Part shown: in pieces, positions 1 to 41,786 of the stretch
Position numbering within the stretch: the first letter of the stretch is position 1
How the letters are laid out: every line of letters begins with the position of its first letter
Assembly (NCBI GenBank): GCA_937967725.1
Contig: CALBSY010000298.1
Coordinates: forward strand, 1-41,786
Direction: 5' to 3'
DNA: 41,786 nt
Source of the DNA: an uncultured Alphaproteobacteria bacterium
GTDB lineage: Bacteria > Pseudomonadota > Alphaproteobacteria > Caulobacterales > Aquidulcibacteraceae
The notes under the pieces: generated by a model
The model's database searches: none
The model's input: the letters and a program-made list of their open reading frames with translations, nothing else
Told to the model about the DNA's origin: nothing
Translations under genes and position numbers: made by a program

Positions 1-51
1 AGCCCATGACGGCGACGCCGGCGAAGCAAAACAGATCGAGCGCACGCAGCT

Positions 52-357
52 TCAAGTGTCTTTCTCCGCGCGGTCTGGCGTGGGGCCGCTCGGTTGCCGA
101 ACAAAGGCGCGATTGGCGCCCTCCAGATAGCCGCAGTCTGGGCACGGCTCGCCGCGAAATTGGCGCTCCTGATCGCAAATGTGGATTTGCACGAAGCGCT
201 GGCCCTCGGTGCAATCGGGGCAGGGCACGTACTGGCATGGCGCCAGTATTTGCTCCCTCGAGAAGTCGCGGATATCGTGATCGACCCACCACATGATGCA
301 GCACTCAGGGATGAGGCTGGCGCGGCCTTTCTCGATGTGCTCGGCGCGCGTCATCAT
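52..357 (-). CDS. Hypothetical protein with CxxC pairs (CPDC twice), possible Zn-binding
   Basis: Start overlaps the stop of 354..707; part of the coupled leftward chain. Confidence 0.6.
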   Translation of the reverse strand: MMTRAEHIEKGRASLIPECCIMWWVDHDIRDFSREQILAPCQYVPCPDCTEGQRFVQIHICDQERQFRGEPCPDCGYLEGANRAFVRQPSGPTPDRAEKDT

Positions 358-707
358 CCTTTTTCCTCATCTACCGATGCGGAGACCGGTTTGGCGCGGT
401 CAGCGCGGCGCATGAGTATCTCGGCAACGCGGCGGCGGCGGTCTCGCCGTCCGATGGACTTGTAGGCGTGCCAGAGCGCCTCCCCGTCTGGCCCGCCTTT
501 GCACAGGGCAGGGGCGTCGCTGTTTCGCTCGTGGCCGGGCCAAACGCGAAAGGCGTAACCCTGGTTGCAGTGCCAGACCGTTATGTCGATGGTCCGGCAG
601 TACGCTTTGTGTGGGCCGATCTCCCAATCGCACGGCTCGGAGAGGAGAATTTCGCGCGCCAGCATCTTCATCTCTGGCGAAGCAAAATATCGAAGCAGCG
701 GCATCAT
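354..707 (-). CDS. Hypothetical phage protein
   Basis: 4-nt stop/start overlaps with both neighbours. Confidence 0.7.
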   Translation of the reverse strand: MMPLLRYFASPEMKMLAREILLSEPCDWEIGPHKAYCRTIDITVWHCNQGYAFRVWPGHERNSDAPALCKGGPDGEALWHAYKSIGRRDRRRRVAEILMRRADRAKPVSASVDEEKG

Positions 708-1192
708 CCCTTGGCCTCATCTGTTGTCGCAGGGACCATGCCGAGCGCTTGTTGCGCCAAGCAGTAAACGCCAAACTCGCGTCGGTACTTCCGCAGGAAT
801 GACTCGCTGCCCATGCGATACTCGGCATTGTCCGACTTTGCGCCCTCGCTGTAGCGCTCAATCCCGCGCTGCAAGCGGTCGATCTCTTTGGCGATGTGCT
901 CGCGCAATGTGGCGCTGGCGCTCAGTTTGAAGGCGCGATCCGTATCGTACCGCTCTCGCTCGGCAACCTCGATATTGAGCGCCGACATATCCCATTCGCC
1001 CTTGGGCTCGTCGAAGAAGAAGCCGGGCGGCGGCGTCCCGCCCTCGCCAGCCGCCCACATGACGCGATCGGGATGGGCCCGCTCATAGGCGGCGCACATG
1101 ATCTCGACCGCATCGTGAAGGGCGCGGTGCGCGGCCTCCGGCATCTCGACCGGGAGGGGAAAGGTCACATTGATAACAACGATTCCGGTCAT
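704..1192 (-). CDS. Hypothetical phage protein (start MTGIVVINV)
   Basis: ATGA overlap with 1189..1506; start trimmed from ORF 704..1351. Confidence 0.7.
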   Translation of the reverse strand: MTGIVVINVTFPLPVEMPEAAHRALHDAVEIMCAAYERAHPDRVMWAAGEGGTPPPGFFFDEPKGEWDMSALNIEVAERERYDTDRAFKLSASATLREHIAKEIDRLQRGIERYSEGAKSDNAEYRMGSESFLRKYRREFGVYCLAQQALGMVPATTDEAKG

Positions 1193-1506
1193 GCCTTGCT
1201 GTCTCCATCGCCTAGGTCTTGTTTCGTGACCGATAGCCCGAGAACAACAAACCCGTCCTCGACACCGAATTGCCCGCCTGCGAGGGCGTAGGTCACGCGG
1301 CGGTGAAAGTATTTGCCGGTGTGGAGTGCAAGCGCCGGGTCGTACTCCCACAGGCGGAGCGTATCCCCGACGCGGAAGTCACGGTCGTTCTTGCGAACTT
1401 CAAACGGCTTGAAGCCATCGCGCACCGCCGCGAAATACTCTGGCCAGCACTTGAGGTCATGCACCATCGGGCTTCGCGATGGCGCGGTTTCTAGAACGTC
1501 GCTCAC
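1189..1506 (-). CDS. DUF3850/ASCH-like (PUA-fold) protein
   Basis: HDLKCWPEYFAAVRDGFKPFEVRKNDRDFRVGDTLRLWEY matches the family signature. Confidence 0.88.
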   Translation of the reverse strand: MSDVLETAPSRSPMVHDLKCWPEYFAAVRDGFKPFEVRKNDRDFRVGDTLRLWEYDPALALHTGKYFHRRVTYALAGGQFGVEDGFVVLGLSVTKQDLGDGDSKA

Positions 1507-1853
1507 TTGGACACCTCTGCCTTGGTTGTGACCATTTGCCTGACCGCCTCCAGCATCAAGCGAGCGTCTTTCTTGAAGATCGCGAGGGCCACCGGGGAGG
1601 CGCGGCGCATATCCACGCCCTGCATTGAGCGGAGCGCGTCGCGCTCGCGCGTGGCTTCCTCGGCTAGACGGCGCGCGATGCCTTCCACCAGCGCCCCATC
1701 TCCAGGGTCCAGGGCGGCGAGGAGAGCGGCGCAGGCAATGTCGCGCTGCAAATCCCTGGCGTAGTCCGGGGCGGCGTCGAAACTATCTGGCGTGTTCCAA
1801 TCGCGCCCGACAAGCCACGTCGCGCGCGCCGCCCGTTCAACAATCTCTCTCAT
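1503..1853 (-). CDS. Hypothetical phage protein (start MREIVERAARA)
   Basis: Overlap coupling at both ends. Confidence 0.65.
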   Translation of the reverse strand: MREIVERAARATWLVGRDWNTPDSFDAAPDYARDLQRDIACAALLAALDPGDGALVEGIARRLAEEATRERDALRSMQGVDMRRASPVALAIFKKDARLMLEAVRQMVTTKAEVSK

Positions 1854-2047
1854 GGCTGCTGGTCTTTCGTCGGGCGGTTGCGCTGCGCACAGCGGCAAGG
1901 CGCAAAGCGGCATATTTCGCACCAAACTAGCGGCGGGCGCAGCGCTTCATAGGTCGCCCGCGCGCGGATCGCGGCGAGATGCCATGCCAGGGCATCGATC
2001 TCAGCGGGTGTGCATCCTCGGGTTAACTCACCGAACGTCATCGGCAT
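1850..2047 (-). CDS. Small hypothetical protein with C-terminal Cys cluster (CEICRFAPCRC)
   Basis: GGAGG upstream of MPMTFGEL; stop overlaps the next start. Confidence 0.55.
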   Translation of the reverse strand: MPMTFGELTRGCTPAEIDALAWHLAAIRARATYEALRPPLVWCEICRFAPCRCAQRNRPTKDQQP

Positions 2048-2222
2048 TTGACCCTCCCTGACGCGCGGCCTGAGCTTTCGCGCCCATACTTTCCTGATGG
2101 GTCGGTACGCGAAACGCCGCGCGGCTTTGGTCCCACACAACGGCCTCGCCGTCCCGCGTATCTACGCCCCAGAGCGTGTCGCCCACGACACCGGTGAGCG
2201 TTACTTGCAGTTCTTCAGCCAT
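2028..2222 (-). CDS. Small hypothetical protein (MAEELQVTLTG)
   Basis: Fills the gap in the coupled chain; start overlaps the end of 2215..2703. Confidence 0.55.
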   Translation of the reverse strand: MAEELQVTLTGVVGDTLWGVDTRDGEAVVWDQSRAAFRVPTHQESMGAKAQAARQGGSNADDVR

Positions 2223-2703
2223 GCGCGCCGTCCTTCGTCGGGCCGTCGCCCAGCGGTTTCCAGTGCGTAGGCTCTGCGGCCCAGCAGAAATCATCCCCGA
2301 ACCAATCACCGGAAGCATCCAACCACTGGGGCTCTTCCCATCCGCCGCCAGAGTGACGCCTAACGATTGCGTGCGCGCCACCGTTCGTTTGGTCGGTGGG
2401 GTTTCCGTCATCATCGAGCGGGTGCTTGGGATACCAAGCCAAGACCTCCGCATCGTGCGGCGCCGTTTCAATTGGACGCCAAGCGATGGCGTCGTGCGCT
2501 TCGGCCACGTCCAGCGCGAGGCGCGCATAGGCGTGCCCTTCGTAATTCTTGTGCGGCAAGCCGGCGAAGCCCGCTTGCTGACTTGCCTGTTTTTCGAGGC
2601 GCACGCTCAAGGGCTCGGATGACGCCGGAGCGCGCCCGATGTAATCGAGGATCGAGGCTGGAATGACCTCGCGCAGCCGCGCAACCAAACTATTGACCAT
2701 CAC
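2215..2703 (-). CDS. Phage protein with DUF551-like C-terminus
   Basis: WRPIETAP ... EPTHWKPL motif pair. Confidence 0.75.
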   Translation of the reverse strand: MMVNSLVARLREVIPASILDYIGRAPASSEPLSVRLEKQASQQAGFAGLPHKNYEGHAYARLALDVAEAHDAIAWRPIETAPHDAEVLAWYPKHPLDDDGNPTDQTNGGAHAIVRRHSGGGWEEPQWLDASGDWFGDDFCWAAEPTHWKPLGDGPTKDGAHG

Positions 2704-2897
2704 TCACCTGCCTTCTGGATGTCGTTGTGTTCCGGTGGGCGACACTTGGGGCAAAGGGCGTAGCCATTGTGTCGCACAAGCCAGCCACGCTCGGCGGCTA
2801 CGATATGAGCGCCCGTCTCGTCACCGATGCCGCAATCATCTTCCGCATCGCATCCTCTTGCGTCGCAACACACTACAAATGTTCCGTAGATGCTCAT
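2700..2897 (-). CDS. Small Zn-finger-like protein
   Basis: CDARGC ... GW ... LCPKC; overlap coupling. Confidence 0.7.
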   Translation of the reverse strand: MSIYGTFVVCCDARGCDAEDDCGIGDETGAHIVAAERGWLVRHNGYALCPKCRPPEHNDIQKAGE

Positions 2898-3160
2898 GTT
2901 GACTGCACCTCCTTTGCAAGGCCGCGCTGGATGAGATCATCGATGCGCGCGAGAAGCGCCAAGTCGGCCTTCACGCCGGCATAGACGTGCCGATCATCGA
3001 TGGTCTCAACGTCATAGGCCTCCAATGGGTGATGCTCGTAACGCCGCTTAGCAGCGCGCGGCGCGGTGCAATAGCTGCTCACCGTGATGTACAGCTCCCG
3101 CCGAATGGATTGAGCCGCTTCACGGAGCGCATCACAGGCTTCCGCTGTCCAGGCGATCAT
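2894..3160 (-). CDS. Hypothetical phage protein
   Basis: Overlap coupling at both ends. Confidence 0.65.
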   Translation of the reverse strand: MIAWTAEACDALREAAQSIRRELYITVSSYCTAPRAAKRRYEHHPLEAYDVETIDDRHVYAGVKADLALLARIDDLIQRGLAKEVQST

Positions 3161-3627
3161 CGCCGATCCTCCGATTGGTCTTGTGATGGGCAGTTCGGCT
3201 GAACGTCTTGCGGCGAGACCTTCGCCAAGGCCGCGCGGGCGTTTTCGTAATGATGCTTGAGCACCGCGAAGTTGGTGTTTCCCATCAACTCGCGCAGGCC
3301 ATACTCATAATTCGAGAGAATACCTGCGACCTCGGAGCAAAGCTTGCGCCCAGTCTCATAAAGCTCAGGCGCGGCGGCGATCAGGCGGGCGTTGGCCATC
3401 AGCTCATCGACGGAAATCGGCTCGCTGCCGCACTCCTCGTGAAGCGCGCTCTCATCGACGGCTTTGGCGACCGTAAGCGGCATCGGAGAGTTGGTCGGCT
3501 TGTGCCAGCCACCCCGCGGATCGTCCGCATAGACGTTCTTGAACGCGATGGTTCCGCTGGCGTCGTAGGACAACATATCTGATCGTCCTGCGTGCCAAGG
3601 CCCCGGTGTGAACGTACTCTCAGCCAT
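3157..3627 (-). CDS. Conserved phage early protein (TPGPW...ANARLIAAAPEL family)
   Basis: Both recurrent motifs present; AGGAG upstream. Confidence 0.85.
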   Translation of the reverse strand: MAESTFTPGPWHAGRSDMLSYDASGTIAFKNVYADDPRGGWHKPTNSPMPLTVAKAVDESALHEECGSEPISVDELMANARLIAAAPELYETGRKLCSEVAGILSNYEYGLRELMGNTNFAVLKHHYENARAALAKVSPQDVQPNCPSQDQSEDRR

Positions 3628-3653
3628 CGCTACTCGCTCCTAAACGAACTGGA

Positions 3654-3917
3654 TCAGGCCGTGGCCCGGCGAACCGGCAGGCCGTTCACCATCTCGCTGC
3701 GCACGTCCACGCGGTTTGAGCGCATGGCCTTGTGAAAGCCGCCCTCGACCAGGCTGATCTGCACATCGTAGCCGCGCACCAGCCAGTAGGCGCGGATCGT
3801 GTCTGCAAGTCTCTGCGCGCCGGCGCGGTCGCAGCAGTCGGGAACCTCCGGCTCTTGCGCTACGGGGAGGGGGATGGCGAAGCGGCGATCGAAACGAAAC
3901 TTCTCAGCGAGCGACAT
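3654..3917 (-). CDS. Small hypothetical protein (MSLAEKFRFD...VRSEMVNGLP)
   Basis: GGAGG/AGGA upstream of ATG at 3917; start overlaps 3904..4152. Confidence 0.7.
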   Translation of the reverse strand: MSLAEKFRFDRRFAIPLPVAQEPEVPDCCDRAGAQRLADTIRAYWLVRGYDVQISLVEGGFHKAMRSNRVDVRSEMVNGLPVRRATA

Positions 3918-4152
3918 TGTTTCCTGCCTCCGTTCCGGCGATGGCTTCCAACAGACTTGCGACGTAAGCGAACTGAATGGCGGCATCGGCCCAATCATCG
4001 GTCGCCAGACAGCCGCGCGCGCAGGGCAGGCGCTTGTTCAGTTTACAGTGGTGATGCTTCCACACCGCGCGCGTGGCGATCTGCGGGATGGAGCGGGGAG
4101 GGGTGTTCTCCTCGAGAGCGAGGCTGGCATTGAGAGCTTGCCGCGTGTTCAT
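3904..4152 (-). CDS. Hypothetical protein
   Basis: ATGA overlap with ninB. Confidence 0.55.
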   Translation of the reverse strand: MNTRQALNASLALEENTPPRSIPQIATRAVWKHHHCKLNKRLPCARGCLATDDWADAAIQFAYVASLLEAIAGTEAGNNVAR

Positions 4153-4625
4153 ACTTCGCGCTCCAAATCTTCGCGCGCAGGCTCCGCCCCCGGCCCCGAT
4201 GGAGAGCCTGCGCGCGTCCCGCCTGACTGCGTAGCGGGAGCCTGTTGGGGGTCTGTGAAAACAACCCCATTCTCGGCGCCCCAGGCCTCAATGAGCGTAA
4301 TCATGTCGCTCATCTCCTCGGGACTGAACTCTGATGTGCGCGCGCCGAACGCGACAAAGCCGTTGCCATCCAGATTGGGCACAAGCTCTTGGCCGCGCAG
4401 CGAGGCGGAGAACAGATCCTTGAACTCGTCGCTCGAGCGCTTCTTGCCCGCCCATTCCTTCTGAGCGGCCACGTCATCAAGCAGGGCCCACATGCGCTTT
4501 GACTGCACGTTGGAGCGCACCGGCGGCTTGAACCAAAGCGTGTAGCCCACCGGGCAGGCGTCAAGCCACTTGCGCGCCTTGGCCCGGTCGCGGCCATTGT
4601 GGAGGGTGATCTTGGCGGGCTTCAT
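4149..4625 (-). CDS. ninB: NinB/Orf-family recombination protein
   Basis: RSNVQSKRMWALLDDVAAQ, VPNLDGNGFVAFGARTS, EMSDMITLIEAWGAENGV; adjacent to exonuclease and ERF genes. Confidence 0.88.
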   Translation of the reverse strand: MKPAKITLHNGRDRAKARKWLDACPVGYTLWFKPPVRSNVQSKRMWALLDDVAAQKEWAGKKRSSDEFKDLFSASLRGQELVPNLDGNGFVAFGARTSEFSPEEMSDMITLIEAWGAENGVVFTDPQQAPATQSGGTRAGSPSGPGAEPAREDLEREV

Positions 4626-5251
4626 GCCGCTTCCGCCTCCGCATAGTCGCGGCGCAGGCGCTTGATCGTATCGTCCACCTCGGCCAGAAACACCTCGACC
4701 TCGCGCTCAAGTTCAGTGATGACCTGCTGATCGCGGTACACGGTCGCGTGGAACATCCGCATGGCTTCGGGAAGGCGCGGGTCGAAAGACACGAAGTCGC
4801 AGAACTCGCGCCCGGTGCATGCCATCTGCCATTGCATCTGCAGCACATACTTTGCTGGAACGGTCGCGTTGAGCAGGGTGTCAATGTGGGTCGCGCTGTT
4901 CGGGCACTTGATCTCGACCAGGCCCTTGTCGCCAACCAGCCCATCGGGGGAGGCCCCAGACATGGCGATGCGCGGATGGTCGATGAAGGAAACCATGGTC
5001 ACGGTCTGGTCGGTGCGGAACTCATAGGCCGCGCGCGCCAGCGGTTCGTTCTCGACACCCCAGCGCATGGCGTCGTTCTGGTAGGTGTCGGCCGCCACGC
5101 CCGTCAGGCGCTCGCACACGAGCTGGGCGGCGTAGTTGGCCCGGGACGCGCCCCAGCCGGTTTTGGTTTTGGCCATGAGGTCAGCCACGCGCGAGGCCGT
5201 CACCTTGCCAAGACGCATTGCATGCCATTCGGGGGTGCCTTGCTCGATCAT
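4622..5251 (-). CDS. YqaJ/lambda-exonuclease family 5'-3' exonuclease
   Basis: QGTPEWHAMRLGKVTAS, GASPDGLVG, VEIKCP, QMQWQM, DFVSFDPRLP. Confidence 0.95.
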   Translation of the reverse strand: MIEQGTPEWHAMRLGKVTASRVADLMAKTKTGWGASRANYAAQLVCERLTGVAADTYQNDAMRWGVENEPLARAAYEFRTDQTVTMVSFIDHPRIAMSGASPDGLVGDKGLVEIKCPNSATHIDTLLNATVPAKYVLQMQWQMACTGREFCDFVSFDPRLPEAMRMFHATVYRDQQVITELEREVEVFLAEVDDTIKRLRRDYAEAEAA

Positions 5252-5991
5252 TGCGCGGGCTCCGCCTTCTTGGCCTTGCTGGCTTTCGCCTTGGCCTTTG
5301 CCTCAAGGGCCACGCGCGCATTCTCGAATTGCGACTGCCGCAGATCGGGAAGGCTCTCGACCTTGAAGTAGGCGCAGAATTTCTCGAGGTCGGCGCCGCC
5401 CTTGGAGGCCAAGTCCTGCAGGCGCTTGAGCTGGTCAGCGGAGATCGCAGCATCCCCGCCGGCCGCCCGGCCGTCATCGTCACCCTCGCTGTCCGCCAGC
5501 CCCAGCGCCAGCTTGAGCGTGTAGCGCTGGAGATAGGTGAGGGTGGAGGCGATCGCCTGGATTGCGTTCTTGTTGCCGCTGGTGTCGGCGCCGGCCGAGA
5601 GCGTGGTTTCCTCGCAATGTCCGTCCCGGTGCGAGAGGATGCACGTCACCGTGACGCTGCCGTTCTGTTGGCTGCGGTAGCGGTAGGAGAGGCCATGGCG
5701 CGCGAGCACAGGATCAACCGCCGCCGCGAACGCGCCGAGGTCCGCGTACTTGCTGTTGTGGCCCTTGCGGTTCTTCTTGATGACAGGGATTTCCGCCTTG
5801 GCGTCAGCGACGGCGGCGTCAAAGGTCTTGCGCGCCTGGTTGCGCTCATGGCGTTCCTGCAGGTCCATGAGCTTTTCGAGCACGCTCAGGTCGGCGCCGC
5901 GGTCCAGCGCGCGGGAAAGCATCTCCATGGGGGTCGCGGGAACGTGCGCGTGCTCCACCATGGTTGCGGGCAGGGTTTCTTGGTCAGCCAC
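5248..5991 (-). CDS. erf: ERF-family single-strand annealing protein
   Basis: KYADL, VTCILSHRDGH, QAIASTLTYLQRYTLKLALGL, DDDG. Confidence 0.92.
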   Translation of the reverse strand: MADQETLPATMVEHAHVPATPMEMLSRALDRGADLSVLEKLMDLQERHERNQARKTFDAAVADAKAEIPVIKKNRKGHNSKYADLGAFAAAVDPVLARHGLSYRYRSQQNGSVTVTCILSHRDGHCEETTLSAGADTSGNKNAIQAIASTLTYLQRYTLKLALGLADSEGDDDGRAAGGDAAISADQLKRLQDLASKGGADLEKFCAYFKVESLPDLRQSQFENARVALEAKAKAKASKAKKAEPAQ

Positions 5992-6334
5992 GTTTCACCA
6001 CCTCTCCATTCATTTTCTTGCTCAGCGTCTTGTCGAAGCCGCGGCCACGGATGCGGGAGCCTCCTGCGGCGGCGCGCTTGTCGGCTTGTGTGCGGCCCTC
6101 GGCGATGCGCTTGGCTTTGGCGATATTCGAGATATCTCCGCGCAGGCCGAACGTCTTGCGACGATGGCAGGGGATGCAGAGCAATTGGTCGGGCTTGCCG
6201 GCCTGCAGCGCATTGGGCGTACTGTGATCTGCCTCGAAAGGCCCCTCGCTGGTGCAGCCCTCGCGCGCGCACATTCCGGCTTGACGCTCAAGCAGAGCGT
6301 GGCGCTCGGAGTCGGTGAGATATTTCCGGCTCAT
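5984..6334 (-). CDS. HNH-family endonuclease-like protein
   Basis: C...C, EADH, LCIPCHRRKT, then DIxxIAKAKR. Confidence 0.8.
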   Translation of the reverse strand: MSRKYLTDSERHALLERQAGMCAREGCTSEGPFEADHSTPNALQAGKPDQLLCIPCHRRKTFGLRGDISNIAKAKRIAEGRTQADKRAAAGGSRIRGRGFDKTLSKKMNGEVVKRG

Positions 6335-6420
6335 CGCGCAAGCGCCAGAGCGAAGCTGCCCCAGAGCGCGGCGAGGGAAGCGATCATCAGGCCCCAGGAG
6401 AGGGCGCGGGTGCGGTTCAT
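6331..6420 (-). CDS. 29-aa membrane peptide
   Basis: MNRTRALSWGLMIASLAALWGSFALALAR; ATGA overlaps at both ends. Confidence 0.55.
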   Translation of the reverse strand: MNRTRALSWGLMIASLAALWGSFALALAR

Positions 6421-6647
6421 GGCTTCACCTTTCTCATCGAGGTTTCGCGGACCCATGCGGCCCAAGGCTCGATCTCCGAAGCGCGCTGATCCTTTGGCAT
6501 GCCCGCGAAAAGCATGGCCGCGCATGTGCCAAGAGCGTTGACGGCTTTCTGGCTGTCGAGATGGCCCTCCGGGTCGCGGTAGATGCGTCCAAGCTCATCC
6601 ATGACCGCGTTGACCGCGCGCATCTGCGTCCCAAGATTGTCGGTCAT
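6417..6647 (-). CDS. Hypothetical protein ending RKVKP
   Basis: ATGA coupling; AAGGTG ribosome-binding site. Confidence 0.65.
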   Translation of the reverse strand: MTDNLGTQMRAVNAVMDELGRIYRDPEGHLDSQKAVNALGTCAAMLFAGMPKDQRASEIEPWAAWVRETSMRKVKP

Positions 6648-6658
6648 GGCTTCACCTT
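6417..6658. repeat. 15-bp direct repeat TCATGGCTTCACCTT at 6417-6431 and 6644-6658
   Basis: Identical copies read directly; minus-strand reading AAGGTGAAGCCATGA. Confidence 0.85.
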
Positions 6659-6814
6659 CCGCAGAAGCGCATCCATGTGCGCGCTGATGGGCTTGAACGG
6701 CATCAGTGGTTCGGGTTGCGGCGCGCGCCCTCGCTCTGGGGGGAGTGGGGAAAGACGCGCGCCGCTCTCCGCCGCGCGCGGGAACCCTGAAGGAGCGCGA
6801 GGAGACTGTTTCAT
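6644..6814 (-). CDS. 56-aa Pro-rich hypothetical protein ending RKVKP (below ORF-track cutoff)
   Basis: Manual translation MKQSPRAP...LLRKVKP; ATGA overlaps at both ends. Confidence 0.45.
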   Translation of the reverse strand: MKQSPRAPSGFPRAAESGARLSPLPPERGRAPQPEPLMPFKPISAHMDALLRKVKP

Positions 6815-7101
6815 TCGGAGTGCTCCGTGATCTTGGCGATCAGGCGTTCGGTGAGTTGCTGAACCGGCGCGGCCTTGCGGAGCTCTTGGTTTTCATCTTC
6901 GCAGAAATGCGCGACCACCAGCAGCGCAGCGGCAAATTCTGTCGTCATCTCTGGCGTCATCGGCACCCATTCTCCGAATGCCTCGTCCTCGTTGATCTTG
7001 ATGCGGAACTCGACCCAGCCGCCGTCATCACCGCCGCGAAGCTCGACGGTCTGATTGCAGTTGTAGTCGTTCACCTCGAACGACATGCGCGTGTAAGCCA
7101 T
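6811..7101 (-). CDS. Hypothetical protein (MAYTRMSFEV)
   Basis: TAATG coupling with 7101..7556. Confidence 0.7.
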   Translation of the reverse strand: MAYTRMSFEVNDYNCNQTVELRGGDDGGWVEFRIKINEDEAFGEWVPMTPEMTTEFAAALLVVAHFCEDENQELRKAAPVQQLTERLIAKITEHSE

Positions 7102-7556
7102 TAGTCTTGCTCCGGATAACGGACGCCAAGGAGGATGTGAGCCGAGAGCGTTTCCAGCTTGGAGGCGATCTCCAGGGCGGCGACGCACGCGTCGAGATCG
7201 CCCCAGCCTTTGAGCGTGGCCGCGCGGCTCGAGCAGATTTCAGCGATCAGAGAGAACTCGGTCGCGGCTGCTTCCTTGAGGGAGCGGCAGACTGAATCGG
7301 GAGAGGACGGCCGGCGCGCGCGCGCCTCATCCTTGAAGGCTTGCTGCTGGGCTTTGTCGTCTCCGCGCAGCGCGCCCAGAACCTCGGTCAAGCACCCGGC
7401 CAAGTCAGAGGCCTTGCGCGGCTTCAAGCCGAACTCGGAGCGCGGCGGGGTCACGTTCTCAGGCTCGCCCTCGCCAAACAGGCGTTCAGGCTCCGCAACA
7501 GGAAGCGACGCAAGAGGCGCGTTCTTGCGCGGGGGGAGGGTAATCACGTCACCCAT
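7101..7556 (-). CDS. Hypothetical protein
   Basis: Coupled to both neighbours. Confidence 0.7.
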   Translation of the reverse strand: MGDVITLPPRKNAPLASLPVAEPERLFGEGEPENVTPPRSEFGLKPRKASDLAGCLTEVLGALRGDDKAQQQAFKDEARARRPSSPDSVCRSLKEAAATEFSLIAEICSSRAATLKGWGDLDACVAALEIASKLETLSAHILLGVRYPEQD

Positions 7557-7824
7557 GGAGAACGCCCCCTTGTTCTTTGTTCTGGGCGTTGCGCGCGATG
7601 TACGTGTTGAGGAGGAAGCAGCGCACGCAGCTTGCCACGCCCTGCCCCGGTTGCCTCAGCTTTCGGAGGCTGCTGATCAGCCGGGACACCGTGGTTTTTC
7701 GTAAGTCAGCCTCAGCCTCCAGCGCGATCCAGAAGATCGGCTCGAGCGCAACGGCGGTTTTGTGGCCATCCAGGCTGAGCGAGCGCTTCTCTAGCGCGCG
7801 CAGCATCACTCGCCGCGCGCTCAT
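7549..7824 (-). CDS. Ribbon-helix-helix (RHH_4-type) DNA-binding protein
   Basis: KRSLSLDGHKTAVALEPIFW signature; start MSARRVM overlaps the upstream stop. Confidence 0.85.
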   Translation of the reverse strand: MSARRVMLRALEKRSLSLDGHKTAVALEPIFWIALEAEADLRKTTVSRLISSLRKLRQPGQGVASCVRCFLLNTYIARNAQNKEQGGVLHG

Positions 7825-8138
7825 GCGTCCTCTCCCGCCTGCTCGCGGAGGTCGCGCAGAAGGTCCGCATCCAGCCACTCGCCGGCGGTTTCGTCCGCCA
7901 GCTCGGCCGCGTGTTCGATCTGCTCCTCAGAGGAGAGGGGGGCGCGGGCACGGTGGTCATAGACCTCGAGCACCCCGGCTTCGTCGGCTGCGCGGGCTAC
8001 GGCGCGCGCGGCGTCACGAAAGGAAGCGATCGCGCTTTCCAGCTTGGCCAGAGCCTTAGAGGCTTCCCGGCGCTCATAGGCGTTCGGGCTGTAATCGGCG
8101 TCGCGTTCGTAGTCGGCGCGGTCGGGGGAGAGGGACAA
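7821..8138 (-). CDS. First gene of the leftward operon, hypothetical
   Basis: AAGGAAGGAG upstream of TTG at 8138, just downstream of the PL-like promoter. Confidence 0.7.
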   Translation of the reverse strand: MSLSPDRADYERDADYSPNAYERREASKALAKLESAIASFRDAARAVARAADEAGVLEVYDHRARAPLSSEEQIEHAAELADETAGEWLDADLLRDLREQAGEDA

Positions 8139-8166
8139 GGCAATCGCTCCTTCCTTTGATGGAGCC

Positions 8167-8195
8167 AATATGCCGGTGGCAAATATGCCAGTCAA
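8167..8195 (-). promoter_or_regulatory. PL-like sigma70 promoter TTGACT-N17-CATATT
   Basis: -35 at 8195-8190, -10 at 8172-8167, operator in the spacer. Confidence 0.75.
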
Positions 8196-8217
8196 TGCGA
8201 AAATGGCAAAAATGCCA
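8177..8217. promoter_or_regulatory. OL operators TGGCAAATATGCCA (8177-8190) and TGGCAAAAATGCCA (8204-8217)
   Basis: Palindrome TGGCA-N4-TGCCA; the first copy recurs exactly at 9017-9030. Confidence 0.8.
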
Positions 8218-8259
8218 AATAATTTGCGTCAACCAATTGTTAAGGAGTGGTCGATTGGA

Positions 8260-8955
8260 TTACTCGGTGACGAAGAGGCGCGCGGGGCGATTGCGCATGC
8301 GCTGATCGCCTATCACCACGCCGATGATTCGCTGATCCTCGTTCGCAACAACAAGCGGACGGGACGCCGGGACGGTCGGATCAGTCGAATGAAAGAAGAG
8401 CATGCCGGCGCCCAGCTCAGCGCAGACGACTTCAACCATCCCGTTCTTGGTGCGCGTGACAATTACGTGGTCACCAATGCGCGCGTCGGTTGAATCTAAA
8501 GGACAAACGATAAGGTAGCTGTCAGGACCGTAGTGCTTGTTCATGGACCCATCCCGCAAGTGGAGCGCGAACAACGCCGCCCCTTCGTAGCCTGGGGGAG
8601 GGGCCACTTTTATGGGTTCTGCGACGGGTTTGGTCTGGGCGCCCATTGATGCCGCCCCCTCTCTCCACACGCCGATCTCAGCGTAACCTACCAATGGAAC
8701 ATTGGTTACTGCTACCTTGTCTAGTTGTACTGTCGAATTATCCACAGCCTCAGCACCGCGCCCCTCAATCAGCCATTCGACTGTCGTCCCGAGCACAAGG
8801 GCTAGGCGGCGAGCGTTCGTTTCGGTCATGCTGCGTTTGCGGCCCTTGAGTAGGTCGCGCAGGAATGTGGGAGCGCGCCCAATCCGTTTGGACGCCTCCG
8901 CCGCCGTGAGGTTCATGGCCTCCAGGCGCTGCCTAACTCGTTCCCCTAGACTCAT
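8260..8955 (-). CDS. cI: CI-like repressor (XRE HTH plus S24-like C-terminal domain)
   Basis: MSLGERVRQRLEAMNLTAAEASKRIG...LGTTVEWL; LFALHLRDGSM; divergent from the cro-like gene. Confidence 0.9.
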   Translation of the reverse strand: MSLGERVRQRLEAMNLTAAEASKRIGRAPTFLRDLLKGRKRSMTETNARRLALVLGTTVEWLIEGRGAEAVDNSTVQLDKVAVTNVPLVGYAEIGVWREGAASMGAQTKPVAEPIKVAPPPGYEGAALFALHLRDGSMNKHYGPDSYLIVCPLDSTDARIGDHVIVTRTKNGMVEVVCAELGAGMLFFHSTDPTVPASRPLVVANEDQRIIGVVIGDQRMRNRPARLFVTE

Positions 8956-8993
8956 TGGGCGCCACACTACCACTGTGTGTCCTAACGGTCGGG

Positions 8994-9034
8994 CGGCATG
9001 TTTGCCTTGACGCCGCTGGCAAATATGCCATTTT
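8994..9034 (+). promoter_or_regulatory. PR-like promoter (TTGACG 9007-9012, CATTTT 9029-9034) with OR operators at 8994-9007 (degenerate) and 9017-9030
   Basis: Read directly; 16-nt spacer containing the operator. Confidence 0.7.
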
Positions 9035-9041
9035 AGGCGGC

Positions 9042-9296
9042 ATGGAAGAAAGCGTTGCCGATCTTGTCGCGCGGGCGCGCGCCTATGCCAAGGACGCTGG
9101 CCTCTCAGAGCAGACAGTCTCCGCAAAGCTGTTCGGCTCAGGCCATGCGCTGGATCAAATTTCGGCGGGAAAACGATCACTTACCTTTCGGGTGTTCAAC
9201 CGGGCCAGCGCCGAATTGCGCGTCATGGAGCGCAAGCTTGATGAGGCCAAGAAGGACAGGCGCGACGACAAGGCCAATAAGGTCGAGGTCGCGTAA
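9042..9296 (+). CDS. cro: Cro-like DNA-binding protein
   Basis: Position opposite cI; GLSEQTVSAKLFGSGHALDQISAGKRSLT HTH-like segment. Confidence 0.75.
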   Translation: MEESVADLVARARAYAKDAGLSEQTVSAKLFGSGHALDQISAGKRSLTFRVFNRASAELRVMERKLDEAKKDRRDDKANKVEVA

Positions 9297-9817
9297 TGGT
9301 GCGCGGCAACAACAGGGTAGGCCGGCTGATCCAGGCCACGATCAAGGTCGACCGGCGCGGATGCTGGATTTGGCAGGGCGGCAAGTTTGGCTCCGGGTAC
9401 GGCTGCCTCGTCATGGGCGGGAAGCAGTACGGGGCGCACCGCGCTTCCTACGAGGCTTTCGTTGGCCCGATCCCCGCCGGGATGCTCGTTTGCCACACCT
9501 GCGACGTTCCGGCGTGCGTGAACCCTAGCCACCTGTTCGCGGGCACTTACCGCGACAACGCGCAGGACATGATCCGCAAGGGGCGCCAGCGTCGCGGGCG
9601 GATTGGGCCGCTTTGGGTTGACCCGACTAGTTGCTCCTTCGTCAAGCTAACGTGGAACGATGTGCATGAAATCCGCGCATCGTCAGAGTCTCACCGCGCG
9701 CTTGCTGCGCGATTTCAGGTTCACATTAAAACCATTCGTCGCGTTCGCGCCGGTCGCACTTGGAAGCCACGAAACGCGAATAGCCCCCATTCCGATTTAG
9801 GGGAGGGGCGCGCGTGA
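9296..9817 (+). CDS. HNH endonuclease (homing-type) with C-terminal HTH
   Basis: GCWIWQG, GYG, AHRASY, VCHTCDVPACVNPSHL, DNAQDMIRKGR. Confidence 0.92.
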   Translation: MVRGNNRVGRLIQATIKVDRRGCWIWQGGKFGSGYGCLVMGGKQYGAHRASYEAFVGPIPAGMLVCHTCDVPACVNPSHLFAGTYRDNAQDMIRKGRQRRGRIGPLWVDPTSCSFVKLTWNDVHEIRASSESHRALAARFQVHIKTIRRVRAGRTWKPRNANSPHSDLGEGRA

Positions 9818-10131
9818 AGCCCGAACTCATCCGCGCGGCTGAGATGGTGCGCAAAGGCGCTTCCTACGGTGAAGCCGCCAAGGCGCTTGGGCTCACGCGC
9901 AGCCAAGTGGCCGGGGCTTGCACGCGCGCTGGCGTGCGGACGGGGCGGCCGAACGGGCGCGTCGGCAACGGCGCCGCCGTAGTCGCTCTGTACCTGGAGG
10001 GTGTGCCTGTCGCTGAGATCGCGCGGCGTTGCGGGCTTTCTAGCTGCACCGGCATTTGGCGCTACCTGCAGCGCGCTGGCGTCAAGTCGAACCGATACAA
10101 GCGCCGCTCAAGCGTGGAGATCTCCCCATGA
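9814..10131 (+). CDS. Double-HTH DNA-binding protein
   Basis: GASYGEAAKALGLTRSQVAG and GVPVAEIARRCG. Confidence 0.75.
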   Translation: MKPELIRAAEMVRKGASYGEAAKALGLTRSQVAGACTRAGVRTGRPNGRVGNGAAVVALYLEGVPVAEIARRCGLSSCTGIWRYLQRAGVKSNRYKRRSSVEISP

Positions 10132-10208
10132 TCCTCCTCGCCATAGCCACTGTCTCTCTGCTGCTGGGCGGGATCGTGTTCCTCGCTCTGTATCGGGTGC
10201 TGAGATGA
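10128..10208 (+). CDS. 26-aa membrane peptide
   Basis: MILLAIATVSLLLGGIVFLALYRVLR; ATGA overlaps at both ends. Confidence 0.55.
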   Translation: MILLAIATVSLLLGGIVFLALYRVLR

Positions 10209-10366
10209 GCGCGCGCGTCATCACCGTCATAGACGCGCCGGAGAAGAGCGCAGCGGCCGAGCTCATCGCCGCGCTCACCCACGCGCTCGACACCCACCTC
10301 ATCAACATTTTCATCTGCGCCGCCTTGCTCCTGGCTCTGGTCGCGCACCGCCAATGGAGCCGCTGA
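10205..10366 (+). CDS. Small membrane protein (MSARVITV)
   Basis: Hydrophobic C-terminal segment; coupled start. Confidence 0.55.
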   Translation: MSARVITVIDAPEKSAAAELIAALTHALDTHLINIFICAALLLALVAHRQWSR

Positions 10367-10576
10367 ATGGAACTGGGCCTGGCTATCGCCATGGGTGTTG
10401 CGCTGCTGGTCGCCGGCATCTCCGGCGGGCTCGCCTACGGCTATCGAAACGCGCGCGACACCGCCAACGAGCAAGTCCGCTACCTGCGAGAGCAAATCGC
10501 AAAGCTCATGCCGTCTCCAGGCCCAGGCGGGCCGGTGATGCAGAAGGGCAGCATCCACCTGCGGGAGATGTCGTGA
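10367..10576 (+). CDS. Small membrane protein
   Basis: N-terminal hydrophobic helix followed by a coiled segment. Confidence 0.65.
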   Translation: MELGLAIAMGVALLVAGISGGLAYGYRNARDTANEQVRYLREQIAKLMPSPGPGGPVMQKGSIHLREMS

Positions 10577-10914
10577 GGAAAAAGAACATCCCCTGGGACA
10601 GTGTTCTCGAAAACGCTTTGCGCGACGGGCTCTACGCCGCTGAGGTCGCGCGCCTTGTGGGTGTGGCGCCATCAACCGTGCATGACGCCTGCGAGCGCCG
10701 AGGGATCACCCTCGCCAAAAGCATAAGGGGCAGGGGCGCAAAACTCAACGCCGTGATGCTTGAGCGATTCCGCGCCGCGGCTATCGCCGGCACGCGCGCC
10801 AACGCCTTCTGCCTGCAGAACGACATTTCCTACGGCTCTCTCAAGCGGCTCGAGCGCATGCACGGATTCAAGCTGCGCCGCGACCGCGCCCAAACCGTGG
10901 AGCGCTCAGCATGA
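10573..10914 (+). CDS. HTH DNA-binding protein
   Basis: GLYAAEVARLVGVAPSTVHDACERRGI; GTGA overlap. Confidence 0.7.
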   Translation: MRKKNIPWDSVLENALRDGLYAAEVARLVGVAPSTVHDACERRGITLAKSIRGRGAKLNAVMLERFRAAAIAGTRANAFCLQNDISYGSLKRLERMHGFKLRRDRAQTVERSA

Positions 10915-11192
10915 GTTGGACACCCGAACGCATCGCCAAGCTCAGACAGATGTGGGAGGCCGGCTATTCGGACCTGCAGATCGCCAAGGCGCTCGGCGGA
11001 TTCCGTCATTGCAAGGATGGCGGGCGCAACGCTGTCGCCGGCAAAGCCCACCGCCTGGGCCTGCCAAGCAAGCTCGATCCCTCCAAGCCCCACCGCTGGA
11101 CCTTCAGCAGCGACAAGCGCCGCCAGAACGCCGCGCGCACGCGCGCGCCCTGGAAACCAGGCGACCCCAAACCCGATGGAGCGCAGGCATGA
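10911..11192 (+). CDS. Short GcrA-like protein (N-terminal HTH only)
   Basis: MSWTPERIAKLRQMWEAGYSDLQIAKALGG...RNAVAGKAHRLGL. Confidence 0.85.
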   Translation: MSWTPERIAKLRQMWEAGYSDLQIAKALGGFRHCKDGGRNAVAGKAHRLGLPSKLDPSKPHRWTFSSDKRRQNAARTRAPWKPGDPKPDGAQA

Positions 11193-11380
11193 GCATTTTC
11201 GCGGACTTCTCTCAGCCAGCCATCATGCAAACCACCCTGCATGAAGCCGAGCGCTTAGCCTTTGAGGACGCAAAGGACATGGTTCTCGCGCGCGCTGAGC
11301 TGGCAACCGTCGATCACCGGGGCAAGCGCCTCTCGGAGAGAAAATGGCGCGACCACATGAACTTCATCGGGAGCCTGTGA
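11189..11380 (+). CDS. Hypothetical protein (MSIFADFS)
   Basis: ATGA overlap. Confidence 0.6.
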   Translation: MSIFADFSQPAIMQTTLHEAERLAFEDAKDMVLARAELATVDHRGKRLSERKWRDHMNFIGSL

Positions 11381-11381
11381 G

Positions 11382-11615
11382 ATGACCTACGCCGACTATT
11401 CCCGCACCGACGATGAACTCGCCGTCCTGATGCACGCCGAGACCGAGGCGCACATCAAGCGCCTGCGCATCACCACCGGAAAGTCACGCAAGGCCGTGCT
11501 CGAGCACCTGGTCTGCTTCGCGGAGAACGACGAAGAGGCCCCGGCCTTCACGACCGCCCCAGGAAAGCCGCGCAAGCCCCGCCAGCGCCGCGCCCAGCAA
11601 GAGGTGAGGGCATGA
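11382..11615 (+). CDS. Hypothetical protein, possibly DNA-binding
   Basis: Coupled chain; basic C-terminus. Confidence 0.6.
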   Translation: MTYADYSRTDDELAVLMHAETEAHIKRLRITTGKSRKAVLEHLVCFAENDEEAPAFTTAPGKPRKPRQRRAQQEVRA

Positions 11616-11833
11616 AAGCCTGCGGCTCCTGCGTCCATCTCAGACGCCTCACAGACCCCATAGAGGCCAGAGCAACCCTGCTCGTAGGGATCTGCGCGCT
11701 CAATGTCCGATCCTATTCCCGCGCTCCTGTGGTCGCGGAGGATTCAGGGATCATGTGCCGCGATTTCGAGTGCGCCTCAGAAGCGCGTGCGGAAGCGGTG
11801 TTCCGGCAATTCGCTGAGGAGGAGGCCTTGTGA
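11612..11833 (+). CDS. Small Cys-rich protein
   Basis: CGSCVH...GIC...CRDF; ATGA overlap. Confidence 0.6.
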   Translation: MKACGSCVHLRRLTDPIEARATLLVGICALNVRSYSRAPVVAEDSGIMCRDFECASEARAEAVFRQFAEEEAL

Positions 11834-11869
11834 AACGGAAAGCGGCGCGGGTGTCCCTCCCGCGCCGCT
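11831..11869 (-). terminator. Intrinsic terminator-like hairpin, best read on the minus strand
   Basis: AGCGGCGCGGG-N7-CCCGCGCCGCT perfect 11-bp stem; minus-strand tail TTCCGTTTC. Confidence 0.55.
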
Positions 11870-11989
11870 CGCGAATGACTCGCGCCGATAATCTCCCGAC
11901 CCTCGAAGCCCAGGAGACCCGCTCAATATGAAGCGATTTCACGTTAAACACAAGTGCCGCCCCCAAGATGTTGTGCATGGGGGCGCCTG

Positions 11990-13402
11990 TTGACCAAATC
12001 CCTGCCACATAATTTGGAAGCGGAACAAGCACTGCTTGGGTCGCTGTTGTTCGACAACCGATTGCTCGAGCACGTCGGAGACCTGCGCGCCGAGCATTTT
12101 TTCGACCCTGTGCATGGTCGCATCTTCGCGGCGATCTCCGATGGCGTAGCGCAGGGCAGGCTTGTTGACGGGATAGCCCTCAAAGAGTGGGCGCAGCGCG
12201 ACCCCGGCGTCGTCCAGGTCGGCGGGGCGCGATACCTGATGATGCTGATGTCCTCCGCTGCGGCGATTACCCCGCAAACGCAGGCCTACGCCGACATGAT
12301 CCGCAGCCTGTCGCTCCGGCGCGCGATTGTCGGCGCTTGCCGCGACGCGGCGGCGCTGGCGATGGACCCGCCTGAGGACATGGACGCCGAGACCCTTCTG
12401 ATAGAGGCCCAGCGCTCCCTGAGCGGGCTTGGAGACGATGGCGGAGACGGGGAGGGGGCATGGCGCTCCGCCGCTGAGATAGCCCTGGCGGCCGTTGAGC
12501 GCGCCTACGCAGGCCAAGCCAAGGGGATCACCACCGGCCTGCCGAGCCTTGATGATTGCACGGGCGGGGGGCGGCCGGGCACGCTCTGGGTGATCGGCGG
12601 CGCTACGTCGATGGGCAAGTCCGTTGGCGGCCAGCAGCTCGCCGTGAACGTCGCTCGCAAAGGCTATGGCGTGGCCTACATCCACCTTGAGATGGATCAC
12701 GATGAGGTCGGGCTCCGGCTCGCCGCTGGCGTCGCCTACGAATACAAGCGCCGCAATGAGTGGGGCGCGCGCGCTAACCCCCATTATCTCGCGGCTGCGA
12801 ACCAAGCCCTGAAAGATGACCAATGGGTGCGCCTGCGGGACGCCGCCAAAAACGTCATGCCGAACCTCAAAATCTATGTGGACGATCGCCCAGGCCGCAC
12901 TGTGACGCAGATCGAATCCGCGGTGATGCGTCTTTTTCAGAAAATGCGCCGGGACGGGGTGACGCCCGGCCTCATCGTCGTTGACCACGAAGGCCTCATC
13001 GCCCCGGAGGGCAAGCACCCCTCCGAGCTGGAGGCCGCGCGCGCCCGCGCCAACCGCCTGAAAGACATGGCAAAGCGCCTAGGCGTTTGGACTGTGGCCC
13101 TCTCCCAGATCACCAAAGAGGGGAGCCGGGCGGACGGCGAGGAACGCCTGCCTCAGTCCACCGACCTCAACTACGGAAGCGCGCTCTCACAAGCCGCCCA
13201 CGTCGTCATCCTCATCCATCGGAAGGCCTACTACGCAGAACGAAAGCCGCATTCCGCCAGAACGGAGGAAGATATCAGGATGACTAAATCCCTCGAGACC
13301 ACGCTCGTCGTGGATAAAGCCCGCGGCGGACGCAGAGCCCACGTCGCCGCCCAAATGGACGTCGCCTCGGCCGTCCTCATTGAATCGGATGAGGCGCCAT
13401 GA
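11990..13402 (+). CDS. dnaB: Replicative DNA helicase, DnaB family
   Basis: LPHNLEAEQALLGSLL, Walker A GGATSMGKS, LEM, IVVDH, ALSQ, DKARGG; TTG start inferred. Confidence 0.95.
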   Translation: MTKSLPHNLEAEQALLGSLLFDNRLLEHVGDLRAEHFFDPVHGRIFAAISDGVAQGRLVDGIALKEWAQRDPGVVQVGGARYLMMLMSSAAAITPQTQAYADMIRSLSLRRAIVGACRDAAALAMDPPEDMDAETLLIEAQRSLSGLGDDGGDGEGAWRSAAEIALAAVERAYAGQAKGITTGLPSLDDCTGGGRPGTLWVIGGATSMGKSVGGQQLAVNVARKGYGVAYIHLEMDHDEVGLRLAAGVAYEYKRRNEWGARANPHYLAAANQALKDDQWVRLRDAAKNVMPNLKIYVDDRPGRTVTQIESAVMRLFQKMRRDGVTPGLIVVDHEGLIAPEGKHPSELEAARARANRLKDMAKRLGVWTVALSQITKEGSRADGEERLPQSTDLNYGSALSQAAHVVILIHRKAYYAERKPHSARTEEDIRMTKSLETTLVVDKARGGRRAHVAAQMDVASAVLIESDEAP

Positions 13403-13923
13403 GCAGTCTTGTGCATATTATCCCCCGCACGGAGCGCCCCGACTGGGCCGGCCCCGCATGGCCAGATTTCAGCGACGCCGACAAAACGCTGCTGAACGTC
13501 ATCTTCGACCTCCGCCTTAAGCGGTTAGACCATGCGGTGTTCGGCCGCCTGCTTGAGGCTTATGGTTTCGGACAGTTTGTGCTGGATCGGAAAGAGGCTG
13601 AGCGTGTCGCGGCCATGTTGGCGGATTGGGGGCGAAACGCCACGCTGAACAAGGTTGCGCTCTCAATCAAGCGGTTGGCGCGCTTTGGGCATATCAGCTC
13701 TGTCACCGAAGAGGTGTTCCGCCTAGGTATCGAACGCAAGGCCATAGCCAGAAAGCTCCGGCAGGAAGTTATGGAGCGCGACCAGTCAACCTGTCGGCTC
13801 TGCGGCGCAACAAGCAACCTGCAGATCGACCACATTCTTGCCCGCACAAAAGGCGGGGAGAACACAGCCGATAATCTGCAAGTCCTTTGTGTGACGTGCA
13901 ACGTCAGAAAGGGCAATGCATGA
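13399..13923 (+). CDS. HNH endonuclease with N-terminal helical (possibly wHTH) domain
   Basis: RDQSTCRLCG...IDHILARTKGGENTADNLQVLCVTCNVRKG. Confidence 0.88.
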   Translation: MSSLVHIIPRTERPDWAGPAWPDFSDADKTLLNVIFDLRLKRLDHAVFGRLLEAYGFGQFVLDRKEAERVAAMLADWGRNATLNKVALSIKRLARFGHISSVTEEVFRLGIERKAIARKLRQEVMERDQSTCRLCGATSNLQIDHILARTKGGENTADNLQVLCVTCNVRKGNA

Positions 13924-14186
13924 GCCTCTTCGCCACCATCAAGGCCTATGCGGCCAGCATTGATCCCGTCGCCAAGCTGGCGCTCATCGAGATTGCGGAC
14001 TGGGCGGACGACGCCGGCCGGGCGCCCGTTGTCATCAGCCAAATCGCCACGTTCGCGGGGTGCTCAGACATCGAAGCCGAGAAGGCGGTCGATCGCCTGA
14101 TCCGCGCCGGCCTCATTGAGCCTCAGCCGCTCGACGGGCGGGGCCGGCGCTTCGTCACCTTCACGGGGGGCGAAGATGGCAATTAA
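13920..14186 (+). CDS. Winged-HTH protein resembling an initiator N-terminus
   Basis: AKLALIEIADWADDAG...IATFAGCS...AVDRLIRAGLI. Confidence 0.7.
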   Translation: MSLFATIKAYAASIDPVAKLALIEIADWADDAGRAPVVISQIATFAGCSDIEAEKAVDRLIRAGLIEPQPLDGRGRRFVTFTGGEDGN

Positions 14187-15138
14187 GGCCCTGGAGTGGG
14201 CGTGGGAGCAGGACATCCCTCGCTCTGAGCGTGACGTGCTCATGGTGCTCGCCAACGCGATCAACAAAGACGACGAGTTCGCCTACCCCTCACAAGAGGT
14301 CATCGCGCGCAAAGTGCGGATGAGCGAGCGCCATGTGCGCCGTCTTATCCAGGCGCTCGAGGGGCGCGGCTTGGTTCGGACCATGCCTGGTCATGGCAAG
14401 GGTAGGGGCCGGGCGCCGACCCGCTACTTCCTCGCCTGCGACCACCGGACCGGGGAGGAGCGCAACCTCACAACCGGACATGAGGGTCCGCCTGTGGGCT
14501 CACAACCGGACCTCACAGGCATGCCGTCATGTCCGCCTGTGACGTCACAACCGGACAAGGGGTGTCCGGTACATATAAAGGAACCGGAAGTAGCTAGAGC
14601 TAAACCTGAAAAGAAAGAGCCTAAGACAATTAAGGCCCCTAGGCCGTCCGCGAAGATCGGCCCCGATGGGTTGCCCATGGACGGCCGTGTCGCGTTCGAG
14701 GAATGGGTCGCAGCGGCCAAGCGATCTGGCTGGAAGGTTCCGCGGGGAACGGCCGCCGCTCAAAGCGATCAGCGCAAGACCGTCATCCGCGCGCGGCTGC
14801 GCGAGTTCGGCATGACCGGATGGCGCGAGCAAATCGCGCTGGCGGAATCGCAGCCGTTCCTTGGCGGCGACAACAGCGATGGCTGGAGCATGGGCCTGGA
14901 CTGGTTTCTGAAGCGCGCAAACTGGCAGAAGGTCGGGGAGCAATGCTACCTGCGCAATGGCCGCAAGAAGCCCGCCTTGCCGGAGTCTGTGACGCCTGAG
15001 GAATGGCGCCGCCGCCTCGCGAACTACGAGCACGACGGCTCGTGGAGTTCGAGCTACGGGCCACGTCCTGGGCAAGAGGGCTATGCCGGCCCGCCGCTGC
15101 GGCGTTCATCCAATGAGCACGGGAGCGTGGCGGCATGA
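14176..15138 (+). CDS. Replication initiator (lambda-O-like, N-terminal wHTH)
   Basis: VLMVLAN...AYPSQEVIARKVRMSERHVRRLIQALEGRGLV; internal iterons; C-terminal FLGGDNSDGWSMGLDWFLK. Confidence 0.88.
   Translation: MAIKALEWAWEQDIPRSERDVLMVLANAINKDDEFAYPSQEVIARKVRMSERHVRRLIQALEGRGLVRTMPGHGKGRGRAPTRYFLACDHRTGEERNLTTGHEGPPVGSQPDLTGMPSCPPVTSQPDKGCPVHIKEPEVARAKPEKKEPKTIKAPRPSAKIGPDGLPMDGRVAFEEWVAAAKRSGWKVPRGTAAAQSDQRKTVIRARLREFGMTGWREQIALAESQPFLGGDNSDGWSMGLDWFLKRANWQKVGEQCYLRNGRKKPALPESVTPEEWRRRLANYEHDGSWSSSYGPRPGQEGYAGPPLRRSSNEHGSVAA
14468..14635. repeat. Probable replication origin: iterons inside the initiator gene
   Basis: TCACAACCGGAC at 14468, 14500 and 14545; inverted variants GTCCGCCTGTG at 14486 and 14531; A-rich tract after 14571. 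Confidence 0.78.
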
Positions 15139-15317
15139 GCGGCGACGGGCTCGGGATGGATCGCGAAGCGTTCGAGGAGCGCATGCGGCTGTGGACCCCG
15201 CTCAAGGCCGCGCTGATGGCTAAGCTTGGGGCGTTGGGGGCCGCGCGCTGGCTTGAGTACGCAGCGCGCCAGATACGGCGCGAGCATAACCTACCGGCTG
15301 AGGAGAGACGCCCATGA
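15135..15317 (+). CDS. Hypothetical protein
   Basis: ATGA overlaps at both ends. Confidence 0.6.
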   Translation: MSGDGLGMDREAFEERMRLWTPLKAALMAKLGALGAARWLEYAARQIRREHNLPAEERRP

Positions 15318-15790
15318 GCGACTGGAACCCCGAATACCTTGAGTTCGCGCGCAGGCTCTACACGATCCACGGCCTGAGCGCGGGGCAGATTTCGCAAAAG
15401 CTGGCGGAGCTGGGCTTCAACGTATCTCGCTCGGCTGTGATCGGGAAGCTCACGCGCGCCGGCGTCATGGGCAATGTGGACGCGCACACAAAGCGCGAGC
15501 GCTGGCGTCAGACCACCGCGCACGCCAATCACCGGAGGCCCGCGACGAAGAAAGCGATCGCCCAACGCTCCGGGCCTCTGCTGGTGGCCGCGCCGGTCAA
15601 AACCGGAGCCCCAAAGCGCGGGCCTAACTCGATCCGGTTTCTGGACCGCTCCCACTACCAGTGCGCCATGTTCTGCGAAGGGGAGGAGGGAAGCGAGGGA
15701 TATGTCTGCGGCGAGCCTGCGGTCAAAAGCTCATGGTGCGCGCGCTGCCTCCGCATCGTCGCTGATCCGGTGCAGAAGCGGGTGGCTTGA
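15314..15790 (+). CDS. gcrA: Full-length GcrA-like transcription regulator
   Basis: W...GLSAGQIS...VSRSAVIGKLTR N-domain plus QCAMF...VCGEP...WCARC C-domain. Confidence 0.8.
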   Translation: MSDWNPEYLEFARRLYTIHGLSAGQISQKLAELGFNVSRSAVIGKLTRAGVMGNVDAHTKRERWRQTTAHANHRRPATKKAIAQRSGPLLVAAPVKTGAPKRGPNSIRFLDRSHYQCAMFCEGEEGSEGYVCGEPAVKSSWCARCLRIVADPVQKRVA

Positions 15791-15799
15791 GCACTTGGC

Positions 15800-15830
15800 T
15801 GAATCTCCCGTTAACCGGTTCGCTTAAACT
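15800..15830 (+). promoter_or_regulatory. Candidate CtrA-dependent promoter: TGAA-N7-TTAACC with overlapping GANTC and -10-like TAAACT
   Basis: One mismatch to TTAA-N7-TTAAC; located about 25-40 nt upstream of ATG 15840. Confidence 0.45.
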
Positions 15831-15839
15831 CTCGCGCCT

Positions 15840-16694
15840 ATGCAAGCCCTCGCTGAAAACCCGCGCGCCGTGATCGGCCACAACCAGGCGGACGATTTCG
15901 ATTTCATCTCCGCGCGCATGATCGAGCGCGGCGCGCGCATCATCCAATGGGTGTGGCCTCAGCTTGACGATGTGCTGGCCAAGCGCAAGGGCGGGATCAC
16001 GCTGGGCGCGCGCCATGTGCTGTTCTACTGCCTGCGCGATGTGGTTCCCCAGGCGGTGCTGGCCGACTTCGCCGGGCTCAACCGCAAGACTGCGGGGGAG
16101 GGCGCGCAACGCCCGGCCGCTTGGGCCGAAGAGGACGAATGGTTCGCGGAGCACTTGGAGCGCGTGCGCCAGCTCGTGGTGGGCTACGCCCATTTGGATG
16201 AGCAAGCCTTTGCCGAGCGCCTGGTTGAGCTCGTGGACACAGATCCATACCGGCGACGGCTCGAGCAGCAGCGCAAGGACCACGAGATGGCGGCACAGGA
16301 GGCAGAGCGCGCCGCCGCGGAATTGGAGGAGCGCAAAAGGATACGGGGGCTGGCCTCGCTCAAGCGCTCGCTCAAAGGCAACCCGCGCGCGGACGCCATC
16401 ATGGCCGAGCAGTATGGAGCCAGGCACATCGCCAAGACGCTCTCACGGGAGGCGCTGGGCGTGCTCGCCACCATCCACGCCAAGGAAGCAAAGCACCTCC
16501 GCCAGCCCACCAGCGCCTATTGCGAGATGGGTTTGCGCGAGTGCCTGAGGCTCGGGATCGCGCGCAACGCTGAGCCGCACCTGTCCAAATCCACCGATCC
16601 GATCATAGGCCCAACCCAGTTCGGAGCCCGCGTTTACGCCGAAGCGTTGGGGCTTGAGCTTGTCGTGAAGCCCAAGCGAAACGCCGCTTCCTGA
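15840..16694 (+). CDS. Putative transcription regulator with DnaA C-terminal-like HTH, coiled coil and possible C-terminal winged helix
   Basis: ARHVLFYCLR...LADFAGLNRKTAGEG...EDEWFAEHLERV resembles DnaA domain IV; last gene before the late region. Confidence 0.6.
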   Translation: MQALAENPRAVIGHNQADDFDFISARMIERGARIIQWVWPQLDDVLAKRKGGITLGARHVLFYCLRDVVPQAVLADFAGLNRKTAGEGAQRPAAWAEEDEWFAEHLERVRQLVVGYAHLDEQAFAERLVELVDTDPYRRRLEQQRKDHEMAAQEAERAAAELEERKRIRGLASLKRSLKGNPRADAIMAEQYGARHIAKTLSREALGVLATIHAKEAKHLRQPTSAYCEMGLRECLRLGIARNAEPHLSKSTDPIIGPTQFGARVYAEALGLELVVKPKRNAAS

Positions 16695-16725
16695 ACCCCT
16701 CAGCCAACCCCCGTTCTGGTATTAT
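16692..16725 (+). promoter_or_regulatory. Late-promoter motif 1 (TGAACCCCTC-N18-TATTAT)
   Basis: Member of a six-copy family. Confidence 0.65.
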
Positions 16726-16843
16726 TCTATGGTCAGAGCCGACATCGCCCGACGTTGACGCGCTCGCACACAAAGTTGGTATTTGGAACGGAGTGGCCAG
16801 GAATGTTCGGGCGGTTGCGGACTGATTGGGTGCGGGGTGTGTG

Positions 16844-17122
16844 ATGGAGGTAACTCTTCCCCTCGACCTCCTCATAGAGGGCGCGGTCCTGGTCGCAGCG
16901 CTCGCCGGCATCTGGGCAATGGTCAAGTCAGAACTGAGAGACCTTCGCCGCCAAGTGGACGCGCACGGCCCAGATGTCAGAAAGATCATCCCCCTCGAAA
17001 CCCGCATAGAGCAATTCGAGAAGCGCATAGACGACGCAGTGGCAGGCCTCCGCGCTGACATGAAGGGCGTCGCCGCAGGCCTCCAGGAACTCGCCGTGGC
17101 TGTCGCGAGAAAAACCCAATGA
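16844..17122 (+). CDS. Membrane protein (one TM plus coiled coil), possibly lysis-related
   Basis: LLIEGAVLVAALAGIWAMV followed by heptad repeats. Confidence 0.7.
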   Translation: MEVTLPLDLLIEGAVLVAALAGIWAMVKSELRDLRRQVDAHGPDVRKIIPLETRIEQFEKRIDDAVAGLRADMKGVAAGLQELAVAVARKTQ

Positions 17123-17334
17123 CCGCCCCACGCTATTACCCCCGCTACCACTCCAAAGCCCAAAACTTCCAAGGCGACCTCTATGTCGTGATCGACTCCC
17201 GCATCAACGAAGAGGTCTCTTCCCCTAAGCCCTATCACGACGCGAACAATGAAGCCGGCCAGAGAAACGAGGGCACATTCGGCGCACTCTCCATGGCTGA
17301 CTGGGTTCCGGGGATGAACTTGCCCGCGCCATGA
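17119..17334 (+). CDS. Hypothetical protein
   Basis: ATGA overlap; stop lies in motif 2. Confidence 0.6.
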   Translation: MTAPRYYPRYHSKAQNFQGDLYVVIDSRINEEVSSPKPYHDANNEAGQRNEGTFGALSMADWVPGMNLPAP

Positions 17335-17365
17335 ACCCCGCGCATTTGATTTCACGCCTGATAAT
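17332..17365 (+). promoter_or_regulatory. Late-promoter motif 2 (TGAACCCCGC-N18-GATAAT) upstream of terS
   Basis: Read directly. Confidence 0.75.
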
Positions 17366-17374
17366 TCAAACGTC

Positions 17375-17869
17375 ATGGCTGAAATCAAACAGTCCAAGCG
17401 CGGCGGCGCTCGCAACGGGGCAGGGCGTAAGCCCAAGGCCTCCAGCGACGAGCCAGCCAAGATGGGCCGCCCCAGCCATTTCACCCAGGACATTGCCGAT
17501 CGCATCTGCCTCATGCTGGCGGAGGGTAAGACCCTCACTAAGATATGCGACATGGCGGACATGCCCGACCGCTCCACTGAATGGAGATGGAGGCAGGCGC
17601 GCGAGGACTATCGCAACGCTGTCGCACGCGCGAGAGAGGAAAGGGCGCACGCCTGGGCCGAAGAGGTGGTGGACATCACCGATGATTGCCCGGTCGATAC
17701 GGCTTCTGTGGCCAAGGCCAGGCTCCGGGTGGACGCGCGGCTCAAGATCATGGCCAAGCACGCGCCCAGCCTCTACGGCGACAAAGCGTCAGTGGAGGTG
17801 ACCGGCAAGGATGGCGGCCCGGTAGTGACAGAGGTTCGGCGTGTCATCGTTGACCCTGCAAACGCCTAG
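17375..17869 (+). CDS. terS: Terminase small subunit (Sf6-like)
   Basis: MGRPSHFTQDIADRICLMLAEGKTLTKIC...MPDRST, ARLRVDAR, YGDK, EVTGKDGGP. Confidence 0.92.
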   Translation: MAEIKQSKRGGARNGAGRKPKASSDEPAKMGRPSHFTQDIADRICLMLAEGKTLTKICDMADMPDRSTEWRWRQAREDYRNAVARAREERAHAWAEEVVDITDDCPVDTASVAKARLRVDARLKIMAKHAPSLYGDKASVEVTGKDGGPVVTEVRRVIVDPANA

Positions 17870-19163
17870 GGTCTTTGCGCCGCTGCTTGAGCCGTCTCGG
17901 TACAAGGGCGCGCATGGAGGCCGGGGCTCGGGCAAGTCCCATTTTTTTGCCGAACTCATGCTTGAGCGCGCGCTGATGAAGCCGGGGTTTCGCGGGGTGT
18001 GTATCCGCGAAGTGCAAAAGACCCTGGCCCAATCCAACAAGAAGCTGCTCGAGGACAAGATCGCAGAGCACGGGCTGGCGCGCGAGGGCTTCAAGCCCTG
18101 GAACGACTGCATCGAGACCCCGGGCGATGGGATCATCCTGTTTCAGGGGATGCAGAACCACACCGCGGAGTCGATCAAGTCGCTGGAAGGGATCGACGTG
18201 GCCGACATCGAGGAGGCCCAGACCCTCAGCGATCACAGCCTCACGCTGCTGCGCCCGACCATTCGCGCGCCGGGCTCGGAGATATGGGGGCGCTGGAACC
18301 CGCGCCGCAAGAAAGACCCCATCGATGTGTTCCTGCGCCAGAACCGGCCCGGCAACGCCATCGTGGTGCAAGCCAATTGGCGCGACAACCCGTGGTTCCC
18401 GCCAGAGCTGAACGAAGAACGTCTGCTGGATCTGGAGAAGTACCCCGATCGCTACGAGCACGTCTGGGAGGGCGGCTACGTCACCGTGTTCGAGGGGGCC
18501 TATTACGCCAAGTGGATCGCCAAGGCCAAATCCGAGGGGCGCATCACCGAGATTTCGCGCGACAGCCTGGCGGAGGTGCGCGCCTATTTCGACCTCGGCG
18601 GCTCCGGGGCTGTGGCGGACGCAACCGCTATCTGGATCGTGCAATTCGTCGGCATGAAGATCCTGATCCTCGACTACATCGAGGGGGTGGGCCAGGTGCT
18701 CGGCTATTACGCCGGACAATTGCGGGCGCGCGGCTGGCAGGATGCGCTGTGCGTTCTGCCTCACGACGCCAGCCAGGTTCACGCCGACAATCCCACCGGG
18801 GTCAATTACGCCGCGCAGATGAAGGCGGCCGGGTTTCGCACCCGCACCGTTCCCAATGCGGGGAAGGGGGCCGCCATGCTGCGCATCGAGGCCGGCCGGC
18901 GCTGGTTCGACCGCATGTATTTCAACACCACCAAGGGCGCCGATGGGGTGGACGCAACCGAGGCGGGCCGTGAAGCGCTCGGCGCCTATCACGAGAAGCG
19001 CTCGACCGATGATCGGGACGTAGGTCTTGGCCCCAACCATGACTGGTCATCGCACGGGGCCGATGCGTTCGGCCTGATGGCGCTCGATTACCGGGAGCCG
19101 AGCGATCACATTCGCAATGGCAGGCCCAGCCATTATCGCACCGGCGGGGCGATCTTGGGCTGA
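17841..19163 (+). CDS. terL: Terminase large subunit
   Basis: Walker A GGRGSGKS, CIREVQ, IEEAQ, WNP, FDLG, C-terminal HDWSSHGADAF. Confidence 0.97.
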   Translation: MSSLTLQTPRVFAPLLEPSRYKGAHGGRGSGKSHFFAELMLERALMKPGFRGVCIREVQKTLAQSNKKLLEDKIAEHGLAREGFKPWNDCIETPGDGIILFQGMQNHTAESIKSLEGIDVADIEEAQTLSDHSLTLLRPTIRAPGSEIWGRWNPRRKKDPIDVFLRQNRPGNAIVVQANWRDNPWFPPELNEERLLDLEKYPDRYEHVWEGGYVTVFEGAYYAKWIAKAKSEGRITEISRDSLAEVRAYFDLGGSGAVADATAIWIVQFVGMKILILDYIEGVGQVLGYYAGQLRARGWQDALCVLPHDASQVHADNPTGVNYAAQMKAAGFRTRTVPNAGKGAAMLRIEAGRRWFDRMYFNTTKGADGVDATEAGREALGAYHEKRSTDDRDVGLGPNHDWSSHGADAFGLMALDYREPSDHIRNGRPSHYRTGGAILG

Positions 19164-19194
19164 ACCCCGCGCAAGTCCTTGGCGGGATTATCCT
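19161..19194 (+). promoter_or_regulatory. Late-promoter motif 3 (TGAACCCCGC-N18-TATCCT)
   Basis: Read directly. Confidence 0.72.
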
Positions 19195-19200
19195 GACCCC

Positions 19201-19413
19201 ATGTCACTGTCCGGTCTGTTTGCGCTCTCGAAAACCAAGAAGCCCAAGGCGCCGGCGCAATCGCCGCCGCCTCCGCCCCCGCCCACGATCGATGAGGCGG
19301 CGATGAATGAGGAAGCGTCACGCAAATATCGCCGCCGCCGCGGCATCCGCGCCAACATCACCGGCGCGGGCGGGGAAACCGCCTCCGTCGCCTCCAAGCA
19401 ACTCCTGGGGTAA
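19201..19413 (+). CDS. Small Pro-rich virion-associated protein preceding the portal gene
   Basis: PPPPPPP...RRRRGIRANI...KQLLG C-terminus typical of pre-portal genes in this phage group. Confidence 0.8.
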   Translation: MSLSGLFALSKTKKPKAPAQSPPPPPPPTIDEAAMNEEASRKYRRRRGIRANITGAGGETASVASKQLLG

Positions 19414-19417
19414 GCCC

Positions 19418-21124
19418 TTGGCCTATGACGCCAATTCGGTAGAGGGCCGCGAACGCGCCGAGACCCTGATGCGCCGGCACGCCGAGATGGAGAGCGAGCG
19501 CGCCAATTGGGATATTCTGTGGGAGCGGATAGCCGAGATCGTATTCCCGCGCGCCTCGGAAGCCTTCATCACCAAGCCCCAATACCAGGGCGAGCTGAAA
19601 GGGGAGAAGGTTTTCGACAACACCCCGACCCTGGCGCTGGATAAGTTCGCCAGCGCAACGGGATCGATGCTCACCCCAGACACCGGCCAATGGCATGGCC
19701 TGCGCGCTACGGATGAGGATCTGCAGGACGACGAAGAGGTCAAGGAATATCTGGAACTGGCCGCGCGCATGCTGTTTGACGCGCGCTACGCTCCGCACAC
19801 CAATTTCTCATCCCAGGCGCACGAGTGCTGGCTTTCCAACGGAGCCTTCGGCACCTGCGCCATGTTTGTGGATGAGGCGCTGGGGCGCAATCTGCGCTAT
19901 CGCTCCATGCACCTCTCCCAAATCTACATCGGGGAAAACCACCAGGGCCAGATCGATCGCGTCCACCGCGGCAAGTTCCGGCTCAAGGCCTACCAGGTCG
20001 CCCAGCACGCCAACGACCCCAACCCCAGCCGTCGCTGGGCCATTCCGCCTTGCGTGCAAAAGGCGCTCGACTCCAACCGGCCCAACGATGAGTTCGAGTT
20101 CCTGCATTGCGTCTATCCGAACCTGGCGGTGGACGATCGCTTTGCCGACTTTCGCGGCATGGCCTACACCAGCGTTTACATTTCCTGCACCGACAAGATG
20201 ATCGTGCATGAGGGCGGCTATCGCACCATGCCGTATGCTGTGGGCCGCTACACCACCGGCCCTGGCGAGACCTATGGCCGCTCTCCCGCAATGACGGTGT
20301 TCCGCGACATCCTCATGCTGCAGGAGATGAACAAGAGCGTCATCCGCCAGGCGCAACTGAGCCTCGAGCCGCCGCTGCTGCTGTCGGATGAAACCGCTCT
20401 TGCGCCCTGGCAGATGGACCCCAAGGCGCTCAATTACGGCTACCTCACCGAGGATGGGACGCCGCTGGTGCAAGCGCTCCGGCCCGAGGGCGATCTTGGG
20501 GTCGGGCTCGAAATGATCCAAGACCGCCGCCAAGCGGTCAATGACGCCTTCTTGGTGACGCTGTTCCAAATCCTGGTGGACCGGCCAAATATCACCGCCA
20601 CCGAAGCGCTGCTCCGCGCCCAGGAGAAGGGCCAGCTTCTTGGCCCCACGCTGGGCCGGCAGCAAAGCGAGTTCCTGAGCACGGTGATTGAGCGCGAGCT
20701 CGACATCCTCTCCGCCGCTGGCGTGCTCCCGCCCATGCCCGATGTGCTGATGGAGCGGGGCGGGGCGGTGGCTATCGAGTTCCGCTCGCCGCTCAACAAG
20801 CTTCAGCGCGCCGATGATGCGGTCGGCATCCTGCGCGGCATCGAGGCCCTGGCCCCGATCGCGGCGGTGGATCCCACCATCTACAAGCGCATCGACCTCT
20901 CGAAAGCCTCCCGCATCGTGTTCGAGGCCAGCGGCGCTCCGGCCGATGTGCTCCGCACCGATGATGAGATCGCGGAGATGGAGGCCCAGGAACAGCAGCA
21001 GGTTGACCTGGACAATCTGGCCAGGCTGGCCCCGGCCGGCGCGCGCGCGGCCAAGGACATTGCCCAGGCTGAGGCGACGGCGGCCAATATTCCGCAACCG
21101 ATTCCGCAGGTGCAGCCCGCGTGA
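19418..21124 (+). CDS. Portal (head-tail connector) protein
   Basis: GAFGTCAMFV, GETYGRSPA, TATEALLRAQEKGQLLGPTLGRQQSEFL; TTG start inferred. Confidence 0.95.
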   Translation: MAYDANSVEGRERAETLMRRHAEMESERANWDILWERIAEIVFPRASEAFITKPQYQGELKGEKVFDNTPTLALDKFASATGSMLTPDTGQWHGLRATDEDLQDDEEVKEYLELAARMLFDARYAPHTNFSSQAHECWLSNGAFGTCAMFVDEALGRNLRYRSMHLSQIYIGENHQGQIDRVHRGKFRLKAYQVAQHANDPNPSRRWAIPPCVQKALDSNRPNDEFEFLHCVYPNLAVDDRFADFRGMAYTSVYISCTDKMIVHEGGYRTMPYAVGRYTTGPGETYGRSPAMTVFRDILMLQEMNKSVIRQAQLSLEPPLLLSDETALAPWQMDPKALNYGYLTEDGTPLVQALRPEGDLGVGLEMIQDRRQAVNDAFLVTLFQILVDRPNITATEALLRAQEKGQLLGPTLGRQQSEFLSTVIERELDILSAAGVLPPMPDVLMERGGAVAIEFRSPLNKLQRADDAVGILRGIEALAPIAAVDPTIYKRIDLSKASRIVFEASGAPADVLRTDDEIAEMEAQEQQQVDLDNLARLAPAGARAAKDIAQAEATAANIPQPIPQVQPA

Positions 21125-21543
21125 AGTTTGTAATTCTCGTTCTGTTTGTAATCGCCGCTTTGGCCTTCGTTTCCCGTGAAGCGTGGCGGCGTCTCAGCCC
21201 GCCCCGCAAGCGCGCCTTCATGGGCGCTGTGAGCCGTTCGGCGGCGCTGGTGCGCAACCAGGCCATCGCCATGCGCCAGCGCCTCATGCGCAAGCAGAGC
21301 GCGTTCAGGGCGCTGTTCCTCGGTGATGACGGCGATCTCTCCCCGCAGGGCCAGATCGCGCTCTCCCACCTCTCGCGCTTTTGTTACGCCTTCGCCACAA
21401 CCGCGCATGGCAAGGCAGACCGCGACGAGCTGATGAGACGGGAAGGGCGCCGGCAAGTCTGGATCGAGGTGATGCGCTTGCTTTCGCTTGATCCGGTGGA
21501 TGCGCTCAACGCGGCCAAGCTGGATGAGCCTGTGCTGGGCTGA
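21121..21543 (+). CDS. Bbp19-like protein with hydrophobic N-terminus
   Basis: GQIALSHLSRFC...REGRRQVWIEV; located between portal and scaffold. Confidence 0.75.
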   Translation: MKFVILVLFVIAALAFVSREAWRRLSPPRKRAFMGAVSRSAALVRNQAIAMRQRLMRKQSAFRALFLGDDGDLSPQGQIALSHLSRFCYAFATTAHGKADRDELMRREGRRQVWIEVMRLLSLDPVDALNAAKLDEPVLG

Positions 21544-21573
21544 ACCCCGCCCGCGCGAATAACCCCCGACACT
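21541..21573 (+). promoter_or_regulatory. Late-promoter motif 4 (TGAACCCCGC-N17-GACACT) upstream of the scaffold gene
   Basis: Box exact; -10 weaker and one base closer. Confidence 0.6.
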
Positions 21574-21608
21574 GAGGCTTCCTCCAACCAGTGAAGGAAG
21601 CTTTTTGC

Positions 21609-22505
21609 ATGTCAACTGAACCCGCGTCCCCGGCGCAAGCCGGCCAAGGCGCTGAAGGACAAGTCTCTCCTCCGGCGCAACCAAACCCGGAAGCCTCCGC
21701 AACCCCGCCCGAGCCGCCGCCGGAGCCGTTCTACAAATCGCTCAAGGACGAAACCTTGCGCGGCTACGCCGAACTCAAGGGCTACAAGCAGACCGATGGC
21801 GTGGCCTTCTCCGAGGCGCTGCTCAAATCCTACCAGAACCTCGAAAAGCTGCGCGGCGTTCCCGCCGAGCGGCTGCTGACGCTGCCTGAGAACTTGGAAG
21901 ATGCCGAGGCCATGGGCCCGATCCGCGAGCGGCTGGGCTTTGCTCCCCCGAAAGAGGCCAAGGAATACGGCTTCGCAACGGTCGAAGGGGTGGACCCCAA
22001 CCGCGCCACAGTGCTCGAGGGCCTGGCGCACAAGCACGGCGTTCCCGCCAAGATGGCGCAAGGCTTCTTCCAAGAGCTGGCGCAGCTTGAGAAAGCCGAG
22101 ATCACCGCGCAGGAGACCAAGTACGCCGAGGAACTGGCGGCTGAAAAGTCCAGCCTCAAGAGCGATCTGGGCGACAAGTGGGATGCGTTCCTGGAGACCG
22201 CCCGGCGCGCGCAGCGCCGGTTCGGGCTCGATGACGAAGGCATCGCCGCGCTCGAGGACTCGCTCGGCTATGCCAAGGCCATGCGCTACTTCGCCCAGGT
22301 GGGCGAGGCCATGGGCGAAGCCCCCGTCATCGGCGCGGAGAAAAAGGACTCGGCCTTCATGGGCCCCGAGGCCGCCAAGGTCCGCATCGCGGAACTCAAA
22401 TCCAACCAGGAATGGGTGGGCCGCTACCTGGCCGGCGACAAGGCTGCTCAGGCTGAAATGCGCCGCCTGCAGGAAATCGCACACCCCGGAGTTAAAACGT
22501 CATGA
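21609..22505 (+). CDS. Capsid scaffolding/assembly protein
   Basis: Pro/Ala-rich N-terminus, LLKSYQNLEKL, helical body; position before the capsid gene. Confidence 0.85.
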   Translation: MSTEPASPAQAGQGAEGQVSPPAQPNPEASATPPEPPPEPFYKSLKDETLRGYAELKGYKQTDGVAFSEALLKSYQNLEKLRGVPAERLLTLPENLEDAEAMGPIRERLGFAPPKEAKEYGFATVEGVDPNRATVLEGLAHKHGVPAKMAQGFFQELAQLEKAEITAQETKYAEELAAEKSSLKSDLGDKWDAFLETARRAQRRFGLDDEGIAALEDSLGYAKAMRYFAQVGEAMGEAPVIGAEKKDSAFMGPEAAKVRIAELKSNQEWVGRYLAGDKAAQAEMRRLQEIAHPGVKTS

Positions 22506-22699
22506 TCCAAGGTCTTTCCAAGCGGGCGCTGCTGCGCCTTGAACTCATCCGCATCGTGGATTCCGATGGCCGCGTGGTCTCGGCCAACCTCCAGCGCGTG
22601 TACGAATACGAGAAAGCGTTTGAGGCCCTGCTCGAGGACGAGCCGCAGGCCGAGGCTTCAGCCCCGACGCCGGCCAAGGTCGCCGCCAAGAAGGGCTGA
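22502..22699 (+). CDS. Small hypothetical protein
   Basis: ATGA overlap; stop lies in motif 5. Confidence 0.6.
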   Translation: MIQGLSKRALLRLELIRIVDSDGRVVSANLQRVYEYEKAFEALLEDEPQAEASAPTPAKVAAKKG

Positions 22700-22730
22700 A
22701 CCCCGCACGCTTAAAACCGCGCTTCATAAT
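22697..22730 (+). promoter_or_regulatory. Late-promoter motif 5 (TGAACCCCGC-N18-CATAAT) upstream of the capsid gene
   Basis: Read directly. Confidence 0.78.
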
Positions 22731-22872
22731 GCTCATCACTGGGACAACCGCATGCGGCCCCGGTGATGAGCGTGAATCGCTCGGCTGCGCCCGCCTCAGG
22801 GCGTAGGGGCCCCAACGGACAACCCCGCTCCAAACCCAAGGATCAACAACCCTCTGAGCGGGGATACGCACA
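22731..22872 (+). promoter_or_regulatory. Structured 5' leader of the capsid gene (four hairpins, duplicated GGACAACC/GGCCC loop)
   Basis: Base-pairing traced manually. Confidence 0.65.
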
Positions 22873-23751
22873 ATGTCGGCCAATTTGCCTTCCCATTTCG
22901 TGGAGACCTACGCCACGAACATGCAGCTTTTGCTGCAGCAAAAAGACTGCCGCTTCCTGCCCTACGTGATGACCGGAACCCATGTCGGGACCGGCGCCGC
23001 GGCGGTGGATCAAGTCGGCACGATCGAAACCCAGGACGTGACCAGCCGCTATCCGGACATCACCCAACAGGATGTGCCGGTTGATCGCCGCTGGGTCTAT
23101 CCGCAAGCCAAGTACACCTCGTTCCTGATCGACAAGTTCGAGGAACTGCAAACCCTCATCGACCCCAAGGCGAGCTACACCGAGACCGCCGCCAACGCCA
23201 TGCGCCGCAAGAAAGATGACGTCATCATCGACGCCTTCTTCGCCGCGGCCGCGACCGGCACGCGCGGGGGCACCTCCACCTCGTTCCCTTCGGCCCAGCA
23301 GGTCGGTGTGGACGTGGGCGGCACGGCCTCTGGCCTCAACGTGGAAAAGCTGCTGGCGGGCCAGGAAATCCTGCGCGCCGGCCATGTTGATCCCGATGAG
23401 CCGGTGTTCTGCGCCCTGGCGGCCAAGCAGATCCGCGATCTGATGAAGGAAGTCCAGGTCACATCGTCTGACTTCAACAACGTCAAGCCGTTGGCTGAAG
23501 GCAAGATCGTGTCGTTCCTGGGCATCACCTTCATTCCCACCCAGCGCCTCGACGTGGACGGCTCCAGCCGCCGGCGTCTGCCGATGTGGGTGAAGTCCGG
23601 CATGCACTTCGGCGTGTGGCAGGACGTCTCCACCGACATCAGTCAGCGCCGCGATAAGGTCGGCCACCCCTGGCAGGTCTATCACGACATGATGATCGGC
23701 GCGACCCGGCTCGAAGAGGGCAAGGTCGTTGAGATCAAGTGCGCTGAGTGA
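22873..23751 (+). CDS. Major capsid protein
   Basis: FVETYATNMQLLLQQK, AANAMRRKKDDVII, VTSSDFN, SFLGITFI, GATRLEEGKVV. Confidence 0.93.
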   Translation: MSANLPSHFVETYATNMQLLLQQKDCRFLPYVMTGTHVGTGAAAVDQVGTIETQDVTSRYPDITQQDVPVDRRWVYPQAKYTSFLIDKFEELQTLIDPKASYTETAANAMRRKKDDVIIDAFFAAAATGTRGGTSTSFPSAQQVGVDVGGTASGLNVEKLLAGQEILRAGHVDPDEPVFCALAAKQIRDLMKEVQVTSSDFNNVKPLAEGKIVSFLGITFIPTQRLDVDGSSRRRLPMWVKSGMHFGVWQDVSTDISQRRDKVGHPWQVYHDMMIGATRLEEGKVVEIKCAE

Positions 23752-23778
23752 TCGACAGAGATTTGAGGAGATAAGACT

Positions 23779-24303
23779 ATGGCTGTAGCCAACACCAAAT
23801 CCACCTCGGTCACGAACGCGGACAACACCGGCACGGCGTCTCACGCCTTCTCGGCCGCGCTTCGCACCGGGTACGAGCCTCGCACCGCCATGGAAACGGC
23901 GGCGGTGCTTGCGGCTGACGACGACACCAGCGTCTATCGCTTCTTCCGGGTTCGCTCGGACGCGATCATCACCTCAATCGAGGTGTATAACGACGCCATC
24001 ACCTCCGGCACCGATTACGATTTCGGGGTCTATCAGACGGCCGGCAATGGCGGCGCGGTCGTGGACGCCGATCTCTTCGCTGATGGGGTGGATATGTCGT
24101 CCGCGCGCGTCACGCCCTTGCAGGTGCGTTTCAACGACACCGCCACGGCCAAGATCGAAGAGTTCACCAAGCCGCTCTGGCAGCTTCTGGGGCTCTCCGC
24201 CGATCCCAAGCGTGATTACGACCTCTGCTGGACCGCCAACACGGTGGGCTCGGCGGCCGGCGACATCACGACCAAGATCGAGATGTATCTGCCCGGCGCG
24301 TAA
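23779..24303 (+). CDS. Capsid cement/decoration protein
   Basis: Beta-rich 174-aa protein directly after the capsid gene; GAGGAG RBS. Confidence 0.75.
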   Translation: MAVANTKSTSVTNADNTGTASHAFSAALRTGYEPRTAMETAAVLAADDDTSVYRFFRVRSDAIITSIEVYNDAITSGTDYDFGVYQTAGNGGAVVDADLFADGVDMSSARVTPLQVRFNDTATAKIEEFTKPLWQLLGLSADPKRDYDLCWTANTVGSAAGDITTKIEMYLPGA

Positions 24304-24311
24304 TGCAGGGA

Positions 24312-24336
24312 GGGGCGGGGCCTAAAGCTCCGCCCC
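24312..24336 (+). terminator. GC-rich hairpin after the capsid/cement genes (no U tract)
   Basis: GGGGCGGGGC-CTAAA-GCTCCGCCCC. Confidence 0.4.
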
Positions 24337-24357
24337 AACCGCTTGGAGAAGTGTGCA

Positions 24358-24555
24358 ATGACGGATCGTTTTTACAGCGTCGTGCTGGGCGAGAGCGCCC
24401 CGCAAGAGGTGACGGAAGGCAGTTCCACCTCGAGCGAGGCGATCGAGCTGCGCGTTGAGTTCGACGCCAGCGGCATGAACAAAGCAGCGGTGGTGCTCGG
24501 GCTGGAGGCGATCAAAGCCTACATCCTGCGCGACGCCTGGCCGCCGAACACTTAA
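24358..24555 (+). CDS. Small virion-associated protein
   Basis: GGAG upstream of ATG 24358; structural context. Confidence 0.7.
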   Translation: MTDRFYSVVLGESAPQEVTEGSSTSSEAIELRVEFDASGMNKAAVVLGLEAIKAYILRDAWPPNT

Positions 24556-24569
24556 GGGGCTTAAAGGCA

Positions 24570-24878
24570 ATGAGCACGCTCGAACGAGTTTACCGCGACC
24601 AGGGCGGGTGCAATTACGTCGATCTGTCTGGGTCGATCGCCACCGGCGGGACGGCGCAGACCTTGGTTGCGGCCAATGCAGGGCGCGATCACGTTTTCAT
24701 CGGCAACCCGAACAGCTCGGGCTCGCTTTGGGTGAATGACCTTGGCGGAACCGCCGCGGCGAACGGGGCCGGCTCGACCGAAATCCCGCCCGGGGATGTG
24801 GTCAAGACCCGCGCCCGCAACGCCATTTCCATTATTCACGCCGACACCGGCGCGAAGTTCACGGCAGGGGAGGCCTGA
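24570..24878 (+). CDS. Small beta-rich virion protein
   Basis: SGSIATGGTAQTLVAANAGR...NPNSSGSLWVN; structural context. Confidence 0.75.
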   Translation: MSTLERVYRDQGGCNYVDLSGSIATGGTAQTLVAANAGRDHVFIGNPNSSGSLWVNDLGGTAAANGAGSTEIPPGDVVKTRARNAISIIHADTGAKFTAGEA

Positions 24879-24879
24879 T

Positions 24880-25332
24880 ATGGAGCCGCGTTCCTTTCCC
24901 GGCTTGTCCCTGGCTGACCTCAACGTCACCGCCACTGCGGACGAGCTCAATCTCAACGACAACCTGGTTGCTTCGGTTTCCTGGTCTGTCGCGGCCGGCG
25001 CTTCCAATGTGTGCGTGCTGACCGGCACGCTCAAGGATGCGGCGGGATCAACCATAGCCGCGTCGCGTCCGCTGCTGGTTTATATCTCGGAAGCCGCGAC
25101 CGGGATCGGCATCACCGCCGACACCTATTCGACCGGGGCCTCGATCACCACGGGGACGGCGCTTGTCACGCTGACCGCGAACAAGGCCTGGCTCATCAAC
25201 ACCCACACCGATGGGACGTTCGCCATCTCCATCACCGATTCGGCCAAGCCCGCCGATCAATATGCGGTGGCGGTCGATCCGCAATGGCAGTTGAGCGTGT
25301 CGGCGGCGTCCGCCGCTCTGTGGGGCGCCTGA
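24880..25332 (+). CDS. Putative head fibre/decoration protein
   Basis: VTATADELN motif; Thr/Ala/Ser-rich beta composition; GGAGG RBS. Confidence 0.7.
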   Translation: MEPRSFPGLSLADLNVTATADELNLNDNLVASVSWSVAAGASNVCVLTGTLKDAAGSTIAASRPLLVYISEAATGIGITADTYSTGASITTGTALVTLTANKAWLINTHTDGTFAISITDSAKPADQYAVAVDPQWQLSVSAASAALWGA

Positions 25333-25640
25333 TGCGTAGCCAATACAGCCACGTCTATTACGAGACCGTCGCCGCTTCCCAGACCGCGCAAGCGCTGGGG
25401 GCGGCCGGGGCCAAGGGCGACTACCTCGCCCAGATCGTCATCATCCCGGCGACGACTTCCCCTGGCGCGGTGTCGATCCTTGACGACGCCACCTCGATTT
25501 CGGTGTTCGCCGGCGGCGCGTCCAGCGTCACCGAGCTCAAGCCGATCGTGGTCACGCTTGGCCTCACCAGCAAGAACGGGGCGTGGAAAATCACCACAGG
25601 CGCCAACGTCTCCGTGATCGCCTGCGGGCAGTTTACCTGA
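25332..25640 (+). CDS. Small beta-rich virion protein (MRSQYSHV)
   Basis: TGATG coupling; stop lies in motif 6. Confidence 0.75.
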   Translation: MRSQYSHVYYETVAASQTAQALGAAGAKGDYLAQIVIIPATTSPGAVSILDDATSISVFAGGASSVTELKPIVVTLGLTSKNGAWKITTGANVSVIACGQFT

Positions 25641-25671
25641 ACCCCGCCTGAGGGTTGCGCGGCCTCATAAT
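25638..25671 (+). promoter_or_regulatory. Late-promoter motif 6 (TGAACCCCGC-N18-CATAAT) upstream of the tail genes
   Basis: Read directly. Confidence 0.78.
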
Positions 25672-25679
25672 TCAAGGCC

Positions 25680-26285
25680 ATGGCCTCCCAGACCTCGATT
25701 GCGAACCACTGCCTTGACCTCATAGGCGAGGACTCGATTTCCGACATCAACGACAGCGTTGATCGGGCCGAGAAGATCAGGAACGCCTGGGACGGCGAGC
25801 GCGATAGCGCGCTGCGCGCCCATTGGTGGAACTTCTCCATCGAGCGGGTGAGCCTGGCGGCTGATTCCGCTGCCCCTAACTGGGGCTTCGACAAACAATA
25901 CTCGCTGGACGCCGATGTCGTGCGGGTGATCCAGGTGGATCAATATTACCCCCCGGCGGTGCTCTCGGACCTCATCAACGCCGACACCTCGCTCTATCGC
26001 ATCGAGGGGCGCAAGATCCTCACCAATCTCACAGCCCCGCTCAAGGTGCGCTGGATCGTCAACTCGATCGACATAGGCGATTGGGATGCGTGCTTCGCTA
26101 AGGTGATGGCCTGCAATCTGGCGGACAGGCTCTCCACCAAACTGACGGGATCGGAGGCCATCAAGGCGCGCATCAAGGCCGAGAAGCGCGACGCGCTGCG
26201 CGAGGCCCGCCGCGCCAACGCCATCGAGAACCCGCCCACGCTCGCCAACGACGGCCGCTGGATGGCCAGCCGCTTCTCTGTGTGA
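25680..26285 (+). CDS. Tail adaptor / tail tubular protein A (T7 gp11-like)
   Basis: IANHCLDLIGEDSI, LRAHWWNFSIERVSL, YRIEGRKILTN, EARRANAIE. Confidence 0.88.
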   Translation: MASQTSIANHCLDLIGEDSISDINDSVDRAEKIRNAWDGERDSALRAHWWNFSIERVSLAADSAAPNWGFDKQYSLDADVVRVIQVDQYYPPAVLSDLINADTSLYRIEGRKILTNLTAPLKVRWIVNSIDIGDWDACFAKVMACNLADRLSTKLTGSEAIKARIKAEKRDALREARRANAIENPPTLANDGRWMASRFSV

Positions 26286-26291
26286 GGGGCC

Positions 26292-28757
26292 ATGCGCGGC
26301 AAGAGCCTCCCCAACCAATACGCCTTCAACTCCGGGGAGCTTTCCCCGCTGCTGGACGCGCGCACCGACCAGGCCCGCTACCCCTACGGGGTCAAGCGGA
26401 TGCGCAATTTCATCCCCACCTTGCAGGGCCCGGCCCGCAAGAGGGGAGGGCTGAAGTTCATTGGCGAGATCGCTGACAGCTCGCAAAAGGCCTGGGCGAT
26501 CCCGTTCATCTATTCGCAGACCGACGCTTGGGTATTGGAGTTCGGCAACCAAACGCTGCGCTTTTACACCGACCGCGGACAGGTGCTCGAAAGCGCCATC
26601 ACCATCACCGGGCTCACCAACGCCAACCCGGGGGTGTTCACCAAGACCTCGCACGGGCTGAGCGCGGGCCAGGAAGTCTATGTCGCAACCATGCCGGGAA
26701 CGACCGGCATAGCTGGGCGAAACTTCAAGGTGAACACGGTCCCGACCGCGGACACCTTCACGCTCAAGGATATGTACGGGACCGTGCTCGACACCACCTC
26801 GAGCGGAACCTACACCGGCTCGGGCACGGTCGCGCGCGTCTATCAGATCGCCACGCCCTGGACGATCGCCAACCTGACCGATTCCGCCACCGGCTGCTGC
26901 CTGATGAGCGTCACCCAATCGGCGGACGTGCTCTATATCTGCGTTCCCGGTTTTGCCCCGCGCAAGCTAACCCGCTCTGCCGCCACCTCCTGGGCCATCT
27001 CCACCCTGGATCAGACCGGGGGCCCGTTCGAGACCGTCGATCCTGACCAGACCACTACGGTCTATATCGACAACGGCGCCATCGGCACGGGCCGCACGCT
27101 GACCGCATCCACCGCGATCTTCACCTCCGACCATGTGGGTTCGCTGTTCCTGCTGGAGATGAAATCCACGGATGGGAACGGGGCGTGGGAAACCGCAACA
27201 GCGTTTTCCTTGAATACGATCGTGCGCAGCCAGGGCCATTATTACAAATGCACCGATGCGGGCACCTCCGGCTCGATCGTTCCCAGCCATACCGAGGGCG
27301 CGCGCTATGACGGGGCCGATACAAGCGCGGTCTGTCAGTGGCAGTATCAGCACTCAGGTTACGGCTGGTGCAAGATCACCGCCATTGGGGGCGGGGGCAC
27401 AACCGCCACGGTGGATGTGATCTCCACCATTCCAGACCAGGCCGTAGGCTCTGGCAACGCCTCCACCAAATGGGCCTTTGGCTCGTGGTCAACCGCGAAC
27501 GGGTTTCCCACCCATTGCGGGTTCTTCCGCTCCCGGCTCTATTTCGTCCGCGGCACCCGCATCTGGTTCTCTGTACCGGATGACTTCGAGAACTTCACCG
27601 AGCGCGATGCTGGCATCATCGCGGCCGATTCCTCGTTCGTCATCGACATTCGCTCGGGCCGGAATGACAACATCATGTGGACGATGGCCTCGGCCGATCT
27701 GCTGATCGGGACCGAGGGCTCGGAACATTCGGTGTCTGAGATCACCTCATCGGAGCCGTTCGGACCTGGCAATGCGGCGAGCCTCGCCGGTCCCGGCTAC
27801 GGTTCGCGCCGGGTGGCGCCGGTCAAGGTCAATGACAGCGTTGTCTATCCGATGAACGCGGGGCGCATCCTGCGCGAGCTGCGCTTCTCGTTCGAGGTGG
27901 ACGGCTACTCATCTCTCGACCGCACCGCCTTTGCCGAGCACATCTGCAAAGGCCAGATCAACCAGCTTGCCTATGCGCGCGAGCCGGATTCGATCGTTTA
28001 CGCCTTCTGCAAGGACGGCACGTTCCCGCATATGTCGATCCAGCCCGAGCATGATCTTCTGGCCTGGGCGCGCACCATCCTTGGGGGTTCTGCCCTCGTA
28101 GAAAGCGTGGCCGTCATTCCTTCTCCGGCCGGGGATAGGGATGAGGTTTATGTCATCGCCAGCCTCACGGTGAACGCCCAGACCAAGCGTTATATCGGGT
28201 ATTTCACCGCGCCATGGGATGAGGATGTGGATGCGCTCGAGGACAGCTTCTACGTCGATTTCGGCTTGACCTATGACGGGTCGTCCACAACCAGCATCAC
28301 AGGGCTGCACCACCTGGAGGGCGCGACCGTTCAGGTGCTCGCTGACGGCCATTACATCGGGACCAAGACCGTCTCCGGGGGCGGGATCACCTTGGATCAA
28401 GCCGCCTCCGTGGTGCAGGCCGGGCTTGGCTACACAGCTACAATCGAGTCCATGAACGTCATGCGCCCGGGCGTGATCGCGCGCACGGTGCATTTCTGGA
28501 TTCGCTTTAAGTCCACGGTGTCGGCGCTCTGGTCGATGGCCATGCAGAAAGAGCGCAGCACCGAGACCACCACGGCCGCCCCGATTGAGTTCGGCAACGT
28601 GGTGCTGAGCGGGGTGTCCCAGCCCGTAACCCGGCTGGTGAAGGGCGGCGGGGCCGGTCACGCGCGCGACCTGCGCTGGATCATCGAACACAGCGAGCCC
28701 ACCGCCTGCATCATCTCCGGGGTGACGCTCGAGCAAATCGAAACCAAGGACGCTTGA
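26292..28757 (+). CDS. Tail nozzle / tail tubular protein B (T7 gp12-like)
   Basis: FNSGELSPLLDARTD, NFIPTLQGPARKRGG, GFFRSRLYF, GLHHLEGATVQVLADG; inserted beta domains. Confidence 0.9.
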   Translation: MRGKSLPNQYAFNSGELSPLLDARTDQARYPYGVKRMRNFIPTLQGPARKRGGLKFIGEIADSSQKAWAIPFIYSQTDAWVLEFGNQTLRFYTDRGQVLESAITITGLTNANPGVFTKTSHGLSAGQEVYVATMPGTTGIAGRNFKVNTVPTADTFTLKDMYGTVLDTTSSGTYTGSGTVARVYQIATPWTIANLTDSATGCCLMSVTQSADVLYICVPGFAPRKLTRSAATSWAISTLDQTGGPFETVDPDQTTTVYIDNGAIGTGRTLTASTAIFTSDHVGSLFLLEMKSTDGNGAWETATAFSLNTIVRSQGHYYKCTDAGTSGSIVPSHTEGARYDGADTSAVCQWQYQHSGYGWCKITAIGGGGTTATVDVISTIPDQAVGSGNASTKWAFGSWSTANGFPTHCGFFRSRLYFVRGTRIWFSVPDDFENFTERDAGIIAADSSFVIDIRSGRNDNIMWTMASADLLIGTEGSEHSVSEITSSEPFGPGNAASLAGPGYGSRRVAPVKVNDSVVYPMNAGRILRELRFSFEVDGYSSLDRTAFAEHICKGQINQLAYAREPDSIVYAFCKDGTFPHMSIQPEHDLLAWARTILGGSALVESVAVIPSPAGDRDEVYVIASLTVNAQTKRYIGYFTAPWDEDVDALEDSFYVDFGLTYDGSSTTSITGLHHLEGATVQVLADGHYIGTKTVSGGGITLDQAASVVQAGLGYTATIESMNVMRPGVIARTVHFWIRFKSTVSALWSMAMQKERSTETTTAAPIEFGNVVLSGVSQPVTRLVKGGGAGHARDLRWIIEHSEPTACIISGVTLEQIETKDA

Positions 28758-28999
28758 GGATGGCGCTGCGAAAGCTCGGATCTGGCACGGAAGAGGGCAT
28801 GCAATTGCTGGCTGGCTTTGCCGGCAATGACGATGGCGGAGGGCGCAGCGGCGGGGGCGGGGCGTTCGGGGTGACGGCGCTTGCCGTGGAGAAACTGGCC
28901 AAGGTGGCCAAGAACATCATCACAACCGGCTCTGTCACCGGCGGGTCTGACGATGCTGGCGGCGTGCGCCGCACCCCAGAAGAGCGGGTGGAAAATTGA
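28754..28999 (+). CDS. Gly-rich small hypothetical protein
   Basis: Overlaps both neighbours; start uncertain (TTG 28754 or ATG 28760). Confidence 0.45.
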   Translation: MRMALRKLGSGTEEGMQLLAGFAGNDDGGGRSGGGGAFGVTALAVEKLAKVAKNIITTGSVTGGSDDAGGVRRTPEERVEN

Positions 29000-29430
29000 A
29001 CGTGGTCCGCCTCACCCCCGAAATCATGGCCGGCTTTCAGCCCGATCCGCGCATGAAGTTCACCCCTGATGAGGGGTTGGATTTCTACTGGGAGAAGATG
29101 ACCAGCGAAGGCTTTGCCTACGCCATCCTTGATTCCAGCGACCGCCCGGTCGGGGCGTGCGGGTTCTGGCTCTACGACGAACTCAATCCCCGCAAGGCGG
29201 AAATGTGGGCGGTGTTCTCCGCCGATGCGCGCGGGGTGATGCCTGGCGTCACCCGCAGAACCTTGGCCGCGATGGAAGCGGCCAAGGGCAAGCTCGAGCA
29301 TATCCGCGCCTATGTCGAGCCCGCTTTCCCGCAAGCGGTCAAGTGGGTGTTACTCTTGGGCTTCTCGCGCACGGGCGAGACGATCGAAGCCCCGCTCGGG
29401 GTGTTCGACGTTTACGAATGGGTTAGCTGA
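28996..29430 (+). CDS. GNAT-fold virion assembly protein (T7 gp13-like)
   Basis: PVGACG, AEMWAVFS, FPQAVKWVLLLGF; position before the ejection genes. Confidence 0.75.
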   Translation: MNVVRLTPEIMAGFQPDPRMKFTPDEGLDFYWEKMTSEGFAYAILDSSDRPVGACGFWLYDELNPRKAEMWAVFSADARGVMPGVTRRTLAAMEAAKGKLEHIRAYVEPAFPQAVKWVLLLGFSRTGETIEAPLGVFDVYEWVS

Positions 29431-30062
29431 TGGGCTGGGGCAATATCATCGGCCAGGGCATCTCCAATCGGCAACAGGCGATTGGAGAGTACGGGCAAGA
29501 GCGCGGCAACGCGCTCATCTACAAGCAGAACGCCCAGACCTCGCGCCAGGAAGCGAAGCGGGTTCGCCAGGAAACCAATCTGGCGGAAGAGGCAACGCGA
29601 CGCCAGATCAGGCAGGATCTCGGCGCGGCGTTCGCCGCGGCGGCGCAATCCGGTACGCGCGGCGGAGGCGGGACCACCATAGACGCCCAGCTTAAGCAAT
29701 CGGCGACGCTTGCCGAGCTCGACGCGCTCAATATCCGCTATGGCGGGGAGCTTGATGCGCAGGCCCACGAAACCGACGCGCGCAATTTCGACTATGAGGC
29801 CGAGGCCGCTTGGGAGCGGGCCAAGTACGCCAAGCAGCGGGTGACGTTCGGATCGGTCGGCACCATCCTTGCCGGGGCCGCCTCCTACGGGACCACGGTG
29901 CAGAACCGGCGCGCGCGCGAGGCGGAGCGCGACGCGCGCAAGCCGGGCTACACGTATCAGGGTATTGGCTACAACGTGTCCAAACCAAAACCCCGCGGGC
30001 GCACCCCTGTCATTGAGATTGGCGATCCAGTCGGCGTGAGCGCCGGGAAAGGGCGCAAATAG
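29430..30062 (+). CDS. Internal virion/ejection protein (gp14-like)
   Basis: Ala/Gln-rich helical protein, AAAAQSG, ELDALNIRYGG. Confidence 0.8.
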   Translation: MGWGNIIGQGISNRQQAIGEYGQERGNALIYKQNAQTSRQEAKRVRQETNLAEEATRRQIRQDLGAAFAAAAQSGTRGGGGTTIDAQLKQSATLAELDALNIRYGGELDAQAHETDARNFDYEAEAAWERAKYAKQRVTFGSVGTILAGAASYGTTVQNRRAREAERDARKPGYTYQGIGYNVSKPKPRGRTPVIEIGDPVGVSAGKGRK

Positions 30063-32438
30063 ATGGCCCGCGCACCCGGCATAGTCTCAATCCGCCAATA
30101 CAACCAGCAGAGCCGTCCTCAAGGGCGCGCGCGCCCCAAGGCCCCATTGGTCGAACAGCCCTTGGGCGAGGCCCACAACCTCATGGGCGATCTGGGCCAA
30201 GGGCTGCAGGCGGTCGGGGATTATTACGAGCACAAGGAAAACGTCGATCTGGCGGTGGAGCGTATCCGTCACGCTCGGGATGAGGACGATGCGCGGGCTT
30301 ATTCAGCCGCGGCTCTTGCCGACGCCACGGCGCGCTATGCCCAGCGCGCGCGCGAGATAGAGGCCGAGTCCCAGGACGGTTGGCGCGGGCTCACGGCCAA
30401 TTCGGATGCGGCGTTCAACGAGATCAATGCGGAGATCATCGGCGCCGCGCCGACCGAGGTTTCCAGAAACTTCGTCAGCCAGCACCTAGGCATCCTGCGC
30501 GCGCAAAGCATCGCCCGCCAGGCTGAGCGGGAAAACGATCTTCGCCGGAGCTGGCGCCGGGACACCATCGAAGCCAGCGCAACCGAGTGGGAGCGCATCC
30601 TTGTCACCGACCCCAGCCAATGGGCGCGCGCGCACGCGACATTGACGCAGACCATTGGGTCTATGACAGACATCACCGCCGATGATCGGCGCGATATGAC
30701 CGCGCGTGCGGCGGGCCGCATGGCCTACTTTGCCGTCGCCGGCATGGTCGAGGCCGACCCGCAAGCGGCGTTGCGCATGCTGCGCGGGGGCGTTGTGGAT
30801 GGCGATGCGGCGACCATCGGCCCGCAGATCGCCTCCATGTTCAACGCGACCATGACCTCTGGCCGGCGCACCGCCGAGCGCAATGCTGAGGTTGGGGGCG
30901 CGGCCAATTCGCTCCACCTCTCCGGCCGGGCGGCCGATATTTCAGTCCCGCCGCAATATCAGGGCATGGAGAGCGCGGCGATCGAAGCGGACGCGCGCCA
31001 GCGGCTCGAGGCGCAATTCCCAGGCATGCGCTTTACCGAAGTCATCTTCGAGGGCGACCATCTCCATGTCGGCTGGGAAGGGGGCGGGGAGGCGCAACGG
31101 CAGGAAGGCCCGGTGGCGCACCTCACGGCTGAGGATCATTTGCGCCTCATCAATGCGGCGCAGGCTGAGGTGAACCGCAGGGACAGCGAACAAAGGGCCA
31201 CGGCGCGCGATATTCTCAATGCGCAAACCCAATTGCTGCAACGCGACATAATCCCAAGCGAACCGCTTGACCCTGCGCTTGTGCAGTCGCTGTTCGGCGT
31301 GGACGTGGCCCAGGCCTACCTGGCCAATCTCGCCAGCGCAACGGCCAGCAATCAGTTGAGCAATCTGAGCATGGCGGATGTCGCGCAGGTGGCGGCGAGC
31401 GCCGTTTCTCCAGACCGAAGCGACACCGACAACCTTCTCACCCATGAATACCGGGAGGCAGCGGAACGCAATCTTCAGTCCCGCCGTGAGGATCCAGGCG
31501 GCTTCCTGCTGAACAATCGACGCATGCGCCACCCCGATTTCATGGGAAACCTTGGTGAAGCGGTGCGCAGCGGCGATTGGACAGCCATGCAGGGGGTGTT
31601 CCGTGATCGCGGGGCTGATGCGGTGGAGGCGCGCGCATCCGGCGCGGTCGAGCGCGCCGCCCCGCTGTCTCAGCCTGAGGCCCGAGCGCTGCGCTCGTGG
31701 CTTGATGGTCGCACGGCGCAAGAACGGTTGGCGTTCTTTTCGCAGGCCTCAGCGGCGATGAACCGCGAAGCCTACACGGCCATGATGACACAGATAGCGC
31801 CCGATGGCGGAGAGGTGCTGGCCTTTGCCGGCTTCGCCTATGGCGCTCCGATTGGCGGGCGCTTTGATGGGCCCACAGTTGCCCGCCGCTTGCTGGAGGG
31901 GGCCGAACTATTGCAGGGGCGGGACAGCGCAAGCGGCGAAGATCGCCAGCGTCGCGGGTCTGTCACGCTACCGAGCGTCGAGGATATGCGCCAGGAATGG
32001 CGCCGCCAGGTTGGAAGGCACGCCTATGCCGGGATGCCGGCGGACGTGGAAGAGCGGGCCTTTGGCGCGTTCAGGGCCTACTACGCTTCGCTTGCGAGGG
32101 AACGCGGCTTGACCAACACGACTGTTTCCATCGCGCTTGTGCGTGAGGCTGCAGCCGTTGCCAGCGGGGGCACCACCAATTGGAGTGGGCGCGAAACGCT
32201 GCTGCCGTGGGGGATGCAGGAGAGAGAGTTTGAAGCTGGCGTTCGCGCTGCCTTTGACCAAACCCCCGCGCTGCGCGGACGCAACCCGCGCTCCTTTGAC
32301 CTCACCGCCGTTGGCAATGGGGCTTACGCTGTGGAGGGGATGCGCCACCCAAACGGAAGCCCGGTGCAGATATTCATCAGGCCCAATAACCGGAAAACCT
32401 CGCCCAATTCCACAGTCGCCCCGCCGCGGGGGAACTGA
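30063..32438 (+). CDS. Internal virion/ejection protein (gp15-like) with M15-family peptidoglycan peptidase domain
   Basis: TSGRRTAERNAEVGGAANSLHLSGRAAD...EGDHLHVGW. Confidence 0.85.
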   Translation: MARAPGIVSIRQYNQQSRPQGRARPKAPLVEQPLGEAHNLMGDLGQGLQAVGDYYEHKENVDLAVERIRHARDEDDARAYSAAALADATARYAQRAREIEAESQDGWRGLTANSDAAFNEINAEIIGAAPTEVSRNFVSQHLGILRAQSIARQAERENDLRRSWRRDTIEASATEWERILVTDPSQWARAHATLTQTIGSMTDITADDRRDMTARAAGRMAYFAVAGMVEADPQAALRMLRGGVVDGDAATIGPQIASMFNATMTSGRRTAERNAEVGGAANSLHLSGRAADISVPPQYQGMESAAIEADARQRLEAQFPGMRFTEVIFEGDHLHVGWEGGGEAQRQEGPVAHLTAEDHLRLINAAQAEVNRRDSEQRATARDILNAQTQLLQRDIIPSEPLDPALVQSLFGVDVAQAYLANLASATASNQLSNLSMADVAQVAASAVSPDRSDTDNLLTHEYREAAERNLQSRREDPGGFLLNNRRMRHPDFMGNLGEAVRSGDWTAMQGVFRDRGADAVEARASGAVERAAPLSQPEARALRSWLDGRTAQERLAFFSQASAAMNREAYTAMMTQIAPDGGEVLAFAGFAYGAPIGGRFDGPTVARRLLEGAELLQGRDSASGEDRQRRGSVTLPSVEDMRQEWRRQVGRHAYAGMPADVEERAFGAFRAYYASLARERGLTNTTVSIALVREAAAVASGGTTNWSGRETLLPWGMQEREFEAGVRAAFDQTPALRGRNPRSFDLTAVGNGAYAVEGMRHPNGSPVQIFIRPNNRKTSPNSTVAPPRGN

Positions 32439-35400
32439 TGAGCGATTTCTTTGCGACAGGGCTGGACACAAACCAGGCGCTTCGGGATGCGGAGGCGCGC
32501 GAAGCGAGCCAGCCGGGGTTTTGGGGCAACCCGTTTAAGGGGGTAGGAGACGACATCGAGGCGGGCTTTGCCCGTGGGGGTGTTGGTCTAAACCGCCTTG
32601 CAATCCAAGCTGGTCGCTTTGCCGAGGATTTCGCGCGCGGCGTCACCGAACTTGACGACACCCCGTTCATCGAAGGCCAGCAGCGCCCCCGCGATAATTG
32701 GTGGGAGAACTTTTTCCGGTCCAATGAGGAATATTGGGCTGAGGAAATGCGGCGTAACGCGGTGGATCCCGCCACACGCTCGCAGGCCGCCAATCTGGTA
32801 GGTGGGCTTGCCAATGTGCTGACCACCTTTACGGCGACCACGCTGACGGCTGGGCCGCTGGGGCGGCTGTCTAATGTAGCCGGCGCCGGAGCGGCGGGCA
32901 CGGGCTTCGGACGCGAGACCCAAACCAGGCTCGAAAGCGAGGGCGTTCCTGCCGACCAGGCCCTTCAGGGCGGGGTTATTGAAGGCGGTTGGATGACCCT
33001 GATGGGCACGCTGCCGGTTTCGATTCCTGGCCGGCTCTGGCAGCGGGTCGCCTCTGGCGCGACGATCAATGCAGGCCTCGGCATGGGCATGCGCCGGTCG
33101 ATGGAGGATTACCTCAACAGCATCGATCGGCCCGACCTGGCCGAGCAATACCGCTGGCTTGATCCGCAGGCGACGACAGTTGATGTCCTATTCGGCGCGG
33201 TGTTTGGAGGCATGTTCGGGCGGCGCGGGGGCGCTGCCGCTGTTCCTGAGTTTGCGCCAGACGGCACGCCGGTAGAGCGCGCGCCCAGCGCTGCGCCTGT
33301 AGCTGAAGCCAAAGAATCCCCCATGGAGCGGGATCCGCTCACGCCAGAAGAGCATGTCGCGCTTACCGACCTGGGCGCTGCAGCTCTTATCGAGGCGGAT
33401 AACATTGCACGGGAAACAGCTTTCGGGATTCCTGAAAACCCGGAAAGCGCGCAATGGCAGCGTCGGTCTATCGAGCGCATGGAAGAGCAGATCGCGCGCG
33501 ATGAGCCGGTCGATCTTGGCCCTGTGCCGGAGGGGATTGGGTTCGTTCCGCTTCGGCCGGATGAATACGACGCCGTTGGTGTCGAGAATATCGCCGCTGA
33601 GATTGAAGCCGCCAGCGCAACGCTCGACGGCGCTGACCGTGTTTCCCTAGTCGATTGGGTTCGCCGGCAAGGGGAGGTGCGCGACGCGCGCGGGCGGGTG
33701 ATCCAGCGCGGCGGCATCCGCGACGATCGCGGCGATATTGCCGGCGGGGCCAGCGACGGACGCCAAGGCTTCGCCAGCCTCATCAGCCCGACCGGGCGCA
33801 CCATTGATGATCTCGTGGTCAAGGCCTGGGAGGATGGCTTTTTCCCAGATCATGCCTCACCGGAAACGATCACAGCCAATGACTTCATCCAGGCTGTTGA
33901 TCTGGATGCGCGTGAGCCGGGCTCCATCACCGCGGACGTGGGAGGGGCGCTGGATGTGGCCGACGCGCGCTCAATCCTTCGCTCTTACCGGGAGCGCGGG
34001 ATAGACACCAGCCTCAGGGGGCAAGCCCTCAGAGAGGCGGTGCGCCTGAGTACGTTTGACGGGCAATGGGATGCCGCGGTTCTCTCTTTTGCGGATGAGC
34101 TCGCCGCTCAAGGCTTCGGTGATGTGGCGCAGCGTATCCGCGAGATGCGCCAGGCCCGTGGTGATGCATCGGGCCCCGACGAAACCTTGTTCTCCATGGG
34201 CCCGAGCCGGCGGCGGGGGATGGATTCTTGGAGAGGGAATGAACGGTTCTATGATGACCGTTTGAATGACCAGGTGCGCAAGGGGCTGCGCGCGCCCATC
34301 GGGGATATGCTGTTCTCGCTGGGGCCGCGCCGCTGGCAAGCGGCCCTGCGCGATCCTGAGACCGGGGAAATCTACACCGGGGCCAACCATGGCGAAGCGC
34401 TCAACGCCGCCCCTGAGGCCCGCCATGACGCATTGCTGGCGGCCGAAGAGAACTCCGGCTTCCTTTCCAACGGAAAGTTTGTCAGCCGGGAGCAAGCGCT
34501 GGCTGAGATGAGCGATGCGCTGTTCTCCCTACGCAACCCGTTCTACTCCGCGGTTGAGCGCGTTGTCGCCAGCTCGAAAACCGCGCGCGCGCCCGGCGCT
34601 CAATGGTGGGCTACCATCTCCAAAGCCCAAGGGGTCAAGCGCGAGGAGCTTGAATGGATCGGGCTGGCGGATTGGCTTAAGGCTCAAGAGGGCTCCATCT
34701 CCAGAGAGGATGTCCTTGCCTTCGTTCAACAGAACGGGGTGAGGGTGGAAGAGACTGTGCTGGGGGGTGATGCGGTTGATCCGGCCCTGCAACAGCGGCT
34801 CTTGCCTTTGATTGAGGAGCGCGAGCGGCTGGAACGGTCACGCGACAACATGAGCGCCGGCCCGGAATGGGACCAAACCCGGGCGCGCATCCTTGCGCTC
34901 AGCGACGAAATCCTCCCGCTACAGCAACAGATCTCGGAGCAATCACGCGCGAACCAACCCAAATGGTCCCAATACACCCTCCCCGGAGGGGAGAACTATA
35001 GGGAGGTGCTGCTTAGGCTGCCGGAAAGCGAGCGCCCCGTAGCGCCGTGGGTGGCTCAAGAGAACCCGCGTTTCCCGGGAGACTTCGAGATTGAACGCAG
35101 AGCCACGGAAGGCTCTGCCGCAACCGGGGAAACGATCGGCGGCTATCGCTCGCTGGAGGAGGCGCAGGCGGCGGCTGCCAAGCGAAATGCATCCAATGTT
35201 AAGACCACGAACAATCCGAACGACTTCCGCTCCTCCCACTTCGACCAACCCAACATCCTCGCCCACGTCCGGTTTAACGAGCGCACGGATGCGCAAGGAA
35301 GGCGCACGCTGTTCATTGAGGAAGTGCAAAGCGATTGGCACCAACGGGGGCGGGAGCACGGCTACAAGGGCGGCGCCGACATTCAGGCCATCGAGGCTAA

Positions 35401-38400
35401 GTTGCGCGACGCGGGCATTGCGCAATCGGTCATTGACCTGCTTAAGCGGCAGGACAACGGCGTTCCGCCCGATGCCTATGTGAAAATCCTGGACACGCTG
35501 ACGCACCAAGAACTTACGCGGCTGCGCGCCGAAACGGGCACGCAATTGGCCCCCAACGCCCCCTTCAAGAACAACGCCTGGGCCTCGCTCGCCATGAAAC
35601 GGATGATCCGTTGGGCTAGTGAGAACGGGTTCGATCAGATCGCTTGGACGCGGGGGGAACATCAGATCAGCCGCTTCAATCTAAGTGAAGCGGTTGGCGA
35701 AAAGATGGACGCCAAAAAGATCAGCGACGATCGCTATCTGGTGCAGATGCGCAATGTTCGCGCGCGGGATATGCTGGCCCGCAATGGGCTGGGCGAAGCC
35801 CACAACGCCGACCAAGAGATCATCTTCATGTCGCGCCAGCAAATGCGCGAGGCGTTTGGCCCAGAAATCTCCAAGCGGATCATTGACGACACCGAAGACG
35901 GCAAGCGTATCCGGCTAAAGGGCGACGACCTCCGCGTCGGCGGCGAAGGCATGCGCGCCTTCTACGACCGCATCCTCCCAAATATAGCCAATGACCTTGG
36001 GAAGAAGTACGGGGCGAGGGTGGGTGAAGCGCAAATTCCTCTTCCGTCCAACGCCGCCGAAACGTCGGCCTACAAGCCGAGCGACTATCGCGTCGAAGAG
36101 CGCGATGGTGGCTGGATCGTTACGCAGGACCGTTCGCGCGCGCCTCACACCCCCGTTTTCGCAACAAAAGCTGAAGCGGAAGCGTTGCGTGACAAATACC
36201 GCGCGCAATTCAATCCGATTCCAGAAACCGTCCACTCCCTCCCCATCACCCCCGAAATGCGGGAAGCCGCTATGGAGGGGCAGGCGCTTTTTGCGCTGGG
36301 GGATGGGAGGGGGCGGTCCTCTGTCGAGGCTGTGCGCGCGGAGGCCGTTGCCGATCTCGGCGCGGATTGGTCCGCGCTCGAGCGCGCGAGCAACGCGGTG
36401 CTGGTCGAAAACGTATCGGACATTCCGCGCGATGGCTTCGCAGACATCCCGCGCAACGTGAAGGCGGTTCATTTCCGCAGCACCGGGCAGACCTATTTCG
36501 TGGCGGGAAATATCCGCCCGGGGGAAATGCGCGGCCTCATCCTGCATGAGATCGGCGTCCACCACGGCATGCCCAAGATGCTTGGTAAGCGCGGGTTTGC
36601 CGAGGTGCAGCGCCAGGTCGCGCGCATGGCGGATGAAGGTCATCCGGCCGTCGAGGAAGCCCGCTACTGGGCCGAGCGCTACAGTGCTCACGATGGCCAG
36701 GTGCCAGAGGAAACGGTCGCGTATCTGATCGAGAACCACGCAGACCTTCCCCTCGTCACCCGCATCCTCTCCCGCATCCGCCAGTGGCTCATCAAGACCT
36801 TTGGCTCCTCCTTTGGGATGCGCCTGACTGTGGATGACATTCGCGCGCTTGCGGTCACTTCCTTGCGCCGTGTGGCCGAGCAAGCCCGCCGCCAGAGCGC
36901 GGACATTACCCCGATAGATTCCCTGCTGTTCTCTCAAGGGGATGGTCCCGACGCGGGACCATCAGATGTGCGGCCGTTGCGCGACGCGACGAGTGCGTAT
37001 CGCACCACAGATACGCCGATCCCATCCAATGAAGTCGGGCAGGAGATCACGCCGCCGGGCGGCTGGGACAGCTACGGCGGCAACCTGATGTCCAAGCACA
37101 TGCTGCGGACGCTTGGCCCAGAGGGCGCGCTGCGCGAGGTGGAGAGCATTTTCGCGCAGCCCAATTTTCAGCGGCTGCGGGAGCGGGCAGGCGACTTCGG
37201 GGCGTGGGAAGCGGCGCGCCGCGACATCCACGCTGCACACCGTGATTTCGTGGCCCAACAGCGGCGCGCAAGCCTCTCAGTCGTTGGTCCTGACGGAGGC
37301 AGCGTAGGCGGGGTGATCGAACCGACCTCAATCACCGGCGCCGAGCTCAGCCCCTCGATCCGCACGGTCATTGACGACTTCTTCGGGGAGGGCGCGTCGG
37401 CGCGCGCGCTGGAGGATGAATCCGGCGACGGCATGATGGAACTGGCGGAGATCATGCTGGCGCGCGGGGAGACCGCCGAGCAGCAAGCCGCCGTTGCTTC
37501 TATGGAGGAATGGGCGCGCGCTCAACGCGCTCAGCCCGGCACGATGCGCAACGTCACCCCGGCTCGTGGGCCTAATGACGGCAGCGGTGGAGAGGGCCCG
37601 CTGTTCTCGTTCGGTGGACGCTTGGCGCGCACGGCCAACGATGACACCCTGCGCCTGGCGCGCTTGCTCGAGCGCGAGGGCAAGGACGAGTGGTTCATCT
37701 GGCACAACACCGGCTGGGCGCGCGGGGTGGACAAGCAATGGCGCTTTGAGATCCCCGATGAGGGCGCGGCCTTTGCCGTTCCCTGGAACACGCTGCGCCG
37801 CCGCAAGGGCGCGACCCCTCTACCCGAAGCGTTTGACCATCCCGCTCTCTTTGAAGCCTACCCGCAACTGCTCTCGGTCAAGGTGAAGATCGTTTCCGAG
37901 GAAGGCGTCGGCGGAACGTGGAGCCCCGAGGAGGGCGTCATTGAGCTTAGCCCGCACGGCGGCGCCGATACAGCGCGCCGCACGATGCTGCACGAAATCC
38001 AGCACGCGATCCAAGACATCGAGGGCTTCGCGCCCGGTACGCACTGGGATGAGGTTTCGCCGCAACGCGCGAAGGCCGCGCGCGAAGATGCCGTGCGCCG
38101 TATCCAGGGTTACAAATGGTTGAGCGAGAAAACGCGGACGGAACTGATCGCCGCCTTGGATGCTCGCCGCGAAGCCTACCGTCACGCCTCCGGCGAAGCT
38201 GAGGCGCGCGCTGTGGAGACGCGCGCCCACTTTGGCGACCTGAAAGCGATGCCCCCGGCCGAGGCGGCGCGCGAGGCTGTCATAAATCCAGCGATGCTCT
38301 GGAACCCGCGCCGCCGCAATTGGGAAGTTTTCCGCGGCGCCGCAAGTGAGCCGCCGCGTGGACAAAATCCCCCAAATGTGGTAAGAGGCAAGCGTGACCC

Positions 38401-39880
38401 AATCGAAAGCCCCGAATACCAAGACAGACTTCGCGCCGTTCAAGACGGCCTTGAAGGCCAACGACAAGGTAGCGCTGGCGAAGCTGAGGGCGGAGCGGCC
38501 GGAGGCGTTCGCGGCCTGGCTCGAAACGATGGAGCGGGTCGATCCTCTGGAGGCGATGCGGGAAGCGGCCAAGGGCCAGCCCGAGCCGTAAGAGAGATTA
38601 TCTCGGTTTCGGCCATCAAGCTCAGCACCAAGCAGACGCAATCCGATTTCGGCCGCTATCGCGCGGAGATAGACACCCCGGTCGCAAGCGAGGCTGACGC
38701 CATCCTGCAGGCAGGGACCGGCGCCGATGGCGGGCCCACCCGCATGGATTTCGATCTGATCGACGGATCCAACCCGAAGGAAACCCGTTTGCCTGGTGTG
38801 CATCTGGCCTTCACCCGCGTCAATGACGGGGCCAAGGGGCAGGGCGTCGGGGTTTGGTTCTATCGCCAAATCATCGAATGGGCCGACCGGCAGAGGCTCC
38901 CTGTCTATTCGGACAGCCTTTCGGTTTCGCGCGAGGCCCAGCGCATCTACGCGGCCCTGGAAAAGCGCGGCTACAAGGTTGAGCGCGTAGCCGACACCAT
39001 GCGCGACCCCGACGATGGCGCGCTCATCAGCGTGGACGGCCGCCCCGTTTACAGGGTTTCGCTCCGCGATCCGATCGCTGAGCCTTTGGAGGGCGCTCCG
39101 CTCCCGCATGGCGATTACAGAATTGACGGCGAAACTCTGCGCGACCGGCAGGCCCGCTTTGACGAAGCCAAGCGCCGCCAGGCCGAATACGATGCGCTCC
39201 CCCCGGCTGAGCAAGCCTTGAGGGACGATCCCGAAATGATGTTCTCGATGGGGCCGGCCCGGCGCAGAATGTACGCGCGCGAGGCCATGGAGAACGCGCG
39301 CCGCGAACAGGAAACCGCCCGTCGCGTGGCGCTCGGAGCCCAAGCCGCGGCCAAGTGCGCGGCCCGCCATGGCGTCTCCTGGGCCACGGCTGCAGCTCCG
39401 GTGACGCTGCAATCGACCGCCTATTCAGCGCTGGGGCGCGGGCTGGGTTTGGCTGCTTCCGTTCCGGCTGGCATCGCCGCCGCCCCCATACTGGCCAACC
39501 GCGCGCGCTGGGACGCCGACCCCATCGGGCAAGGCATCATGGCAGGCCGCCGCGCCGGCCTTGAGGCGGGGCTCGATGATCCTTCCCATGACCCCGACCG
39601 GGTTGCAGGCGAGGGCGTCTCGCTTAAGGACGTGGCTGCCCCATCAGGAACGGCCCTGGATGGCCCGCCGGTGGCGCCGCCGCTCTCAGTGGAAAATCCT
39701 TCACGCAACCTGATGACCGACTTCCACGCGCCTCCTGAGGCGTTTGAGGGGCGGCTTGGCTTTAGCCCGCCGAGCGCGCGCGATCTTAAACTCCAAGACG
39801 CTGTTGAAACCGACCCAGACCCCGCCCGCGATCTGATACAATTGTTTGATCAGCTGGTTAACCCGGAGCCGGATCAGTGA
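32438..39880 (+). CDS. Giant (2480 aa) ejection/polyvalent protein with two zincin motifs, an LPD23-like module and a GNAT module
   Basis: HEIGVHHG; TGWARGVDKQWRFEIPD...HEIQHAIQDIEGF...GEAEAR; KGQGVG...EAQRIY; position among the ejection genes. Confidence 0.88.
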   Translation: MSDFFATGLDTNQALRDAEAREASQPGFWGNPFKGVGDDIEAGFARGGVGLNRLAIQAGRFAEDFARGVTELDDTPFIEGQQRPRDNWWENFFRSNEEYWAEEMRRNAVDPATRSQAANLVGGLANVLTTFTATTLTAGPLGRLSNVAGAGAAGTGFGRETQTRLESEGVPADQALQGGVIEGGWMTLMGTLPVSIPGRLWQRVASGATINAGLGMGMRRSMEDYLNSIDRPDLAEQYRWLDPQATTVDVLFGAVFGGMFGRRGGAAAVPEFAPDGTPVERAPSAAPVAEAKESPMERDPLTPEEHVALTDLGAAALIEADNIARETAFGIPENPESAQWQRRSIERMEEQIARDEPVDLGPVPEGIGFVPLRPDEYDAVGVENIAAEIEAASATLDGADRVSLVDWVRRQGEVRDARGRVIQRGGIRDDRGDIAGGASDGRQGFASLISPTGRTIDDLVVKAWEDGFFPDHASPETITANDFIQAVDLDAREPGSITADVGGALDVADARSILRSYRERGIDTSLRGQALREAVRLSTFDGQWDAAVLSFADELAAQGFGDVAQRIREMRQARGDASGPDETLFSMGPSRRRGMDSWRGNERFYDDRLNDQVRKGLRAPIGDMLFSLGPRRWQAALRDPETGEIYTGANHGEALNAAPEARHDALLAAEENSGFLSNGKFVSREQALAEMSDALFSLRNPFYSAVERVVASSKTARAPGAQWWATISKAQGVKREELEWIGLADWLKAQEGSISREDVLAFVQQNGVRVEETVLGGDAVDPALQQRLLPLIEERERLERSRDNMSAGPEWDQTRARILALSDEILPLQQQISEQSRANQPKWSQYTLPGGENYREVLLRLPESERPVAPWVAQENPRFPGDFEIERRATEGSAATGETIGGYRSLEEAQAAAAKRNASNVKTTNNPNDFRSSHFDQPNILAHVRFNERTDAQGRRTLFIEEVQSDWHQRGREHGYKGGADIQAIEAKLRDAGIAQSVIDLLKRQDNGVPPDAYVKILDTLTHQELTRLRAETGTQLAPNAPFKNNAWASLAMKRMIRWASENGFDQIAWTRGEHQISRFNLSEAVGEKMDAKKISDDRYLVQMRNVRARDMLARNGLGEAHNADQEIIFMSRQQMREAFGPEISKRIIDDTEDGKRIRLKGDDLRVGGEGMRAFYDRILPNIANDLGKKYGARVGEAQIPLPSNAAETSAYKPSDYRVEERDGGWIVTQDRSRAPHTPVFATKAEAEALRDKYRAQFNPIPETVHSLPITPEMREAAMEGQALFALGDGRGRSSVEAVRAEAVADLGADWSALERASNAVLVENVSDIPRDGFADIPRNVKAVHFRSTGQTYFVAGNIRPGEMRGLILHEIGVHHGMPKMLGKRGFAEVQRQVARMADEGHPAVEEARYWAERYSAHDGQVPEETVAYLIENHADLPLVTRILSRIRQWLIKTFGSSFGMRLTVDDIRALAVTSLRRVAEQARRQSADITPIDSLLFSQGDGPDAGPSDVRPLRDATSAYRTTDTPIPSNEVGQEITPPGGWDSYGGNLMSKHMLRTLGPEGALREVESIFAQPNFQRLRERAGDFGAWEAARRDIHAAHRDFVAQQRRASLSVVGPDGGSVGGVIEPTSITGAELSPSIRTVIDDFFGEGASARALEDESGDGMMELAEIMLARGETAEQQAAVASMEEWARAQRAQPGTMRNVTPARGPNDGSGGEGPLFSFGGRLARTANDDTLRLARLLEREGKDEWFIWHNTGWARGVDKQWRFEIPDEGAAFAVPWNTLRRRKGATPLPEAFDHPALFEAYPQLLSVKVKIVSEEGVGGTWSPEEGVIELSPHGGADTARRTMLHEIQHAIQDIEGFAPGTHWDEVSPQRAKAAREDAVRRIQGYKWLSEKTRTELIAALDARREAYRHASGEAEARAVETRAHFGDLKAMPPAEAAREAVINPAMLWNPRRRNWEVFRGAASEPPRGQNPPNVVRGKRDPIESPEYQDRLRAVQDGLEGQRQGSAGEAEGGAAGGVRGLARNDGAGRSSGGDAGSGQGPARAVREIISVSAIKLSTKQTQSDFGRYRAEIDTPVASEADAILQAGTGADGGPTRMDFDLIDGSNPKETRLPGVHLAFTRVNDGAKGQGVGVWFYRQIIEWADRQRLPVYSDSLSVSREAQRIYAALEKRGYKVERVADTMRDPDDGALISVDGRPVYRVSLRDPIAEPLEGAPLPHGDYRIDGETLRDRQARFDEAKRRQAEYDALPPAEQALRDDPEMMFSMGPARRRMYAREAMENARREQETARRVALGAQAAAKCAARHGVSWATAAAPVTLQSTAYSALGRGLGLAASVPAGIAAAPILANRARWDADPIGQGIMAGRRAGLEAGLDDPSHDPDRVAGEGVSLKDVAAPSGTALDGPPVAPPLSVENPSRNLMTDFHAPPEAFEGRLGFSPPSARDLKLQDAVETDPDPARDLIQLFDQLVNPEPDQ

Positions 39881-41786
39881 GAGAAGCCTGTATTCGTGCT
39901 GTGTCGAACGCCATGGGGCGTTCTCTCACTAGAGCCGAAGAATTACGGATCGAGAACCGGATTCGCGCGGCCATGCTTCAAGGCGCGCGGGAGAACCCCG
40001 CCGGCTGGCGGGCGATGACTGAGGAAGAGCGGCTGATCGAAGCCGGTCGTCGCGCAGCCAGAGAGATTGTTGCGGAGGCGCAAAAGCAAGAGCAGCGCGT
40101 GGCGGCGACCATTGTCGCGCATGACCGCATCGCCAACTACCTCGCGCAGCAAACCGCCGGGGAGCCTGGGCGCCCAGCGGCAGACCCTCACGGCGTCGCT
40201 GCGCTCGAGCGGACGCTGATACACAAATACGACGAACAGAACGGAGGCTTTCAGTCCGTCGAAAGCCGGGCCAACGCCACGTTCGACCACGCAATGAGCC
40301 AGATCGCGGATGTATTTGAGACCGTGAATCCCGGCCTTTGGCAGCGCCTACAGAGCGGGATGATCTCTATTGAGCCCCTGCGGCGTTCCTTTGTGGACGC
40401 GCTTCATGGCGTGCGCGACGGAATCCCAGATGAGATCGTGCGCGCCGCTGAACGCTACCATGAAATCGCCAACGCTTTACGCGAGCAGTTCAACGCGGCC
40501 GGCGGTGTGGTGGGCAAGCTCGTGGATTGGGGCTCTCCGCATAATTGGAGCGCTCGAAGGGCCGAACGCTTCGGCAAGGAAGCCTTTGTCGAGGATATGC
40601 TGGCCGCCGCCGACCGGCGGCGCTATGTGCATGATGACGGGCGCTATTACAACGAGACTGAGCTCCGCGACTTCTTCGGGGAGGCGTGGGCCACGATCGT
40701 TTCGGATGGAATGACCAAGGACACCGGGGCGCCGGTGCAGTTCCCGGGCGGATCGGTCAAGGCCAATCGCCACTCGCATCATCGGGTCATCCACCTAATG
40801 CCCGAGGCGGCCTACCATATGCTCGTGAAATATTCCGAGCAGAACATTCTGGAGGCGATGGTGGGCAATCTCCGCCGGATGAGCCGGGATGTAGCGCTGG
40901 TGGAAATCTACGGCCCTAATGCCGATCATCAGTTTAAGCTTCAGCTTGAGAACGCCATGCGCGAGGCCGCGCAAATCGACCCGACCTTGGCGCAAAAGCT
41001 CTCCGGCAAGGCGCGGTTTCTTGAAAACCTTTACGACAACTTGGCCGGCAATAACCCGCCCCCCGTGAGCCGCGGACTGGCGGACGCAATGGGTTCCCTA
41101 CGCAACCTGCAAGTCGCCTCAAAGCTGGGCTCGGCTGTCATCACGTCCATTTCAGACTATGCCACGCTTTACCAGACCGCGCTCGCCAACAATCTGAACC
41201 CGTTCCAGGTGGCGATGAACTCGTCCTTGGCTTGGGCCCCGAAGTCGCGGCGTTACGCGCGCCGGATGGGTCTGATGATCGACACGCTCTTGGCCGACAT
41301 GGAGCGCTTTTCCGGGGAGTATCTGACCAGCCGGGATTGGACGGCGCGAACGGCGTCAGCGGTAATCCGCATTTCGGGGCTGCAGTTCGTGACCAACGCG
41401 CGTCGGCTCGGCTTCTCGATGACGATGATGGACGCCATAGGCCACCTCACGCGACAAGCCGCCTATGCGGACGTGACAAGGCTTGCCGAGGGGGATCGCA
41501 ACATCCTTGCGTCCAAGGGCATCACCCAAGAGACCTGGGACATCTGGCGGACCGCCAGGCTTGATCGCTGGGGAGCGAACCATACGCTCCTTACGCCAGA
41601 AGCAATCATGGCGGTGGAGGGCGTACCGTTCGAGCAGCGGCGCCAAGCGGTCATAGACTTGCTCTCGATTGTTCGGGAGGAGCAGGACTTGGCCGTCATC
41701 ACCCCTGGGGCACGCGAGCGCACAGCGATGATGTTCGGCACCACGGGCGGGACCGTCGATGGCGAGATGGTTAGCTCCATCATGCT
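39877..41786 (+). CDS. Large ejection/DNA-transfer protein (epsilon15 gp17-like), truncated by the window end; absent from the ORF track
   Basis: GTGA overlap; manual translation MREACIRAVSNAMGRSLTRAEELRIENRI...GGVVGKLVDWGSPHNWS...LRNLQVASKLGSAVITSISD. Confidence 0.85.
   Translation, partial: MREACIRAVSNAMGRSLTRAEELRIENRIRAAMLQGARENPAGWRAMTEEERLIEAGRRAAREIVAEAQKQEQRVAATIVAHDRIANYLAQQTAGEPGRPAADPHGVAALERTLIHKYDEQNGGFQSVESRANATFDHAMSQIADVFETVNPGLWQRLQSGMISIEPLRRSFVDALHGVRDGIPDEIVRAAERYHEIANALREQFNAAGGVVGKLVDWGSPHNWSARRAERFGKEAFVEDMLAAADRRRYVHDDGRYYNETELRDFFGEAWATIVSDGMTKDTGAPVQFPGGSVKANRHSHHRVIHLMPEAAYHMLVKYSEQNILEAMVGNLRRMSRDVALVEIYGPNADHQFKLQLENAMREAAQIDPTLAQKLSGKARFLENLYDNLAGNNPPPVSRGLADAMGSLRNLQVASKLGSAVITSISDYATLYQTALANNLNPFQVAMNSSLAWAPKSRRYARRMGLMIDTLLADMERFSGEYLTSRDWTARTASAVIRISGLQFVTNARRLGFSMTMMDAIGHLTRQAAYADVTRLAEGDRNILASKGITQETWDIWRTARLDRWGANHTLLTPEAIMAVEGVPFEQRRQAVIDLLSIVREEQDLAVITPGARERTAMMFGTTGGTVDGEMVSSIM

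Follow-up and report, generated by a model that had tools for sequence, protein, structure and literature searches.

Phage activators of late or middle genes such as Mu Mor/C, T4 MotA, P2 Ogr and RinA/Ltr act at or near the -35 position of their promoters. In the literature compared here, the only activators with a DnaA domain IV that have been characterised come from gene transfer agents (GTAs). GafY of the Caulobacter crescentus GTA (CCNA_01111, formerly HdaB) contacts domains 3-4 of sigma70 and binds many GTA promoters, and MEME did not yield a motif for it (PMC11150451). In the Rhodobacter capsulatus GTA, CtrA binds near the start site of gafA (rcc01865) and controls it, and a homologue is found in roseophage RDJL-phi1 (PMC6363796). 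For the lytic deferment described in phages, a defined target gene for the CtrA timing of development has been missing so far (PMC9437464).

The stretch of DNA analysed here, the window, is an entire contig of 41,786 nucleotides and part of a genome bin that is 75.55% complete; the phage-to-host assignment rests on binning. It is organised like a temperate phage of the lambdoid kind whose virion genes are those of a podovirus. The leftward genes encode NinB, an exonuclease, Erf and a CI-like repressor (8263-9180), and the rightward early genes encode an HTH protein, GcrA, DnaB, HNH, an O-like initiator and a second GcrA, followed by the open reading frame (ORF) at 15840-16694 and, 3' of it, the terminase, portal, capsid, tail and internal virion genes. 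Among the last, 32438-39880 encodes an internal virion protein of 2480 aa, in which the Pfam and PHROG scans recognise an LPD23 domain and endolysin-like segments, the latter by PHROG. No integrase was seen in the window, and the phage element is incomplete there because a contig of run X1 continues beyond the right end. The two GcrA genes, one short and one full length, match PF07750 with E 7.9e-12 and 1.8e-15. A first-pass annotation had described the ORF at 15840-16694 as the last gene before the late region, preceded by its own promoter-like gap, and had recognised no lambda-Q-like gene. These points were confirmed: a 49-bp gap separates gcrA (15314-15790) from the ORF, the holin-like/terminase block starts right after it with no other gene before the late region, and no Q-family match was found among the 29 and 36 ORFs scanned. 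The genes and predicted domains concerned are as follows.

10911-11192, rightward: second GcrA-family gene, short (93 aa; PF07750)
15314-15790, + strand: GcrA-family gene (PF07750), directly upstream of the candidate activator gene, not likely to encode the box reader
15840-16694, + strand: ORF of the candidate late activator (284 aa)
15915-16199, + strand: aa 26-120, predicted to have the fold of DnaA domain IV (against 3pvp: Z 12.0, rmsd 2.2 across 93 residues)
16200-16349, + strand: long helix (aa 121-170) in the secondary structure of the model
16407-16670, + strand: predicted winged-helix domain (aa 190-277; Z 8.4-7 to Rio2-N, TubR and MarR folds)

The 284-aa protein gave no match in Pfam, PHROG or NCBIfam and had no homologues in 50,697 GenBank phages, in 400 class-level genomes or, with the first profile, in GTDB; PDB sequence searches with both family profiles returned nothing relevant. 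A family profile seeded by six homologues (38-54% identity) found 47 representatives; nine plus five weak profile rows, which matched the N-terminal AENPRAxIGxN motif only, were dropped. That motif (AENPRAxIGHN, aa 5-15, window 15855-15884) also occurs in phage proteins without domain IV, namely unrelated proteins of L233, L235-L243 and L245-L249, and is perhaps a short interaction motif. The single-sequence fold was dropped (pLDDT 50.9, no structural match) and an AlphaFold2 model built on a 50-row alignment was used instead (pLDDT 92.9, pTM 0.70).

When the model was compared with 48,161 solved chains, the top four matches were all DnaA domain IV (Z 12.0 for 3pvp and 1l8q, 11.7 for 1j1v and 10.8 for 8btg), and the next match scored 8.4. 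DnaA also filled Foldseek ranks 1-9, with weak E-values (best 0.023), and profile-profile comparison by hhalign matched the family to DnaA with P 91.0. In 301 genomes, the family profile had 16 non-self matches: 14 DnaA C-termini, two of them Pfam-confirmed, one DnaA_C protein, and one kinase that is a false positive. Bac_DnaA_C (PF08299) was matched by two of the 50 family members (best E 1.5e-4); the window protein itself gave no match over the curated cut-off. Atlas searches with the 284-aa protein returned no DnaA cluster, and the Atlas feature search pointed to clusters of exonuclease fragments (<=0.90, few shared counts), which speaks against a DnaA-fold reading. The model nevertheless predicts the DnaA domain IV fold, so that both the DnaA-domain-IV-like segment and the possible second, winged-helix domain of the first-pass annotation are supported at the level of predicted structure. 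Of the HHpred/AlphaFold-Foldseek type of check that it had suggested, the DnaA domain IV and HTH fold were recovered; a Bac_DnaA_C match over the cut-off and GafA/GafY membership were not.

The DnaA signature RDH(T/S)TV reads LNRKTA in the window protein. K48-R49-K50 aligns with the basic loop of DnaA and N81-R82-K83-T84 of the recognition helix with its D-H-S/T-T recognition residues; given the DnaA-DNA contacts described in PMC9638019, a changed DNA specificity would be expected. In the model, the long helix is likely a coiled-coil linker or dimer arm. Short family forms (L244, L231 and L232) have a helical tail in place of the winged helix. The regulatory module to which this protein belongs is judged to be real, and it had no annotation until now.

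The promoters of the late region share a box with the core AACCCCGC, followed by a -10 hexamer 17-18 nt further 3'. Six late promoters and a possible weak seventh were located.

16694-16725, + strand: late promoter 1, AACCCCTC-N18-TATTAT, on the stop codon of ORF 15840-16694
17334-17365, + strand: late promoter 2, AACCCCGC-N18-GATAAT, before the terminase small subunit (ATG 17375)
19163-19194, + strand: late promoter 3, AACCCCGC-N18-TATCCT, ahead of the portal block, which opens with the ATG at 19201
21543-21573, + strand: late promoter 4, AACCCCGC-N17-GACACT, before a scaffold/protease-like gene
22699-22730, + strand: late promoter 5, AACCCCGC-N18-CATAAT, before the major capsid gene
25640-25671, + strand: late promoter 6, AACCCCGC-N18-CATAAT, ahead of the tail tubular gene, whose ATG is at 25680
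29989-30019, + strand: perhaps a seventh, weak box, AACCCCGC-N17-TGAGAT, ahead of the gene for an internal virion protein at 30063

The sequence TGAACCCCGC occurs in the window exactly five times (17332, 19161, 21541, 22697 and 25638), and at <=1 mismatch it has 11 matches versus 4.72 expected, a number reached by none of 100 shuffles. Each of the six boxes is on the sense strand and falls at a border between genes in the late region, and a matrix trained only on other phages ranks them 1-5 and 7 in the window; the seventh candidate (29987) ranks sixth and falls below the leave-one-out threshold. None of the six promoters has a canonical -35. If the -10 hexamer is taken at -12 to -7, the box would lie at about -38 to -31, and three of the six promoters would start <=3 nt from the next ATG (start predicted). 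It had been proposed that the stop codon of the activator gene is the start of the first late box. The overlap itself is present, the box on this stop codon being TGAACCCCTC with one mismatch; TGA as part of the box was rejected, since at each of the six window sites the TG ahead of the core is part of the stop codon that ends the ORF before it, and TG is found there in just 4 of 24 boxes of other phages.

Twelve further loci bear the gene (L002-L009, L231, L232, L234 and L244); they are kin, and G368 was counted together with L244, which has the same protein. The L244 homologue belongs to a Hyphomonadaceae bin. A leave-one-out scan of the window and 11 of these loci (L008, cut inside the gene, was left out) gave 30 boxes downstream of the gene on the sense strand in 81.5 kb, two upstream in 79.6 kb and none antisense, and 9 of the 12 loci have a box above threshold. 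The other three are L004 (354 bp of downstream DNA), L006 (1.2 kb) and L232, which has CAC variants only, at the expected places and with scores under threshold (13.9 and 11.4). The four loci found after the motif was fixed hold 13 downstream sense boxes, one upstream and none antisense. Among 80 terminase relatives without the gene, which served as controls, probably infect other hosts and extend 3 kb upstream of the terminase in only 42 cases, there were three scattered sense hits in 975 kb, and no control had two. The co-occurrence of gene and motif across phages, named earlier as a check, is thus seen in these sequences. A scan of IMG/VR for GAACCCCGC-N18-CAWAAT returned 94 single hits, none with two boxes per strand or with the gene in the flanks (80 long, 14 of 633 bp); such single boxes are read as chance, and one box alone means little.

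Two upstream boxes of the late type, at 7088 in L244 and at 5127 in L234, lie in the replication region, where feedback on replication genes is possible. Two of the short-form phages also hold the box variants AAGCCCAC, AACCCCAC, AGCCCCGC and AAGCCCGC (L232 3103 and 5808; L231 11365 and 13637), which offer material for residue-base covariation.

Because the short forms without the winged helix keep their boxes (six in L244, three in L231), domain IV is likely the part of the protein that reads the box. Portal, capsid, terminase and replication genes vary from one of these phages to another, and the gene keeps its place beside these differing neighbours; gene and boxes thus stay while their surroundings swap. 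This persistence speaks against the proposal that the box is read by phage GcrA, by the HTH protein at 9814-10131 or by a host regulator while the DnaA-domain-IV protein merely travels along. Such a reader is suggested by the GcrA homologues of the window, L002, L007, L231, L234 and L244 and by a weak match of the HTH gene to the late-activator family phrog_836 (E 0.0038), and also by the recognition helix, which varies while the box stays constant: L234 has H-R-D-T there and yet the same box, so that a shared host factor could conceivably be the reader. Phage GcrA was rejected as the reader because four of the 80 control loci carry GcrA and hold no box, and the boxes lack GANTC. A host regulator is further disfavoured by the host bin, where boxes occur at background level only (0.13 per 10 kb). 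We consider any of these other readers very unlikely.

A replication factor, either an origin binder or an HdaB-like modulator of DnaA inactivation, would also fit a DnaA fold encoded downstream of replication genes, and GafY was first named HdaB for its effects on replication, before it was reassigned to GTA transcription (PMC9632790). No AAA+ domain was found in the scan or in the model of the 284-aa protein, however, and the phage encodes an O-like initiator and a DnaB of its own, with primase-helicases in its relatives. The boxes are single, on the sense strand and phased to -10 hexamers, unlike origin iterons. A replication role is therefore regarded as highly improbable. The 284-aa protein is instead read as a late-gene activator, an assignment in which, on the sequence evidence, we place high confidence.

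The first late promoter is followed by a further conserved element.

16726-16830, + strand: hairpin leader, about 100 nt long, that separates late promoter 1 from the holin-like ORF and is conserved in 10 loci

The leader is present in the window, L002 (10015-10112), L003, L005, L007, L009, L231, L232, L234 and L244, with a conserved GCTC...GGAG core and folding z of -0.2 to -4.3; its consensus pairing is supported in part only. It has no Rfam match, no match under E 0.3 in the 80 control loci, and six weak matches of the leader model in 148 family genomes with no box or gene adjoining. The leader is a candidate structured RNA controlling lysis timing. Together with the Q-like position of the activator gene, it would also suit a protein that works at a step later than initiation: a Q- or GafZ-like antiterminator that is loaded at late promoter 1 and targets the hairpin leader. 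The protein has no similarity to GafZ/DUF6456, no terminator was found after promoter 1, and six separate box promoters without a canonical -35 fit activation better, so that antitermination seems most improbable.

Upstream of the activator gene, the first-pass annotation had read TGAA-N7-TTAACC, an overlapping GAATC and TAAACT. All three are there: TGAA-TCTCCCG-TTAACC at 15800-15816, GAATC at 15801-15805 and TAAACT at 15825-15830.

15800-15814, + strand: predicted CtrA-type site, TGAA-N7-TTAA, which begins 40 nt ahead of the ATG
15822-15830, + strand: putative -10 region GCTTAAACT, read from the sequence, with a presumed start site

By itself, the CtrA-like site is not beyond chance in the window (2 matches at <=1 mismatch versus 1.11 expected; 32 of 100 shuffles reach 2), and its significance comes from its conserved position in homologues. 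A TTAA-N7-TTAA-like site begins at -39/-40 from the start codon in 12/12 homologue loci, with <=2 mismatches in 11 of them (1, 1, 3, 1, 2, 1, 2 and 2 in the first eight loci; 2, 1, 1 and 2 in the later four). This count omits L006, which has no upstream DNA; the L003 start was chosen from three ATGs, and L231 and L232 share upstream sequence. As background, 12 of 2998 host ORF starts, crudely called, reach <=2 mismatches at this position. In the first eight loci, the 60 upstream bases agree pairwise at just 16-29 positions, and the CtrA-type signal peaks at the -39/-40 offset, with 51 of 64 half-site bases. In Caulobacter, a full CtrA site at -39 activates ctrA P2, and full sites usually begin near -35 and activate in predivisional cells (PMC4287350). 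No Shine-Dalgarno-like word precedes the activator gene in any of the 12 loci, with which a leaderless or nearly leaderless message would fit.

The earlier proposal had named host CtrA and/or phage GcrA as the switch of this gene. A role for CtrA is supported by the site in 12/12 loci; control by GANTC methylation was rejected and GcrA with it, since GANTC is present in 2 of the 12 promoters and not conserved. The ctrA gene itself was found in 33 of 40 congeneric genomes and in 21/21 of the near-complete ones; it was not found in the host bin, which is 75.55% complete. CtrA input to the activator promoter is, from its sequence and position, probable, a little less firmly so than the activator role of the protein, and the two together can still be held likely.

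No terminator was found between gcrA and the activator gene, so that early read-through may also express the activator. In its strongest form, this would make the protein a late activator that is expressed in the lytic cycle mostly by read-through of the early operon, with CtrA only tuning it, repressing it or mattering in the lysogen. The gene is co-oriented with the cro-replication-gcrA genes, and CtrA is an activator at some promoters of phages and a repressor at others (PMC9437464). Repressing CtrA sites, however, are half-sites that cover the -10 (PMC4287350), and the CtrA-type site here is held at the activating distance of -39/-40 in every locus with the spacer free. We regard this alternative as unlikely, and an activating input by CtrA remains the preferred reading.

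A second CtrA-like site, TCAA-N7-TTAA, lies at 8229-8243, just past the stop codon of cI, and two leftward promoters of sigma70-like type (8209 and 8195) are downstream of it; through it CtrA may touch the early switch too. Another contig of the bin (L256, G000:C176) encodes a CtrA-like DNA-binding domain without a receiver (NF045991 positions 147-220, E 7e-14), which resembles the truncated CtrA of roseophage RDJL-phi1 (PMC6363796).

In the mechanism proposed, host CtrA would activate the activator promoter from the site 39-40 bases before the start codon, and the activator would then bind AACCCCGC ahead of six promoters of the virion and lysis block. There the box would overlap the position of the -35 hexamer, and domain IV, once bound, would bring the sigma70 holoenzyme of the host to good -10 elements, by analogy with GafY and its contact with sigma70 domains 3-4 (PMC11150451), with the winged helix as an accessory. 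Predicting a complex between aa 5-140 and regions 3-4 of the host's sigma70 gave no answer (score 0.00), which weighs neither for nor against such a contact. The CtrA input would time or boost virion assembly to cells with active CtrA. That CtrA is a strict gate of the activator is doubtful, and we propose only tentatively that the two-step switch from CtrA through the DnaA-domain-IV activator to the AACCCCGC promoters strictly licenses virion assembly to CtrA-active cells. If this holds, it would provide a single-gene mechanism for lytic deferment in self-replicating temperate phages. One conserved CtrA-type site on one regulator makes CtrA timing directly testable. The family also offers a sharply defined box of 8 bp, of which nature supplies 30 examples, a naturally truncated form that points to the reading domain, a compact activator-promoter pair for Caulobacterales, and a suggested function for many unstudied phage 'DnaA C-terminal' proteins.

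Among described systems, such stand-alone 'DnaA C-terminal' proteins (BFVD) have the same domain; there are at least 50 matches, the best at E 1.2e-3, mostly of 100-200 aa. A further protein, of 356 aa with DUF3102 and a GafY-like DnaA_C domain, is found in another Caulobacterales genome (L011, G267). No paper on the protein family or the box was found in a search of the openly accessible literature.

With the phage activators Mu Mor/C, T4 MotA, P2 Ogr and RinA/Ltr, the system shares a good -10 without a standard -35, an activator box and a gene at the early/late border, and it differs in fold, the window protein being without a family match. The phages phiCbK, vB_BsubS-Delta and Cp1R7A-A1, described as CtrA-regulated, likewise have CtrA sites in a phage intergenic gap. 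In those phages, many CtrA sites cluster in terminal repeats or gap regions (PMC9437464), whereas here a temperate podovirus of lambdoid type has one site, placed on a single regulator gene.

GafY shares the DnaA domain IV fold with the window protein (PMC9632790, PMC11150451), and in the described GTA, too, one regulator serves many virion-gene promoters with a sigma70-type -10 and a poor -35. A profile match to 10 GafY-like proteins, taken by DUF6456 synteny and not including the Caulobacter sequence, gave P 87.8 and E 3.3e-6 over 86 columns; the family is no closer to them than to DnaA (P 87.8 vs 91.0). Identity to GafY is 17%, and the helix reads N-R-K-T here versus D-R-S/T-T in GafY. The window protein has an extra helix and a winged helix and lacks a gafZ partner: DUF6456 was absent among the ORFs neighbouring the activator gene, the host bin's DUF6456 gene lies on another contig, and hhalign against 12 GafZ-like proteins gave P 0.2. 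The site of GafY lies far upstream, at -123 to -113, and its action depends on IHF (PMC11150451), whereas the box here overlaps the -35 position. In Caulobacter, gafYZ is repressed by RogA and the Caulobacter GTA is not CtrA-controlled; the window system is moreover a phage with its own replication genes. The GafA/GafY-like logic that had been suggested may therefore apply to the way the protein works and not to its membership, since it has no GafZ/DUF6456, is no closer to GafY than to DnaA and differs in site position.

GafA has an N-terminal DnaA-like domain, as does the window protein, and activates packaging, structural and lysis genes (PMC6363796, PMC9638019); a CtrA-type site at the activator's own promoter, predicted in all 12 loci here, is a further likeness. 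The C-terminus of the window protein is a winged helix and not a DUF6456/sigma-like domain, nothing points to omega binding by the window protein, and in the window phage a defined 8-bp box is repeated at each late operon. If the proposed circuit is correct, it would be the free-living phage counterpart of the CtrA-GafA circuit of gene transfer agents, with another C-terminal domain.

What the first reader, a model, noticed from the sequence alone, without database searches (positions are those of the whole stretch)
16692..25671. Six-copy late-promoter box that always begins with the upstream gene's TGA stop
Seen: TGAACCCCGC at 17332, 19161, 21541, 22697 and 25638, and TGAACCCCTC at 16692. In all six the TGA is the stop codon of the preceding gene. 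In five, a -10-like hexamer starts exactly 28 nt after the T (TATTAT, GATAAT, TATCCT, CATAAT, CATAAT); in the sixth it is 27 nt (GACACT). The boxes head the membrane-protein, terminase, portal, scaffold, capsid and tail units, and none has a canonical -35. Inference: an activator-dependent, multi-promoter late regulon with the box at about -40 to -31, instead of a single antiterminated late transcript. I do not recognise this motif from described phages.
Basis: partly seen in the sequence, partly recalled or inferred. Interest (0 to 1): 0.8.

Follow-up and report, generated by a model that had tools for sequence, protein, structure and literature searches.

The report
Phage late-promoter box, DnaA-fold activator
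A bacterial virus places the same 8-letter DNA box at a fixed distance before predicted start signals of its particle-building genes, and a neighbouring phage protein predicted to fold like the DNA-reading end of the replication starter DnaA likely reads that box to switch those genes on; the overlap with stop codons is common in relatives but not fixed.

Summary
Observation confirmed: six exact TGAACCCC[G/T]C copies (0.22 expected), all on upstream TGA stops, each 17-18 bp before a NANNNT hexamer, none with TTGACA. The window is a temperate alphaproteobacterial (Hyphomonadaceae-type) podophage. Six related phages keep the box at late-gene starts, but the conserved core is AACCCCGC. The TGA is not part of it: only 4 of 20 relatives' sites begin with a TGA stop, 4 lie inside genes, and a seventh site in this prophage's continuation contig begins with TAA. 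The pattern is confined to prophage contigs in two lysogens and nearly absent in three other genomes. The gene ending on the first box (15840-16694, no Pfam or PHROG family) has a confidently predicted DnaA-domain-IV fold (Z 11.7), like the gene-transfer-agent activator GafY, and sits just upstream of the late block in all seven phages. Best reading (0.65): it activates host sigma70 at several, often near-leaderless, late promoters. Main rival: the adjacent phage GcrA. No start site or binding was shown. The scan's earlier unchecked notes report the same kind of switch in other phages; my paper searches did not find it in print. New variant of a known kind.

The parts
16692..16725 (+). Box 1 (TG-AACCCCTC), 18-bp spacer, -10-like TATTAT; overlaps the stop of the candidate activator; heads the 98-aa membrane-protein gene
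   Evidence: same position in G125, L054, L132
17332..17365 (+). Box 2, 18-bp spacer, GATAAT; terS ATG 9 nt later, no Shine-Dalgarno seen
   Evidence: kept before terS in G125 (CG-AACCCCGC, no stop overlap), L054, L195
19161..19194 (+). Box 3, 18-bp spacer, TATCCT; ATG of the 70-aa pre-portal gene (19201-19413) 6 nt later
   Evidence: kept in G125, L025, L195
21541..21573 (+). Box 4, 17-bp spacer, GACACT; heads the scaffold-like gene
   Evidence: kept in G125, L195
22697..22730 (+). Box 5, 18-bp spacer, CATAAT; heads the structured leader of the major capsid gene
   Evidence: kept in G125, degenerate in L195
25638..25671 (+). Box 6, 18-bp spacer, CATAAT; tail tube A ATG 8 nt later
   Evidence: kept in G125 inside an open frame
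15840..16694 (+). Candidate late activator, 284 aa: predicted DnaA-domain-IV fold (res 26-119), long helix (121-177), winged helix (190-275)
   Evidence: AF2 pLDDT 91.8; Z 11.7, rmsd 2.2 A to 3pvp; Z 8.0-8.4 to winged-helix proteins; no Pfam or PHROG hit
15314..15790 (+). Full-length phage GcrA homologue (rival activator)
   Evidence: PF07750 46.3 bits, over cut-off; present in G125, L054, L132
17375..19163 (+). Terminase small and large subunits (unit of box 2)
19201..21543 (+). 70-aa gene, portal/head-tail connector, Bbp19-like gene (unit of box 3)
21591..22699 (+). Scaffold-like gene and 65-aa gene (unit of box 4)
22873..23751 (+). Major capsid protein (unit of box 5)
   Evidence: phrog_3437, PF19821
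25680..28757 (+). Tail tubular proteins A and B (start of the unit of box 6)
   Evidence: phrog_394, phrog_376

Best explanation
The box AACCCCGC, 17-18 bp before a -10-like hexamer, is likely the binding site of the phage's own 284-aa protein (15840-16694), whose predicted DnaA-domain-IV fold would read the box and help host sigma70 RNA polymerase start at seven or more predicted late promoters that lack a normal -35. Shown: the box, its spacing, its conservation at late-gene starts in relatives, its confinement to prophage DNA, and the fixed place of the gene before the late block. Predicted: the fold. Inferred: that the hexamers are used -10 elements, that the protein binds the box at about -38 to -31 and activates rather than represses, and that several transcripts begin at or within about 3 nt of the start codon. 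The upstream stop codon overlaps the box likely because the genome is packed tight and the required AA can be shared with TGA or TAA.
For: (1) On the late strand of three relatives found by protein homology, AACCCCGC is followed by A..T at the -10 positions in 14 of 15 cases (G125 9/10, L054 4/4, L195 1/1), against 10 of 106 in host contigs and a 6-10% background. (2) A weight matrix from 20 non-window sites ranks the six window sites 1-6 (17.5-25.7 bits, next 14.2); its best hit in the other 2.61 Mb of G000 heads a tail-fibre gene on contig C332, which continues this prophage (phrog_684 positions 13-638 at the window's end, 662-837 at C332's start). (3) The full pattern occurs 8 of 8 times on the prophage contig of G125 and 5 of 5 on prophage contigs of G000; three other genomes of the genus have 0, 2 and 0. 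(4) A start codon lies 5-9 nt after the hexamer at 3 of 6 window sites, the C332 site and 10 of 20 relatives' sites. (5) The candidate gene lies just upstream of the late block in all 7 phages, including L054, whose terminase, portal and capsid gave no match to the window's. (6) A motif-only scan of viral contigs recovered this rare gene family in 3 of 158 locus records (L025, L100, L132). (7) Fold: Z 11.7, rmsd 2.2 A over 93 residues to DnaA domain IV; the top four rows are all DnaA; named viral fold matches are nearly all stand-alone 'DnaA C-terminal' phage proteins. The family profile also hits host DnaA domain IV and gafY-type genes beside sufE at E 2.5e-5 to 4e-3. (8) The DnaA base-reading stretch DHTT aligns with NRKT, NRKQ or DRGV; the Arg is shared with the GafY-type genes (DRTT, DRST) and kept in all 7 phages. 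Relatives that lack the winged helix keep the box, so the N-terminal domain is the part that tracks it. (9) GafY is a shown activator that binds sigma70 domains 3-4 (PMC11150451).
Against: No transcript data and no binding data. The link between protein and box is co-occurrence, not co-variation: the box is nearly the same in all phages although the helix varies (NRKT, NRKQ, DRGV). A full-length GcrA also sits next to the candidate in 4 of the 7 phages. L195 and L196 show no clear box directly after the regulator gene, and their other boxes are degenerate. Sites in relatives were picked with a pattern taken from the window, so the matrix test is partly circular. Two motif-scan loci with 2-3 same-strand matches (L032, L146) have no such gene. 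Foldseek E-values to DnaA are weak (best 0.022), hhalign to host DnaA gave probability 6.7%, a profile search of PDB sequences found no DnaA, and the language-model feature search of residues 18-125 returned PolB-exonuclease-like clusters at 0.90 with low shared-feature counts, not DnaA. At the capsid site a conserved hairpin arm begins directly after the hexamer, so a transcript starting 7 nt later would lose part of it. The control phages are distant, and the family profile missed a known DnaA-IV gene in one of them (L200).
Confidence: 0.65

Rival explanations
1. The adjacent full-length phage GcrA (15314-15790), alone or with the 284-aa protein, reads the box with an altered specificity and activates sigma70.
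For: GcrA is a sigma70 cofactor (PMC5887438 passages). A full-length copy lies near the candidate gene in the window, G125, L054 and L132. The window's TGAACCC shares TGA with the GcrA site YGAKTCG. Positions N34 and H41 differ from host GcrA in the window copy (S, T). GANTC is depleted in the window (46 seen, 139 expected).
Against: The TG is not conserved in relatives. R33, I37, K39 and R42 equivalents are host-like in all four phage copies, G38 in three. GcrA acts from sites up- or downstream of the start through a flexible linker, which fits a 17-18 bp spacing poorly. L195 has four boxes at late-gene starts but only a short GcrA DNA-binding piece in the 10 kb upstream.
Confidence: 0.13
2. 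The boxes are late promoters, but the factor is another phage protein or a host factor (host GafY, DnaA, or sigma70 reading CCCCGC as a poor -35), and the 284-aa protein does something else.
For: The window has other HTH genes (9814-10131, 10354-10914). The box matches the DnaA box TTATCCACA at 5 of 9 positions. The contig is cut at both ends.
Against: The pattern is nearly absent from host DNA, which argues against a host regulon. The two HTH genes gave no tblastn match in G125's contig or L054. No stand-alone PF08299 gene was found in G000, which is 76% complete.
Confidence: 0.12
3. The 284-aa protein binds the boxes as a repressor or timing brake that keeps late promoters silent, since the site covers the -35 region.
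For: Site position overlaps where sigma region 4 binds. Earlier unchecked note e1-9728763 reads a phage DnaA-IV gene as a self-controlled switch.
Against: The promoters have no usable -35 consensus to block. The gene lies at the end of the rightward early/replication operon, under the CI-like switch (8260-9180), where late activators usually sit (recalled for lambdoid Q). The closest tested relatives, GafY and GafA, activate.
Confidence: 0.05
4. The motif is an RNA or translation signal tied to the stop codon (readthrough, frameshift, termination context or a processing site), not a promoter.
For: 6 of 6 window copies start on a TGA stop; 12 of 20 relatives' sites overlap or abut a stop.
Against: The stop occurs in four registers and three codons, 4 sites lie 3-13 nt past the stop and 4 inside reading frames. 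It does not explain the A and T at fixed 17-18 bp spacing. Rfam finds nothing in the window.
Confidence: 0.04

Closest known systems
GafY (CCNA_01111, also HdaB) of the Caulobacter crescentus gene transfer agent, and the N-terminal DnaA-like domain of Rhodobacter capsulatus GafA
   Same: Stand-alone DnaA-domain-IV fold without the ATPase; acts at many promoters of virion genes (GafY: about 20 sites); sigma70-type promoters; Arg in place of DnaA's His in the recognition helix of the gafY-type genes aligned here.
   Different: Encoded by a prophage with its own replication genes; 284 aa with a long helix and a winged helix; box directly at the -35 region, whereas the GafY element lies at -123 to -113 and needs IHF; a clear 8-bp consensus, whereas none could be derived for GafY; no GafZ/DUF6456 partner found among 60 window ORFs.
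DnaA domain IV and the DnaA box TTATCCACA
   Same: Fold (Z 11.7); basic loop and recognition helix align; box shares 5 of 9 positions.
   Different: No AAA+ domain; DHTT replaced by NRKT; G/C-rich box; single sites phased to -10 elements, not an origin cluster.
Activator-dependent phage promoter sets: Mu C/Mor, P2 Ogr, P1 Lpa, T4 MotA middle promoters (recalled, no call)
   Same: Several promoters with a sigma70 -10, no canonical -35 and a phage-specific box at fixed distance.
   Different: Different box and a different predicted protein fold; no sequence match to those families in PHROGs or Pfam.
Phage-encoded GcrA homologues (phiCbK gp222)
   Same: The window encodes two PF07750 proteins.
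   Different: In phiCbK the proposed role is on host replication genes (PMC3556154 passages); the box is not a GANTC site.

Membership tests
Activator-dependent sigma70 promoter set | -10 hexamer with A at position 2 and T at position 6 | tested here: met
   6 of 6 window sites; 14 of 15 unselected late-strand AACCCCGC sites in protein-selected relatives
Activator-dependent sigma70 promoter set | No canonical -35; specific box at fixed phase | tested here: met
   spacer 17-18 bp
Activator-dependent sigma70 promoter set | Mapped start sites that depend on an activator | not testable with these tools
   needs 5'-end mapping and reporters
GafY/HdaB | DnaA-domain-IV fold without AAA+ domain | tested here: met
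   (predicted model)
GafY/HdaB | Closer in sequence to GafY than to DnaA | tested here: inconclusive
   profile hits gafY-type genes (E 2.5e-5 to 9.6e-5) and DnaA (5e-5 to 4e-3) about equally; helix Arg shared with gafY-type genes; no tree built
GafY/HdaB | Chromosomal gene beside gafZ/sufE, about 140 aa | tested here: not met
   prophage gene of 284 aa between GcrA and the late block; gafY-type loci seen in L071, L076, L077
GafY/HdaB | Far-upstream site (-123 to -113) with IHF | tested here: not met
   box at about -38 to -31 versus PMC11150451
GafY/HdaB | Direct contact with sigma70 domains 3-4 | not testable with these tools
   needs co-purification or two-hybrid
DnaA initiator | AAA+ domain and DHTT recognition motif | tested here: not met
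GcrA regulon | Site is methylated YGAKTCG | tested here: not met
   core is AACCCCGC; consensus from PMC5887438
Single antiterminated late operon (Q or GafZ type) | Antiterminator gene and one late promoter | tested here: inconclusive
   no Q or DUF6456 hit among 60 window ORFs, but the contig is cut; an unplaced 63-aa ORF on C332 has a weak phrog_550 hit, E 0.009

The most novel reading that the evidence does not exclude
These phages carry a free-living counterpart of the gene-transfer-agent activator GafY: a DnaA DNA-binding domain re-aimed from the DnaA box to AACCCCGC that replaces the -35 contact at each late promoter and drives largely leaderless virion-gene transcripts. It would show that the GTA master switch descends from a phage late-gene activator and would give the first defined box for this fold outside DnaA.
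Probability: 0.35. Interest if true: 0.8.

Novelty: new variant of a known kind. Interest (0 to 1): 0.6.

Why it matters
Stand-alone DnaA-C-terminal genes are common in phages and are usually labelled replication initiators. Here one is tied to a defined 8-bp box at fixed phase before virion genes, which makes a late-activator role directly testable with one protein and a 45-bp reporter. No binding consensus could be derived for GafY in the two Caulobacter papers read, so a natural protein-box pair for this fold helps to ask how it picks DNA and how gene transfer agents gained their switch. It would also be a compact inducible promoter system for alphaproteobacteria.

Tried and rejected
Complex prediction of residues 18-135 with the host's sigma70 residues 430-605: no answer, score 0.01, controls not folded; no evidence either way. 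RNA runs for 15400-25300: none was listed. Capsid queries of viral and metagenome contigs gave only distant loci at 23-33% identity. The alignment of the seven closest homologues found nothing in genome contigs. Neither the 284-aa protein nor the 158-aa GcrA has a tblastn match in GenBank phages. Family-wide and order-wide genome searches gave one related prophage, G125, in 147 family genomes. Rfam: no match in the window. Intrinsic terminator scan: 8 found against 13.3 expected, none informative. Sigma32 reading (CTGAA as -35): rejected because TG is not conserved and the spacing to the -10 is about 8 nt too long for the recalled consensus. IHF reading of the GAAATCAAA repeat: the recalled WATCAA-N4-TTR consensus is not met by eye. 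The first structure model (7 sequences, pLDDT 68) was replaced by a 33-sequence model. No tree of the family against GafY and DnaA was built. Paper searches for a printed description found the GTA papers but no phage DnaA-IV late activator or this box; the library lacks most subscription journals, and supplements were not read.
Full report
Observation. The six 10-mers are exactly where stated, all on the + strand, and there is no other TGAACCCC in the window. Shuffles give 0.22 on average and never more than 2. Each TGA closes an ORF. With 385 TGA triplets in the late half and 17-18 gene stops among them, that is p of 3-4e-9 (the script used 17, the list has 18 of 22). The hexamers lie 18 bp after the 10-mer in five sites and 17 bp in one. 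No sigma70 consensus promoter is called at these places.

What the window is. It is the whole of contig C298 of an assembly that is 76% complete. It holds a leftward recombination arm (YqaJ exonuclease, ERF), a CI-like repressor, a rightward arm with DnaB, a replication initiator and two GcrA homologues, then terminase, portal, scaffold, capsid, tail tubes and internal virion proteins of the short-tailed type. The nearest GenBank capsids are 37-47% identical (an uncultured spring phage, pelagiphage HTVC010P types, Ralstonia DU_RP_II). GcrA and GANTC depletion point to an alphaproteobacterial host; a genome record carrying a phage of this group is titled Hyphomonadaceae (L194).

Relatives. By protein homology I found a prophage in G125 (capsid 92% identical; 1 of 147 family genomes) and viral contigs L054, L195 and L196. 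By motif alone I found L025 and L100/L132, one phage. I collected 20 sites at late-gene starts from these six phages. Position 3 is A in 20 of 20, positions 7-8 are C in 20 of 20, and the core AACCCCGC varies little, while positions 1-2 vary (TG, CT, TA, GC, CG, GA, TC, GT). These sites were chosen with a pattern from the window, so I also counted without choosing: every late-strand AACCCCGC in G125, L054 and L195 has A and T at the -10 positions in 14 of 15 cases, against 10 of 106 in the host contigs of G000. The one exception belongs to a hairpin in the capsid leader. In the window the same count is 6 of 9.

Blind test and host control. A matrix trained without the window ranks the six sites first to sixth. 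Twelve sites in the other 2.61 Mb of G000 reach the lowest of those scores. The best, C332:2098, is TA-AACCCCGC, 18 bp, GATAAT, 8 nt, ATG of a tail-fibre gene; C332 continues the prophage. Of the next hits I looked at six, and none sits at a plausible gene start. In whole genomes the pattern AACCCCGC-N17/18-BAHWMT occurs 8 times in G125, all on the prophage contig and one strand, 5 times in G000, all on C298 or C332, and 0, 2 and 0 times in three other genomes of the genus.

The stop codon. Of the 20 relatives' sites, 8 begin on a stop (4 TGA, 4 TAA), 2 have TAA one base later, 1 has TGA one base earlier, 1 has TAG two bases earlier, 4 lie 3-13 nt past the stop, and 4 lie inside reading frames. 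The seventh site of this prophage uses TAA. Since 18 of 22 listed late genes end in TGA, six TGAs in six overlaps is not surprising (0.82^6, about 0.3). I infer that the box marks the 5' edge of the promoter, that spacer DNA has been trimmed up to it, and that its AA is shared with the stop at no cost.

Leaders. A start codon follows the hexamer by 9, 6 and 8 nt at terS, the 70-aa gene and tail tube A, by 8 nt at the tail fibre, and by 5-9 nt at 10 of 20 relatives' sites; no Shine-Dalgarno is seen before these four starts in G000, while genes inside units such as 23779 have one. With the usual 6-8 nt from -10 to +1 (recalled) these would be leaderless or nearly so. Leaderless mRNAs are widespread (PMC8459731, search listing and abstract start only). 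Such genes would be poorly translated from read-through RNA, which gives a reason for one promoter per unit; this is inference.

The candidate activator. The gene ending on box 1 has no Pfam or PHROG family. It has 6 close and about 46 wider homologues, unnamed or hypothetical in the 10 clusters looked up. A 33-sequence AlphaFold2 model (pLDDT 91.8) matches DnaA domain IV over residues 26-119 (Z 11.7, rmsd 2.2 A; the top four rows are DnaA) and winged-helix proteins over 190-277 (Z 8.0-8.4); Foldseek agrees with weak E-values (0.022, probability 1.0). The family profile finds host DnaA C-termini and three gafY-type genes beside sufE, one followed by a gafZ-like gene. E. coli DnaA reads bases with R399, P423, D433, H434, T435 and H439 (PMC2533591, one passage; PMC5043019 passages). 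The phage proteins put KRK, ARK, KRQ or KAR in the basic loop and NRKT, NRKQ or DRGV against DHTT; the gafY-type genes have DRTT and DRST. The gene lies just before the late block in all seven phages. L054 has different packaging and head genes yet keeps gene and boxes. The G125, L195, L196 and L025 proteins share only the N-terminal domain. Seven control loci, six with a related virion module and one with an ordinary DnaA-IV gene, have no hit to this family's profile and at most one site at the threshold, each on the opposite strand to the late genes; they are distant, and the profile missed the DHAT-type gene of L200, so this control is weak.

Results against. There is no co-variation of helix and box. 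A full-length GcrA neighbours the gene in four phages, although its base-reading residues are mostly host-like and L195 has boxes without a full copy in the 10 kb upstream. L195 and L196 lack a clear box right after the regulator. Among 158 motif-scan locus records, four had two or more same-strand sites, and two of them (L032, L146) lack the gene. hhalign to host DnaA gave 6.7%, the PDB sequence search found no DnaA, only 2 of 53 members match PF08299 at E up to 1, and the atlas feature search pointed to exonuclease-like clusters with low shared counts. The capsid-leader hairpin starts right after the hexamer.

Comparison. GafY is homologous to DnaA domain IV (PMC9632790 passages), binds about 20 regions, needs IHF, uses an element at -123 to -113, binds sigma70 domains 3-4, and yielded no MEME motif (PMC11150451, parts 1-3 of 9 and passages). 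GafA's DnaA-like N-terminus is needed for RcGTA activation (PMC9638019 passages). The phage protein likely works like these but fails membership on size, context and site position. Multi-promoter, activator-dependent phage regulons (Mu C, P2 Ogr, P1 Lpa, T4 MotA) are recalled, not checked. PMC11409702 does not mention gafA. PMC4647560 was seen as a listing; my term search in it returned nothing. Four searches found no printed phage DnaA-IV late activator. The scan's own unchecked notes describe the same kind of switch in six other genomes, mostly with DnaA-box-like sites and small proteins; my reading was noted before I saw them, and no note matched this DNA or protein.

Verdict. The element is real and very likely a phage-specific late promoter (about 0.9). 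The TGA link is a by-product of packing. The DnaA-fold neighbour is the likely activator (0.65 overall). New variant of a known kind; interest 0.6.

Noticed in passing
window 17345-17353 and 17381-17389: Inverted repeat TTTGATTTC ... GAAATCAAA flanks the terS -10 and start; related copies at the terS start in G125, L054, L195 and L025. Candidate pac site or TerS operator.
   Followed up: partly
window 22731-22872: Capsid leader with conserved hairpins and two GGACAA repeats in the window, G125 and L195; 9 of 39 consensus pairs show a double change in 3 sequences; no Rfam match. Possible translational control element.
   Followed up: partly
window 24312-24336: 10-bp G+C hairpin after the 174-aa gene that follows the capsid gene, without a U run; may step down the capsid transcript.
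   Followed up: no
window 10911-11192 and 15314-15790: Two GcrA homologues, one with only the DNA-binding domain; GANTC sites are about three-fold depleted in the window and two-fold in the rest of the genome.
   Followed up: partly
window 39913-41786 and G000:C332 (L197): The last window ORF is a separate virion gene (phrog_684) cut by the contig end and continued on C332, which carries the tail-fibre gene with a seventh box at C332:2098.
   Followed up: yes
G125:C10 (box at 10770 of the reversed contig) and L132 (1969 of the reversed locus): Weaker box plus hexamer sites (14.0 and 11.8 bits) lie 50-70 nt before replication genes; none above 9.2 bits in window 9000-16600.
   Followed up: partly
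window 32438-39880: 2480-aa internal virion protein with an LPD23 domain and endolysin-like PHROG matches.
   Followed up: no
L195 and L196, just after the regulator gene: Both share AAGCTCGCAAG..TTAA before the membrane-protein gene instead of a clear box.
   Followed up: no

What the first reader, a model, noticed from the sequence alone, without database searches (positions are those of the whole stretch)
34187..39256. Giant ejection protein built as a cassette array punctuated by a repeated (L/M)F(S/A) motif: possible self-processing injected polyprotein
Seen: seven in-frame motifs at apparent domain boundaries: TLFSMGP (L at 34187), MLFSLGP (34310), ALFSLRN (34520), ALFALGD (36287), LLFSQGD (36926), PLFSFGG (37601) and MMFSMGP (39239). 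Three are also similar as DNA (TGTTCTCNNTGGGNCCG). Between them lie distinct modules: a 41-aa peptide, a 70-aa GF..GKFVSREQA domain, a 589-aa domain, a zincin (HEIGVHHG...EETVA), an unknown region, and an LPD23-like zincin (HEIQH) followed by a GNAT. Established: phage polyvalent proteins combine such domains and are thought to be delivered early to counter host defences. Inference: the motif is a cleavage site for an embedded metallopeptidase that releases effectors after injection, and/or a recombination joint for swapping cargo between a conserved N- and C-terminal chassis.
Basis: partly seen in the sequence, partly recalled or inferred. Interest (0 to 1): 0.8.

Follow-up and report, generated by a model that had tools for sequence, protein, structure and literature searches.

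The report
Protease-matched junction code in phage megaprotein
A 2,480-residue protein that this phage likely injects carries a three-residue tag at its module joints, and across about 150 relatives the tag's last letter (Ser or Gln) follows the type of zinc-protease-like domain in the same chain, so the tags likely mark where that domain cuts, although no cut has been observed.

Summary
Confirmed. ORF 32438-39880 (2,480 aa) sits in the core-protein slot of an epsilon15/phiV10-like phage. It holds seven [LM]F[SA] motifs at the stated positions (1.4 expected) and none occur in 11 other ORFs.

In same-chassis homologues, modules are gained, lost and reordered, with breakpoints concentrated at the motif (57 of 154 within 10 aa; 13.8 expected).

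The main result: among about 150 giant relatives the last residue tracks the resident zincin group. Proteins with an HExxxH zincin like ours use x-F/Y-S. Proteins with an "STxxHE" zincin use x-F/Y-Q. They agree in 74 of 76 proteins, with the label scattered over the cargo tree. The switch appears at the ends of three different cargo modules, within one shared chassis, and in cultured phage AF.

Corrections: the 41-aa peptide is a deleted helix-turn-helix relic. The HEIGVH zincin (18 of 18 relatives), not the LPD23 zincin (4 of 18), is the candidate cutter. One junction lacks the motif.

Best reading: self-cleavage sites (0.6). No cut is shown, zincin type is partly confounded with lineage, and N4 vRNAP stays intact despite its HExxH. 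This is a new variant of known polyvalent proteins that makes a 2017 prediction testable.

The parts
32438..39880 (+). Giant core/ejection-type polyvalent protein, 2,480 aa (P0001)
   Evidence: lies between phrog_992 and phrog_684 genes as phiV10 p19 does
32438..34186 (+). N-terminal chassis (aa 1-583), homologous to phrog_1145 and phiV10 p19
   Evidence: phrog_1145 E 2.4e-14; phiV10 p19 E 3e-9; shared by family members
34187..34195 (+). Motif 1, LFS (chassis to cargo junction)
   Evidence: x[FY]S at this junction in 17 of 17 correctly registered family members, the 18th row misregistered
34196..34309 (+). Relic of an internally deleted sigma70-region-4 HTH module (the 41-aa peptide)
   Evidence: aligns to start and end of the module in P0096, P0004, P0007; Pfam of relatives
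34310..34318 (+). Motif 2, LFS
   Evidence: breakpoint cluster at aa 613
34319..34519 (+). ~70-aa mobile module of unknown function; found at four different places in four family members
34520..34528 (+). Motif 3, LFS; predicted disordered
   Evidence: pLDDT under 50; breakpoint at aa 701
34529..36286 (+). Module C (~586 aa), one predicted folding unit with a GNAT-like core and invariant H, R and EExQSDW residues; no Pfam family
   Evidence: Z about 9, not decisive; absent from several family members
36287..36295 (+). Motif 4, LFA; at the very end of module C, partly ordered in that model
   Evidence: pLDDT block 79, under 50; breakpoints at aa 1283-1285
36296..36925 (+). HExxxH zincin-like domain (H1370, E1371, H1375, E1425): candidate processing enzyme
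   Evidence: present in 18 of 18 family members; residues invariant in 20 rows; model pLDDT 78; weak zincin fold matches
36926..36934 (+). Motif 5, LFS, followed by a second linker type GPDAG
   Evidence: pLDDT about 56; breakpoint at aa 1492
36935..37600 (+). Variable cargo region of unknown function
   Evidence: almost no coverage by the 155 other proteins
37601..37609 (+). Motif 6, LFS, directly before the first LPD23 residues
37610..38332 (+). LPD23 plus HEIQH zincin; behaves as cargo
   Evidence: PF18838; in 4 of 18 family members; also found in Gln-type proteins
38360..39238 (+). Linker plus probable GNAT module; its upstream junction lacks the canonical motif in this protein
39239..39247 (+). 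Motif 7, MFS (cargo to C-terminal chassis junction)
   Evidence: relatives P0010, P0011, P0012 insert extra modules here
39248..39877 (+). C-terminal chassis with CAARHG and a ~150-aa extension holding one hydrophobic segment

Best explanation
The motif is likely the recognition and cutting site of the protein's own HExxxH zincin-like domain, which would free the cargo modules from each other and from the ejection-protein chassis. Shown: the motif sits at module junctions; modules are swapped and reordered there; the zincin keeps its predicted metal ligands; the motif's last residue (Ser versus Gln) follows the zincin group present in the same chain. Inferred: the protein is packaged and injected (from gene position); the zincin is active; it cuts at the motif. 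Unknown: which bond is cut, and whether cutting happens in the head or after injection. Cargo exchange by recombination near these junctions is likely a consequence: an incoming module works only if it lands in frame with tags the resident enzyme reads.
For: Breakpoints among 16 same-chassis proteins: 57 of 154 within 10 aa of a motif, random mean 13.8, maximum 26 in 1000 draws. LF is the top dipeptide at 568 alignment ends without presupposing a motif (dominated by module C). 147 of 156 giants carry HExxH or HExxxH. Upstream of module C (161 sites): group 1 zincin Q 28, S 0, neither 18; group 0 (ours) Q 1, S 24, neither 26. Downstream sites not next to a zincin: group 1 Q in 10 of 10; others S 20, Q 0, other residue 13 of 33. 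Whole proteins, zincin-proximal parts masked: group 1 [LM][FY]Q 83 versus 29.4 expected and S 32 versus 32.1; others S 147 versus 69.8 and Q 54 versus 56.5. ART-type ends and LPD23 starts switch the same way. 74 of 76 proteins agree, and the label changes 19-27 times on the module C tree. Within one shared ~750-aa C-terminal chassis, group 1 members show LFQ/LYQ at junctions and group 2 members P0063, P0078, P0085 do not. Cultured phage AF gp16 (group 1) has LDQ before LPD23 and LNQ before its zincin; RS-PII-1 gp12 (group 0) has RLS and RYS around its cargo. Chassis-only phiV10 p19 and BcepC6B gp16 have no HExxH and no motif array. Stand-alone module C proteins without HExxH have S or Q after LF in 10 of 44, against 61 of 96 in giants with it.
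Against: No cleavage data exist for this family. Zincin group is largely nested in chassis type, so another lineage-specific partner could drive the pattern. Independent contrasts on well-supported branches are only 4-5 to 0 (p 0.06-0.125). Exceptions: P0075 and P0121 have Q without group 1; P0024 has S or A with it. About half of the upstream sites show neither form by the strict rule. 87 of 154 breakpoints lie more than 25 aa from a motif. The aa ~1975 junction has no motif, and several relatives have a degenerate or missing motif after the zincin. GQPL[F/A] persists in stand-alone module C without HExxH, and motif 4 is partly ordered in the model, so LF there may be structural. N4 vRNAP carries an HExxH domain yet was solved as recombinant full-length protein (PMC13434306, passages); N4 vRNAP, ArdC and TraC1 are described as unprocessed (PMC5512222). 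The zincin fold match is weak (Z 5-6). Motif patterns were widened after seeing the data.
Confidence: 0.6

Rival explanations
1. The motif is bound but not cut: a docking, compaction or threading signal read by the zincin-like domain or by a lineage-specific part of the packaging/ejection machine, helping a 270-kDa chain pack and pass the tail module by module.
For: N4 vRNAP stays intact, and its zincin-containing region is needed for encapsidation (PMC5512222; PMC13434306). Zincin group and chassis are largely nested.
Against: The predicted catalytic Glu and metal ligands are kept in 18 of 18 family members. The tag differs between zincin groups inside one shared chassis, which argues against an outside reader.
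Confidence: 0.2
2. The motif is only a recombination joint: short DNA homology used by the phage's own single-strand annealing system, with the peptide a by-product and Ser/Gln forms homogenised within each lineage.
For: Three copies are 72-83% alike over 29 nt. Identical codons at 39 of 76 same-residue pairs against 28 expected (pairs not independent). All six motif serines are TCN (87 of 136 gene-wide). The window encodes Erf-like, RecE-like and NinB proteins. A second repeated linker P[DN][AG]G flanks sub-cassettes (31 versus 4.3 expected).
Against: Synonymous positions vary among copies and relatives. Deletion relics in P0001, P0007 and P0014 keep both flanking motifs, whereas crossing over between two repeats would leave one. 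In the near-identical pair P0002/P0055 the downstream swap point lies about 12 residues before the motif. Conservation narrows to residue identity (L-x-S or L-x-Q) across distant phages.
Confidence: 0.12
3. The motif is cut by another protease: a head-maturation protease of the phage or a host protease.
For: ORF 21591-22505 weakly matches a PHROG labelled protease (phrog_458, E 2e-6). Head proteases cutting short motifs in ejection proteins are known for giant myoviruses (search listing only, PMC10052503).
Against: No motif in the capsid, portal or other core proteins of the window. The tag follows the in-chain zincin group.
Confidence: 0.05
4. The motif is a structural cap at domain ends with no signalling role.
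For: GQPLF is conserved in stand-alone module C and partly ordered in the model.
Against: Unrelated domains end or begin with the same tag, and the same domain switches tag with its host protein. Motifs 3 and 5 are predicted disordered.
Confidence: 0.03

Closest known systems
Phage-type polyvalent proteins with a zincin-like MPTase (Iyer et al. 2017, PMC5512222)
   Same: Large virion-operon protein joining unrelated domains (LPD23, probable GNAT, ART-PolyVal in relatives) around an MPTase. The paper describes an HEXXXH subset and predicts autoproteolytic release of domains.
   Different: In what I read (abstract, parts 2 and 3 of 14, keyword passages) no junction motif, cut site or motif-to-MPTase match is given. 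Its online supplementary alignments were not seen.
epsilon15/phiV10/BcepC6B core (ejection) proteins, phrog_1145
   Same: Same gene slot, homologous N-terminal domain and a similar C-terminal ending.
   Different: phiV10 p19 (600 aa) and BcepC6B gp16 (763 aa) have no zincin and no motif array; here about 1,700 aa of cargo is inserted.
Coliphage N4 vRNAP gp50 and phi24B gp47
   Same: Giant ejected proteins with an HExxH or MuF-C metallopeptidase domain (PMC13434306 passages; bioRxiv 10.64898/2026.04.10.717836 section 5 and passages).
   Different: N4 vRNAP was solved intact. For gp47 the authors suggest peptidoglycan degradation and report no processing in what I read. I did not test these proteins for motifs.
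Viral polyproteins cut by their own protease at repeated short motifs (recalled, e.g. 3C-like Q/S-G sites)
   Same: Works like: one chain, an embedded protease, repeated junction sites matched to that protease.
   Different: Different enzyme class and host domain; cutting here is inferred only.

Membership tests
Phage polyvalent proteins (Iyer 2017) | Several functionally unrelated domains in one large chain | tested here: met
   LPD23, two zincins, GNAT-like modules; modules vary across relatives
Phage polyvalent proteins (Iyer 2017) | Encoded in a portal-terminase virion operon | tested here: met
   terminase, portal, capsid, tail tube and core genes upstream
Phage polyvalent proteins (Iyer 2017) | Catalogued polyvalent-associated domain above its cut-off | tested here: met
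   PF18838 58.3 bits, cut-off 27
Phage polyvalent proteins (Iyer 2017) | Packaged and injected with the DNA | not testable with these tools
   inferred from gene position only
Zincin-like MPTase | HExxH or HExxxH plus a downstream Glu ligand | tested here: met
   H1370, E1371, H1375, E1425 invariant in 20 rows; kept in 18 of 18 family members
Zincin-like MPTase | Three-stranded sheet plus helices of zincin fold | tested here: inconclusive
   model has three strands and the expected helices; best structural matches are zincins but Z only 5-6, rmsd 4-6 A; no Foldseek hit at E 0.001
epsilon15/phiV10-type core protein (phrog_1145) | Homologous N-terminal domain and synteny between phrog_992 and phrog_684 | tested here: met
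Self-processing polyprotein | Repeated site at domain junctions | tested here: met
   one junction lacks it
Self-processing polyprotein | Site specificity matched to the embedded protease | tested here: inconclusive
   74 of 76 concordant, but independent contrasts p 0.06-0.125 and partial confounding with chassis
Self-processing polyprotein | Demonstrated cleavage by the embedded enzyme | not testable with these tools
   needs bench work

The most novel reading that the evidence does not exclude
Phage polyvalent proteins are true self-processing polyproteins with a protease-specific junction code: each zincin lineage reads its own tag (x-F/Y-Ser for the HExxxH group, L-x-Gln for the STxxHE group, others elsewhere), cargo domains are re-tagged when they move between phages, and the code lets cut sites and released effectors be predicted from sequence across thousands of phage giants.
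Probability: 0.5. Interest if true: 0.85.

Novelty: new variant of a known kind. Interest (0 to 1): 0.66.

Why it matters
Self-processing of polyvalent proteins by their metallopeptidase was predicted in 2017. I found no report of cut sites in my searches (most subscription papers are not covered). The motif gives exact candidate sites, names which of two zincins should cut, and yields a sharp swap prediction (Ser versus Gln). A cultured phage of Pseudomonas putida (AF) carries the Gln form and can be tested. If true, it explains how very large injected proteins release many separate activities and how cargo stays interchangeable, and it gives a rule for splitting unannotated phage giants into domains.

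Tried and rejected
Complex prediction of the zincin with a 35-aa peptide around motif 6 and zinc returned no answer (score 0.02, mark 0.32) and is not used either way.

Direct locus searches with single proteins in viral contigs found one and no relatives. The zincin alignment matched none of 60 related genomes searched. Sequence searches of solved structures found nothing useful for the zincin or module C. Foldseek gave no hit at E 0.001 for either model. The Atlas held no entry for the unknown region.

The idea that stand-alone module C ends exactly at LF, mimicking a cut product, was rejected: it runs on 10-35 residues in most. The LPD23-linked zincin as cutter was rejected. An apparent loss of the Glu ligand in P0005, P0012 and P0014 was rejected: EAGAY keeps a Glu at the same offset in P0005, and P0012 and P0014 show the same EAGAY. 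Alignment A2 of full-length proteins was misregistered and not used.

Rows dropped before counts: sites without an anchor; 57 of 133 tree rows lacking one of the two traits; five misregistered LPD23 hits and unassigned P0068; P0021.

Full report
Setting. The window is one whole contig of a 75%-complete genome bin and reads as a phage: repressor, Erf/RecE/NinB recombination genes, O-like initiator and DnaB, then terminase, portal, capsid, tail tube and core genes. The finding lies in ORF 32438-39880 (2,480 aa, P0001), between a phrog_992 gene and a phrog_684 gene whose best relatives are phiV10/epsilon15-like phages. The phiV10 gene in this slot, p19, is 600 aa, matches the N-terminal domain (E 3e-9) and has neither an HExxH nor a motif array; BcepC6B gp16 likewise. 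So P0001 is a core-protein chassis with about 1,700 aa of inserted cargo. Packaging and injection are inferred from this position.

Observation. All seven motifs are at the stated coordinates and are the only [LM]F[SA] matches: 7 against 1.38 expected, reached in 2 of 2000 shuffles, and 0 in 11 other ORFs. Three copies are 72-83% alike over 29 nt. LPD23 passes its Pfam cut-off starting at motif 6. The GNAT rests on weak hits in relatives.

Do motifs mark boundaries? Searches gave 156 giant proteins, 16 of them with the same two chassis ends and 18 counting two partial ones. Their modules are gained, lost and reordered: module C lies before the zincin in P0001 and after it in P0011 and P0013, and the 70-aa module occupies four different places. 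Among the 16, 57 of 154 breakpoints fall within 10 aa of a motif (random mean 13.8, maximum 26) and 70 of 95 motif matches have a breakpoint within 25 aa. 87 of 154 breakpoints lie further than 25 aa away; by eye these are variable loops or degenerate tags. The first junction has x[FY]S in 17 of 17 registered rows. AlphaFold models put motifs 3 and 5 in low-confidence linkers outside the folded domains; motif 4 is disordered in the zincin model but partly ordered (block pLDDT 79) at the end of module C. Module C folds as one unit with a GNAT-like core (Z about 9, not decisive). One junction of P0001, near aa 1975, is a swap point with no canonical motif. The 41-aa peptide is the two ends of a deleted HTH module; P0007 and P0014 hold similar relics, each keeping both flanking motifs.

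Link to the zincin. 147 of 156 giants carry HExxH or HExxxH (the query included our zincin, so part of this is selection). I grouped the zincins by sequence similarity of 170-aa windows (not a phylogeny, not mapped to the 12 published clades). Group 0 is the HExxxH type of P0001; group 1 has STxxHExGH. Upstream of module C, group 1 proteins show Q 28, S 0, neither 18; group 0 proteins Q 1, S 24, neither 26. At downstream sites not adjacent to a zincin, group 1 gives Q in 10 of 10 and other groups S 20, Q 0, other 13. Over whole proteins with zincin-proximal parts masked, the enrichment is reciprocal: group 1 Q 83 versus 29.4 expected, S 32 versus 32.1; others S 147 versus 69.8, Q 54 versus 56.5. 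ART-type ends read Q in 6 of 7 group 1 cases, and S 20, Q 1, other or unparsed 13 in other groups. The residue before LPD23 is S in 5 of 5 group 0 proteins and Q in 7 of 7 instances in six group 1 proteins; five misregistered hits and one unassigned protein were dropped. The LPD23-linked zincin occurs with either tag and in only 4 of 18 family members, while the HExxxH zincin is in 18 of 18 with its ligands kept, so the latter is the candidate reader.

Kinship control. On trees of module C without its flanks, the zincin label changes 27 times (FastTree, 114 labelled rows) or 19 times (IQ-TREE, 76 rows; at least 6 forced by well-supported branches), and the tag agrees in 74 of 76 proteins. Independent pairs on supported branches go 4-5 to 0, p 0.06-0.125, which falls short of significance. 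Zincin group is mostly nested within chassis type. In one mixed cluster, proteins sharing about 750 C-terminal residues at 26-41% identity differ in zincin group, and only the group 1 members show LFQ/LYQ at junctions. Two cultured phages outside the set fit: AF gp16 (group 1) has LDQ and LNQ, with a non-aromatic middle residue, and RS-PII-1 gp12 (group 0) has RLS and RYS. Exceptions are P0075, P0121 and P0024. Stand-alone module C proteins without HExxH keep GQPL[F/A] but show S or Q after LF in only 10 of 44, against 61 of 96 in giants (the stand-alone set is redundant).

Mechanism. The simplest account of a tag that follows an in-chain protease-like domain is that the domain reads it, and intact catalytic residues suggest it cuts (0.6). 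The bond and timing are open. Binding without cutting stays possible (0.2), given that N4 vRNAP has an HExxH domain and was solved full length (PMC13434306, passages). A DNA-only joint (0.12) has some support from codon identity (39 of 76 pairs versus 28 expected) and the phage's annealing genes, but synonymous variation and two-motif relics argue against it as the sole cause.

Prior knowledge. Iyer et al. 2017 (PMC5512222; abstract, parts 2-3 of 14 and keyword passages) define the family, note an HEXXXH subset, predict autoproteolysis and list unprocessed counter-examples; I saw no junction motif there, and did not see its online supplement. The phi24B preprint (section 5 and passages), the P1 paper PMC9024508 (passages) and the ejection-protein review PMC8954989 (passages) give no such motif in what I read. 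Searches listed no paper describing it. Eight earlier notes of this scan report comparable junction tags in other phage giants; they are unchecked and are not counted as support, and they show the idea is not unique to this window.

Verdict. The junction code matched to zincin type appears undescribed in the literature I could search, and turns an old prediction into a direct test. Interest 0.66; new variant of a known kind.

Noticed in passing
window 34529-36286 (module C): A very widespread ~590-aa module with no Pfam family, invariant H, R and EExQSDW residues and a predicted GNAT-like core with large insertions; 965 shorter relatives among 7996 candidates scored. Its activity is unknown.
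   Followed up: partly
protein P0009, inside module C (about aa 790-1140): An insertion of about 350 aa that looks intein-like by eye (recalled features); the Pfam scan listed no intein family.
   Followed up: no
window 36947-36958 and 37289-37300; family members: A second repeated linker, P[DN][AG]G, flanks small sub-cassettes after the zincin: 31 copies against 4.3 expected in 18 proteins.
   Followed up: partly
proteins P0063, P0078, P0085, P0056, P0082, P0037: Other protein-specific junction tags appear by eye (MG[MN], MPG, YA, FSDT), suggesting more than two codes.
   Followed up: no
window 34196-34309; family members: Most relatives carry a sigma70-region-4 HTH module as first cargo; it is deleted in the window's protein.
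   Followed up: yes
window 39430-39877: About 150 aa, with one hydrophobic segment, extend beyond the CAARHG at which phiV10 p19 ends; the extension is shared by the family.
   Followed up: partly
window 30063-32438: The upstream core protein has a Peptidase_M15 (cell-wall peptidase-type) domain at aa 263-349.
   Followed up: no
window 4149-5991, 9296-9817, 13399-13923: NinB, RecE-like exonuclease and Erf-like annealing genes, plus HNH endonuclease genes; no integrase among the 40 ORFs scanned, and the contig ends inside the last gene.
   Followed up: no
L032 7998-9164: A contig in a Methanolobus-labelled genome bin matches both the HExxxH zincin and the LPD23 region; it could be an archaeal virus or a binning error.
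   Followed up: no
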